Part shown: in pieces, positions 1-64,000 of the stretch
Numbering within the stretch: the first letter of the stretch is position 1
Layout: each line of letters opens with the position of its first letter
Source of the DNA: Eledone cirrhosa
Lineage: Eukaryota
NCBI GenBank assembly: GCA_964016885.1
Contig: OZ024741.1
Span: 148,986,001-149,050,000, forward strand
Direction of reading: 5' to 3'
Length of the DNA: 64,000 bases
The notes under the pieces: model-generated
The model's input: the letters and a program-made list of their open reading frames with translations, nothing else
Databases searched by the model: none
Told to the model about the DNA's origin: nothing
Translations under genes and position numbers: made by a program

Positions 1-86
1 TTTATATATATATATTTATATTTATATATATATATATTTATATATATTTATATTTATATATATATATATTTATATATATATATATT

Positions 87-141
<55 letters not shown>

Positions 142-144
142 ATT

Positions 145-175
<31 letters not shown>

Positions 176-234
176 ATATATATTTATATTTATATATATA
201 TATATTTATATATATATATATTTATATATATATA

Positions 235-311
<77 letters not shown>

Positions 312-384
312 TTATTTATATATATATTTATATATATATATATTTATATATATATTTATATATATATATATTTATATATATATA

Positions 385-429
<45 letters not shown>

Positions 430-504
430 TTATATATATATATATTTATATATTTATATATATATTTATATATATATATATTTATATATATATATATATA
501 TTTA
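1..504. repeat. (TA)n microsatellite with TTTA interruptions
   Basis: Direct sequence inspection. Confidence 0.97.
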
Positions 505-638
505 TATGCAAAAGTTTTATTTAAAATTGTTGGGTTACAACAAGTAAATATTTTATAACTGATATAAAGCACTCGACAAGTTTTTGGAGTAGATATACGA
601 TATTAAACAAATGGAAACTATATTTATAAAACCATATT

Positions 639-704
639 TATTTCATTATACATATTTCAGGGATACCATATTAAAAATATGGCATGCCTTCGTCAGATAA
701 AATA
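639..704 (-). ncRNA. Type I hammerhead ribozyme (AUA site) in a non-coding cassette at ~505-905
   Basis: Minus strand reads tattttat CTGACGA aggcatgccatatt-ttt-aatatggtatccct GAAA t-atgt-a TA atgaaata. Stem I is 8 bp, stem II is long and stem III is minimal. Confidence 0.8.
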
Positions 705-960
705 CAATATATAAACAGTTTTATAAATAATTTTGACGTAACTTATTATAAGCGACCATTATATTTGGAAGCTGTCTGGATAGTGATTTGTTTATAATTA
801 TTTAGTTATAGTGTTAAGCACAGTTAGAAAAAAGACGGAGAGAAAGAAATATATATATAAATAGATAGGAGGAAGTGAAAAAGAAGTGAAAAAGAAGTGA
901 AAAATTTATATATATATATATATATTTATTCAGTCATAGGATTTTAAACCAATACCGAAT

Positions 961-3100
961 ATGGATAAATACCCTTTGGACTACTCTGTAAAGAATATCC
1001 CAACACCTTCTAACACTCTCTACACGAAAATACTGATAGACAAAGTAGAGAAGGTTGTTAAAAGAATGAGATGGAAAGCTTTGATTCTCGATGGTCAATT
1101 TAACACGGATTCTACGGAATACTTTGACATCAAAACTCACAAATACCCGCAAAGAGTAAAAGATATGACCGCCTTTGAATTAGATCTAGTTAACCTTATC
1201 AACAACATCAATTTTCGTAAGTACTCTAACCCCTTTCAATCCAAATTATCTAATGATATTTCTACTTTCAAATCTTCTAATAATAAGTTCATCTTCTCAG
1301 ATAAAACTAAAAACCTATATGAAGTTAATAATAATTTACACGACCAACTATTAATAGATAATATCACCTCTAAATACCAAATAGCTAATATAAATACGTA
1401 CTATAATATAAATAAGGAAGCTAAAGAATTAGCTTTTTCTTTAAAAATAGATAATAGGACAGAAAAACTTGCTAAACGTTCTGCGTATATCACCCTTAAA
1501 GATCATAAACCCGACTTTATTAATCGCCCTAGTTGTAGATTAATCAACCCTGCTAAGACTGATATTGGTCTTGCCAGTAAAAAAATTTTAAATAAATTAA
1601 ATACACACATTAGAAGTAAGTCTAAATTACTCCAATGGATAAATAGCTCTTCCGTAGTACATTGGTTTAATAATATTAAAAACAAAATCAGTTCTAGATT
1701 CACCCAATTCGATATCGTAGATTTCTACCCATCTATTACTCAGACCCTTTTAGTGAAAGCTTTAAATTTCGCTAGAGGGTTCACTAATATCTCCGATATT
1801 GAAGAGGATGTAATCTTGCATGCTAGGAACACTCTACTTTTTAATGATAATGACACTTGGGTAAAAATATCTAACCCAGAGAACCCATTCGATGTCTCAA
1901 TGGGCTCTTATGACAGTGCCGAGGTTTGTGATCTGGTCGGCCTATTCCTCTTACATACACTTAAAGAAAAATTTCCTAACCATATTTTTGGGCTTTATCG
2001 CGATGATGGTCTAATACTTTCCCCATACCACCATAGGCCATAACTTAGATAGATTAAGGAAAGACTTAATAAAAACCTTTGCTAGTTTTAATCTTAAAAT
2101 TACTATTGATACTAATCTTTCCAACGTAGATTTCCTAGATATAAACTTAGATTTGCCTACTGCTTCTTATAAACCATACCATAAACCTAATGAAAACTTA
2201 AAATATATTAATAAAGGATCTTGCCATCCACCTATAGTTTTTAAAAACCTTATCCCTAATATTAGCCGTAGGATCTCCACCCTCTCTTCATCAGAAGCTA
2301 TTTTCAACAAGGCATCCCCCTACTATAATAAAGCCCTCCAAAATAGCGGCTTTAGCGAACCGATTAAATACATACCTAACTACACTAACTCTATTAAACA
2401 TAAAAATAGGAAAAGAAAAATAATCTGGTTCACACCCCCCTACTCTCTAACAGTTAAAACTAATGAAGGCAAAAAATTCCTAGAACTCCTAGATAAACAT
2501 TTCCCTAGAACACATAGATACTATAAGATCTTTAACAGAAACTGTGTTAAAATTAGCTATTCCTGCGGTCCCCCTATTAAGTCCTATATCCTCAACAAAA
2601 CATCACCTAGAGAAAATCAAACTTGCTCCTGTAGAATCAAAAGTGAATGCCCATTACAAGGTAAATGCAACACCAAAGCCATTGTATATGCGGCTAATGT
2701 GACAACTATCAGCAACAACCATCCAGTCACCAGTGAACGATATGTGGGTATGACGCAAGACAAATTCAAAACGCGTTATTACTCACATGTCGCATCCTTT
2801 CGACATCCAGAAAAAAGATTTACAACAGCTCTGGCTAGCAGAATCTGGGATTTGAAAGACCAAGGCATCCAATATAAACTAGATTGGTCAATTTTGAACC
2901 AATCTAAAAAATATGCTAGAGGAACAAGAAAATGCACGCTCTGCATAAATGAAAAATTTTGGATATTGCAAAATCTCAAATCACCAAAGACCTGCCTGAA
3001 CACAAAGACGGAAATTTTTACCAGTTGCCCACACATGAAATCACACCTGCTTTCCAGCTCATATAAACTTAACACACTTTCAGACACTTATCCTCCATAA
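961..3100 (+). mobile_element. Penelope-like element ORF (RT + C-terminal GIY-YIG endonuclease), about 712 aa with a single +1 frameshift near 2017-2040
   Basis: RT motifs QFDIVDFYPSI, SMGSYDSAEVCDLVG and YRDDG, then VDFLDINLDL in the next frame. Cys linker CSCRIKSECPLQGKC, GIY-YIG motif IVYAA...YVGMT...KFKTRY..H, and CTLCINEK. Confidence 0.93.
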
Positions 3101-4323
3101 ACTCTGATTATTCTCTTTTTAATTACCCTTTCTGACTTACTTTCATTCTTATCCTTGTCAATAATTTCATTTATTTTCACTTTTATTTATTTTTTTATTT
3201 ATTTTTACTTCACCCCCCCCCCCCTTTATTCTCCGATCCACTTCCTATTTTCTATTTTTTACTTCCCCTTCTTTTACTTCCCTTGTTCCTCTACTAACTG
3301 ATTATATACTTGTCTTTTGTGTTCTTCAATCCAGATATATTTTTCATTTTTATTTTTATTTTATTTTTGCGCAGCCTATCCTACAATTTTATATTTGTAT
3401 TTATTTATCCACATTTCAATATGGCTGAACGCCTTAATGTGTGTATACTTTTTTTACATATGTACATGAGTGACTACGTATGTGCGTGCATGTATGTGTA
3501 TATATATATATATATATATGTATATGTATATGTACGTGTATGTATGCGTGTGTGTACTGGTGTTTGTGTGTGTGTGTGTGTGTATATTATGCGTATGTGT
3601 AAGTGTCTTTATATCCGTGTTTTTGACATTTCGGTTTTATATTTTTTTGTTTCTTTTTTCTCCCCCCCCCCCTTCCCTCTTTTGTTACTTACCCAGTTTC
3701 ATACATGGGCATGCAAACAGGTTTAATTGCGCGAGTATAAGTATGTGTATGTGTGTGTGTGTATGTACGTATCGAACGTATGGAAGTGTAAGTGAGCGTG
3801 TGTATATAAGCATAATTATTTTTACATTTCTTTTGTGAGACACGCGTGTCTGTGTATGTATGTACCCCGCTTTTTTTGTTTTCTTTAATTTTTTCTTTCT
3901 ATCTTGTCTTTCTAATTTATCGTTACTATATTTTTATAAATATATCGTAATAGATACTTTTCTTTTATTTATTATACTCTCTTTATCTCCTTTCTTTCTG
4001 CATCTTAGTGTATGAGTGTCCAGGCGTTTTTATGCGCGCGACTTTATTTTCTTATTTTTACGAAGTAACCATTTCCGTCTGTATAATACAGACATATAGA
4101 TACATTTGCCCTAAACTTTTATAATTACGCACACTTTCTAACCATACATTTACACGTGCACATATACATATATGCACATCTATGAGCGTATATACATACA
4201 CATACACACACCTAACTATTTTTCTTGATAGATTTTTATATATTTCAATTTCTATTTCATTTATCTATATATTTTTTTTTGATTTTCTTGATGTGTTTTT
4301 CTAAGTATTTGCCCATGTTTTAT

Positions 4324-4401
4324 ATTGCCTCGTCTGACGAACGAATGAAGTCGTTTATTTCGTATTCGCCTCATTCGCGAAACCTCTGGTAATGAGGTAA
4401 T
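4324..4401 (+). ncRNA. Type I hammerhead ribozyme (GUA, cleavage after 4391) in the 3' pLTR/UTR of the 961-3100 PLE
   Basis: attgcctcgt CTGACGA a-cgaatga...tcattcg-c GAAA cc-tct-gg TA atgaggtaat. Stem I is 10 bp including G-U pairs. The element runs into (TA)n at ~4503. Confidence 0.88.
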
Positions 4402-4544
4402 TATATTGTATTGATTTTATACATTAAATTTTGCTCTGATATTTACATAGAGCACTCTTCATTTCTATGACCTTTTCTGTTTCCAACTGAAATTTCAATA
4501 CTTATATATATATATATTTATATATATATATATTTATATATATT

Positions 4545-4577
<33 letters not shown>

Positions 4578-4594
4578 ATTTATATATATATATT

Positions 4595-4629
<35 letters not shown>

Positions 4630-4630
4630 T

Positions 4631-4681
<51 letters not shown>

Positions 4682-4696
4682 ATATTTATATATATT

Positions 4697-4729
<33 letters not shown>

Positions 4730-4815
4730 ATATTTATAACGAAGGAAATGTGGTAAGGAACCAGGTGGACCATAACGCACCAAAGTACTCAATACTTGAG
4801 GTAGTAGAGTGGGTA

Positions 4816-4932
4816 ATAGGAACCAGTAAGACCCCGACAGCTGAGCTCAAGCCGTTTCGACGGCTAATTCTGGTCCAGAATTAGCCGTCGAAACGGCTTG
4901 AGCTCAGCTGTCGGGGTCTTACTGGTTCCTAT
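4816..4932. repeat. Perfect palindrome, 58-bp arms, 1-nt loop (4874), carrying the 3' half of a hammerhead
   Basis: The arms are exact reverse complements. The right arm has GAAA cggc-ttgagctca-gctg TC ggggtct. The cassette 4737-4932 is flanked by (TA)n. Confidence 0.95.
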
Positions 4933-4962
4933 ATATATTTATATATAGTTTTAATATAGATG

Positions 4963-5013
4963 AGATTCTACAGGACTAGAACTGTTTCATTCTTTAGAAA
5001 TCATCAGGAATCT
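4963..5013 (-). ncRNA. Compact type I hammerhead ribozyme (GUA)
   Basis: Minus strand: agattc CTGATGA t-ttct-aa-agaa-t GAAA cag-ttctagtc-ctg TA gaatct. Confidence 0.88.
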
Positions 5014-5081
5014 ATATATAGATTTTGAATTTATACAGCTCATTTATACAGCTCCAACCGGGATTGATCGCAGCATATTCG

Positions 5082-7291
<2,210 letters not shown>

Positions 7292-7426
7292 TGTAGATAA
7301 ATCTACCAAGAGTTTACGGTAGTGTCCAATCCGTATGAAGAACTCAATGTATTCCGGATATCATGGAAAGAAGAGATGTAATGAAAAATCACTTTCGGTG
7401 AAAGATAAACGGTATACAGAGTCAAG

Positions 7427-7853
7427 ATAAAATATTAAACAAATAATGAATAAACAATGAGACAGTTCCTTATATTAAACAAAAAAAGTTCATTATTTAA
7501 CGATCGTTTCTAGGATATATATGTGTTAGAATTGGCATGCATATTCAACAGATCTATGTACAAAATTATACAAAATTATACAAACTATCAAGATTAAATA
7601 TACATACCAACACATATATACGCCGTCTTCAGAAATAATGATTATTTCTGAAGACGGCGTATATATGTGTTGGTATGTATATTTAATCTTGATAGTTTGT
7701 ATAATTTTGTATAATTTTGTACATAGATCTGTTGAATATGCATGCCAATTCTAACACATATATATCCTAGAAACGATCGTTAAATAATGAACTTTTTTTG
7801 TTTAATATAAGGAACTGTCTCATTGTTTATTCATTATTTGTTTAATATTTTAT
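7427..7853. repeat. Perfect palindrome, 213-bp arms, 1-nt loop at 7640
   Basis: 7427-7639 is the reverse complement of 7641-7853, with no mismatch seen by eye. Confidence 0.95.
7641..7788 (+). ncRNA. Type I hammerhead (GUU) with a very long stem II insert; mirror copy at 7492-7639 on the - strand
   Basis: attattt CTGAAGA cggcgtatatatgtgttgg...ctaacacatatatatccta GAAA c-gatc-g TT aaataat. Stem/loop III is palindromic (AACGATCGTT). Confidence 0.82.
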
Positions 7854-7856
7854 ATT

Positions 7857-7887
<31 letters not shown>

Positions 7888-7904
7888 ATATTTATATATA
7901 TATT

Positions 7905-7989
<85 letters not shown>

Positions 7990-8094
7990 ATATTTATATA
8001 TATATAGATATATATATTTATATATATATATATTTATATATATATATATATATTTACATATATAGATATATATATTTATATATATATATTTATA

Positions 8095-8258
8095 TATACG
8101 ATATTAAACAAATGGAAACTATATTTATAAAACCATATTTATTTCATTATACATATTTCAGGGATACTATCTACTCCCAAAACTTGTCGATTGCTTTATA
8201 TCAGTCATAAAATATTTACTTGTTGTAACCCAACAATTTTAAATAAAACTTTTGCATA
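8095..8258. mobile_element. Rearranged (part-inverted) copy of the 505-666 cassette
   Basis: 8095-8167 matches ~594-666 in direct orientation, and 8168-8258 is the reverse complement of ~503-595. Confidence 0.9.
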
Positions 8259-8424
8259 TATTTATATATATATATTTATATATATATATTTATATATATA
8301 TATATTTATATATATATATATTTATATATATATATTTATATATATATTTTTATATATATATATTTTTATATATATTTATATATATATATATTTATATATA
8401 TGTAAGCATCTAGCTTGTATGTAT

Positions 8425-8900
8425 GTAAAAAAGCATCTAGCCCACACTGCAAACAGGTTGTGTAGGTGTCATGACAAAACGCACCCAGCCCAAACCTTAA
8501 AGTGGTTGTGTAGGTTTCACAACAAAAAACAGCCAGCCCATACTGTAAAGTGGTTGTGTAGGTTTCACAAAAAAAACGCCAAGCCCATACTGTAAAGTGG
8601 TTGTGTAGATGGTCATGACAAAAAGCTCCCATCCCACACTGTAAAGTGATCATGTAGGTGTCATGACAAAACGCTCCCATCCCACACTGTAAAGTGGTCG
8701 TATAGGTGTCACGTCAAAAAGCACCCAGCACACATTCTAAATGCAGTTGACATTAGCAAGTCGTAGAAACCATGCCAGAAATACTGCTGCATGAGCAAGA
8801 CACGGTCAACTGACCCAACTTGCCTGAAACAGTACAACCCATCTAACCCATGCTAGCATGAAAAATAGACGTTAACCAGTGATGATTATGATGATGATGA
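8425..8900 (+). mobile_element. RTE LINE 3' UTR with ~6-7 tandem ~48-bp units and a (TGA)n tail
   Basis: The unit is approximately aaaagcacccagcccacactgtaaagtggttgtgtaggtgtcatgac. The same unit occurs 2-3 times in RTE 3' UTRs near 26800, 49010, 54400 and 58930. Confidence 0.8.
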
Positions 8901-8944
8901 GATATATATATCATCATCATTGTTTAACGTCCATGTTCCACGCA

Positions 8945-9720
8945 TTTTGGTTTCATACCTGGGAAAAGTACTACAAGATGTCTTTTCTTTAGTGAGGCAG
9001 CAACAACAGAAGTTCCTAGTCAAGAATAATCTGCAATATTTAGCTTTTGTTGATATAGAAAAGATCTTTGACAGAGTACCTCAATCTATTATCTGGTAGT
9101 CATCAACGAAATTAGGTGTAGAAGAGCTAGTGAGAGCAGTGTAAGCCATGTACAGAAGAGCTGTCAATAGAGTGAGAGTAGGTAGTGAATTTAGTGAAGA
9201 ATTCAAGGTGCTGAGAAGAGTTTATCAGGATTCAGTTCTTAGCCCACTGCTATCCATCGTAGTTCTCCAGGTTATATCAGGAGTTTAAGATGGTTGTCTA
9301 TGGGAGCTTCTCTATGTGAATGATCTGGTCCTTATAGCTGAATCTGTAAAATAACTAGAGAATAAGTGGGTATGCAAGATAACAGGTAGACTCACAGGAA
9401 GGGAAGATTCGTATGTAGGTGCCCAGGGGTAGTTGAGGGGAAAAGCGTGATATAGATCTTTTCCATTCATAGGAAGGTTCCATAGAAGTGGTTGATAACT
9501 TTGAGTATCTATGTGACTTAATTAGCAATATAAGAGGTTGCTCTGAGAGAATAAGCTAGAATAGGATAGGAAACGTTTAGAAAGCTACTCCCACTGTTCA
9601 CAAAAAATGGTTTTTTCCTACATACAAAAGGACGATAGTATGACGCCTGTTTGTGAAGTGTGATAGTAAAACGTGGGCTGTGACTGCAAAGACATGCATA
9701 GACTTGAGAGAAATGGAGCA
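8945..9720 (+). mobile_element. Decayed RTE reverse transcriptase fragment
   Basis: Translates to LAFVDIEKIFDRVP, QDSVLSPLL and ELLYVNDLVLIAES with stops. Homologous to 51500-52100. Confidence 0.8.
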
Positions 9721-10850
9721 ACCATGGGACAACACCTTCTTCAGTTGTCTGCTGTAGAGCACGGACGTTTCAACACCTTAAAGATGTCCGTGATCTCCAG
9801 CAGACAACTGAAGAGATTGTCCCCTGTTTGTGCTTTCCTCTTATTTATAAATACACTTTATCAAGTAACACTCAGCTTCCTATTTCTTCCAAATATATAT
9901 GTATGTATATATATGTATGTATTTGTATGTAGTTAACGACTGAGAGAAAAAAAGTACTTAATACCAAAGTAGAGTTTAAATATTCATTTATTACGACTAG
10001 ATAGTGAGTCCTGTCACTCTGGAGTTTCACCTGCTCACTAATAGGGTCATCAGAGTGAGTGAGCAGGTGAAACACCAGCGTAACTAAACTCACCACTCAG
10101 CCATAATAAATCAATTGATACATATCTAATCATCACCATCATCGTTTAACATCCACTTTCCAGGCTAGCTTGGGTTAGATGAGTTGTTCTATTTGAGACA
10201 AGTCAAATTAGGTGATTATATCTTGCTGATACAGCACTGCTTCTACACCAACCACATTTACAGTGTGGAATGGAGCGTGTAAGTACGTGGGTAAATGGCA
10301 AGGTGTTAGGATGTGGGTGGAGTGTTAGAGTGTAGGAGGTGTATACAGAGGGGCATTATGGCGTGGGAGGTGTATGGAAGGGGAGGGAGGATAAGGGTAA
10401 GTGGTGCATACTAGATGTATGCTTCAACCTGTGCACGTGGAAAGGCATGTCTTCTGTATTACACACACACACATATATATATACATACGTATATATATGT
10501 ATATATATAATTTTCGGCAGAAGAGGGCAGTACGTAGCTCTGATGATTTCCAAACAGCATGAAACAGACTGTTAGCTTCTCTGCTTTCTTTCGCCAAAAA
10601 GAAGTAAGTGACATAGTCACTACTTTAAAAATGATAGCTTAAGGTCTTCAAAATGTTTTTAATTAAACATACGGTATATTGCCAAATATACTATGCATAC
10701 ATTCATATATACATCACTATTTCAGAGCACCAATCCTAATATATATATATATATATATAAAATTTTCATAATTCCACACGAGGTGTACTAGCCTGCTTTT
10801 AAATTCCCTTTCTGGCACATTTTAGCAGTGGTTTTGGTTATCGTCTTTGA

Positions 10851-10931
10851 GCTCTACTGATGAACGGTTCCAACTGTGACTAACCCCACTGAAAAGTTTC
10901 GTGAAATAGTCTTTTTAAGACTATATAGAGC
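10851..10931 (+). ncRNA. Type I hammerhead ribozyme (AUA) in a non-coding cassette at ~10760-11170
   Basis: gctcta CTGATGA acg...cgt GAAA tagtctt-ttt-aagacta TA tagagc. Stem I is 6 bp and stem III is 8 bp. Confidence 0.88.
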
Positions 10932-11179
10932 ATTTGTAGTTTTTTCAAATTGAAGGATGAGAATTTAACCTTAATTTTATTCTATTGGTTTTTTCCCTGG
11001 ATTTCACAAAATCTGTCGATAAAATTTCTGTCTTGACTTTTTTTTTTTTAATTGAGTTTGAATTTGAATTATTTTCCCATATCTTACGTTAAATATTTTC
11101 CATCTTGACGTTATAGTCACTTATATATTATGAAATACTGTTGGCTTCTTGCTCACATTAATTTCTCTATTTTTCATTT

Positions 11180-13610
<2,431 letters not shown>

Positions 13611-13782
13611 ATATATATAAATTTTGAGTATATGTTGGTTGTTTACCGACACCTCAGTATGCAGATTGGAGCACTCGACGAAGTACGCAGGCTGGTTTGT
13701 TTACTCCGGAGTAATGTAAAATAATTAAGTCAAATATGTATAATTAAGTCAAATATGCCAAATTTTGCATATTTGACTTAAT

Positions 13783-13846
<64 letters not shown>

Positions 13847-14032
13847 ATGATAATAAATGTGAAGACTAAAATCCAAAGAGATAAGGATATATCAAATATA
13901 TAAGATCCCGTTAGGGGTGAAAGCAGCGATTCTTTGCTTAAACTTTAATTTGTTATTTTAATAAATATATATATACATATGTAGTAAAAGAATGAAGAAT
14001 AACATGGTCGGCTGTACAATAGGGATTATTTA

Positions 14033-14136
14033 CAATATTAACAACTGTTTCTTTAATCAGGTGAGTCTAAAAGCTGCTGATCGTTAGAAATTATGTCACT
14101 CGACCTAAATTACCCGATGAAATCGTCAGAATACTG
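14033..14136 (-). ncRNA. Type I hammerhead (GUU) with extended stem II
   Basis: Minus strand: cagtatt CTGACGA tttcatcgggt...acctgattaaa GAAA c-agtt-g TT aatattg. Confidence 0.78.
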
Positions 14137-14454
14137 GTGCGTATACAACGCAGAGCACTGGTTTGTATAGATACATCGGAGAATAACATAAATGAAAACA
14201 ATAATAATAATAAGGTTACTGATAATAATAGTAGTAGTGGTAGTAGTCATAGTTGTTATGGTGAGTAGATAGATGTGTAAAATAGTAATGACAGTGACAA
14301 TAATAATAACATGAAAAAAGTGAGGGATGAAATAATGCGGTAGGCGAAATACTGGTTAGTCGTAAACTGGTGTATTGGCGCCATTAAATTCATGAATTGG
14401 CGAAATAAAGAATAAAAAGTGATAAAAAATAATAAAAGGTAAAAATAAAAAGTT

Positions 14455-16240
14455 AGTACCTGGAACATCACAACCTTTACAGGTAAAGAGCAGGAACTAG
14501 TGGAGAAAGCTAGATGTTACCAGCTACATATAGTCAGGGTTTCCTCAACAAAGTTCCATGGCTCTGGTACTGTAGATTTGGATGGAGGATGGTAACTCCA
14601 CTATTCAGGTGTGACACCAGAAATTACTGCACAAGCAAGAGGGAGGATACTCATAAACCTCCAACTGTCAGAATGTGTCATGGACTAGTTAAGCTGAAAG
14701 ATAGGTGGTGCAAGTTTATACACCAAACAAGGAGTCCGAATACAAGTCCTTTCTTGATGAAGTCACTGCAGTGTTAGATGTAGTTAAGACTGAGTCATAT
14801 ATTCTGATGGGAAACTTCAATGCACATCTTGGCACTGACCACTTGACATGGAAAGGAGTGATTGGAAGAAACGGCGACCCTGATCTAAATACGAATGGAG
14901 AGGCCTTACTGGACTTGCGTTCTAACAATGGACTTCCTATTATGAATACCATCTTCCAGCACATAAATATATATGGTATAAGAGGAATCAGGGACAGAGA
15001 TCAATAATTGATTTTGTTACTGTTTCTCATCTCTTTGATTCTGTGCTGGATGTTCGTGTTAAGAGAAGGGCTGAGCTGTCAACTGACCACCATCTAGTTA
15101 TCTGCAACTTGAGACTACCTAAAGTCAAAGAAGCCCACAAAACTGGCAAATAAAGTGTTCTGGCAGACCATCTCCTGACTTTGTAATAAGAAGTCCTCCT
15201 CCACACCTGCTATCAAGAACACATCCGGGATTCTCCTCTCTTCAGAGAGGTGCATCCTCGTGAAGAGGAGAGAATACTTAAACCTGATCACAACAGCATT
15301 GTCTGATGTACACGAAGGGCATCTGGGAGTGGTGACTAATCTCTCAGAGGCTGAGGTCACAATGAAAAAAAATGAGGCAAAAATGAAATCCGGCTGAAGA
15401 TGTTAAAAGTCTTAAATAAAGAAGGTATTCTCTGGCTGACTTATGTGTGCCAGGTGGTCTGGATATCTGGAAAGGCACCTAAATAATGGCAATCAGTAGT
15501 GATAATCCCAATTTTCAAAACGAGAGACATGAGAGATGGTTCCAATTAGAGGGATCTCCTTGTTAAGCCTCCCCAGTAAAGTCTCTGGTAAGTGTCTGGC
15601 AAAGAAATGCAGGGAGATTGTTGAGTCCAAGCTAGGTGATCAACAGTGCGCTTTTCGCCCAGGACACAACACAGCCAACCAATTATTCAAACAGCGGCAG
15701 ATCTTCGAGAAATTGTGGGAGTTTTGCCAAGAGGTGTATTCTTGTTTTGTTGACCAGCTGGGCTGGAAGTAGTATCACGACTGGTGGGTCAATCAGCCAG
15801 AATATGTAGAGGACATGGTATTACTTAATTCATCAGAAGGTGATCTCTGACATATACTTGGTAAGTTTGACGCCAAGTGCTGCATGGCTGAAATAAAAAT
15901 CAGTGCTGTGATGATTGAGACACTCATCCTCTCAAGGAAGCATACACAGTGCACTCTACATGTGAGTGAAGTTCCACTGAAGTAGGTGGAGAAGTTCAAG
16001 AACAAGAATTGCAGGAGCTGGTGCAGTAATGCACCATCTTCAGCATTCAATCATAAGAAAGGAGGTAGGTGTAAAAGCCAAACTCGCTATCTTCAATTAA
16101 GTATTCATGCCAACCCTGAGCCATCCATAAGCACTGCTGGTCTTAGTTGGGGATCTAGCCAGATCAGTTGGAGATGGTTACTTCTCACAAGACCTGCTGG
16201 AAAGTGTGTTTGAGGACTCTGCCCCTATGACCCTCCCAAG
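14455..16240 (+). mobile_element. Decayed RTE-clade LINE (APE endonuclease + RT), second family
   Basis: TWNITTFTGKEQELVE, ILMGNFNAHLG, RGISLLSLPSKV and DQQCAFRPG, with many stops and deletions. Confidence 0.85.
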
Positions 16241-16735
16241 AACAGCAACAGCAACTCTATTTCTGACCGTTTTAAAGACCATATTCATTAAAAACATAAA
16301 AAAGCAACGGGTTAAGAGTTACCGAAAGTTGAACCGATGTAATATTCACCTCCAAAGTGAAGATATTTTAGCATCTCATTTACATAGAATTTGAAGTTGA
16401 TAAAAATCGGCAAAATATTGACACCATTTTACCATTGATTTTTTTTTTACATATTTCTCGACTTATATACAAATATATACAGTAAGTCATATATATCAAG
16501 ATATGAATAAGCTCAATGTATTATAATTATCGGCAATTATGCAAGTCAAACTAATCCAAGGTAGTAATACATGGTGTAAGGTCAGAATGACTGAAGATAA
16601 ATAGTGTTATAGAGCGTAAAATTTCACTTAATAGTGGGTAGGATGACTTGGAATATCTTTGTTCACATATATAAAAAAATAAATAAAAATAATGATAATA
16701 AAATATCTGAACACAACTAATTCACAGTAGTGAGA

Positions 16736-19700
16736 AGTTATAAGGCTTTATTCCAATCTTCATTGACAATACAAAATTATGGACACTTGCAATTTGTGTT
16801 GTAAGATTCACACATAACTAAGTAGTCTGCACCAATTAATGTGGTGGCAGCTGATTGGTTGATTTAAACGAATTTCATAACATTTTCCCCTCATTCCAAG
16901 AAAGTTGTACATATAGTATGTCAATCACAAATCGAGTCTTTTAGGATGCTTAATAATTCAACCAGAACGAGTGCGAATTTCACTGTTGAATGATGTGCCT
17001 TGAATTGATTTAAATTTGTTTCTGGATTAACTTCTTCCTCTGACATTTGCGGATCGGCATCGTCTGGCAGTTTGGTAGTAAGAGATGTGTCATTTTCTGA
17101 AATAACATCTTCAGAGACCTTGGGGTTATTGACGGAGTGATCTTCATGTTGCTGGTAGCCAAACCTGTCTATATTATTCTCTTCTATTATTTGCATTTGA
17201 CAATCTGTTGTTACAGGAGTGAAATCTCTAGTCGATATGGTTTCCACTGTTCCCCTGCTGGTTTTTACCTGCACCACATATGGTGAAAGAGTTTCCAATA
17301 GGGTTACTCTTTCTGTCAGAGGATCCATTTTATTTCATACATGAATTCTTTTATGGACTTTCGTGTTCTTTTGGAGCAGATATTCAGGTAACATCTGTCC
17401 TAAAGAGGACTGTCTGGGAAAGCTAAAAGTTCATTCATGAGGTGTTTGATTCATTGACGTGCAGAGAAGTCCTCATATACAAGATAAAGCCAGAGGTAGT
17501 ACGTTTTTCCAGTGGTATTTATCTAACTGCTTACTTCTGAGTGTAAGATTTAATGTTTTTAGGAGCATGCCATTAATTCTTTCGCACTGGCCATTTCCTT
17601 TTGCAGTTGATAAGGTGTTGTGTAAGTCTTAATATCATTCAACAGAAGAAATCATTTGAGAGATTTGCTTTCAAACTGTTCTCCTGCCTGAATGTATAGC
17701 TGAGGGAACCTCAAACAGACAAAACAAGTCTTTTAGTTTTTTAATGAGTCTCTGAGGACATATCAAAACATGGATATACAAACGGGTCTCTAGAAAATTC
17801 TTCCACTATAACTAATATATATTTCTCATTCGTGTAAGATGGCCGACAAAATTCATTGATAACCTTTCTCATGGATGCGTTGCAGTGATCATCTTAGAAG
17901 ATACTGAATTATGGAAATGAGGTATCAGTTCTCGGCAGACTTGACACTAGGAAATGGTCTCCTTAATTTCTCGTATTGAGAAAGGTAAATCTTTAGATTG
18001 ACAAAAATTAGTCATTTTGGTTACACCTGGATAGCACAGTCTTTCATGCCGAGCTAGCAATGTGTTCTGTGAGTTAAGAGAAATTTCAGCACATCTTGAG
18101 AGAGTGTCAGCAGCTTTATTTTCAGACCCAGGTCTGTATGATATGATGAAGCGATATCCTGACAGTTCTAGTTTCTATCTGGCAATTTTATCGTTTTTTA
18201 TTTTTGTTTGAGGAGTACTGTCAAAATTGTAGGCCATTGATCTCTGATCAGTTATGATTGTGAAAAATGGCACCATGTTTAGTATGGGCTTCCATTTCTT
18301 ACAACAGTCAACAATAGCCTGTGCCTAACATTCCACGGTTGACTGCCTTTGTTCTGAATTAGACAGCGTCTTAGACATAAAGGCAACAGATCTGCCTTGA
18401 TGCAAGGTACCTCCTATTGCCACCCCAGATTCATTAGTTTCAAGCACATGTGGTGTGTCCATACGATGCATGGCCAGTGATGCAGACTTGAGTCATTGTT
18501 TAATGAGTTAGATGGTGTTTACGCATTTTGTAGATAGAATGAGACAATCTGATTTCACACTGTTATTTCTAGCTTGAATTAAATGGCTGATCAAATTAGT
18601 GCAGCCCTTCATCCATTTGGCGTAGTAAGCAACCAATCCGAGGAAGCTGTGAAGTTGAGGAATCTTATTTGGAGTTGGATAATCCAAAAGACTTTTAAAC
18701 CATTCAGGGTCTGGTCTAATGTTACCATTTTCTATTTTGTGACCCAAGAAATTTAGTTTCGTCAGTCTGTATTCCCATTTGGAGTCGTTCACAGTAATTT
18801 TTGCTAACTTTGCCACCTTTATAAACTTAAATAGATTGCGGTCATGTTCTGGGAAATCTTTTCTGCAAATAATTATCTCGTCAAGATATGCGAAGGTTTT
18901 GGTCAATGCATTAGAGCCAATAAAATTATCGATTGTATGTTGAAAAATAGGGACTGCATTGGTATATCCGAAAGATAACCTACAAAAATTATATAAACGT
19001 CCACAGGCTTCAAACGCTGTAAGTGGCATATCTCTTTCCTTCAGTTCGATTTGATGATATTCTGACTTCAAATCAATCTTGCTAAAGACTTTATTACATC
19101 CCAATTGTTGAAGGATATAATCGATATTTACAGGAGGATATGAATCTAGTGGTGTATAAAGATTTGTGGTTTTAGAGTAGTCAACTACCAATCTTCTTTT
19201 TTTTTTAAATTCCTTTCCTTGTACAACGAAACACTGAGCATGCAAGGACTATCAGTTATGATTCAATCGTTAAATAGGGGATGTATTTCTTTAGCTATAA
19301 ATGGGTCAGTCGTTATGCATCGAGAAGGCGTAGCAGTTTATTAATGTCTACTTCCGGAATGAGGTCGTATTTCTTGCCGGCCATCGCAGAGAGAGCAAGA
19401 CAGTAGGTTACTGGTGACATTAAATAGGCGATGTATTTCTTTAGTTATAAATGGGTCAGTCGTTATGTATCGAGAAGGCGTAGCAGTTTATTAATGTCTA
19501 CTCCCGGAATGAGGTCGTATTTCTTGCCGGTCATCGCAGAGAGAACAAGACAGTAGGTTACTGGTGACTTTGATCCCGCCTCTCCCACCAGTTGAAAAGA
19601 TACCAGTGAGTGAGAACGGGGAATATCCACGCCTATTATCAAAGGCACCATGAGAGATTTAATCACATATAAATTTGCTAAATATAGTAGAGTTGCAGGT

Positions 19701-19760
19701 AATTTGACAATGTGTTTTACCTGGTTAGAATATTTCTTCGTCACTGGTGTCCGCGTTTAT
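16736..19760 (-). mobile_element. Decayed Gypsy/Ty3 LTR retrotransposon (PR-RT-RNaseH-IN, PPT and short 3' LTR)
   Basis: RT motifs RLVVDY, FSKIDLKSEYHQI, FGYTNAVPIFQ, AYLDEII and FLGHKI at 18508-19245, with RH and IN remnants downstream. A purine tract ggaatgaggggaaaa precedes TGTTAT at 16882. Confidence 0.88.
19270..19568. repeat. Tandem direct duplication of ~150 bp inside the Gypsy pol
   Basis: 19270-19418 matches 19420-19568 with a few substitutions. Confidence 0.9.
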
Positions 19761-19989
19761 TTCACATATGCATGAACAAGAAAATGAAGTAGTAAGAGTT
19801 ATCCAGCTTGGAATTAAAAAATTTGAACTGAAATGTTTAACAAAACGAAATGAGGTTGCTACAAGAGTATAATAAAAGGTTTTGAGAGTCAACCAAAATA
19901 TCAATCACTTCAAAATCATTCGATTAATTCAGATAAATATACAATCAGTCCACAATTAACGGTAAAATAAGTGTATTGGAGTAACGTTA

Positions 19990-20320
19990 CTCGATAGAGT
20001 GCGTAGCTCGGAGATCAGATAGTCAGGTAAAGCCGCTACTTCTCCGAATTGAGAGATCACAGCTCCGATACTATGGGTATGTGGCTAGAATGTGTCAAGA
20101 AAGAATCGCTGGACAGATTTTATGAGTAAAACCAACCGGCACGAGACCCAGGGGTAGAGCCCGAGCAAAATGGTTGGATAACATCCATGGACTTGGCTTG
20201 TCTTGTTTGGGGTCCTAGTCGGATCAGTTGGAGACGGTTGCTTCTGACAGGACCCGCCGAAGGAGTGTTTGAGGATTCTGCCCCTTCGGCACTCTCAAGA
20301 ATAAGTGGGTGAAGAAGATG
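19990..20320 (+). mobile_element. 3' end of an RTE-clade LINE, same family as 14455-16240
   Basis: DRVRSSEIR...PLLLRIERSQLRYYGYVARM. The terminal part matches 16140-16240. Confidence 0.75.
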
Positions 20321-20977
20321 TAATAAACAATGATTATACATCTATTTATCTACATAATCTCATCAGAAAAACAACTGATCAAACTTGAAATTCAGTTTAT
20401 ATTGACAAAAACAACAACAGTAGAATAACCAGTAGATGAATATTAACTTGTACTGGGGTAAGCTGTATCAATAAATTACGAAAGTATAAATTTACCATTT
20501 AAATATGGTGTTAATACAGAACATATTTAAAAATACCGGGTCTTACCAAAACCAAAACAAAAAGGGAGATAACTCATGATACTGACACGATAAAGACGGT
20601 AATAAAGAATTCCTTATGGAGAAACACAGACACGAAGGCACAAATGCAGACCTGTCAACACTCCTCGCTGGACGGGGATCTCCCACCCACTTTGCGGTAG
20701 GTGGGAGATGTCTTCTCTTGTAAAAATGGACATAGCTTTTATTATGTAAAATCTCCTCTTTTTGCCTCATTTCTCCCCATTTGGGGGCTTTTTTTTCATG
20801 GTACTCTCTGTTTGGGTTTTTAGGGGTTGGCAGGTCTGCAAACCAACAGATCTTTGCACGCATATATTAGCGCATCTGCAACATCTCAGGTGTAAGGATC
20901 GTCACACGCAAAAGTAATGTAGGCGAAGAATTCAAATCCCATATATTTCCCCAAATTTTATAAATGTATATAAGTAA

Positions 20978-21420
20978 CTAGCTGAGGTACCTGGCTTCGC
21001 CCGGGAGAATATTTAAGAGAAGATGGATAAAAGAGAAAACGACTGTATTGGATGTGTTGTCTGGTATGAGTTGCGACCATAATGTGCGTGGGTGTGAGAG
21101 AGGCATAAACAAAACAATCATAAAACTTCCTTATTAGACTGAGGGAGTAAATTGCCGATTAAATGGTAGCATTGGCCTTTGACTTTAAATGTGAAATAAC
21201 CATAGTCAGTATGATCTTTTTCAGCTCCAAAGGACGTTATCTGAAACACAACAATATACCGCATAACATTGCTTCTGAAGTATTTAGCTTCGTTAGTACG
21301 GTCTGTAAGTAGTATATAGATAAAAGCTGGAGGGTAGATTAATTTCAAATAGTATCAATTTCTTTTTGTTCTGTAAAACCGAAGATTGTAAAACGACTTT
21401 ATAAACGCTAACACAATGTT
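20978..21420 (-). mobile_element. Internally deleted Helitron (Rep N-terminal fragment, 3' hairpin and CTAG)
   Basis: FQITSFGA...FTFKVKGQCYHLIGNLLP matches the Helitron-like N domain motif. The minus strand ends cccgggcgaagccagg...CTAG|T. Confidence 0.8.
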
Positions 21421-21912
21421 GTTAAACCTTCCTATAGATTAAAGGATCTATAGTTCAAGCCATTTCTAGACTTTCGTGGGACGTTACTCTCTCTCTCTCT
21501 CTCTGAATATCTAACACTTTAATTGTATCTCTCTCTGTATCTCTCTCCCTCTCTTTAGATGTGTGTGTATGTATTTGTGTGTGTGGGATTCAACCAACCA
21601 ATAAACATCTCTCTTTTATATATATATATAGATTACCCATTCATTACTATATAAAATTATATGTAAAACTCAATACATATATATACATATACTCTCCCAC
21701 TATTGTAAGTGTATACATTTACATACATGCAAATATTCACTCTTAAAGATAGAATTAAGTATTTATAGAAGTTTATAGGCTACATATTAAAGAGGAGAAG
21801 AGGAAGAAGCTGGGGGGGGGGGATTAGATCAAGAAAAACTACTTTTAAACAATAGAAGGATAAAAAAATAAAAAGTATATATAACTGCAAATTATGTAGG
21901 GACATAATTAAT

Positions 21913-22097
21913 TGTTTCTACTTTAGGCACAAGGCCAGCAATTACCCGGTGCATTACTGGTACTTTATTTTATCGACCCCGTAAGGATGAAAGGCAAAGT
22001 TAACCTCGGCGGGATTTGAACTCAGATCGTAAAGGGACGTAACTATGCTGGAAAGCATTCCGTCCGACCCTCTACCGATACTGCCAATCCACCGCCC
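21913..22097 (-). mobile_element. Full-length tRNA-derived SINE with TSD
   Basis: B box gagttcaaatcc. TSD atgtagggacataattaat at 21894-21912 and 22098-22116. Same family at 24518, 44510, 56301 and 63500. Confidence 0.9.
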
Positions 22098-23093
22098 ATG
22101 TAGGGACATAATTAATGACTCAGGATGAGACATTCACTCTAAGGATACTTGTACCCTGATAAAAGACTATATGATTTAATGTTATTTAATAAATACTGAA
22201 GATTATTAACTTTTTTGAAAACTAAAAGAACGATTATTTTTAAATATATAAAAATGCCTTCATATATGTTTAACAGAATGCTGGGTTGATGTATATATAT
22301 ATTGTAAAGGAGCATTTCGTACTTAAATACTCCTGCATTGAAAGTCACCTGTTTTAACAGGATGGTTTTAAGAGTAGATGTATCACCACGAAGAATTGAG
22401 GTTAGGCTGTAAGTCTCAGGTTCTGTTGCTGCTGTGATAATACCTCTGGAAGGAATCCTTCCATATCACATTTAAAGGCATTGCTGTGGTAACAGTTTGG
22501 TAGTAAGATGTTAGGAATATCGACAACGACTGTTGGTTGGTTTTACATTATTTATTAATAAGGTTGAGCTGAATAGCTGAGTAGCTGGCATGCCAAGAGA
22601 GATAAAACAAACGAATTAAGAATTCAGGAGGCACGGTCTACTGGCTGAAGTGTTGCCAGGCCGTGGTTAAGTTGTTGTGTTACATGTTGGCTAGTGATTT
22701 CACGACAAAAGAAAGTTAGGTGTTTACCTTTTCAAAGTCAGCGTGCAAGAAAGCGATTTCTCAAATCCACGCGGGAATTTTTCCCTCATGGTGCGTAGGG
22801 ATACATTCTCTTCTACTGGCGCTGATTGGCTGAGCTAAGCCAAATCACGCACAGAGAATGTATGTGAGTCCGCGGAATGTAGGTCACTACATAAGTTTTT
22901 AAAAATCTTAAGAATGGGGACATATATAAAAACATGTACACACACATTTATATCTATGCATATTCATGTGTATATATATATGCATATATTCACACACCAA
23001 AAAAAATTATTAACATTAATCTCATCAATATGAAAAAATAAAAACCATACATAAACACATATACTTATTTATGCATGTATACTACCACTCATA

Positions 23094-23783
23094 TCTGTAT
23101 ATATATATAAAGACGAAGTTTTCTGTATGTGTGTGTGGACAATTTTTAATGAGGGCTCATATATTCTAAACCATTCATGCGATTTATTTGAAATTTTTTA
23201 CAGAGCTTCTCCTTGCACAAAACCTGTACATGATCTACAAAGGCTTTCAAAAATAGATATTGGGGCTTTGGAGACATTAAAAAAGTTTCGGTTATTTGTG
23301 TGAATTTTCGTGATTAAGTAAGACAAGAGTTATCTTTCATAATTCGGCTCATTCGGATTTTAATTTACTCTTTGTACTTGAAACAAAAGGTACGCTTCCT
23401 TGAGACTAACAATATCATTTTGTATATTTCACAACCAGCAATTTCTAACAGACTACTAAGTTAAGTTATAGATTTGACATTGTATAATTTATCGTTTCAA
23501 GCTTGATGTTCATACATTAAGTGATGTCATAACTTTTACAATATTATGCTTTATACATAATAGTGACTATTATTCACTTCACTTCTCTATTTCATGATGC
23601 GCTTTTACTGTTGTCAAAAAACACACCGAGCTCACATATTAATTGTTTCGCTGGAATAGTGCCTAAGGTTTTCATGTTTACATAAAGTACGTTTTTCTTC
23701 TATGTATTCAAATTTACTTTGTTTAGTTTAATGAGCTACATCGAAAGCTACTTGAACCGTCCAAAGACGGGTAGTTTAGCTAG
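23094..23783 (+). mobile_element. Non-autonomous Helitron
   Basis: A|TC start, subterminal hairpin ccgtc-caaa-gacgg, and CTAG|T end. Confidence 0.72.
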
Positions 23784-24158
23784 TACATATATAAAAATAA
23801 GTACTGAAAGTATACACCCTTTTACACTAATTAAACAAAAGAGGAAAACTGTTTATATTGGAAAAGGACAAAAACCAGAAGAATGCATATAAATATAACT
23901 CTAAACCAGGGTATTCCAACCTAGGCGATTTCGCCTAATGGTGGGCGATTTCAACTGTTGGTTAGACAATTGGAAATTTTGGTGGATGATATAGGTTTTT
24001 GAGTATTGAGAAGGTATTTTAACATATGGTACCTGAAAAAAAAAATATTCAGAGAAGATATGCAAAAAACCTGTATAAAAATAACAGGAGGATAAATGGG
24101 AATAATGAACCAGTAACAAACTTTTACCTAACATTTTTGGTATACTTTTGAATATTTA

Positions 24159-24950
24159 CTATACAGGTAGACAGTGGAAAGATTTTCCGTTATGTAGGGT
24201 CAAAGTTTTATAGTAAAATAAGTGGGAATTTTTATGCAGACAGGTGGAAAATATTTCATATTTCCTATTTAGGATTGGAAATTTAGAGTTAATAATATGA
24301 AGGGTCTCAGTAAGGTACAAATTACATCTGAAATTCTCCAGCTTATAAGATGAAGCTCTATCTAAGATTGTGTAGTCAAGAGAATAACTGATGTTTGAAT
24401 TTTTCATTCTCAAAAGGATGTAAATGGGAGTAATGACGGGACTTGAATTTATTGGATGTTGCGAATATAGAATATTTTGCTGTAAGTTGTTGAAACAACC
24501 CATTGGTAAACAATAATTGTTTCTACTTTTGGCACAAGACCAGCAATTATCCAGTACATTACTGGTACTTTATTTTATCGACCCTGTAAGGATGAAAGGA
24601 AAAGTTAACTTCGGCGGGATTTGAACTCAGAATGGCAAGGGTCGTAACTCAATGCGTCAAAGCATGGCGTCCGACCCCCTACCGATACTGCCAATCCACC
24701 GCCCTAACATTGGTAAACAATAATATTCTTAAGACAGTTACCCTTAAGTGGACATACATTAGAGTTTCTACAGTTACAATTACTTTTATTAGTAGGATTA
24801 TTATGAGGATTTGGAGTTTTATTTTAGTTATTTAATGAAGTCATAATGTTTAATAAGTTTATCTCTTACTAGAAGTATTAAATCTATTTAATTTATTTCT
24901 ATTATCTGATGTTTTAATTAACTTACTGATTTTCATATTATTGCTGGAAG
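24159..24950 (-). mobile_element. Decayed PLE GIY-YIG 3' fragment, interrupted by a SINE
   Basis: YTILDRASSYK...CNLYLTETLHII...LNRKYEIFSTCLHK resembles the C-terminus of 2153-3100. Confidence 0.75.
24518..24705 (-). mobile_element. tRNA-SINE with 17-bp TSD
   Basis: TSD cattggtaaacaataat at 24501-24517 and 24708-24724. Confidence 0.9.
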
Positions 24951-24964
24951 CTATGTAGTCAGCT

Positions 24965-25400
24965 AGATTTGGGGTGGTCCCTCCTCCTTCTCCCCCTGTT
25001 GACGTCAAGTCCCCCCAATGCACTTGGGATGCCATCCAGTGCAGCCTGGCCTCAGACAGGCTCACGCGCCAGCTCAACCAGCACCGCCTTGCTTGTTTTT
25101 GTGCGGCCTCCAAACCCCACAGTGGTGCCTGGCTCCATGCCCTGCCCCCCTTCTCCACTGGCACGCAGCTAGACAACCATAGCCTGTGAATCAGCGTTTC
25201 CCTGAGGCTCAGCCTCTGGATCTGCATGCCACACTAATGTTGCTGCGGTTCCACCGGTGACTCTTTCGGCCTCCACTCGCTTTCCTGTCGCCACAGTGCT
25301 GGCCGCATTCCTTGCCATGCTGCCCTCAACGAGGTCATTAAGCATGGCTTGGACGCTGCAGGCTTCCCTTCCCAGCTCAAGCCGGTGGGGATGTTTGTGG
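24965..25400 (+). mobile_element. Fragment of a CRE-like (restriction-like endonuclease) non-LTR retrotransposon
   Basis: AASKPHSGAWLHALP...LDNHSL*ISVSLRL...CCCG...FGLHSLSCRHSAGRIPCHAALNEVIK is the zinc-knuckle/RLE-upstream motif typical of the CRE clade. Confidence 0.68.
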
Positions 25401-25429
25401 CCTTGAGAAAAGTATTTTTATAATATATA

Positions 25430-26340
25430 CCAGGTTCTGCTTCCAGGCTTGAAATTTTGCCTCTAACTCTCCTACAGATTCAGCTATGAGGATTAGATCA
25501 TCAGCATATAGGAGTTCCCATGGAGTGCCAGTTTTAAACTCCTCAGTGATAGCCTGAAGGACAATGATAAACAGAAGTGGACTGAGGACTGATCCCTGGT
25601 GGATACCCACCTGCACTAGTTTATGGAGCATGTAACCCTGTGAAAGATCTTCTTCATATCTACAAATGTTAGATACAGTGGTTTACTCTCAGCTAAGTAC
25701 CTCTCCTGTAGTTGTTCTTGTTCCATAACTGTAGCCTCCATGTATACCAAGGAATCCATCATGATGTTTCCCAACATGTCCATTGAAGTCACCAACTGCA
25801 ATCATAAGACCACTGTCATCTGTCATTAAGATAGTCTGTAGGAGGGCCTCAGAAAGTGTCCTTTTGTTCCTCGGCAAGTCCAACTTGTGAGACTTATGCA
25901 CATAGTATAGTGGCTGTAATATTGCCCAAGGTTAGTCTAAATTTGATTATTCTATCACTCATTCTGACTACCTCAATTACCTGGTCTACCCACCCAGAAG
26001 AATTTGTACCACTGTTCTTTGCTTGTGATGAATTTGGCTGAAGCGCCCTCCACCTCACTTCTTGAACACAGCACACATCTACTTCTTTCTTCTCTAACAC
26101 CGCCACAATCTCACTGCACTTACCTCTCATTGTTCCAATATTTAATGTGGCAAATCTATACTTAATGGGAGGGGGCTGCATGGCTATCTTTCTCTTTTCC
26201 TGGGTTTCACGGGTTGGAGGGCCACACAACTGTTTGGTGATACTTGGGGGATTTACATACATGTTAGGTTCTTTTGTGTTTTGTATTGTATTGTTTGTCA
26301 CTCAGAAGTTTGTAGTCATCACCAGTAACAGCATCAGTAG
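25430..26340 (-). mobile_element. Internally deleted RTE LINE
   Basis: TLNIGTMRGK..VDVCCVQEVRW, VGDFNGHVG, HQGSVLSPLLF and ELLYADDL. Confidence 0.85.
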
Positions 26341-26659
26341 TATCCACAACCCTTTACTAAATCTATTGTGCCCTACTGATGTTTCTATGCTATAGTGGAA
26401 AAGTGGGGGCATGTCACAAGGCTGATAATCCCCCACCCTCTACGTCAGCATCACAAGGTGTCCAGGATTCTCTAAATGGTAAATATCCACTTAAACTATG
26501 CTAAGCAGAGAGGAGAAGCATATACAGGTTTTACGTATAATAACAATAATACTTCCACAGTATGAAGTTCACTTTTTACAAGTGTCTAGGCACTAATAGC
26601 ACTCTTTATTAATATCATTCAAGTTATTAATACTATTTTTTTAAAAATAATTTTTGTGC

Positions 26660-26935
26660 AATTCCTTCCACGCTAACATGGGTTAGACTGGTTGTCCTGT
26701 TGTGGGCAGTGTCCAGTCAGCTGACCTTGTCTTGCTTATACGGGAACTGATTCTGGCTTGATTTCTACAGCTGGATGCCCTTCCTAACACCAACCTCATT
26801 TACAGTGAGTGCTGGGTGCTTTTTTCCCGTGGCGCCTACACGTCCACTTTACAGTGTGGGCTGGGTGCTTTTTTGCCGTGGCACCTCCATGACCACTTTG
26901 TAGTGTGAAGGGGTGGGGGCATATTGTCTATATGC

Positions 26936-26940
<5 letters not shown>
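26660..26940 (-). mobile_element. RTE 3' UTR fragment
   Basis: Nearly identical to 48880-49155. Confidence 0.85.
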
Positions 26941-26971
<31 letters not shown>

Positions 26972-27609
26972 TGTGTGTGTGTGTATATATATATAAGGGC
27001 AGTATTCAGGATCTTCACAGGCCTTCCTTGAATAGGGAGATTGATGCTGTTGATGTTCTCTTTAAACTTGCTTTGAGAAGGTGTGTGTGTGTATATATAC
27101 ATGTCTATAGACACACAAAATTGCATATAATAACATTTACATTTACCTTATGTATTGATCTGTTTGTTAATGTTGTTATTGCCGATAATTACTATCCTAT
27201 TTAAGGATATTGTGGCCCTTCAATGTTTGATTGGGAGGTTATATATGTATATGCACATATGTGTGTTTGTGTGTGGCTGTCCACTCTAGTTACATGCAGG
27301 GGATTTCTTTGCAACTATAGCAAGTTAACATAACAACACGATAGTTACATAAGATCTTCTCTGCAATACATCACTTATTAGAACTTACATCACCTTGCTA
27401 TCTAAGGTGGACTGAATTTGTGACTGCTAAGTGCTTTGACATGTACATATTGTAGTGTGCTTAGTGACAGATTTAATCTACTCAGAAATATTCAATTTTT
27501 TGTGAAGTATTTTCCTTTGTTATAAACCACTGCCTGTTGACACTGGCAGCTGCTTCACTTTAGAAATTTGATTGTAACTGATTTAAAAATTGTTTTTTTA
27601 AGAGTCATT

Positions 27610-27647
27610 TACTGATGTTAACTCCAAACTATGTTTTTATTTTCTAG
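27610..27647 (+). promoter_or_regulatory. Putative splice acceptor upstream of the GPCR coding exon
   Basis: Branch-like actgat, pyrimidine tract tgtttttattttctAG, 49 nt before the ATG. Confidence 0.55.
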
Positions 27648-27696
27648 GTAACTGGCACTGCTGCCTTTTGAAACCTTATCCCCACATACAGCAAAC

Positions 27697-28854
27697 ATGG
27701 ATTTAAACAACAACTTGACTGATAAGCAATTGCTGTTAGAAATCAGCAAAAAACAAATTTATATTTATCTACCTGCCATTATTTACCTGAGCATTGCCAT
27801 GATAATGGGTGTTATTGGGAATGTATTTGTCAGCTACATTTACTATTACAAACTCAGACCTACACCAGCTAATTTATTTGTAGTCATATTAAGTGTCTGT
27901 GACTTTCTTGCCAGTTTGGTATGTATACCTATGGATATTTCTATCCTTGCACATCCATATGTGTTTGAAAATGATATTGCATGTCGGATAATCCGATTCT
28001 TTGTCATGGATTTATCCGTCACTTCTGGAGTCATTGTCTTTGCCATTTCCATAGATCGTTTCAAGAAAGTGTGTTTGCCCTTGAAAAAACAATTTAATCG
28101 ACGTAATGTTGGTGTTATTTCAGCTATTGTTATCATCTTTGCAACTGTTCTATCATTGCCAGGCCTCTATGTCTATGGAACTACACATACAGCAATACCA
28201 AACACACATCTGAACGGCTCGATTTGCTCGATTTCAGAAAAAGCTGACGACTATGTAGCCAATGGTTTCATAGTCCTTCTCATGTCAGTATGTTTGCTTC
28301 TTTTACTATCATTCAGTACAATTTATTGCTTGATTGCATTGAAACTGTGTCGCTACAGAAAGCAAAGGACAACACTATGTGATTCCATGAAGGTGAAATC
28401 TGTCAGTCATGATGATAATTCAAAAGAGATGACTGACAGTAATGACTACATCAAAGAGAGTCGCCGTATTGACAGGATACAGAAGTCAAAAGCCAAAGGC
28501 CTCCAAAATGAAAAGGAAACATTTCGAGTTCGTGCAAACACACAGACCAAGAAAGAACCAACTTCTTTCATGAATATGACACGGACAACTTTAATTATGT
28601 TCTTTGTAACTCTTACTTGGGTGTTAAGTTACATCCCTCACCTAGCATCAATGTTTATTCTATCCAAAACAGCCGACTTGAAACACACACTCAGTCCAAC
28701 TGAAAGTGCTTTGTTTGAGATAGCATTGCGCTCTTTCTACTTGAACAATATGATAAATCCATTCATTTATGGTATATTTAATTTTCGCTTCCGTAATGAA
28801 GTTATAACATTATTGAACAAGACTATTTGTTGTCAAAGATGCAAATCATCTTGA
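27697..28854 (+). CDS. Class A (rhodopsin-like) G protein-coupled receptor, uninterrupted CDS, 385 aa
   Basis: Seven hydrophobic segments. TM1 GN, TM2 LSVCD, TM3 Cys and DRF, ECL2 Cys, long ICL3, TM6 SYIP, TM7 NPFIY, and C-terminal Cys. Confidence 0.95.
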   Translation: MDLNNNLTDKQLLLEISKKQIYIYLPAIIYLSIAMIMGVIGNVFVSYIYYYKLRPTPANLFVVILSVCDFLASLVCIPMDISILAHPYVFENDIACRIIRFFVMDLSVTSGVIVFAISIDRFKKVCLPLKKQFNRRNVGVISAIVIIFATVLSLPGLYVYGTTHTAIPNTHLNGSICSISEKADDYVANGFIVLLMSVCLLLLLSFSTIYCLIALKLCRYRKQRTTLCDSMKVKSVSHDDNSKEMTDSNDYIKESRRIDRIQKSKAKGLQNEKETFRVRANTQTKKEPTSFMNMTRTTLIMFFVTLTWVLSYIPHLASMFILSKTADLKHTLSPTESALFEIALRSFYLNNMINPFIYGIFNFRFRNEVITLLNKTICCQRCKSS

Positions 28855-29299
28855 GGAAACCATTTTGTCTTTTTTTTTCTCTTTCTCCCTTTTGTATCAT
28901 CATTGAATAATGGAATACTTTTTTCGAATCTGGATATACACATCCAGATATGCACCATGCTTGAACCTTTTCCACAATGTCAACTTCTGTAATGCCCTAC
29001 CCCTGCAGAAGTTGTTTGATTTTGAAACTGATCATCAACCACATCAATATTTTCAGTCTCTTGGTATAGAGTATCAATGGCCATAGATGTGAGATGAAAC
29101 ACTATGATACTTAACTATATTACAAAATAAAAGATTGAGTATAATGTTGTATGTGTATTTTAACAATTTTATTAGCACAAGGTGGTAATAAAATGAGAAA
29201 AGTTTAAATAGTTGTCTCTAAGGTCTAGTGACAAGTCATAGACATAGTACCATTCTGTTTGTGGTTGAATCTTCATCAGAATCTATATTAGGAGATACA

Positions 29300-30040
29300 T
29301 AAACTTCTTTTCCTTATTTTATCTATTTGCCATCCTTCATATATGTTTAAAAGCCAAAATCCTAAAATTTCCGAAAAAAAAAAAAATTAAGAAAAGATTT
29401 GACAACTCAATTGTCTTCAATATATATATTATATAATTTTGCCTTTCATCCTTTTGATATTTAAAAAAATATAACCTAGTGATAACAATAGAAAACAATA
29501 CAAAGGTTGCTAAATTCTTAGATGTTACACTGAATTTAAACACTATCAACCCTATCATAAACCCAGTGAATTCCTATATTAGGTTCATAAAAATTTAAAT
29601 CCTCCTAAATCTATTATTAATGAACCCTTAATAATATATCAATTAGGATTGGCCAATAAAGTTATTTTAACCAAAAATGCTATATGTTATAATGAAGCGC
29701 TTGCTAGATCAGGCTATAACGATAAAATATGGTTCAACCCTATGTCTAAATTAGCTAATAATAAGATTTTTTACACATAAATGTATTTCTAAACCTAATT
29801 ATAATAATGTGAATAAAAATATGGAACTTAATACCAATAAAAGTAATAAAACTATAAAACATAGCAGAAATAGTCATATTAATCGAAAAAATAATTTATT
29901 AAATTTATAAGCCTTTACTCCTATAATGTATATGCAAGTCAAAATGTAAGTATTAAATATACTAGTCAAACTAACCACTAGGTAATTAATGCAGTTACTT
30001 TTTTTTTTATTTTACATACCTAGCCTTTTCTAATTGTTAA
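29300..30040 (+). mobile_element. Highly decayed PLE RT/thumb fragment
   Basis: KVAKFLDVTLNLNT, YHKP and YNEALARSGYNDKI resemble 2100-2370. Confidence 0.65.
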
Positions 30041-30056
30041 CGCTTTTCCTAAAATA

Positions 30057-32610
30057 TCTATAAAAACTTGTTTATGTTTTTCAAAGCGGGACCAGTTGAG
30101 GTAAAATAATTGTGCCGTAATGTTCGAGCTGCGAATTTGATTTTTGTTGTGGGCAGATAGCATGGGGCCCAAGTCATTTGGTGTACTTTAAAGATGATGC
30201 CAACATCATTTGGGCAATGCTGATGGAATATTTTCCACATAATGCAGATAATGTAGTGCTTTCAACGGTGTTGGAGTTTGAGCTTTTCTAGTCGACCGCC
30301 AATAGTCAAGGCCTGTCATGCCATCTATTTTTTATGATTGACCTTTGAGGTGCTTCAATTTTCATAATATTTTGTTTCATGTGGGGAGACCACAGTGGAC
30401 AACAGTAGTCAAGGTGGGGGTCAGGCAAAAGTAGAGAAGAGAAGGTAATGGTGTGGATATCTCTTAGCTGAAAAGTTCTGAGAATCCAGGAACACATTCT
30501 GCAGTCCATGTCAACTTCGCTGTTTATATGTTATTTTTTTCCGCCTATTGGATAACAAGTAGATCTCAATGAAGACATGTCCGGTCTCCCACTCCATTGA
30601 CGACCTTCTGGAGCTTGGAATTATCTACATACACACACATACACATATATATATGTAATGACCTCACACCTTGCAGCTTAGGCTTTTACAGTTGTACCAC
30701 AGTATCATTATATGCGAAGTTATGCAGTTTCTCTTACAACCATACCCGGTTATGTAATATACAGTCCACTTTTTTCACTACCCTCTAGGCTGCTACTGTG
30801 TGTGTGTGTTTACATACATATATGTTGAAATTGATATATACCCACTTATATCATTCAGCAGCCAGTTTGTCACACTTTAGGCTTCTCCTTCCAACATACG
30901 AATACACCTTCACATGCACACACACAAAAACACGCATGCATACTCACTATACATTATCTCCCTTTGTAAACCTATTTTACACCGTATTTACCATTCACTA
31001 GCCACTCTTCGCTTTTTATATGAGTTGCCCTGCTTATGTTGTCCACAATTACTCTCAAATCTCTGATGTAGTTGGATGCCATGAGAGTTTCACCTGAAAG
31101 AAGGGAGTATGGGAGTTTCAGGGCATCCTCTTTTCCAAAGTGGATTAACTCAAATTTATTCTTGTTCAGCAGCATATTGTTCTTTTCCGCTCATTCGATA
31201 ACAGCCAGTAGGTGTAACTGAGGGTAGATAACATCAGTGTTGGAGCCCTTTCCCAAAGCTCTCAAAATATCATCAACATGATTAAGGAACTGCATTAGGC
31301 AGACTCTTCCATTATGGAACCCATGTTGGTTGGAGTTCAGCAGTGAGTTGCTTTCAAGAATGTGGGTTATTTGGGATCTCACCACCCTCTCAAATACCTT
31401 AATGATATGAGAGGTGGGTGAGATCGGATAGTAGTTCACTGCAAGAGACTTGTTTCCCTTTTTGAAAACTGGGACAACAGACTGGGACAGAAAGTTTTCA
31501 GGAATATAGCCAGCATCCAGTGAGTTCCTCCACAGATTAGCAAGAGGAGATGCAAGTTGGTGTCGATATACCTTCAGGACACAAGCAGGGAACCTATCGG
31601 GACCTACTGCTGAATTGTGTTTAATTTCATTTATTGCCGCTAAAACATCAGGGGCGCCAAACGTTATATTCCGATATAGGGTGTTAGGGATTAACATCAC
31701 TGATATAGCCTAGATTGGCCATATCAGGATTGCTGAAAACAGAGCCGTATTGTTTCTGCAGTATCTTGAAGCATGTCATTTTCATCAACTAGAGGGCCAA
31801 CAGTGGAGACAGTGACCTTGTGATTTTTTGCAACACTTTGGGGTTGAGTTTGATTTTCTCAATGGCCCATTTCTCCTCAGCTGTTCTTTGGTTATTGATG
31901 ATGGTCTTCATGCATTGTTGGAGGTTATACTTTTTTGATTCAAGCAGTGCGATAGCCATCGAATGTGTGTGTTGCTGTGGGCAGTATTTTAGTTTGTTAT
32001 TTTTTTTTGTTTGTTCTTTTTATTTTTCTGTTAATAGTTTTTCTGTTTTGGGGAATTCTGCACTTAATTTTGTTCACAGGTCTTGGTGGGGAGTGTTTTG
32101 CAAATATATTTGTGACAATGTCTACAAAGATCTGCCAAGATGTTTTGATTTTGGTGGAGATGTTTGCGTGTGTAAAAGACCAGTCAACATGTGATAACTT
32201 GTTCATGAATGCATCCCAGTTGGCATTATAGAGATCCCTGTTATCAAATGGGTGGGCTGGAGAGAGGTCACTAGGATTAGCTTTCAGCTGGTGGAATCTC
32301 AGGTTACAAAGAACCATGTTATGGTCTGAAAGAAGGGTTTTTTCGACTGTAATATTATGTATAGTGTTAGTGTGGTTACTAAACACTAGGTCCAAAATGT
32401 TCTTCTGATACCTTGTTGGTGCAAGGACAAGTTGGGACAAGAAAAGCTCATTCATAAAGTCGAGAAGTGACTCAACTGTTTCTTTGTCAGCGGTTGAGGT
32501 GGGAGTGCCTGGTTTCTAACTGTTTGTAGACAATCAACACAGGGTAGATTAAAGTCTCCCGTCATCAGTATGTTCCTAGAATGGAACTGTTGAATAAAGC
32601 ACTTAATGTA
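30057..32610 (-). mobile_element. Decayed CR1/L2-group LINE (APE + RT), interrupted at ~30500-30990
   Basis: PTRYQKNILDLVFSN...SDHNMV, GPDRFPA, VVPVFKKG..NYYPISPTSHIIKVFERVV, NQHGF and HLDYCCPLWSP. Confidence 0.87.
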
Positions 32611-32752
32611 AAAATTGGCTAGTGTTTACAAAGACACACATACACACACATATATATATATACAACACAACACCCTTCTCTAACCTGAATGCTGCACCTA
32701 ACCTTAACCCTAACAACTATATCTTTTAAAAATAGCTAATCTTTACACACAG

Positions 32753-32790
<38 letters not shown>

Positions 32791-32809
32791 GTGTGTGTGT
32801 GTGTGTGTC

Positions 32810-34300
32810 CATAAATACAGTAAAATTCTGAACTCTAAAACTATTAGGCTATCATACTCCACGGCACCAAACCTTGAAGCATACATAAAAAAACTTAACT
32901 TAAAGCAATTAAATAACACTACAAAAAAAAATATTTTGGTAACAGATGGGCAGAACGTAATATCTGCCTCCCAACCACTAAATGGGAGACGGGTATTACA
33001 CAACCCACCTGTACTGCTATCACAACCTATCCATGGTATACCCGCTACCCACAACAAAAACTGTAACTGCCATCTACCTGAAAGATGTCCATTGAAGAAT
33101 AAATGCCTAAAGTCCAACATTGTTTACCAATGCACGGTTGAATCGAACGACCAGAAATGGTATTACATCGGGTCTACCACCACCTCGTTTAAATCTCGCT
33201 GGTACCGTCATCGATTCTTAATTAAACATCCTGATCACCGTTTTGTGACCACGCTCGCCAACAAGACCTGGCAACTCCGTGAACGCAACCAACAGTTCAC
33301 CTTAAAATGGGATATACTTTCCAGCGCAAGTGCATATCAGAGTGGATTGAGGTACTGTAGGTTATGTAACCTTGAACTCTTTTACATCTTAAAGTCCAAA
33401 AATAAACTACTTAACGATAGAATCGAACGATCATTATACTGCAACCACAAACTAAAAGCTAAATTCTCTCACTATAAAATAACTTAACATTCGAACCCGT
33501 AACTATAACATCGCTTTCTAGCTAACCACCCTCTCTTCCCCCACACTACAAGACAATACCCTGCCTATCACTATAAATGGTAACTTAGTGCAATTCGCAG
33601 ATTACTACTACGAACCCAAAGTTCACCCACCCCATAGCTTTCGTCTGTCCCCTCTCTATCTCTCCCTCTATATCCATTCCACTCTCTCTCTCTCGCCTTT
33701 GGCCTACATCCTTCCCTCTCCACATCTATGAACCTGCCCTCTGGGGCAATAAATAATTCCAACCTTGACTATCAACGCATCGCTTAAGATGGTCGCTCTA
33801 AGAGTAACCAGTATAATAAAACCCCTACCATAACATTTTGATTAAGATATCTACAAACCACTCTCTCCTATTTCTCCAACCCCTGCACATCTTTCTCTCT
33901 CTCTTCCTCTCCCCTACTTTTCTCTCTTCCTTTTCTACTCTATCTTCTCCAATAACCTCACTTAAGGGTATTTACATTGTACATTTTAACCATTCTGCTC
34001 TGATGATACAGTGGTCACAGCATTTGATATTTGAGTTTTGCAAATAGTTGTAAATTTGCACATAGCATAACTAGGCTGTAGTACCACCGTGGAAACATTT
34101 GTAAGCACACGGAATAAATTACCTTTTTATGATGCCTACCTGTTATCATTCATTCTTTATCTACACTCCGGAATACAGAAGGATCAGGAACTAAGTTTCT
34201 TCAACAATTCTTCCATAACTCGTTGAGTAACCTCTCACCGTACGTCAACCATATCCAGTGTAGTAATTAACCATTACTGCATCTAGGATAATCCTATACC
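32810..34300 (+). mobile_element. 5'-truncated PLE: GIY-YIG ORF (to 33487) plus 3' UTR/pLTR, between (TG)n and (TA)n
   Basis: CNCHLPERCPLKNKC, IVYQCTV...YYIGSTTTSFKSRWYRH and CRLCNLE. Confidence 0.88.
33996..34107 (+). ncRNA. Type I hammerhead (GUA) with extended stem II in the PLE pLTR
   Basis: tgct CTGATGA tacagtggtcacagc...gctgtagtaccaccgtg GAAA ca-tt-tg TA agca. Confidence 0.78.
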
Positions 34301-34419
34301 TAATATATATATATACATACATACCTACATATAAATTTATACAATACACACACGCATTTAAATTATAAAAATATATAATTCAAAGGGAGAAAACATACAT
34401 TAGTTATTAATTTGGTTCT

Positions 34420-35090
34420 CTCCCTTGAGTTGACATGGCCCGCAGAATGTGTTCCTGAATTCTCAGAACCTTCCAGTCGAGAGATATCCACAATGTTATC
34501 CTTCTCTTTTCCACTTTTGCCCCACCCCACCTTGAATACTGTTGTCCACTGTGGTCTCCCAAAACGAAACAAAGTATCATGAAAGTTGAAGCACCTCAAA
34601 GGTCAATTACAAAAAAGATAGATGGCATGACAGGCCTTGAAAATTCTAGTCGACTAGAAAAGCTCGACCTTCATTCTCTCCAATGTCGTCGTGAGCGTTA
34701 CGTTATCTGCATGATGTGGAAAATATTCCATCAGCATTGCCCAAATGATGTTGGCTGCCAACAGTTGGCATCACCTTTAAGGTACACCCAAGGCTTGGGC
34801 CCCGTGCTATCCGTCCCTCCCAACAAAAACACACTCACATCTCATAACAACAATACGGCACAATTATTTCACCTCAATTGGCCCCGCTCTCTTTAACATT
34901 ACACCAAAACACATTAAAATGGAAACAGACGCCATAAAGTTCAAGAAGTCTTTGGAAATTTTTCCTTCAAGAAATCCAGGATCACACCCGGATATGTCCT
35001 CATAAACAACAACTCTCTACTTGAGTGGGCTATGGTGTCCAAATCCTGATTTGAAAGACTTCGCCAGGTGGTGCAATTAAGTTAGACATT
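34420..35090 (+). mobile_element. CR1-like LINE 3' end
   Basis: VEAPQRSITKKIDGM...RLEKLDLHSLQCRRERY. Inverted homolog of 30057-30500. Confidence 0.85.
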
Positions 35091-35101
35091 GCCTGAAAAG
35101 T

Positions 35102-35133
<32 letters not shown>

Positions 35134-35208
35134 ATGTGTATATGTGATGTATATATATATATAAAATAATAGGAGGCTGGACTGGTGTAAATCCTTGAAA
35201 GGTTTATT

Positions 35209-35266
35209 ATACTATGATCATTTCAATGACCGGGTTCCATATGAATCCGGTGATATCATCAGGTAT
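35209..35266 (-). ncRNA. Type I hammerhead (AUA) in a non-coding cassette at ~35160-36030
   Basis: Minus strand: atac CTGATGA tatcaccggattc-atatg-gaacccggtcatt GAAA t-gatc-a TA gtat. Palindromic loop III. A homolog lies at 63691-63748. Confidence 0.82.
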
Positions 35267-36059
35267 TCGAAATATAACAAAGGAACATAACAGATAAAAT
35301 CCATGGGTCCAAAAATCAAAGACAAAGAGGACGACTGACCAACTAGCTGCTTTCACCTCAGTCAGTCGCCCTCAAGTGATGGCTACTCGGTCTACCAATG
35401 ACCATCTGATGAGGGGGCGAAGGCTTATAGTGTACTACCACCTCTCCGTCAAAGAGAAAAAGAAGAAAGAAAGAAAGAAGAAAAGTCAGCCTAAGGGTCA
35501 CACTACAGTCAGGCTAGAAATCGCCGCGAAAAATGTTATTCCAAAGAACCTATATGTTAACAGAGGCATATATAGTAGGCGTCTATATGGTATAACGTTA
35601 AACTTATGTTTAGAGTTATAGGATGAAATTAAATTAAAAAAAAATTATTAAAAAATTAAAGGTTTGGGTTGCGAGATTTATTTAATGAAATTACAGAAAG
35701 AGTCTTATATGAAAAAAGTTTAAGTGTATTATAGGGAATCTCGATAAGTTATCAGGGTGGGATATAGAGTAAAGATTAAAGCCTTCGATTGTAAATCCCA
35801 GCCAGCACCTCCTAACTACGTGTCAGCCAATTTCGAGTGGTATCGTCTAGCGAAAGAAATGGAAATTAATTTTTCCGAGTACTCTAGGAACGTGACTGCC
35901 ATAGGCTTTGGGTGTGCTAGAGGGAAGTCTACCATCTTCGACAGGCCATCGTCTATACCAAACGAATACTATTAATTCACACAGGAGGGGTTTATTTACA
36001 TGCCAGTAGGGGGAGGCATGATACAGCTATATATATTATATATATATATATATATATAT

Positions 36060-36890
36060 GTTAGCTGCAGTACCTGGTAATACCTGGAAAAGGTGGGGTT
36101 ATTCGCAGTTCCCAGAGTGTGCCTGAAAATGTTAGTGACCCTAGGTGCCCATACTGGATATTCAAAAGCAATCTTTGCTAGGTGTGTTTATGGCAGATCA
36201 ATTTTTGTGTGGAACTATCAATAGCTATTTAAGTCATAAGTCGTTCTTCCATCTAGCTTTCTTCATTCAGAGCGAATAAGCCCGGGAAGTTTGAGCTCGA
36301 AGAGGATCGAACTTATTCAACAAACATCTGTATAAGAATAGCAAACTTACTGCCTTAGCGCTCAAGAACAAACACAGAACAATTGAGAAAATCATCGCAA
36401 TTGTTGAAGAAATTATAACCGAGTGAACATATTCAAGCACCCTGTATATCACCGTTTGTAAAGACTTTCGAATGACTGAAAGTAATTCAATAAAATCATC
36501 CCGTTTTCTCCCTATAGTAGACATAACCCGAGAAAACACACCATAATAAGTCGGATAAAATATCAAAAGTGATGGCCCTAAAGAGGGCCTTGTAACGTTC
36601 ACTGTTGCAAAGTGTCAATAATGGGTGAGACTTACATCTTAATTCGTGTTAATCTTCCCACAATCCAACACCTCGAAATATCAACAAAATAAATTCTACT
36701 CTCAAAGACGGTATGTTACAATTAACATGCCGGGAGTATGAATATTCGTCAACATACGATTTGGGTTTTATTCTTCAGACTAATCTCATGGTAAACCAAC
36801 TTCCAGGTCATTGATCATCACACTTTTTTGAAACTTATCACTGATTCCTGCAGTTGACCTAAGCATGTGCACGTGTTCAGAATCCATATC
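36060..36890 (-). mobile_element. Possible very decayed Helitron helicase 3' remnant
   Basis: Weak echoes of PIF1 motifs (HEISLK, GVFSRV) and a degenerate terminal hairpin near 36062-36090. Confidence 0.3.
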
Positions 36891-37661
36891 AGTGGATGTG
36901 ATATATATATATATATATATTTAACGAATGGTAATAAATGAAAAGTTTAGATATGTGATAATAACAAGATTGTTAAATGTAATAACATGAATAAGAATAG
37001 AAGTAATAACGTGAATATAAAGAATATAAGAATAAATTATTTGATTTATATAGTTTATTTCACGTGAATTAGAAGGTTCAATAAACAAGTTACCATAAGA
37101 TGCAAAGATTGACAATATTATTTTGGTAGGCTGTTGTTGTTGTTGGTGTTAAAACAGCGAGTTACAGATAATTGTTGTTGTTGTTGGAATTCGTGGTAAT
37201 AGTTGTTAGACCGTGTTAGTAAGAGAGTATGGTATGTATAGCTCTGAATGGTTTGTAGTAACTGAGAAATACCGTAAACTGCATACAGCGGTGAATCTTC
37301 CACATTTGTGTTCTGTATAGCAGGGTTCCAATCGCTCTGGGTGTATCTGTAGACTTCATGGGGTCTGTTGAATAGTGGTGAATCTTTACATAGCTTGTTC
37401 TGTAGTGGGGTGCTCCGATGTCTCTGGCTGTAGACCACTGGTGGTCTATTGGTAGCAGTAAATCCTTACATATTAGTTGTGTATCCTAGTGCTTCAATAT
37501 CTCTCTGTCTCTGATAGCTTGATACAGGGTCTATATATAGCTGTCACTTCCTGTCCCCAACCTGAAGGGACAGCCCACGCATGAACTTAACACAATAAAT
37601 GTGGTGACCTAAAATTTGATCTCTAGGTATCACCCAAAGTTCAAGGCGCGGACAGATTTCG

Positions 37662-37789
<128 letters not shown>

Positions 37790-37990
37790 TTAGTTATACT
37801 ATCTATGGTTATGTAAATACAAAACCTTATGCAGTTATAAGTATTTTACATACACCCTAAATAGTGGTAGGCAGTAATGTATTACTACCTTATTACCAGT
37901 AAGTTAAGTAGCTCAATGTAAAAACATCAGATGATTTACAGAGCAGTTATATGAAATATAAGAATCAAAGAACTGTTCAAAACATTATTG

Positions 37991-38037
37991 TGCTTACAGC
38001 TGTTTCCTCCAAACCGAGGTTTGGATTCTTCGGAGCA
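37991..38037 (-). ncRNA. Hammerhead with variant core CCGAAGA (GUA)
   Basis: tgct CCGAAGA a-tccaaacc-tc-ggtttgga-g GAAA c-agct-g TA agca. Confidence 0.72.
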
Positions 38038-39439
38038 ATTTATTAATGCATGGACAGTTATATGACCTCCTTTTCAGCCGAGAGACATACAACGACATCC
38101 CTCTGGAACCCTTCGCAGGGCGAATACCCATTTATACCTCTACGTCAGGTGTGACAACATCCACCCACTTGAACTGCACTATACCGCTCTATGGGTAATT
38201 TGAGCATGATTTGATCGGTTTGATAGTGTTGTGCAGAGGAAACACCTTCCTTAGACAGATGAAAAACGATTTAATCTAGTAACGCTGTTGAGCAGTAGGA
38301 CCAGGCTGCTGAGCGCAGTGAGTGAATGCATTGCAACTGGCGTGCGGGTTGTACATATATGGATGATCTGGCGGTCAGAGAGGGGTCGCGAGAATGCGGA
38401 TTGACCTCTGGCCGGCCTGGGGATGATTATCTTTCGACATCCAATGTAGCAAGCGATGACCCAGAACTTACCAGAGATCATTGGGTCCTGAAGCAATCCT
38501 GCAATCACCGCGCCTGGTCCTATGAGTAGACTACAACCACAGAGATCATTAATTTAGAATCCTCTCTCATCATCTATAATATCCATTTGTGGCACCTTAC
38601 GATGGGGGTTAATCCACCATAATAATATGAACACCTTCAGCATAACTTAATTAAACTACTCTATAGTTAATACACTTTATGCTTTAAATATTTCTTTGGA
38701 GGATGCGCATCACCATAGAATTTAGGGTCTACATTGTGACACATTTTAATAGCTAGGTATAGAAACCCCGGAGTTACCTCCCCGCATGCATTAACTCCCC
38801 TTAGCCACACACACACTTCCGGGTGGTATTCAATGGCGTTTCTCGAAACGTAACAGCCTCCTGTATTGAACTAAAGAACACCAGACTACGATCTCTAACT
38901 GGATTGTCAAACGCTCAATATCGGATTGTCGTGGATTATGTGAGTAGCATATAATCGAAAAATACACTCCCCTGACCATGAAAATGTCGAAGTACATGAA
39001 ATACTTGACATCCCTTCGCTGTGCATCTCCAATACTTTTAACACTTTTAATGCTTGCACTATTTTTAATGCTTATAACATTTCTCCACACACAGACTATA
39101 TCAATCATATAAAGAATTTGCCACCAGATCTACCAACCTAACACTCTTGTTTACCTACCTAAGTGCCTCTACCACACATATCTCTCTGCCACACTATATA
39201 AATAAGACGCACATGCGTGCCACACATATAACATTTGCACTATATAACCGCTTATCTTCATGTTGTATTTTAACCTGTATTTTTGATTTTTGATTGTACC
39301 TCTTAATATAAATGTAATCTCGAAGTGTGTACTGCCACTCTAAATTCTGTAATGAATGTTGACCCACAATGTTTGAATATGTATCGGTATGTCTCTCGGC
39401 TGAAAAGGAGGTCATATAACTGTCCATGCATTAATAAAT

Positions 39440-39486
39440 TGCTCCGAAGAATCCAAACCTCGGTTTGGAGGAAACAGCTGTAAGCA
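39440..39486 (+). ncRNA. Hammerhead with variant core CCGAAGA (GUA), inverted twin of 37991-38037
   Basis: Identical motif on the + strand. Confidence 0.72.
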
Positions 39487-39542
39487 CAATAATGTTTTGA
39501 ACAGTTCTTTGATTCTTATATTTCATATATTTCATATTTCAT

Positions 39543-39595
<53 letters not shown>

Positions 39596-39634
39596 TAGCG
39601 AGGTTTTTTTATATGAAATCGTGTGTCGAAACAG

Positions 39635-40666
39635 ATATTGTTATACTTGGGGAGGGTCATATTTGCGTAATATTGCCAGAATTAATAACAGAACACACTC
39701 ACTGTTTGGTTGGTTTTCGCTTCTCGCTGTCTTTTATATCTGCGATCTAACTTACTCGGTCCTCAATGTTGCCATTGACTGACCGACGGTAAAAAATAAT
39801 ACAGATACAATATAGACACAAACACATATATATAGTTTACATAATTTACATAAATCTTTCGTTGCACATCTGCAACATCGTCAGTGGTGTTATATTCATT
39901 GTTCCTCCTGTTGTGTTGTATGTCTACGCCATTTTTTTTTTAATTCAGTCTGTCTATATATTTATTTATTTATTTGCTTGTTTGTTTATCTTATTTTATT
40001 TTGTCTTCTTTGCGCATGCGTTTGCGTGTGTGTATAGTGTTATGTGTGCTGTGTGACTAGTGTGTATAGTGTTGTGTCTGCTGGGTGACTAGTGTGTGTT
40101 TATGTGCTTGTTGTTATTGTGCTTGTGTATGTATTTATTTATCTTATTTTATTTTATTTTATTTACTTATTTATACTTCTCTTAGGTCAGTGTTGTTTGT
40201 TTGGGTGTTGTTGTTGTTCCACTCATTCTTTCTGTTTAGCTTTGGTCTTCTAATTTCTATTTCACTTTGGTCTTCTAATTTCTATTTCACTGGCCTCTCT
40301 GATTTGCCTATCTGCTGGGTCATTCCTATGTTTAGATATTATTCTAATTTCTATGAATAAAAAAAAAAATGGCGTAGACATACAACACAACAGGAAGAAC
40401 AATGAATATAACACCACTGACGATGTTGCAGATGTGCAACGAAAGATTTATGTAAATTATGTAAACTATATATATGTGTTTGTGTCTATATTGTATCTGT
40501 ATTATTTTTTACCGTCGGTCAGTCAATGGCAACATTGAGGACCGAGTAAGTTAGATCGCAGATATAAAAGACAGCGAGAAGCGAAAACCAACCAAACAGT
40601 GAGTGTGTTCTGTTATTAATTCTGGCAATATTACGCAAATATGACCCTCCCCAAGTATAACAATAT
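39635..40666. repeat. Inverted repeat, ~312-bp arms (39635-39946 / 40355-40666), ~410-bp spacer
   Basis: Near-perfect reverse complement. A third diverged copy lies at 62885-63425. Confidence 0.92.
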
Positions 40667-40679
40667 ATATATATATATA

Positions 40680-43600
40680 ATGGAAAAATTTGAACAGGGA
40701 CAAAACAGAGAGGCAGTACAACGAATGTTTATTAATTTCACGCTCTGGAGAGTGGGGTGTTGGTGGGGGACGACGTTTCGGGCATAAGCCCTTCCTCAGG
40801 TGAGAAGTGTGTGGGAACAGAGTTCAAAGGGTGTGTAGGGGAGTGGTGGAGAGACATATAGCGAAAGGAAACGGTGCGAATGAAAAAAATAAAAATAAAA
40901 ATAAAAATAAAGCATGATCAAAAAAAATACAAGGAATGAAATAAATTTAAATATAAAAGCATGATCAAAATAAACTGAAATTAAAAGGGGGGTAAAACAG
41001 GTGGTGGAAGGGTGTGGGGTGTGTAGGGGTGGTGGAGGGTGGAGTGGGGAGAGGGAGACGGGGTGTCCGAGCGGGGAGGGCTGAAGGTGGTGTGTGTGTG
41101 TAGGTGTACGTGTGTGTGTGTATGTATGTGAAAGTAAGGGTTGGGGGAAGAACGGGGTTGCATGTTCAGGAAGAGGTGTGTGGGGGGGTCGGAGTGTCTG
41201 TGCGTGTGTGGATAGAGGGATGGGGGGAGAGGAATCAGGAGGCTGAGGGTGTAAATATGTGGTGGAAAGCACGTGTGTGTGGGGGGTTTAAGCGTGTTGT
41301 GGGTGTAGGTGGCGTGTGGAGAAAAACATTTTTGGGGGTGTGTGTGTGGGTGAGTTATATAGGTGATTACGTAAGAGGATGGTTGAAAAGTTGGTAAAAT
41401 CCAAAGGTGTTTAGTGGATTCTGTGGTGGTCAATTTCTGCGTGCGAGTATTCCATGAAGCGATGGTCGGAAGAGGAGAGATGTGGGGTGCGCGCGCAACA
41501 GGAAGTGGTCAAGCAGTGGGAGTGCTGTGTGTCTGTTTGTGCTGGGAGGTGGTCAGAGGGCATAGCAGCAGTCGGTGGAATGGTAAAGGGGCGAGGATGG
41601 GTAGGTGTGAAAGTTGGAGTGAGGAGGGTGTGTGTGTGTATTAGTAGAGGTGTTAGTGGGATGAGTGAGTGTGGAGCGAGGGTGTGGGTGGAGCGAGGGT
41701 GTGGGTGGAGCGGGGAGAGAAGGGTGTGTGTGGTTCTATGGAGGGAGTGTGGTGTACTGGTGTGTGTGTAGTTTGATGAATGGGTGTTAGTGGGTGTTAG
41801 TATACGGGAGGTGGGGAGGGGTTGAATGCAGGTGTGAGTGGGGGTTAGTGGTGGTAGGGTGTGTAGAGTTGGTGGTGTACGAGGGTGTGTGGGTACGTGT
41901 GCGTGGGGTTGGGGGGTGTTAGTGATGTTAGTTGCGTGTGGGGTGGGTGGTGTAAGTGGGTGCGTGTGTTCGTGTGCTAGGGGTTAGGGGGTGTTAGTGA
42001 GGTTAGTTGCGGGGTGGTGGGATGGAGGTGTGGGGGTGAGAGGTGTGGGGTGAGGGTTAGTGGTGGTAGTAGGGTGTGTGTTTAGTGTGAGCGCGTGTAT
42101 ATATGTGCCGGTGGGTGTGTGCGTGTGATAAGGAGGGGGGAGGAGGAGAAGAAGGGAGGGATGTTAGTATGTTAGTTGGGGAAGGGTGGTCAGATGAGGG
42201 GTGGAGTGGAGGTGTTAGTATTGTTAGTTGTGGGGTGGGCGGTGAAAAGGAGGGGTGTGTTAGTGGTGTTAGTGGGAGATAAGTGTGGGGGGAGGGGGGC
42301 GGTCGAAGGCTAAATGAATAAGGGTGGGGAGTTCAGGCCGGGGGGAGTGTGGGTCTGTAAGATGAAGATAGTTCGTTGTTCGACCCTAAGACGATTGGCG
42401 GGTGTTCCGTGGCACTGGAGTAGGCCACATCCCACCACCCCACAGAGATGGCGTGCAGAATGTCCAGGGCCACCAAAGTGGCGGGCGATGGGGGAACTAC
42501 CCCCGAGACGAATATCCCGGAGGTGCTCAGTGAATCGGTCCGCCAGGCGACGTCCCGTCTGTCCGACATAGACTAGGTTGGAGGAAGTGCAGCGGAGGGC
42601 ATGCCGGACAGAGAGAGAGTGGTCGTTGGGACTCTGGAAGGTGGTGGTGTTGATGATGTGGGGACAGGTGTTGCAGCGGGGCCTAGAACAGGGAAAGGAA
42701 CCGGGGGGGGGGGGCAGAGCGTGGGTTGGGGGGTAGGGAGCTGTGGACGAGGAGGGTGCGGAGATTGCATGCGCGTTTGAAGGAGGGGAGTGGTAGGGTT
42801 GGGAAGATGTGGGAGGTGGAGGGGTCGGACTGGAGGCGTCGGAAGAGGCGGCGGATGGGGCGGTGGAGGGGTAGGGTGGAGGGGTGGTAGGTGATGGGGA
42901 AGGGGAAGGGGAGACGGTGGGTGGGTGTGCGGTGGCGTGGGGTGAGGGTGGTGGAGCGGTGGACAGCACGGGCGCGGGTGAGAGCGGTGTGGACGAGAGA
43001 GGGGGGGTAACCTCTGCGGATGAAATGGCTGACTAGGGAAAGGGCCTGGGACTCAAAGTCAGCATCTCGGCTACAGAGGCGGCGGATCCTGAGAAGTTGG
43101 GAGTAGGGAATGGAGTGTTTAGTGTGGGTGGGGTGGGAAGAGGTGAAGTCGAAGTAAGAGTGGGAGTCGGTGGGTTTGAAGAAGGCGGAGGTGACGAGGG
43201 AGTGGTGGGAGGGGTCGAAGGCGACGGAGATGTCTAAGAAGTGGACGTGGGTGGTGGAGATAGAGGTGGTGAAGTGGAGGGAGGGGTGCAAGGAGCAGAA
43301 GAAGGAGAGAAAGGAGTCGAGCTGTTCTCGGGTGAGGGTCGTGGCTCCGATACAGTCGTCAATGTAACGACCGTACAGTTCGGGCGTGGGGCCGGTGTAC
43401 TGGGCAAAGATTTGGGCCTCAACATGGCCAACAAAAAGGTTGGCATAGTTCGGGCCTATTCTTGTACCCATGGCTACCCCTGTGACCTGTTGGTAAAACT
43501 CACCCGAGAAGGAGAAACAATTCAGGGTGAGGACCAGCTCGGCGAGGCGAAGGAGGGTGTGGGTGGAGGGAATGGGGGAGGGGCGAAGGTCGAGGTAGTG

Positions 43601-44080
43601 TTTGAGGGCGCGTAGGCCGTCGGCGTGGGGGATGACGGTATAGAGGGACTTGATGTCTAGGGTGAAGAGGAAGGGCTGTGGGCCGGGTGGGTAGGTGAAG
43701 GAGTCGAAAAGGCGCAGGGCGTGGTTGGTGTCGGAGATGTGGGAGAGGAGGGTGGTGACAAGGGGAGCGAGGATGGAGTCGAGAAAGGCGGAGATGAGTT
43801 CGGTGGGGCAGTTGCAAGCGGAGACGATGGGGCGGCCGGGGTTGTCGGGTTGGTGGAGTTTGGGGAGGAAGTAGATGGTGGGGGTGCGGGGGGTGCAGAC
43901 GATGAGGTGAGAAGCGGTGGGGGGAGGAGGGAGGAGGCGATAAGGTCTTTGATGGTGGAGGAGACTTGTTGTTGGTAGAGGGGGGTGGGATCGGAGGGCA
44001 GAGGGCGGTAAAAGAGGGGGTTACAGAACTGCCTCAGGGCTTCGGCCGTGTAGAGGTCCGCGCGCCACACCACTACGGCG

Positions 44081-44082
<2 letters not shown>
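40680..44082 (-). mobile_element. Neptune-type PLE (GC-rich), 5'-truncated and frameshifted, flanked by (TA)n
   Basis: MGTRIGPNYANLFVG...YGRYIDDCIG...HFLDISV...KPTDSHSY, Cys linker CSRPRCNTCPHI, and YVGQTGRRLADRFTEHLRDI. Confidence 0.92.
40769..40803 (-). ncRNA. Minimal hammerhead core (GUC) in the Neptune pLTR; local stem I not evident
   Basis: CTGAGGA a-gggc-ttat-gccc GAAA c-gtc-g TC. A degenerate homolog lies at 59288-59320. Confidence 0.65.
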
Positions 44083-44147
<65 letters not shown>

Positions 44148-44509
44148 CAAAGGTATATATTGAGTTAGGAACTCAAAATAGTCTCTTACAACCAAATAGC
44201 TCTAAGAAAGAGATATTTCCGAGCCGTATATTATAATTGAATATAAAAGAAAAACGAACACAGATATACACATATATGAGTTCAAATCGTAAGGGACCAG
44301 ATTCGCTAAGGTGAAAAGAATACTAACTATAGACAATTGGGTTTGCTTATCTCAATTTAAGATTGAGTTCCTAGCTCAATATATACCTTTGATATATTCG
44401 GCTCCGTTAATTTGTTGAGCTATTTCAAATGTCGAATAAACCTGGCTGCTATTTTTAGTCGTGTGGGTTTGTGAGACACACTAGGACACCATGTGCGCTA
44501 TTATTATTA

Positions 44510-44800
44510 TTATAATGTACTGGGTAATTTGCTGGCCTTGTGCTAATAGTAGAAACAATTATTATTATATATATAATCCCGCCGAGGTTGACTTTGCCTT
44601 TCATCCTTATAGGGTCGATAAAATAAAGTACCAGTAATGCACTGGGTAATTGCTGGCCTTGTGCCTAAAGTAGAGACAATTATTATTATATATATATTAC
44701 TGGTACTTTATTTTATCGACCCCGTAAGGATGAAAGGCCGAGGTTAACTTTGCCTTTCATCCTTATGGGGTCGATAAAATAAAAGTAGAAACAATTATTA
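44510..44800 (+). mobile_element. Cluster of 3-4 truncated tRNA-SINE 3' ends, one with an internal inversion
   Basis: Repeated ggccttgtgc..agtagaaacaattatta and cgaggttgactttgcctttcatcc. Confidence 0.85.
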
Positions 44801-44857
44801 TATATAGCACACTATTCAGTTTTTTAATATACTTAGAAGTGTCTAGGATACTAATTT

Positions 44858-44935
44858 ATCACCCACTGATGAGCATAAATTGGTAATTCTATTCACAATT
44901 AACATTGCGAAACAACACCAAGTTGTTTGGGTGAT
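44858..44935 (+). ncRNA. Type I hammerhead (GUU)
   Basis: atcaccca CTGATGA gca...tgc GAAA caac-accaa-gttg TT tgggtgat. Stem I is a perfect 8 bp. Confidence 0.9.
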
Positions 44936-45107
44936 TGGTAGTTACCACAATTCCGGTTTGTATTTATTTTCTTAATTTTTTCTTAAATTGAGATAAGCAA
45001 ACCCAATTGTCTATAGCTAGTATTCTTTTCACCTTAGCGAATCTGGTCCCTTACGATTTGAACTCATATATGTATATATCTGTGTTCGTTTTTCTTTTAT
45101 ATTCAAT

Positions 45108-45178
<71 letters not shown>

Positions 45179-45212
45179 CACAAGGATCAAAGCTATGTTC
45201 AAAACATTTATT

Positions 45213-45259
45213 CACTTACAATTGTTTCATCCAAACCTAGGCTTGTAGTCTTCGGAGCA
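45213..45259 (-). ncRNA. Hammerhead with variant core CCGAAGA (GUA); mutated twin (CCAAAGA) at 53872-53920 +
   Basis: tgct CCGAAGA cta-caagcc-ta-ggtttg-gat GAAA c-aatt-g TA agtg. Confidence 0.62.
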
Positions 45260-48200
45260 TTTTTTAATGCTTGTACATATAATTGTCCTCCTATCCAACG
45301 CAAGAGACATACAGATACATATATATATATATTGATGTACAGTAGACATATAAAATCAAAATTAAAATACATGCGGCAGATAACACAGATAATGCAAGAG
45401 AATAGTCCAATAATTAGATCTAGTAGATAGTGTATGTGTTAGTCATATATAGAGCATGCAAGTGTGTCTCATTTATATAAGAGTATTGTGTGGCAAGGTA
45501 TTACATGTAATACAAGCACTTTTGAACATAGCTTTGATCCTTGTGAATTCTATATAACTGCTCTGTAGAACAACTGACGTTCTTACATTGAGCTATTTAT
45601 CTTACTGGTAATAAGGTAGTAATAAATTACTGACCTTCCCTGTTTATAGTTTAAAATATACATAACTACAAATAGTATCCTTAATATTATTAACTGCTCC
45701 ATACTGTTGAGCTAACATACATTAAATTACCAGTATGCTGATCAAAGACCAACTTCCTATGTCAACTAAGAACATACCAATACCATCCAAAGATACATAC
45801 GAAAAATTATTGATCAATAGTGTCAACTCCTTTATCAATAGAGTGAGATGGAGGACATTCCATTATGATAAAAACAGATCTAACAAAATTGATGACGCTA
45901 ACAAATTCGACTCCTTCGGCTTTAAAACTTTTAGAGGCCCCTTCACAACACACTATTAAACTCCTTTGAAAATGACCTAATAAAACTAGTTAAGAACATT
46001 AAATACAATAAGCATCGTAATAGAAACACCTTCTTAAACAAACTTAACTCCTCTATTAAGGGATTCAAAACAAGTAGTAAAATTATTGTGCATGCAGATA
46101 AACCTAATAATATATACAGCCTAGATTATGATACATTTAGAAAATTTATATATAAAGAACTACACAGGAGCTATAAGAAAACTACTATTAAAAACCTAGA
46201 AGATATTAATTTGGAAGGCCGTAATATAGTGTCCAAATTGGGACTTCAGAGACATACACAACCATACACCCCTAACCCCCTAGATTCTCTCTGAAGGACC
46301 ATAAGGAAGATTTCATTAGTAACCCTTCGATAAGACTAATCTGCCCTTCCAAGTCTGACATTGGCATTATCAGTAAGAACATTTTAGATAAAATCATCCC
46401 ACAGATTAAACACAAAATATACCTTAAACAGTGGGGAAATACGGGGGAAGTTATTGAATGGTTTAAGGATATTAAAGAGAACAAAAATAAAAAATGTATT
46501 CAGTTTGATATCAATTCATACTACACTTCTATTTCCCCTATCCTATTAAATAAGGCACTAATTATGGCCATGAACAATAGTGACCTGACTAAATCCCAGA
46601 TTGATGTCATACTTGCGGCTCGTAAAACCATAATCACATTTGAAGATCAGTTATGGACCCGCAAGGATACGCATAACAACTTTGACATAACTATGTGATC
46701 TAGTGACTCAGTGCAGGTCACTGATTTGGTGGGCCTATACCTACTAAATGAAATCCATAAGGACCTACCATACTTCAACGGTGGTTTGTACCACGATGAT
46801 GCACTACTCCTTATAGACTATAAAAAATTTAATATAGAAAGAACTAGGAAACACCATTAAAATCTCCTACTCTACCACGGCTAACATAGCATACCACATA
46901 CCTAGTAGCAATAAAAGAAAGATTAATACTTACTTTCAACAAACTAAAGCACAGCAGGGGGTAAACTTTCAAAACAACATAATAACTACAAACCCTGATA
47001 TCAATAGTAATAATAGTAGTAACACTAATGAAATCAATAGCATTAGGAGCGACAACCTTCATAGCCATAATGCAATACCTAGCAACCAGACTTCTACACA
47101 ACATAATAATCGACAGGTTAACATCCAAAATAAATGTAACTGTAGATCTAATAGAACCTGCCCTTTAGGTAAAAACTGCTTAATCAAGGACATCATTTAC
47201 TCATGCACGGTCAGAACTAGCAACTCTTCTGAAACCTATATAGGCTCTACTTCGAACTGCTTCAAAACGAGATACAACTCACATCTCCATTCTTTCAAAA
47301 AACAGTCTAGCCAACTCCACTTCACTATCTAGCTACATACACTATCTGAAAACTAGGAATAGATCATATACACTTCAATGGGAAGTGATAGGTAGGGCAG
47401 CATCGTACAAACCACCTAATACATTCTGTAACCTCTGTCTACTAGAGACCCATACTATAATCTTTTCGAACCTTAACCCCCTTAATAAAAATCGGAAGTG
47501 TTTGCATCATGCCAGCACCGCTTCCGACACTCCTTCCAAAGCTTTAAACCTAGTATATAACAATGTCAGATTTGAACTCATCACCACTTTTAACACTGCA
47601 CCTCAAGGGCTTGCCTACCACCACTACACCACACTCTCTGATCCACCCTTTCCTCGACACAAATCATTCTATCTATATATAACTTTATACCCTAGAAATA
47701 TCCCCATAAACACCAACTTTTAATATAATTACTTTTGATTACTTATAATTATATAGGGATTGAAATATAATACAGTTTATATAAACTTTAAATACTGGAT
47801 ACAACAATGAATTATATATGCATTTGTAATTGGATATATATAGGATTAATTTATTAACATAAGGGATTTGACTAACTTATATGTAGTGTGGTGCAATGAA
47901 TTATATATGAATTATATATGCATTTATAACTTAATGGATAGATTAATGACATTGTATTAGGGGGATGAATTTGTTTACCCAAGAGATGTACCTAATTCTA
48001 TCATGCAAGCAGCCGTACGCTGCTCCATAGCTTACCAAAGGTAATGTAGACAAAAATCTAATTGGACCTTTAATATGTTTTGAGAGTAGACTGTATTTAA
48101 AGTGAATTTGATATAAAGATATAGCACTTTGCGTGGGAAATTCAATTATAGCGCTATATAATAAGGAGTAATCAACTTCCTATAGATACCTTTAATACAT

Positions 48201-48847
48201 TATGATAGAGTAGACTGTATTTAAAATTAAATATAAATATATAACCTTTTATATAAGGGACTCAATTGAGGCACCATATAATGTATGTTAGAACAATGAA
48301 TTTAGTTATGAGAATTAGCTAGTTACCTCCCCTTACGCATTAACTCCCCTTAATTGCATACCTACTTCAGGATAATAAACCGCTGTAAATTCTCGCAGCA
48401 GAAAGAACCTATTCTATAAATATGGATTAAATAACACTGAGCCTCAATACATTACAATCCTTTACTACATCAAACATTCAATACGTATACATCGTAACAT
48501 ATGTGAAGGATGTGAAAACTATAACTTCCTTTTTCTGGATGTGAAAATGGTGGTGGATGTGAAAACTATAACTTTCTTTTTCTTTTTCTGCACACATACT
48601 AATTTGATCTATACAAAAAATACCCTCTCACTACAACCACCATAATACTCTTGCTTACCCGCTTAAAGTGCTTGTATTACATGTAATACCTTGCCACACA
48701 ATACTAGTATATAAATGAGACACACTTGCATGCTCTATATATGACTAACACATACACTATCTACTAGATCTGATTATTGCACCATTCTCTTGCATTATCT
48801 GTGTTATCTGCCGCATGTATTTTAAATTTGAATTACTATACAAATAT

Positions 48848-51800
48848 ATTATCATCATCATCATCACCGTTTTACGTTCGTTCTTCCATGCTAGCATGGG
48901 TTAGACGGGTTGTCCTGTTGTGGGCAGTGTCTGGTCGGCTAACCATGCCTTGCTCATACAGGAACTGATTTTGGCTTGATTTCTACAGCTGGATGCCCTT
49001 CCTAACACCAACCTCATTTACAGTGAGTGCTGGGTGCTTTTTTCCGTGGCGCCTACACGTCCACTTTACAGTGTGGGCTGGGTGCTTTTTTGCCGTGGCA
49101 CCTCCACGACCACCTTGCAGTGGGAGGGTGTAGGGGCATATTGTCTATATGCTTCAGCTTGTACCCATGGGAGGTCGAGTACTCTGTATTACTGCGTGAC
49201 GCCAGAGGTCACGGTCGTGTGTCATCGCCTTTGAGAGGTGTATAGCGAGGATACTGAGTTGTATGAATGTAACAAAACGAGACATGGTTTGTGTGTATAA
49301 TATTTAATTAACAATGGTAGATAGTATAGTTGACCTGTCAATAGGAATAGATGTTAGAATGAAACAAAGTTAGTAGTTACCGTTTTGATTGCCAGGCAAA
49401 CGCGGCTGGCAGAGGACGCCTGGCTAAGGCCAGGCGCCTGTTGGCCAAATTAATGGCAGAGCCAAATGTGAGGCTCTTGACCTGGTGCCGAAAAGGCAAA
49501 GAGAGAAAGGAAGCTTAAAGTTGTTAGTTTTATAGGGCTCTGACCGGAAGTTGCAGAAAGGGTTCTACTTCCCGTCTAGATCCCAATCAAAACAAGGGAG
49601 ACAACCGCTACATAACCTCCCGCCAGAATTTTAGTGTATAAAAATCGAAATGAAAATATGTAGCAAGTTGGCGAGAATGTTGTAACAGGCATGAAAATTA
49701 CGACAAAAGAATGTTTGGAAAAATCAATGATAGATATCAAGGTAGCCAACCGCTCTTGGCCAGAGAACGACTGGACATCCATCTATCCATCACCCAAAGA
49801 TACAATGTAATAAAGTAAAAGTAAGAGAAGAGCTCAAAGTTCAAATGTACAAAATATAGTTCACAGGTGTGCAATCACATGACAGCAGGAAAGAAAGTGT
49901 GTTCCAGAGAATGAATGCAGGTGGTCTCTGTTCTGTGGTATATCGTGAAATTTCCAACCTCCGAATGGATTTTCTCACAGGGAGAGTGCTGCAAAAATAA
50001 ATTCTCTGGCGTTCTGCTGGTTGTTGGTGAAGCTGTGTTGATGTATTGCTGCTGCTGCTGTTGTCTCGCTGAGTGAGCGTATTCGGTGTTTAAATTCACA
50101 GTAAAAAAAAAAAAATTTTTTTTTGTTTTTTGTTAGAAAAAATGAGTTGCGCAAAGTGCTAGAAATAGCAGCCGAAGTTGATGGTCGATGTTGAGAATGC
50201 GTTGACCTGGAAGGGTCAAGAGGCCAGCGACCAGAGAAATAAGCATTCTTAATAAATGCGCGGTTATCAACGGTAAATTTACATTGTAAATTTATAAACC
50301 GGCAAATAGAAGAATATAGCTTAAGGCTGAAGAACCCCTGGTGAGAAATGTTATCTCTGGCGTGCGGCTGTCTGTGAGTAGAGACATCTCTGTGAATCGA
50401 GAATTTGTGCTGCCTACACGTGCCAATACAAGGTTGAAAAAAATAATATTTCTAACGCGCGAGAAAATGATAGTGCAATTTTGAAAGTGACACTGGGTTG
50501 TATGAATGTAACAAGGAATACATGTTTTGGGTGTATAATATTTAATTAACAATGGTAGATAGTATAGTTGACCTGTCAATAGGAATAGATGTTAGAATGA
50601 AACAAAGTTAGTAGTTACCGTTTTGATTGCCAGGCAAACGCGGCTGGCAGAGGACGCCTGGCTAAGGCCTGGCGCCTGTTGGCCAAATTAATGGCAGAGC
50701 CAAATGTGAGGCTCTTGACCTGGTGCCGAAAAGGCAAAGAGAGAAAGGAAGCTTAAAGTTGTTAGTTTTATAGGGCTCTGACCGGAAGTTGCAGAAAGGG
50801 TTCTACTTCCCGTCTAGATCCCAATCAAAACAAGGGAGACAACCGCTACAGGTGTAATTGGGTAAGGTCGGCTTTTATCACCTCATCCCAGGTCTTCTTG
50901 GGTCTCCCCACTCCACGGTTTCCATTGACTTCTAGTGCTCTGCACATTTTTATGCAGCTGTCATCCTTCATACGCATCACATGTCCATACCAACGCAACC
51001 GCCTCTCCTGCACACAGCATTTGATTCCTCTTATGCTCAGTCTCTCTCTCAATTCATTTATGCTTTGTCGTTCGCGTATATTACTATTACACATCCATCG
51101 GAGCATGCAGGCTTCGTTTCTTTCTAATCTACGTAAGTCTTCCACCTTCAGCGCCCAGGTTTCACTACCATGTAACATCGCTGTTCGGATATACGCATCA
51201 TACAGTCTGCTTTTCATTTTGAGGGAGAAGCCTTTTGCAGCTAGCAGTGGCAGTAGTTCCCTAAACTTCTTCCATCCCGTTCTTACCCTAGTTATTGTAC
51301 TTTCTGAACACCCATCTCCGCTGCTAATTCGGTCACCTAAGTAGCAGAAGCTGTCTACTGTTTCTACAGAGCCCTCCCAGAGATTGGTGGTACTTGTTTC
51401 CTGTGGCTGTTTGCTACTTGCTGTCCCAGCAGAGCTGCTGCATGTGAAGCCTACATTCTTAATTAAGCTTCCTGAGATCCCGCTACATCTCTTGTGTACT
51501 CATTGTTTGCATTTGGGGCAGAGAATGGAGTTCCTACCTACACCTTTCCTACATACTGAGCAAGGCCATTTCCCTGAGGGGATCTGGGTTCTGTTTTCTC
51601 TTCTACTTACTAGGATCTTAGTCTTTGTCAGGTTGATTTTGAGACCCTTTCTTTCTAGTCCCTGCTTCCAAGTTTGGAATTTCTTCTCTAGTTCTACCAT
51701 AGATTGAGCTATAAGTGCTAAGTCATCTGCATACAGGAGTTCCCATGGGCATCCGGTCTTAAACTCCTCCGTTATTGCCTGCAGGACTGATGAACAGGAG

Positions 51801-53773
51801 AGGGCTAAGAACAGAGCCCTGGTGGACCCCAACCTGTGCGCTAAATTCCTCGCTATACTCATTGCTAATCCTAACTTTGCTGACTGCTCCCCTATACATG
51901 GCTTGTACAGCTTTCACAAGCCATTCATCTACTCCTAGTTTTCTAAGAACCCACCAGATTATAGCACGTGGAACTCTGTCAAAGGCTTTCTCGAGATCGA
52001 CGAATGCCAGGTAGAGTGGCTTACTTTTAGCTAGGTACTTTTCCTGTAACTGCCTCACAAGGAAGAGGGCATCAGTGGTGCCTTTTCCTGGCACAGACCC
52101 AAATTGCATCTCATCTAGTTTCACCCGGTCCCTAATCAACTGTGCTATAACTCTTTCTGTTACTTTCATGACCTGGTCCATCAGCTTTATACCTCTATAG
52201 TTTCCTCTATCTAGTGCATCACCTTTACCTTTGTAGCAGTTGACAATGATGCTACTGCACCAATCTTTTGGTATGACACCTTCTAGTATTACCTGGTTAA
52301 CAATACGTGTGGTTATAGTGTGACCTACAGACTCAGATGCCTTTAGCATCTCGGCAGCTATACCCGATGGACCGGTTGCCTTCCCCATCTTCATATCTTT
52401 GATTGCCTTACTTACTACGCTGCTGCTGACTTGTACTGCTGGCCCCTCTATAGGGTCTACTTGGGGTAGGGTCTCTTCTTCCCATGCATTCTCCTCATTT
52501 AGTAATCTATCATAATGGCTCTTCCATGCATCTTTCTTCTCAGCACTTGTGAGGGAAAGCTCACCTTTATCATTCCGGATACGCTTCTCTCCAATGACAT
52601 CACAATTCTCTCTGACACACTGCTTCGCAATCTTGAACACCTGTTTCTGGTCCTCACGTTGCAAAACATGCTTGAATTATCTATCCTCTGCTTCCCTCCT
52701 AGCTAAGTATACTTGTCGCCTAGCTTCCCTCTTGGTCTCTATGTAATGTACCCTGATCCCCCCGTTCTTCCATTCTTTCCATGCCTGTCTCTTGGCCTTA
52801 ACTGCCTCATCTACCTTATTGTTCCACCACCAAGTCACTCTCCTCCTGCTTGTGGTCTTACTCCAGCCACAGATCTCATCCGTCGCCTCTAGTAAGTTAT
52901 TTTTTAGGAACTCTCAGTGCTCTTCTACATTGAATGTCTCTATGTGTTGTTCTTTACTGTCGTAGGCGTTGAGTAAAAATTTTTAAATCTGTTATTGGCT
53001 GAGGGGTCTTTCAGCTTCCAGATCTTTCTTCTCCAGGTTGGCCTCTGTTTCCAGGTTCGTCTAGTTCTGACCGTGAGGTCGCTGACAACTAAGCTATGTT
53101 GGGAGGTACATTCCTCACTAGGGTAGGCTTTTGTGTTTACGACCGTCCATCTGTCACGTCCTCTGATGAGGATAAAAATCTATCTGACTAGAATGCTCCC
53201 CTGATCTATAGGTGATCAGGTGGTTGTCGGGTTTTTTGAAGTTTGTGTTACATATCGACATGTCATTGGCGTCGCAGAATTCTAGAAGTCTGAATCCTTC
53301 TTCATTTCTTGTGCCAACCCCATGGCCTCCATGGACTCTATTGAAGCCGTCACGGTGTTTACCTACGAGTCCATTAAAATCTCCTGCGATGATTAGGAAG
53401 TCATTGTCATTTGTTAGAGCAGTAGTGTGCATTAGGGACTCGTAAAACCTATCCTCAAGTTCGTCTGGCAACCCTGATTGAGGTGCGTAAGCTGATATTA
53501 TTGTGGTAATTGTTTTATTCAGGACTAGTCTGAGTTTAATGATTCTTGCATTTACCCTGTACACTGAGATTACTTTATCTACCCACTTGTCAGATAGTAG
53601 GATACCTACACCACCCATCCCATCGTCATTTCCCACCCAGAAAAATTTGTAGCACTGACTTTTTCCTACAAGGATTCTAGCAGACTCTCCTCTCCATCTA
53701 GTCTCTTGCACACAGCATACATCAATTTCCTTTCGCTCTAGCATTTCTACGATTTCTCCTGCTCTTCCTTAGT
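48848..53773 (-). mobile_element. Near full-length RTE LINE (APE + RT, few frameshifts), interrupted by an LTR element
   Basis: IDVCCVQETRW, IIAGDFNG, NYRGIKLM, LAFVDLEKAFDRVP, HQGSVLSPLLF, LLYADDL and RLRWYGHVMR. (TGA)n tail at 48850-48866. Confidence 0.95.
49241..50850 (-). mobile_element. Non-coding miniature LTR element (TRIM-like) with 4-bp TSD GGTG
   Basis: Direct repeats 49241-49612 and ~50479-50850. Termini TGTAGCG...CGCTA(T/C)A. PPT-like ggcgggaggtta abuts the 3' LTR. TATAAAA and ATTAAA on the - strand. TSD at 49237-49240 and 50851-50854. Confidence 0.88.
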
Positions 53774-54095
53774 ATAATATATGTCGCCCCACTGTGCATC
53801 AATATATATATATGTATCTGTATGTCTCTTGCGTTGGATAGGAGGTCAATTATATGTACAAGCATTAAAAAATGCTCCAAAGACACCAAGCCTAGGTTTG
53901 GATGAAACAATTGTAAGTGAATAAATGTTTTGAACATAGCTTTGATCCTTGTGAATTCTATATAACTGCTCTGTAGAACAACTGATGTTCTTACATTGAG
54001 CTATTTATCTTACTGGTAATAAGGTAGTAATAAATTACTGTCTTTCACTGTTTAGGGTTTAAAATATACATAACTATAAATAGCATCCTTAATAT

Positions 54096-54183
<88 letters not shown>

Positions 54184-54389
54184 GACATCTGTTCAGTCTT
54201 CAACCAAAATTAGATTGTCGTCTGCTTTGTTTGAAATTTGTATATTTCTAATAAGTTGTTGCCTCGTTTTGGAGGACTGAGTTGTTGGAGGGAGGGTTTA
54301 ACATACAGTAGTATATCTCCTCTTCCCTCTCTCTTTCACTGAAACGTCTTCTCTTTCCTCCTCCATTGTAAAGATGTCCCCAGGGGTTC

Positions 54390-57300
54390 CATTATTTGCC
54401 GTGATGCTGACACGACCACTTTACAGTGTGGGCTGGGCGCTTTTTGCCATGTCGCCATCATGACCATTTTACAGTGTGGGCTGGAGGCTTCCCTGGATTT
54501 ATATTTCAGCTTGTCCTCGTGGGAGTGAGTGGGGTGGTGTATATTATACATATGTTTCATCTTCGGCCTGTACCCATGGGAAGTCAGATCTTCTGTATTA
54601 CTGCGTAACACCAGAGATCTCGGTCCTGTGTCATCGCCTTTCAGAGGTGCAATTGGGCAAGGTCAGTTTTTATCACCTCATCCCAAGTCTTCCTGGGTTT
54701 CCCCACTCAATGGCATCCATCGACTTCGAGCGCTCTGCACCTTTTTATACAGCTGCTATCCTTCATACACATCACATGTCCATACTAATGCAATCTCCTC
54801 TCCTGCACACTGCATCTGATTCCTCTTATGCTTAGTTTTTCTCTCAGTGTGTTTATGTTTTGCCGTTCACGTATATTACTATTACACATCTATCAGAGCA
54901 TGCAAGCTTCATTTCTTTCCAATCTACGCAAGTCTTCTGCATAAGCGCCCAGGTCGCACTACTATACAACATTGCTGTTCATATGCAAGCATCATAAAGT
55001 CTGCCTTTCATTTTTTTGGAAAAGCCTTTTGTATCTAGCAGTGGTAGTAACTCCCTGAACTGCTTCCATCCCGTTCTTACTCAGGCTACTGTACTTTCAA
55101 AACACCCACCTCCGTTTCTAATTTTGCTACCCAGGTAGCAGAAGCTATCTACTGTTTCTACTGAGCCTTCCCAGAATTTGATAGTGCTTGCTTCCTGTAG
55201 TTGTTTGCTGCTTACAGTCACAGTGCAGCCAGTACATGTAAAGCCTACGTTTTTAACTAAACTTCCTGAGATTCCACTACATCTTTTGTATATCCATAGT
55301 TTGCATTTGGAGCAGAAGATGGTATTTCTACCTACACCTTTCCTACATACTGAGCAAGGCCATTTCCCTGAGGAGATCAGGGTTCTGTTTTATCTTCTAC
55401 TTACTAGGATCTTAGTCTTTGTCAGGTTGATTTTAAGACCTATTCTTTCTAGGCCTGCTTCCATGTTTGGAATTTCCTCTCTAGTTCCACCATAGATTTT
55501 GCTATGAGTGTGAGATTATTTGCGTATAGGAGTTCCCACGGGCAGCCGATCTTTAACTCCTCTGTTATAGCCTGTAGTACGATAATAAACAAGAGAAGGC
55601 TAAAAACAGACCACTGGTGGACGCCAATCTGCATGCTAAATTCCTCGCTTTAGTCATTGTTAATCCTAACTTTGCTGACTGCTCGCCTATATATGGCCTG
55701 TACGGCTTTCACAAGCTACTCATCTACTCCTAGTTTTCTGAGAGCCCCCCAGATTATGGCATGGGGTACTCCATCGAAAGCTTCTTCCAGATCAACAAAT
55801 GCCAGGTAGAGTGGCTTACTTTTAGCTAGGTACTTTTCCTGTAACTGCTTCACCAGGAAGAGAGCATCTGTGGTGCTTTTGCCTGGTATAAATCTGAACT
55901 GCATCTCATAGATTTACTTGGTCCCTAATCAGCTGTGCTATAACTCTTTCATGACCTAGTCTATCATCTTGATACCTCTATAGCTTCCTCTATCCAGTGC
56001 ATCTCCTTTACCCTTGTAGCAGTTGACAATGATGCTGCTGCGCCAATCATTCAGTATGACGCCATTTAGTATTACTTGGTTTATAATATGTGTGGTTATG
56101 GTGTGACCTACAGACCCAGATGCTTTCAGCATCTCAGCAACTATTCCTGATGGACTGGATACTTTCCCCGGTTTTCATATCCTTAATTGCCTTACTTACT
56201 ACACTGTTGCTGACTTGTTCGGCTGGGCTCTCAATAGGGTCCACTTGGGCTAGGATCTATTTCTCCCATGTATTCTCCTCATTCACTAATCTTTAATAAT
56301 TGTTTCTACTTTTGGCACAAGGCCAGCAATTACCCAGTACATTACTGGTACTAATCTTTAATAATGGCTCTTCCTCGCAACTTTCTACTTGGTGCCTGTA
56401 AGGGCAAGTGTTCCGTTATCCCAGACACTTCTCACTAATGACATCACAATTTTTTCTAATGCTCTAATCCTGAATACCTGTTTCTGGTCCTCACACTGCA
56501 AAACATGCTTGAATTTTTATCATCTGCTTCCCTCCTCGCTAAGTATATTTGTTGTCTAGCTTCCTTCTTGGCCGCTATGTAGTGTACCCTGCTTCCTGCA
56601 TTTTTCCATTGTTGCCATGCCTTAATTGTCTCATCTACTTTATTGTTCCACCACCAAGTCATTCTCCTTCTCCCCGTAGTCTTGCTCCATCCACAGATCT
56701 CGTCTGTCGCTTTCAGTAGGTTATCTTTTAGGAACTCCCAATGCTCTTTTATATTGAATATCTCTATCAGTTCTTCTTTACTGTCATATGCGTCAAGCAG
56801 AATCTCTCTAAATCTGTTACTGGCTGAGGGATTTTTCAGCTTCCATATCCTTTTCCTCCAGGTCGGCCTCTGTCTTTCTGTTGGCCTTGCTCTAACTGAA
56901 GTTGCTAACTACTAGGTTGTGTTGGGAGGTGCATTCCTCACCAGGGAAGGATTTTGTGTTTACTATCTCATTCTTTGGTAAGGATAAAATCTATTTGGCT
57001 AGCATGTTCACCAGATCTATAGGTGATCAGGTGGTGGTCGAGTTTTTTTAAGTTTGTGTTACATATTGATACGTTATTGATGTCACAGAATTCTAGGAGC
57101 CTGAAACCTTCTCCATTTCTATCACCAAACCCGTAGCCTCCATGGACTCTGTATAAGCCATCACAGTGTTTCCCATTAAAGTCCCCTGCGATGATTAGTA
57201 AGTGATTGTCATTCATTAGAGTAGTGTTAGGGACTTGTAAAACCTATCTGAGTTCGTCTGTTAACCCAGATTGGGGTGCGTATGCAGATATAATTGTGGT

Positions 57301-57700
57301 CATTGTTCTATTTAGGACTAGTCTAAGTTTAATGATTCTCGCGATCACTCTATTTATGGAGATTACCTTATCTACCCATTTATCAGTCCATTGTCATTTC
57401 CCACCCAGAAGAATTTGTAGCACTGTTTTTTGCCTACAAGGAGTCTAGCTGACTCTCTTCTCTATCTACTCCCTTGCACACAACATACATCAATTCTCTT
57501 CTATTCTAGCATCTCTGCAATCTCTCCTGTTCTTCCTTTCATTGTGCTCACGTTGATGGTACGGATTCGGAAATTTGAGTATTTGTCATCAGTGGTAGAT
57601 GTGTAGGATGGGGGTGGGTGTATGTTTTCTGTATCTGAAGAGAGGAAGGTTCGCATGGTTGTCTGGAAACGCTTTGATTCATATTTATATTCAAGGTTGC
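54390..57700 (-). mobile_element. Older RTE LINE copy, same family as 48848-53773
   Basis: Colinear APE and RT motifs with many stops. Confidence 0.92.
56301..56349 (-). mobile_element. 5'-truncated SINE with 16-bp TSD inside the RTE
   Basis: TSD actaatctttaataat at 56285-56300 and 56350-56365. Confidence 0.88.
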
Positions 57701-58518
57701 TTCTTCATTCCATTTCATTTCAGCCTGTCTATAATAAACAAAGATCTCCAAGGACAGAAAGGGTAGTAGACGCTATTGCCACAGATATTGGGGGGACTTT
57801 TGTATTGCTGTGGTTTGATTAGTCTAAGAGGATACGGTGGTGTGAGGGTGCAGGAAGGTGGGGAATATGGATGTCAGTGAATGGGTTGGTGTTTATATTC
57901 TCCATGGAATAAATATTTGGGAGAGGGAAGAAAGCATGGATTAAATATATGGGGGGAGAGTTTGTAGAATTATAGACAAAGAAAGGACTGAGTCCTGGCG
58001 AAAATAGCTATTGTTAAATACGATACATAGCAAGAGAAGAAGGAAGCGAGATAAAACAGTATTATAGAAAGTAAATAAAATATGTGAGAGGGTAAAGCTG
58101 TTGTTTACATAAATTATGAATTAAGAAGAATTCATAAAATTATAGACAAACTATATTGAATGGAGATTTGGAGTTAAGGGATTTTACATACGTACGTATA
58201 GGGTTTTGGCAGTGTGCAGTAGCAAAATGAATGAGATTGGTTAGCTTTGGTTGAAACTCTAGTTGATTAAGAAGGTGAGTGAGGAGAGAAGGGAAGGGGT
58301 AGCATGGCGAGGGAAGAAGGGAGTGAGTCTTGGTGAAAATAGCCATTATTAAATACAATACATAGCAAAAGAAGAAGGTAGGGAGATGAAACCGTATTAT
58401 ATACATTTATGTATGTAAAATGTAAACAGAAATAACAAAACAAACGGCACAGTACATGGAAAGAATATATTAGTTTAACACTTGAAATAGCAGCAAGAGA
58501 GTCTTATATATATATATA

Positions 58519-58705
58519 TAGGAAAATGTTAGACCCCGACGGCAGAACTCAAGCCGTTTCTGGACTCCAGAAATAGCCGTCGAAACGGCTTGAGCTCTGC
58601 CGTCGGGGTCTCACATTTTCTTATTACCCACTCTACTACCCTAAGTATTGAGTACTCTGGTGCGTTATGGTCCACCTGGTTCCTTACCACACCTCCTTCG
58701 TTATA
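58519..58705 (+). mobile_element. Second fold-back cassette of the 4737-4932 family, carrying a hammerhead 3' half (GUC)
   Basis: Arms 58519-58560 and 58582-58623. GAAA cggc-ttgagctct-gccg TC ggggtct. Confidence 0.88.
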
Positions 58706-58899
58706 TATTGCAATTCAATTGAAGCACTCAATGTACTTTTTTTACACAGGAATGACGGAGTATATTTAGAATAAGAAACTACTTCGCATTTTCTTATTCT
58801 ATATATGTACAAAGCGAAACCTACAGTCAGTAGGCACTTCTATCAAAATACACCCCCGTCCCACTACCCCCACCCCACCCACACCACCCCTTCCAATGT

Positions 58900-59170
58900 A
58901 AAGTTATGTTGGTACCACAGCATCCAGTCCGAAACAAATAAGGGCGTGTAGGTGTCACAACAAAAAAACACACAGTCCACGCTGTAATGTGGCCGTGTAG
59001 GTAACACGGTAAAAACCTCCCAGTCCACACTGTAAACGTGGTTGGTGTTAGGAAGGGCATTCAGCCGTAGAAAACCCACCAGACTCCAATCTTGCCTCAA
59101 GTGGGAAAATTCCCATCCAAACCCATGCTAGCGTGGAAGATGGACATTAAACGATGATGATGATGATGAT
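58900..59170 (+). mobile_element. RTE 3' UTR / RTE-tailed SINE with (TGA)n tail
   Basis: ttaggaagggcattcagccgtagaa...aacccatgctagcgtggaa...(tga)n. Confidence 0.8.
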
Positions 59171-59189
59171 ATATATATATATATATATA

Positions 59190-61597
59190 GTTGAGACAGT
59201 AAACAAAAAACAGAAAAACAACGTGGAAGCGAAGAGACAGTACAAATGTTAATATTAGATTCACGCTTGAGAGTGGGAGGTGGGGGGCCGACGTTTCGGG
59301 CATAAGTCCTTCATCAGGAGAAAAGTGGGCAGGAAAAGAGTTCCGAGAGTGTGAGGGGGAGTGGTGGAAAGACATTAAAAAGAGGGGGGAGAGAAAAGAG
59401 AGGAAAAAAATTTTAGTGGGTAAAAAAAATTAAAATGAAACAAGTGGTGAAAGGGTGTGAGGAGTGTAGGGTTGGTGGTGGGTTGAGGGGTGGAGATGGT
59501 AGAGGGAGAGGGAGACGGGGGGTTCTGAGTGGGGAAGGCTGAAGATGGTGTGTGTGTATGTGTGTAGGTGTACGTGTGTGTGTGTGTGGATGTGAATGTG
59601 AGAGTTGGGGGAAGAACGAGGTTCCATGTTCGGGTAATAGGGAAACCGGGGTGGGGGAGAGGGGGCGTGTGGAGTCCGGAGGCTGAGTGTGTGTGTGTTT
59701 TTGTGTGGTGTGGGTGTATGGTTGCATGGTGCGAAAATAGTGTAAGTGTTTGTGTGTGTGTGTTCCTGGGTGATATTCCACGGACTATAAGACCGGATGT
59801 TGTAGAATCCGAGTGTGGAAAGGTCAATTGCTGGAGCGGTGAACCGGTGATGTAAAATCCTGGTATGGTGGTGAGGAAGTGAAGAGTTGTGGGGTGCGCG
59901 CGCAACAGGAAGTGGTCAGAGAGTCAAGGCAGGGCGAAGGAGGTAAGAGGAAGGAGATAGCAGTAGGAAGGTGCCAGCAGGCAGAGTAGTAACAGGTATA
60001 GAGATGGTCTGTATGTGGTGTGGAATGTGTGTGTGTGTGGGGGCGGGGGTGCGGTGGACAGGGGAGGGGGTGCGTATTTGAGAAAGGTTGAGAGAGAGAG
60101 GGTCGTGGGGGGTATATTAGTGGCCGTGTTAGTGGGATATGTGTGTGTGGGGGTGTTGGTAGTGTGGGGAGCGAGAGAGTGAGAGAGAGGGTGCTGGGGA
60201 CAGTCGGAGTGAGTGTAATGTACTGGTGTGTGTGTGTGCGTGTTTGGATATGAGCGTGTGTGTGGTAGAGTGGGTGTTAGTATGGCTGATGGTGGGGGAG
60301 GGGTTGAATGCGGGTGTGTTAGTGGGGGTTTGTGGTAGTAGTGTGAGAGTGGAGTAGGTGGTGTATCGGAGTGTACGTGGGTGTAGGTGAGTGTATGTGT
60401 ATTCGTGTGTAGTGAGGGGGAAGGTGGGTTGGGGGATGTTTAGTATTATTAGTGGTGGGGTGGTCAGATGTAGATGTGTGGGTGGGGGTTAGTGATGGTA
60501 GTAGGGTGTGTGAATGGTGTGAGTGTATATATGTACTGGTGACTGTGTTGAGGGTGTGGGTGCGCGTGTGATAGGGGGAGGGGTGGGGTGTTAGTATTAT
60601 TAGTTGTGGGGTGGGTCAAGGGGTGGGAGGAGGGCTGGGAGTGGAGGGGATGGTGAAACTAGGGAGTGTGTTAGTGGTGTTAGTAGGGTGTGTGTGTGTG
60701 TGTGGGGGATGACGGTCGAAGGCTAAAAGAAGAGAGGTGGGGAATTCAGGCCGAGAGGTGTGTGGGTCTGTAGGGTGAAGATGGTGTGTTGCTCGACCGT
60801 GAGGTGGGTGGCGGGGTCCCATGGCATTGGATCAGGCCACAGACGGTGAGGTGGAGAGCGGGGTGTCCCGGGGAACCAAAGTGGAGGGCGATGAGGGAAC
60901 TCCTGCCGAGACGAATATCTCGGAGGTGCTCCGTGAATCGATCCGCCAGGCGACGTCCAGTCTGTCCGACATAACGTAGTCCATAGACGAGGTTGGAGGA
61001 GGTGCAGCGGAAGGCATGCCGTACAGAGAGAGAGAGTGGCTGTTGGAACCCTGGAAGGTGATGGTGTTGGTGATGTGGGAGAAGGTGTGGCAGCGAGGTC
61101 TGGAGCAGAGGAAGGAACCGGGGGGTGAGCTGCAGACGAGGAGGGATCGGAGATTGCGCGCGCGTTTGAAGGAGAAGAGGGGTGGTGATGGGAAGATGGG
61201 GGAGGTGGAGGGGTCGAACTGGAGGGGTGGTAGGTGAGGGGAAGGGGAGACGATAGGTCGGGGTGCGGGGGCATGTGGTAAAGGCGGTGGAGCGGTGGAC
61301 AGCCCGGGCGCGAGTGAAGGCGGCGTGGACGAGGAAGGGGTGTAAGCTCTCCGGATGGAATGGCTGACCAGAGACAGGGAAGTGGAAGGAGGAGTGGAAG
61401 GAGCAGAAGAAGGAGAGAAAGGAGTCGAGCTGTTCTCGGGTGAGGGTCGTGGCTCCGATGCAGTCGTCGATGTAACGACCGTACAGTTTGGGCGTGGGGC
61501 CGGTGTATTGGGCAAAGATTTGGGCCTCAACATGGCCAACGAAAAGGTTGGCATAGTTGGGGCCCATTCTTGTGCCCATGGTTACTCCAGGGACCTG
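59190..61597 (-). mobile_element. Second Neptune-type PLE copy, more deleted
   Basis: MGTRMGPNYANLFVGHVEAQIF...YIDDCIG and YVGQTGRRLADRFTEH. Its UTR is homologous to 40680-42310. Confidence 0.9.
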
Positions 61598-61599
61598 CT

Positions 61600-62413
61600 C
61601 GGACTCGTTTAGCATAGTGCTAACCTATGGCCTCCAAATACCTGATACTCAAAAACTCAGCGATGTCCAGTAGTGCTAAGTTTAATGATTGCAGACTTGG
61701 TACGAGTGATGAAGAACGTGTCCCGCATGTGCGATCCAACTGAAATGGAAAGACACATCCAACACTTCATCAACCGCATGCAGCTCTCTGGCTACAACCA
61801 AAGAGACAGAATCAGAGTATACAAAGGAGCCACGGAGAAGTATAAGACCCTCATAGAAATGGACATGAAAGGAATTTGGCCATTATACCGGAGCAAATCA
61901 TGGAATAGCTTAGATAGGACTAAACATAAGATAAGGAAAGCCACCTCGTGGCACGACAACCAGAGATACCACTGTACTAATAAGAAATGTGTTATACATA
62001 AAGTGAACCCCCAGATAAACTGTAAAACTAAAAATGTAGTCTATAGCATAAGATATACAGAGGGTACTTGCAAAAACATGACAACAACATACATAGGTGA
62101 GAGAGCTCGAAGCATAGGAGAAAGAATAGACCAACACTGGGGGGAATTAAAAGGACAAAAACATGGTTCAGTACTATACGAACATGCTAGACAAAGACAT
62201 GACGGTAATATAGACAACATGGAAATTAAAATAATATCTAAACATAGAAATGACCCAACAGGTAGGCAAATCAGAGAAGCGAGCGAAATAGAGCTTAGAA
62301 AACCAAAGTTAAACAGGAAAAAACGAATGTTTCGCAGTATTAGTTATAGATGTTATCGCCGGTTTAGCAGGGTGGTAGAATCAGTGGTCGTTAGTTGCCA
62401 GTGTGGTAAGTGA
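61600..62413 (+). mobile_element. Fragment of a third PLE type (RT thumb + GIY-YIG)
   Basis: FINRMQLSGY, NCKTKNVVYSIRY...TYIGERARSIGERIDQHW...SVLYEHA...RQIREASEI...LNRK. Confidence 0.82.
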
Positions 62414-62934
62414 TAGTATCCTCGTTGGATTATCTTGTTGACATAGACGTGAGGGAAGGTCCCTCGATCTATTTACCATCTATTTACAATATTCCTTTCG
62501 TCAGGTCGCCAATTCCAGTAGCATGGATTAAAGATGTTATTGAGACACGAGTAACATAACAACGACTTCAACCGCAGTAATTAGAGATGAAATGTTTGTT
62601 TATTTATATGGTTGAAGTTACAGATACAAAGAGGTTACAAAATGGAATGTGCCATTGCGCCGTTAAGCCGGCGAGGCTAGTGGTGCAATATCTCACTGTT
62701 ACATTATGCGTGTTGCTGGCTCGAAGTTTCTGGTACAAGCTAGAGATTCTTCAAATCTTCGCGGGGAATTTCTTCCTCAGGGCGCGTAGGGATACATCCT
62801 CTTCTACTGGCGCTGATTGGCTGAACTGAGCCAAATCACGCACAGAGAATGTATGTGAGCCCGTGGAATGTAGGTCACTACAAATGGAATAACAACAACC
62901 ATACCCAAACAAAAATACTGACTTAAGAGAAATA

Positions 62935-62973
<39 letters not shown>

Positions 62974-63499
62974 ATATATACACAAGTACAATAACAACAA
63001 ACACATATAAACACACACTAGTACATAAAGGTAGAATACAAAAACCAAAACACATTCACTCAAATGCGAACACACATACCAAACATTATACACACACGCA
63101 AACGCATGCGCAGAGACGGAGACAAAAATAAATATATAAATAAATAAAATAAAAATGGCGTGAACATTACAATACAACACAATAGGAGGGAACATGATAA
63201 TAGTACCACTGATGATGTTGCAAAAGAACTTTGTTAGAGTATATATATATATTTATATCTGTATTTTTAACCGATAGTCAGTCAATGATAAACATTGATT
63301 GCCAAATAAATTAACTATGGAGATATAAAATATGCAGAGGCGAAAACCAACCAAACAGTGAATGTGTTATGTTATTATTTCTGGCAATGTTAACACTATG
63401 ACCCTCCCCAAGTATAACAATATATATATATATATATATTATAAAATAACAGGAAGCTGAACTGGTGTAATTCCTTAAAGGTTTATTATACTATGAACA

Positions 63500-63687
63500 A
63501 GGGCGGTGGATTGGCAGTATCGGTAGACGGTCAGACGCCATGCTTTGGCGTATAGAGTTACGGCCCTTGCCATTCTCAGTTCAAATCCCGCCGAAGTTAA
63601 CCTTGCCTTTCATCTTTACGGGGTCGATAAAATAAAATACCAGTAATGCACTGGATTTTTGCTGCCCTTGTGCCAAAAGTAGAAACA
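63500..63687 (+). mobile_element. Full-length tRNA-SINE with 15-bp TSD
   Basis: TSD attatactatgaaca at 63485-63499 and 63688-63702. Confidence 0.92.
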
Positions 63688-63690
63688 ATT

Positions 63691-63748
63691 ATACTATGAA
63701 CATTTCAATGACCGGGTTCAGTATGAATCCGGTGACATCGTCAGGTAT
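63691..63748 (-). ncRNA. Type I hammerhead (AUA), homolog of 35209-35266
   Basis: atac CTGACGA tgtcaccggattc-atact-gaacccggtcatt GAAA t-gttc-a TA gtat. Confidence 0.8.
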
Positions 63749-64000
63749 TCGAATTTTAAGAAAGGAAGTTGAAAAGGCAGAGACAAAAAGGCGACCACAC
63801 ATTTAGCAGTTTTTAGTTCGGTCGGCCACCTTCAAATGACGACTACCAATTCTTCTTATGTCTTTCTGGTGAAGAGGCGTAAGCTTATAGTGTACTACTA
63901 CCACTCCGTCATGGACAGAGGCTAGCAGTGGGATCAGGTTACATTGAAGTTGGTCAGAAGTGATAAAAGTACTAAGAAGTATATTTTTTCAAAAAACATA

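Follow-up and report, generated by a model that had tools for sequence, protein, structure and literature searches.

The window, the whole 64,000-nt stretch of Eledone cirrhosa DNA analyzed here, holds two fold-back repeats that each carry part of a hammerhead ribozyme motif. Copy A has perfect 58-bp arms (4816-4873 and 4875-4932) around a single-base centre, as the original prediction had described, and both arms contain the GAAA block, stem III, GUC, and the 3′ strand of stem I, with no CTGANGA upstream of the GAAA of this copy, again as described. Copy B (58519-58705), the diverged fold-back reported in the opposite orientation with a turn at tttctgga-c-tccagaaa, is likewise present at 83% identity to copy A, has the same 3′ parts (GAAA, stem III, GUC, and the stem I 3′ strand), and misses the hammerhead 5′ half. 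Regarding hammerhead membership, each arm of both copies thus holds one half of the core, the 3′ half, and the second is missing; what takes the place of the CUGANGA half is the antisense of the 3′ half, and not its own antisense as had been claimed. Similarly, the TTTC previously read as the inversion junction of copy B is in fact a 12-nt deletion in the short arm, the real junction lying at 58566. The two arms of copy A match the pLTR of an intact element at another locus (L199) with 100% identity, and the long arm of copy B belongs to a different subfamily, with the marks AAATAGCC and TGCCGTC. The features are as follows, assigned by sequence unless otherwise stated, with element positions counted from the A of TTAGT (+1):

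4503..4738: left flank of copy A, a (TA)n-type microsatellite target
4739..4873, minus strand: copy A long arm, element +4 to +138, hammerhead 3′ half plus tail (by identity to L199)
4739..4818, minus strand: 80-nt tail seen on one arm only, +59 to +138 (by position), which presumably lies between two reverse-transcription start sites (a meaning taken from PMC11167929)
4831..4858, minus strand: hammerhead 3′ half of the long arm, with GAAA, stem III, GUC (predicted cut after 4836), and the stem I 3′ strand (by sequence and structure count)
4873..4875: point at which the arms of copy A meet head to head, overlapping by 1 nt (a junction found in 333 copies)
4873..4929, plus strand: copy A short arm, element +2 to +58, with the short end TTCC followed by TA (by identity to L199)
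4890..4917, plus strand: hammerhead 3′ half of the short arm, predicted cut after 4912
4930..4948: right flank of copy A, TA-rich
58521..58566, minus strand: short arm of copy B, from +1 as far as the short end, with the 12-nt deletion between two GAAA repeats (site 58557-58560; by sequence and identity)
58566..58701, plus strand: long arm of copy B, from +3 as far as the long end, with GAAA at 58582 and a predicted cut after 58604

In the 3.0-Gb genome, 42,882 sites match a 32-nt pattern for the 3′-half arm exactly; the reversed pattern, used as a control, has no match. Via copies that extend further upstream, we reached full-length units of 3.53–3.55 kb, arranged in tandem and encoding a 717-aa ORF with a reverse transcriptase (RT) followed by a GIY-YIG domain. 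Five tandem arrays with this period were found, two of which have an inverted partial copy within the fetched stretch. Given that a Pfam search of the ORFs returned no matches, the assignment to the EN+ Penelope-like elements (PLEs) is based on the motifs named in Craig et al. (2021, PMC8557442). The translation contains YRDD and VIY...YIG, and the features seen include the single RT plus GIY-YIG ORF, tandem pLTRs, an inverted 5′-truncated copy, and a one-sided tail. The likeness to the Hydra clade as described in that work extends to DKT, a CxCX5C linker, CxxC, CxH, the absence of CCHH, a (TA)n target, and a hammerhead in the pLTR; by this motif list, the parent is a Hydra-clade EN+ PLE retrotransposon, and with an RT-encoding parent the earlier suggestion of a link to reverse transcription stands. 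It departs from the clade in having A8 with U3 (or C3), a loop II of ~35–40 nt, a 5-bp stem III, a 3.5-kb unit, and RWR where the clade has RWK, the hammerheads in file S2 of PMC8557442 being all C3-G8 with loop II of 3–10 nt. On the element map, the 5′ strand of the core begins at −43 and TATTTAAA lies at −29; the predicted cut falls after +41, the short end is at +58, the long end at +138, and the ATG at +232. A whole insertion measures ~190 bp.

A second Hydra-type PLE lies in the window itself (940-3100 and 4327-4400, both plus strand), with a frameshift-split ORF of 43% identity to the parent over 355 aa, which has RWK (940-2043), and it terminates in a hammerhead of the canonical C3-G8 type whose loop II has 22 nt. 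Non-LTR retrozymes (background in a bioRxiv retrozyme paper and PMC6155905) are recognized by tandem non-coding units with a complete hammerhead in each; copies A and B are instead single head-to-head stubs. An array that does fit this description occurs elsewhere in the genome (L201, G000:C2:356028500-356033500), a retrozyme-like run of eight 299-bp units with the complete U3-A8 motif. The 20 nt of loop II that end exactly at +1 are missing there, the sequence near +1 being joined to a point 20 nt upstream.

The native pLTR reads, in order, ACCCC, UUGAnAA, a stem II enclosing ~35–40 nt, GAAA, a 5-bp stem III, GUC, and GGGGU, that is, three stems around a core with stem I open. Judged from this order, the full-length element carries a predicted type I hammerhead motif with the variant core UUGAnAA (U3-A8). 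The agacccc-CTGANGA consensus expected by the original prediction was borne out in the ACCCC 5′ strand of stem I, but not in the core; a consensus without CUGANGA had been named as the outcome that would count against that prediction, and it is literally what was found, yet a variant core exists in its place and the 5′ strand of stem I is present. The 5′ halves numbered 6,288 with a pattern leaving positions 3, 7, and 8 free, 13 of which were canonical C3-G8. Among the first 100, counted by eye, 74 were U3-A8, 24 C3-A8, and 2 U3-G8, and all four bases occurred at N7. C3-G8 was also seen in four related diverged copies, which had been selected with the canonical pattern. A search for CTGANGA 6–30 nt before the GAAA block gave 36 matches, and none of the 30 inspected was a native core, these being a mixture of junction inserts, captured foreign sequence, and matches in the native loop II. 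An Rfam scan of the 64-kb window found no hammerhead. An HDV-like ribozyme and a tRNA-derived SINE had been considered by eye, but the discovery of the native 5′ half and of the parent ORF led us to abandon both.

In 17 chosen native copies, 86.9% of cells were paired in the named hammerhead structure, compared to 25–48% in slid controls, and two-sided changes were confined to four pairs of stem II (all across one lineage split), with none in stems I and III. The tree of copies, distorted by unrelated flanks, served only for sorting them. In the youngest subfamily, the hammerhead junction is the minimum-energy fold, with an ensemble share of about 0.4, and in a C3-A8 copy the share is about 0.001; the RNAalifold consensus favours another fold in which GAAA is buried in a hairpin. 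Given the C3-A8 mismatch in 24 of the first 100 5′ halves, the hammerhead may be inactive in some subfamilies. We did note that whole subfamilies are C3-A8 (L073, L198, L229, L230, L284-L293), the one copy tested disfavouring the hammerhead fold; these could represent a possible intermediate between C-G and U-A or the dead ribozyme of a once-active lineage.

The U3-A8 core is a published natural, active hammerhead variant (Perreault et al. 2011, PMC3088659) and is found in the Cercyon PLEs of Schistosoma mansoni (Cervera and De la Pena 2014, PMC4209133). The Eledone element shares with Cercyon the same core swap in a PLE pLTR, and motif pairs on opposite strands have also been seen there. The Cercyon and other natural U3-A8 motifs described in these papers are, however, minimal and without helix III, whereas the Eledone motif has a full helix III and a long insert in helix II, within which the stubs end.

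The position of this boundary was determined with the first 100 of the 42,882 matches, which cover the first 16.3 Mb of contig C1 and were not selected for their upstream sequence. A total of 87 arms were truncated and 13 read through. Among the truncated arms, 64 start within −5 to +7 of the A of TYAGT, with peaks at −4, −1, +1, and +2, 11 start further upstream, and 12 downstream of +7, so the enrichment of breakpoints expected earlier at this spot is indeed present, as a window of about 12 nt and not a single base. An inverted family arm lies directly upstream in 80 of the 87, although such extents can overshoot through chance matches. A diverged subfamily with a distinct loop II (2,075 matches) behaves the same, with 21 of 30 arms starting in −5 to +7 and a mode at +1. 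Across the 17 aligned native copies, the only invariant columns between the strands of stem II are the T, A, G, and T of TYAGT and one G. TYAGT resembles the arthropod initiator consensus, and the TATA-like TATTTAAA lies 29 nt upstream of +1 in the youngest subfamily and is missing from the diverged one. To look for the extra G that a cap would leave, the base before +1 was read by eye in the 100 listed arms; it was G in 15, C in 14, A in 3, and T in 68, and the partner arm accounts for many of the G and C. In the RNAalifold consensus, TAGT can also pair with the 5′ strand of stem II, and this modelled pairing could explain its conservation.

The second Hydra-type family, with its canonical core, provides a comparison. 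Nine of its 11 genomic copies are truncated, starting (by eye) just before stem I in four, at the core in two, and inside stem II in three; given that these stops fall at or near the front of the ribozyme, the boundary in loop II is a property of the UUGAnAA family.

The arms are combined in a strikingly regular manner. The sample resolved, in genome coordinates, into 81 insertion units (101 arms), comprising 58 fold-backs, 14 read-through units, and 9 without an inverted arm. Long and short arms were paired in 56 of the 58 fold-backs, one each being short with short and mid with short, and none long with long; the same long-short pairing was seen in 28 of 29 fold-backs of a second set and 16 of 19 in the diverged subfamily. 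The exact junction of copy A recurs in 333 copies of several subfamily haplotypes, and in the first 100 of these (by eye) the arm following it was the long one in 53 and the short one in 47. As one asymmetric junction occurs in both polarities, the junctions are formed anew with each insertion, which agrees with the recurrent mechanism proposed earlier. Centres of 0–1 nt occur at the junctions, and in 3,289 fold-backs both arms reach +1 with 1–12 varied bases between them. Other partners of stubs that end near +1 are internal sites of the 5′ UTR or ORF (L010, L171/172, L174, L193, L195, L196) and, in some cases, foreign sequence; joints to internal sites or 20 nt upstream are expected of a jumping cDNA end. 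In a set biased to young copies, the subfamily marks of the two arms were identical in 56 of 71 fold-backs, the arms matched two existing haplotypes in three, and linked differences were present in L125 only. Separately, stubs at L031, L044, and L051 (~1350-1500) are joined at or near +1 to one common foreign sequence. This sequence resembles the end of a different hammerhead-bearing repeat in antisense, in which case the joins would reflect template switching across families.

With a parent element, one long and one short end, a common boundary at TYAGT in loop II, and freshly made junctions, the reading that we favour, and consider reasonably likely, is that the fold-backs are aborted PLE insertions in which the RNA starts inside the ribozyme, each of the two target strands primes a cDNA, and these cDNAs are joined after running off the RNA at its 5′ end. 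Transcription would begin on the A of TYAGT or slightly ahead of it. The 5′ pLTR of the RNA would then hold only the 3′ half of the ribozyme, and for that reason be incapable of self-cleavage, together with both start sites (+58 and +138). In the cut (TA)n target, each strand would prime one cDNA at one of the two start sites, and RT, starting internally, would have 58 or 138 nt to copy before running out of RNA template, in the manner of retroviral strong-stop DNA. Both cDNAs ending at the start of the RNA would give the arms their common boundary. Copying of the body would require a jump to the 3′ pLTR, with which +1 to +41 would be held in common if the complete 3′ ribozyme cuts at C17. Mostly this jump would fail, and the two cDNA ends would be joined through 0–2 nt of microhomology or short inserts to yield the palindrome; repeated successful jumps would yield the tandem arrays. 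We counted in favour of this proposal the 42,882 exact 3′-half arms compared to 6,288 5′ halves (found with a looser pattern), and against it the width of the boundary, the 12 of 87 arms that stop downstream of +7, the missing TATA-like box of the diverged subfamily, the modelled pairing of TAGT, and the C3-A8 mismatches; against its two cDNAs we counted that the arms nearly always bear the same subfamily marks, which is also expected with one template.

The placement of the RT start in the 5′ pLTR of the RNA, with one cDNA per strand, draws on in vitro data for PAc, the Anolis Poseidon protein, which cuts and extends both strands (Frangieh et al. 2024, PMC11167929). In that system, two internal RT start sites bound the tail, the first 172 nt of the ORF are needed on the RNA, and insertion does not require ribozyme cleavage. 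The ORF start lies within the ribozyme in PAc and at +232 here, and the account of PAc insertion in that paper neither places the start of the RNA nor explains inversions.

With two cDNAs still being joined, the boundary could instead mark a place in loop II where RT stalls or the RNA is processed, on a longer template (a read-through or circular RNA). We regard this as unlikely, though it is the strongest of the alternatives. A structural stall finds room in that +1 is base-paired in four of five predicted folds; in the main subfamilies, positions of about −4 to +5 form the 3′ strand of an inner hairpin, tandem arrays of four full units could supply long or circular templates, and 13 of 100 arms do read through. 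On the other hand, the diverged subfamily breaks at the same place despite its different loop II, with +1 unpaired in the fold of its member L281, and RT passes stems III and II without comparable pile-ups. Two processing sites were ruled out: the predicted ribozyme cut, at +41, lies 40 nt from the boundary, and a splice acceptor at TTAG would omit the AG that many arms keep.

Snap-back self-priming, in which the cDNA (or an antisense template) folds near its end and copies itself before the endonuclease trims one arm to the short end, is a published hypothesis for PLE junction palindromes (Arkhipova et al. 2013, PMC3846280), would account for arms that nearly always belong to one subfamily, and comes closest to the role of snap-back or annealing point given to the hairpin, as the apex of stem II, by the original prediction. 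The native pLTR offers no such hairpin at the junction: TTCTGG was not found in the two native pLTRs checked, and the native loop II is of other sequence. Since each arm starts (A)GTCCAGAA and the arms meet head to head, the hairpin is instead created by the inversion. In addition, centres of 0–1 nt are impossible as priming loops, a fixed side would be predicted where one asymmetric junction shows 53:47, the two arms, frequently both extending to +1, are then separated by unrelated bases, and the arms of L125 bear different linked marks. For these reasons, we find snap-back improbable, and more so than a stall.

That the palindrome is a non-autonomous MITE- or SINE-like element, copied whole from one or a few masters, is very improbable: many copies are identical over 196 bp, but a young parent explains this identity, and the junctions are highly varied, even the commonest-looking one occurring in just 333 copies, which span several subfamilies and both polarities. 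A perfect palindrome flanked by long TA runs does assemble poorly, yet fold-back chimeras of the assembly or library are the least credible source, given opposite-strand joints at identical element positions in short-read contigs of public runs X1 and X4 (which may share the study of the assembly), fixed long and short ends, and older copies whose arms have diverged from each other (copy B); a short-read contig of public run X5 holds a further fold-back joint, more 3′.

The formation of inverted ends in PLEs and the role of their hammerheads are described as open questions in PMC8557442 and PMC11167929. Insertions of EN+ PLEs with inverted pLTRs are known from Adineta (Pen2a, Pen2, and Pen3a; PMC3846280), with a general scheme in PMC8557442. 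Like the Eledone stubs, these have an inverted head-to-head pLTR, a palindrome at the junction, a tail at one end, and an AT-rich or (TA)n target, and a TATA plus Inr-like pair in a pLTR is noted there too. The tail is 80 nt here and 30–40 nt in those accounts; the Eledone insertions further differ in measuring only ~190 bp, in numbering tens of thousands of copies, and in having the junction within the ribozyme motif. With the inverted-pLTR architecture and the U3-A8 core already known, the surprise is limited, and the new point is an RNA start inside the ribozyme. In the open literature, we found no paper on a transcription start within a PLE hammerhead or on a strong-stop model for PLEs.

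LTR retroelements first make minus-strand strong-stop DNA, which then undergoes the first strand transfer. The proposed start of the RNA inside the ribozyme would, as a model only, share with them priming near the 5′ end of the RNA, run-off, and transfer via a short terminal repeat. It differs in that the primer is cut target DNA and not a tRNA, there is no integrase, and the repeat would be bounded by a ribozyme cut and not by a poly(A) site; the Eledone element is not a member of the LTR retroelements, and the comparison is one of how it works. Carried further, and more tentatively, the promoter may be nested in loop II of the element's own hammerhead, the pLTR acting like U3-R-U5 with a 41-nt repeat for strong-stop transfer and the palindromes being failed transfers; we see this as possible, short of probable. 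In such a case, the 5′ copy would be born with half a ribozyme plus the RT start sites, and the whole 3′ copy would cut the RNA. If the RNA does start inside the ribozyme, the ribozyme would have the simple task of forming the 3′ end and nothing else, and the way PLEs are copied would be similar to strand transfer of the LTR type. The family is in any case a very large in vivo record of PLE insertion, from which three sharp statements follow: each of two start sites gives one cDNA, the 5′ boundary lies within the ribozyme, and every insertion makes its junction anew.

Several further observations were made. In a four-unit array of the parent (L199-L200, G000:C1:437195500-437215499), one codon of the ORF differs between units 1 and 3 on the one hand and 2 and 4 on the other, an alternation that hints at a dimer template or a later duplication. 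The window also contains a perfect palindrome at 7427-7853, with 213-bp arms and a 1-nt centre, which is probably a fold-back of another repeat family, and related sequence is present in L010 (~2100-2320). Minimal hammerhead-like motifs (CTGA.GA, a short stem II, and GAAAC) were noted on the minus strand at 40799 and 59317, downstream of RT/GIY-YIG-like frames on that strand at 42310-44020 and 60746-61624, respectively. Finally, an uninterrupted 400-aa frame at 27652-28854 (plus strand), in which DRF and NPFIY motifs can be read by eye, resembles a seven-helix receptor encoded in a single exon.

Follow-up and report, generated by a model that had tools for sequence, protein, structure and literature searches.

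The 64-kb stretch of Eledone DNA analysed here, referred to below as the window, contains microsatellite arrays, several LINE fragments and a single-exon GPCR. At 49241-50850 the window sequence holds a non-coding mini LTR element of 1,610 bp, which is read on the minus strand (from 50850 to 49241) and is inserted near the ORF end of an RTE-type LINE, in the same orientation as its host. The features of this locus are collected in Table 1.

Elsewhere in the window, the GPCR belongs to the rhodopsin family, occupies 27652-28854 (+) (also given as 27697-28851) and is 80% identical to the Octopus bimaculoides and O. sinensis "nematocin receptor 2" and 55% identical to an Argonauta protein. TA-rich microsatellite arrays of about 2 kb each were found at 5082-7292 and 11190-13046, and two related GC-rich, strongly G-skewed stretches, 69-93% identical, at 41587-43489 and 60060-61597. 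An inverted repeat pair (39635-39947 and 40354-40666; 313 bp, 99.4% identical, about 400 bp apart) is possibly a young foldback or MITE. The translations of four plus-strand ORFs (940-3100, 32714-33487, 46838-47723 and 61646-62413) resemble, by eye, remnants of a Penelope-type reverse transcriptase (RT) and GIY-YIG endonuclease; the three that were scanned had no Pfam match.

A mini LTR element within an RTE-type LINE

Table 1. Features of the mini LTR element and of the LINE copies around it (window positions).
Feature	Position	Strand	Remarks
Host RTE-type LINE (endonuclease + RT)	48850-53770, ends approximate	minus	5 breaks
Second RTE LINE copy	54400-57600	minus	83% identical to host copy; older, about 9-10% decay
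TSD, left copy, GGTG	49237-49240		4 bp; single copy at empty site of second RTE
TSD, right copy, GGTG	50851-50854		4 bp
5′ LTR	50479-50850	minus	about 369-372 bp; inner end between 50482 and 50479
U3-R of 5′ LTR	50531-50850	minus	319/320 identical to 3′ LTR
TATA box, 5′ LTR	50772-50766	minus	
ATTAAA hexamer, 5′ LTR	50546-50541	minus	
5′ U5, divergent	50479-50530	minus	14 events/52 nt; no PBS after
Hairpin in leader	50449-50466	minus	5-bp stem, palindromic CGCGCG loop
PBS candidate of the earlier note, weak	50414-50425	minus	rejected
Interior	49613-50478	minus	866 bp, non-coding
Polypurine tract	49616-49624	minus	8/9 purines, 3 nt ahead of 3′ LTR
3′ LTR	49241-49612	minus	372 bp, TGT...ATA termini
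TATA box (TATAAAA), U3 of 3′ LTR	49528-49534	minus	LTR position 79
ATTAAA poly(A) hexamer, 3′ LTR	49303-49308	minus	LTR positions 305-310; only one per LTR
3′ U5 (putative, assigned from the hexamer)	49241-49292	minus	carries integrated outer end and GU/U-rich stretch

Both flanks of the element align to a single GGTG at 54646-54649 in the second RTE copy, which sets the length of the duplication at 4 bp exactly and shows the locus to be continuous. The 4-bp target site duplication (TSD) described in an earlier note on this DNA is therefore confirmed, both by the two GGTG copies and by the empty site. In its 3′ UTR the RTE LINE carries a tandem unit of 48-49 bp that recurs in several short dispersed copies (8428-8741, 26665-26939 and 48883-49156), which suggests a SINE or truncated LINEs ending in such a tail.

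The purine tract ahead of the 3′ LTR fixes the orientation of the element; the plus strand was rejected, as it offers neither a purine tract nor a primer binding site (PBS). From the positions of the motifs we estimate that U3 spans about LTR positions 1-107 and R about 108-325, U5 being the remainder. Among the 27 ORFs listed as overlapping the interior, 10 were scanned and none matched Pfam. Both the purine tract and the non-coding interior of about 870 bp are as the earlier note had them. A stretch of the interior at 50103-50124, an A run followed by a T run, is capable of folding back.

Altogether, the direct repeats, short inverted termini, TSD, purine tract and lack of coding capacity are those of non-autonomous LTR elements in general. 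A Ginger-like DNA transposon was rejected, since neither the long direct repeats nor the purine tract agree with what is generally understood of that group. With 1,610 bp and LTRs of 372 bp, the element exceeds the size given for TRIMs in PMC6934838 (less than 1,000 bp, repeats of 100-250 bp). It further departs from TRIMs and standard non-autonomous LTR elements in two respects: its LTRs are not identical from end to end, as they should be at insertion, and no tRNA PBS stands right after the 5′ LTR.

The termini may point to the CsRn1 clade. We compared the LTR ends with the motif pairs published for five clades (PMC3601003 Table 3), and the CsRN1 pair, short and degenerate as it is, was the best of the five. 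Six of its seven positions agree at the LTR start, at the 3′ outer end and at the inner end of the 5′ LTR; the last match (50488-50482) is, given the degeneracy of the motif, weak evidence. CsRn1 elements are described as having TGT...ATA or TGT...AAA termini, a 4-bp TSD and a tRNA-Trp PBS (PMC2582038), and the clade is reported from nine of 12 cephalopods (PMC6238403). The first two features are shared by the Eledone element, whose LTR of 372 bp can be set beside the 146-381 bp of the CsRn1 rows listed in PMC3601003 Table 3. The ATA end is probably native, and non-canonical LTR termini are known from TARE1 (PMC3701649). However, CsRn1 elements encode Gag-Pol, use a tRNA-Trp PBS and have LTR pairs more than 97% identical, whereas the Eledone element is non-coding, has no Trp PBS and carries U5s that differ. 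We take it for a young non-autonomous Gypsy-type mini LTR element, probably of the CsRn1 clade, whose RNA would not be open to priming by tRNA; because the end motifs are degenerate, we do not formally place it in that clade.

Divergence of the LTR pair beyond the poly(A) signal

By alignment, 49293-49612 and 50531-50850 differ at a single position out of 320 (49432/50670), as the earlier note had judged by eye. With the U3/R border inferred above, this lone difference sits in R and none in U3. Beyond this stretch the two LTRs part: nine events (eight substitutions and one indel) were counted over the 43 nt of LTR positions 321-363, and 14 over the 52 nt of positions 321-372, a divergence of 21-27% between the 5′ and 3′ U5. 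The contrast between 1/320 and 9/43 gives a Fisher p of 1.9e-8, calculated for a boundary picked after seeing the data. The first mismatch lies 10 nt past the only ATTAAA hexamer, a distance that the usual range of poly(A) cleavage takes in. The longest T run is 2 in the 5′ U5 against 4 in the 3′ U5.

The U5 mismatch just past ATTAAA was thus rightly noticed, but the ends were not rightly described. The sequence CGCTACA, which had been named as the missing end, terminates neither LTR: the outer 3′ terminus is CGCTATA, an inverted repeat of the element start at six of seven positions. To say that the 5′ LTR lacks the end is also an overstatement, as the 5′ U5 can be aligned to the 3′ U5 nearly to its end and bears the weak CsRN1 match given above. 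Since both U5 ends agree with the clade motif at six of seven positions, the 5′ U5 may be a complete U5 of sister type and not a decayed stump.

Normal reverse transcription makes both LTRs identical, as the earlier note had assumed. Indeed, PBS-guided reverse transcription yields identical LTRs even after intermolecular first-strand transfer with heterozygous RNA pairs, because the PBS guides the second transfer (PMC6894440). The U5 mismatch therefore requires another route. It could in principle be an artefact of assembly or polishing that homogenised the LTRs or joined two elements, and the window is highly repeat-rich; yet the TSD and the host LINE run unbroken across the insertion. Moreover, polishing would spare the U3 ends anchored in the flanks, and it is U3 that is identical and U5 that differs. 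We regard this explanation as very improbable.

A chimera made at the DNA level after insertion deserves more weight. Either the 5′ U5 and leader would have been replaced by ectopic gene conversion from a sister copy, or an older copy would have had its U3-R homogenised and its PBS lost. Repeat-rich genomes see frequent gene conversion among their repeats, and here both U5s resemble complete CsRN1-type ends. Recombination between elements is also the explanation given for differing left and right repeats in a study of bivalve TRIMs (PMC6934838). The form of this explanation in which the U5s aged apart, masked by conversion within the element, can be confronted with the age of the host LINE: as the element sits inside it, the time since insertion is capped by the age of the LINE.

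We estimated the decay of the host LINE against the 42 intact homologues (1,000-1,110 aa) among 120 listed. It has five breaks in about 960 codons and is changed at 8 of 131 invariant and 18 of 217 near-invariant columns, which corresponds to d = 0.028-0.039 (about 3-4%, with no baseline subtracted) and to 95% limits of up to 0.056-0.062, or 0.064 with a looser column set. At d = 0.04, the probability of at least 9 events in 43 nt is 0.006 and that of at least 14 in 52 nt is 4e-5; at d = 0.055 these become 0.04 and 0.001. At the upper limit of 0.056-0.064, the 43-nt stretch has a probability of 0.04-0.07, so that the age bound is soft, which counts for the chimera. An estimate from stop codons (d of 0.07-0.085) was set aside as inflated, 8 of the 10 stops falling inside an out-of-frame stretch.

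A LINE decayed by only 3-4% leaves too little time for a neutral U5 gap of 21-27% to arise by ageing masked by conversion, and this form is disfavoured. The test bears only on conversion within the element, not on conversion from an outside donor. A DNA-level chimera would need two independent accidents, namely the end of the conversion tract together with either loss of the PBS or a PBS-less donor, and the tract would have to end no more than about 20 nt from the poly(A) site, by our own estimate about 6% of LTR positions. On balance we consider such a chimera unlikely, though still worth keeping in mind.

Priming of reverse transcription

PBS candidates can be judged by a rule of three tRNA T-arm positions, which we applied together with the TGG. 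None of the 11 interior TGGs satisfies all three positions, and the first TGG on the element strand is 53 nt beyond the aligned LTR end. The claim that no TGG-type PBS follows the 5′ LTR thus stands. In the whole window, 79 of 1,832 TGGs satisfy the rule, and one of these, lying shortly upstream of the RT remnant of an unrelated Gypsy element, can be taken as a rough positive control. This PBS-like site (19590-19573, minus strand) lies about 340 nt upstream of the degenerate Gypsy-like RT (Pfam RVT_1; 18508-19248, minus strand), which has no similarity to the element LTR; a 150-bp tandem duplication at 19270-19571 adjoins the site.

The weak candidate that the earlier note had placed near 50413-50425 found no support. 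It lies 53 nt from the LTR end and agrees at one of the three T-arm positions. Compared by eye with the 189 rows of a table of tRNA 3′ ends, which are not octopus tRNAs (PMC13524379, supplement file 1, sheet 2), it shows 3 or more mismatches in 12 (3/12 with an unassigned row, 4/12 with Leu); the PBS criterion stated in the same study is at most two mismatches, at no more than 50 nt from the LTR end. We also rejected a 5′ LTR extended up to the TGG at 50425, there being no att-like end at that place and no counterpart in the 3′ LTR. The tRNA-Trp PBS motif reached at best 7/12 within 110 nt of the LTR-interior junction, and its matches across the window are at chance level (134 against 128.7 expected).

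A primer of another kind might be hidden in the element, such as Tf1/sushi self-priming, a GalEa-type hairpin or a tRNA fragment, the U5 mismatch being then a separate event. PBS-less LTR elements are already known: biv-TRIM of bivalves, fungal GalEa and the Tf1 group are all described without a tRNA PBS (PMC6934838; bioRxiv 10.1101/2022.12.06.519325). Tf1/sushi elements need a duplex between the 5′ end of the RNA and the sequence that follows the 5′ LTR (bioRxiv 10.1101/2022.12.06.519325), and this is absent here. Indeed, the longest self-priming helix has 5 bp against a mean of 7 in shuffled sequences, and the duplex energy was reached in 24% of 200 shuffles. The LTRs of Tf1/sushi elements are, besides, identical. 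Near the junction there is no 9-bp inverted repeat of the GalEa type (longest arm 5-6 bp). An Rfam search of 48000-52000 gave one chance match, outside the element, and none within it, and ARAGORN found no tRNA in the whole window. Furthermore, an own primer of any kind would still make the LTRs identical (PMC6894440). Hidden priming is on these grounds quite improbable.

In a normally primed element, a single step might also have removed both the true U5 and the PBS and left a dead copy, through an early plus-strand jump, or a DNA recombination, onto a direct repeat in the leader that resembles U5. In HIV-1 proviruses, 5′ LTR/PBS sequence is lost through premature second-strand transfers, and 20 of 23 large-deletion sequences began upstream of the PBS (PMC12657518). 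In our case, however, such a step would call for an ad hoc U5-like leader repeat of about 80% identity, and the interior contains no further U5-like repeat (best local score 18). We consider this event improbable.

Proposed completion through borrowed strong-stop DNA

We take the structure to be real and unusual. It is best read, with a probability of roughly 0.55, as a Gypsy-type non-autonomous element completed without a primer of its own, by means of the minus-strand strong-stop DNA of a co-packaged helper and of R homology. This figure is drawn from one copy and spans both a lineage and a one-off rescue.

The element RNA would have the structure R-U5own-interior-PPT-U3-R and be co-packaged with a PBS-bearing helper RNA. 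The tRNA would prime on the helper, and the minus-strand strong-stop DNA would jump to the 3′ R of the element, bringing the helper U5 and integrase end to its 3′ side; intermolecular first-strand transfer as such is established (PMC6894440). The 5′ end of the element would never be primed or degraded, so that the minus strand would read through the element's own U5. The 5′ LTR would then be completed through R homology in one of two ways. In the first, the minus strand would switch onto plus-strand strong-stop DNA in R; the two U3s of a copy would always be identical, and a mismatched flap would be left for host repair to remove. In the second, the minus strand would jump once more, to the 3′ R of an RNA. 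Since such a 3′ R ends at the poly(A) site, this variant would explain where the boundary lies; the two U3s of a copy would be free to differ, and an overhang would be left for integrase to trim. In both, the helper integrase would insert the product with a 4-bp TSD.

Such a model predicts a helper U5 on the 3′ side, the element's own U5 on the 5′ side, a shared U3-R and a dispensable PBS, which matches the observed structure, the mismatch being confined downstream of the poly(A) signal (1/320 against 14/52). On this model the 3′ U5 would derive from the helper. The earlier note had proposed such a donation, and part of its case stands: a non-standard route is needed, there is no PBS and no self-priming helix, and the host LINE is young. 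The 64-kb window yielded neither a helper nor a second copy of the element. Comparison of the LTR, the interior and both U5s with the rest of the window (self-BLAST, nhmmer) gave only five short matches (E 0.5-0.66). Of the two longest interior ORFs, the junction ORF had, as a translation, no match among 1.84 billion representatives and the 158-aa ORF none among 26 candidates, both weak negatives for other copies; an exact 25-nt LTR pattern was absent from 185,579 prokaryotic genomes, which has no bearing on an octopus repeat.

The first variant reportedly has a laboratory precedent in the R-U5-mediated rescue of PBS-modified MLV vectors by Mikkelsen et al. 1998 (J Virol 72:2519). In that system a PBS-defective RNA is said to have been completed with the help of a co-packaged RNA, through an extended minus strand and a second-strand transfer that was not PBS-guided. 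This was a forced laboratory recombination in a retrovirus, whereas the Eledone element is a natural germline insertion, non-coding and with U5s 21-27% apart. Borrowing of strong-stop DNA is not in itself a new mechanism; what would be new is a natural lineage that lives by it. As to efficiency, non-autonomous ETn elements with a disrupted PBS are dead in assays according to a review (PMC7472051), which counts against the model.

That a whole lineage replicates via borrowed strong-stop DNA is a tentative proposal, which we hold at clearly less than even odds. It would agree with a non-coding interior without any coding remnant, with an intact purine tract and promoter motifs, and with a U5 divergence that calls either for a long time of separate inheritance or for a switch to another helper. 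A single rescue event by this mechanism is in our view unlikely. It would fit a PBS that is wholly gone, as a deletion would leave it, rather than partly decayed, and also the att-like end that the 5′ U5 retains. The persistence of this end speaks against the model, as long relaxed selection should erode it.

Among known elements, biv-TRIM comes from another mollusc group. This non-autonomous LTR element likewise lacks a recognisable PBS, and no partner is known for it; among five copies from Cerastoderma edule, left repeats consistently clustered apart from right ones (PMC6934838). It differs in belonging to the TRIM class (<1 kb), and its authors invoke recombination between elements and propose no priming mechanism in the account given there. 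With its unlike repeats, biv-TRIM may be a second mollusc case of PBS-less strong-stop borrowing. Exchange of LTRs is otherwise on record: Du et al. 2010 reportedly described LTR swapping in soybean SNARE. TRIMs and other non-autonomous LTR elements share with our element a non-coding interior, dependence on a helper and exchange of LTR parts with partners, but they are defined by identical LTRs and a PBS, and swapped parts reach both LTRs (PMC13570524). In the literature covered, whose full texts fall short of most subscription journals and Repbase reports, we found no natural family with a fixed U5 asymmetry.

A PBS and an identical LTR pair are treated as universal for LTR elements, and LTR divergence serves as their clock; a 2026 survey of non-autonomous elements demanded an intact PBS for full-length calls (PMC13570524). 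If the family is real, it would parasitise a replication intermediate and not proteins alone, and nothing but its own 5′ U5 and interior would be inherited. The family would escape tRNA fragments, whose silencing works at the PBS (PMC7472051), and be free to weaken the poly(A) signals of its 5′ U5. Pipelines built to require a PBS and matching LTR ends would overlook it; such elements would also be under-counted and mis-dated. A rare laboratory rescue route could then sustain a lineage, and PBS-less TRIMs that are now without a mechanism would be supplied with one (PMC6934838). If, instead, the element goes back to one rescue event, it nevertheless documents, in a natural setting, reverse transcription completed independently of a PBS, though this would be of modest interest.

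Finally, the R-U5-leader RNA is predicted to fold better than 99 of 100 shuffled sequences (z = -2.88), with GC-rich hairpins in the R of the 5′ LTR. Speculatively, the leader hairpin with its CGCGCG loop could be a dimerisation site.
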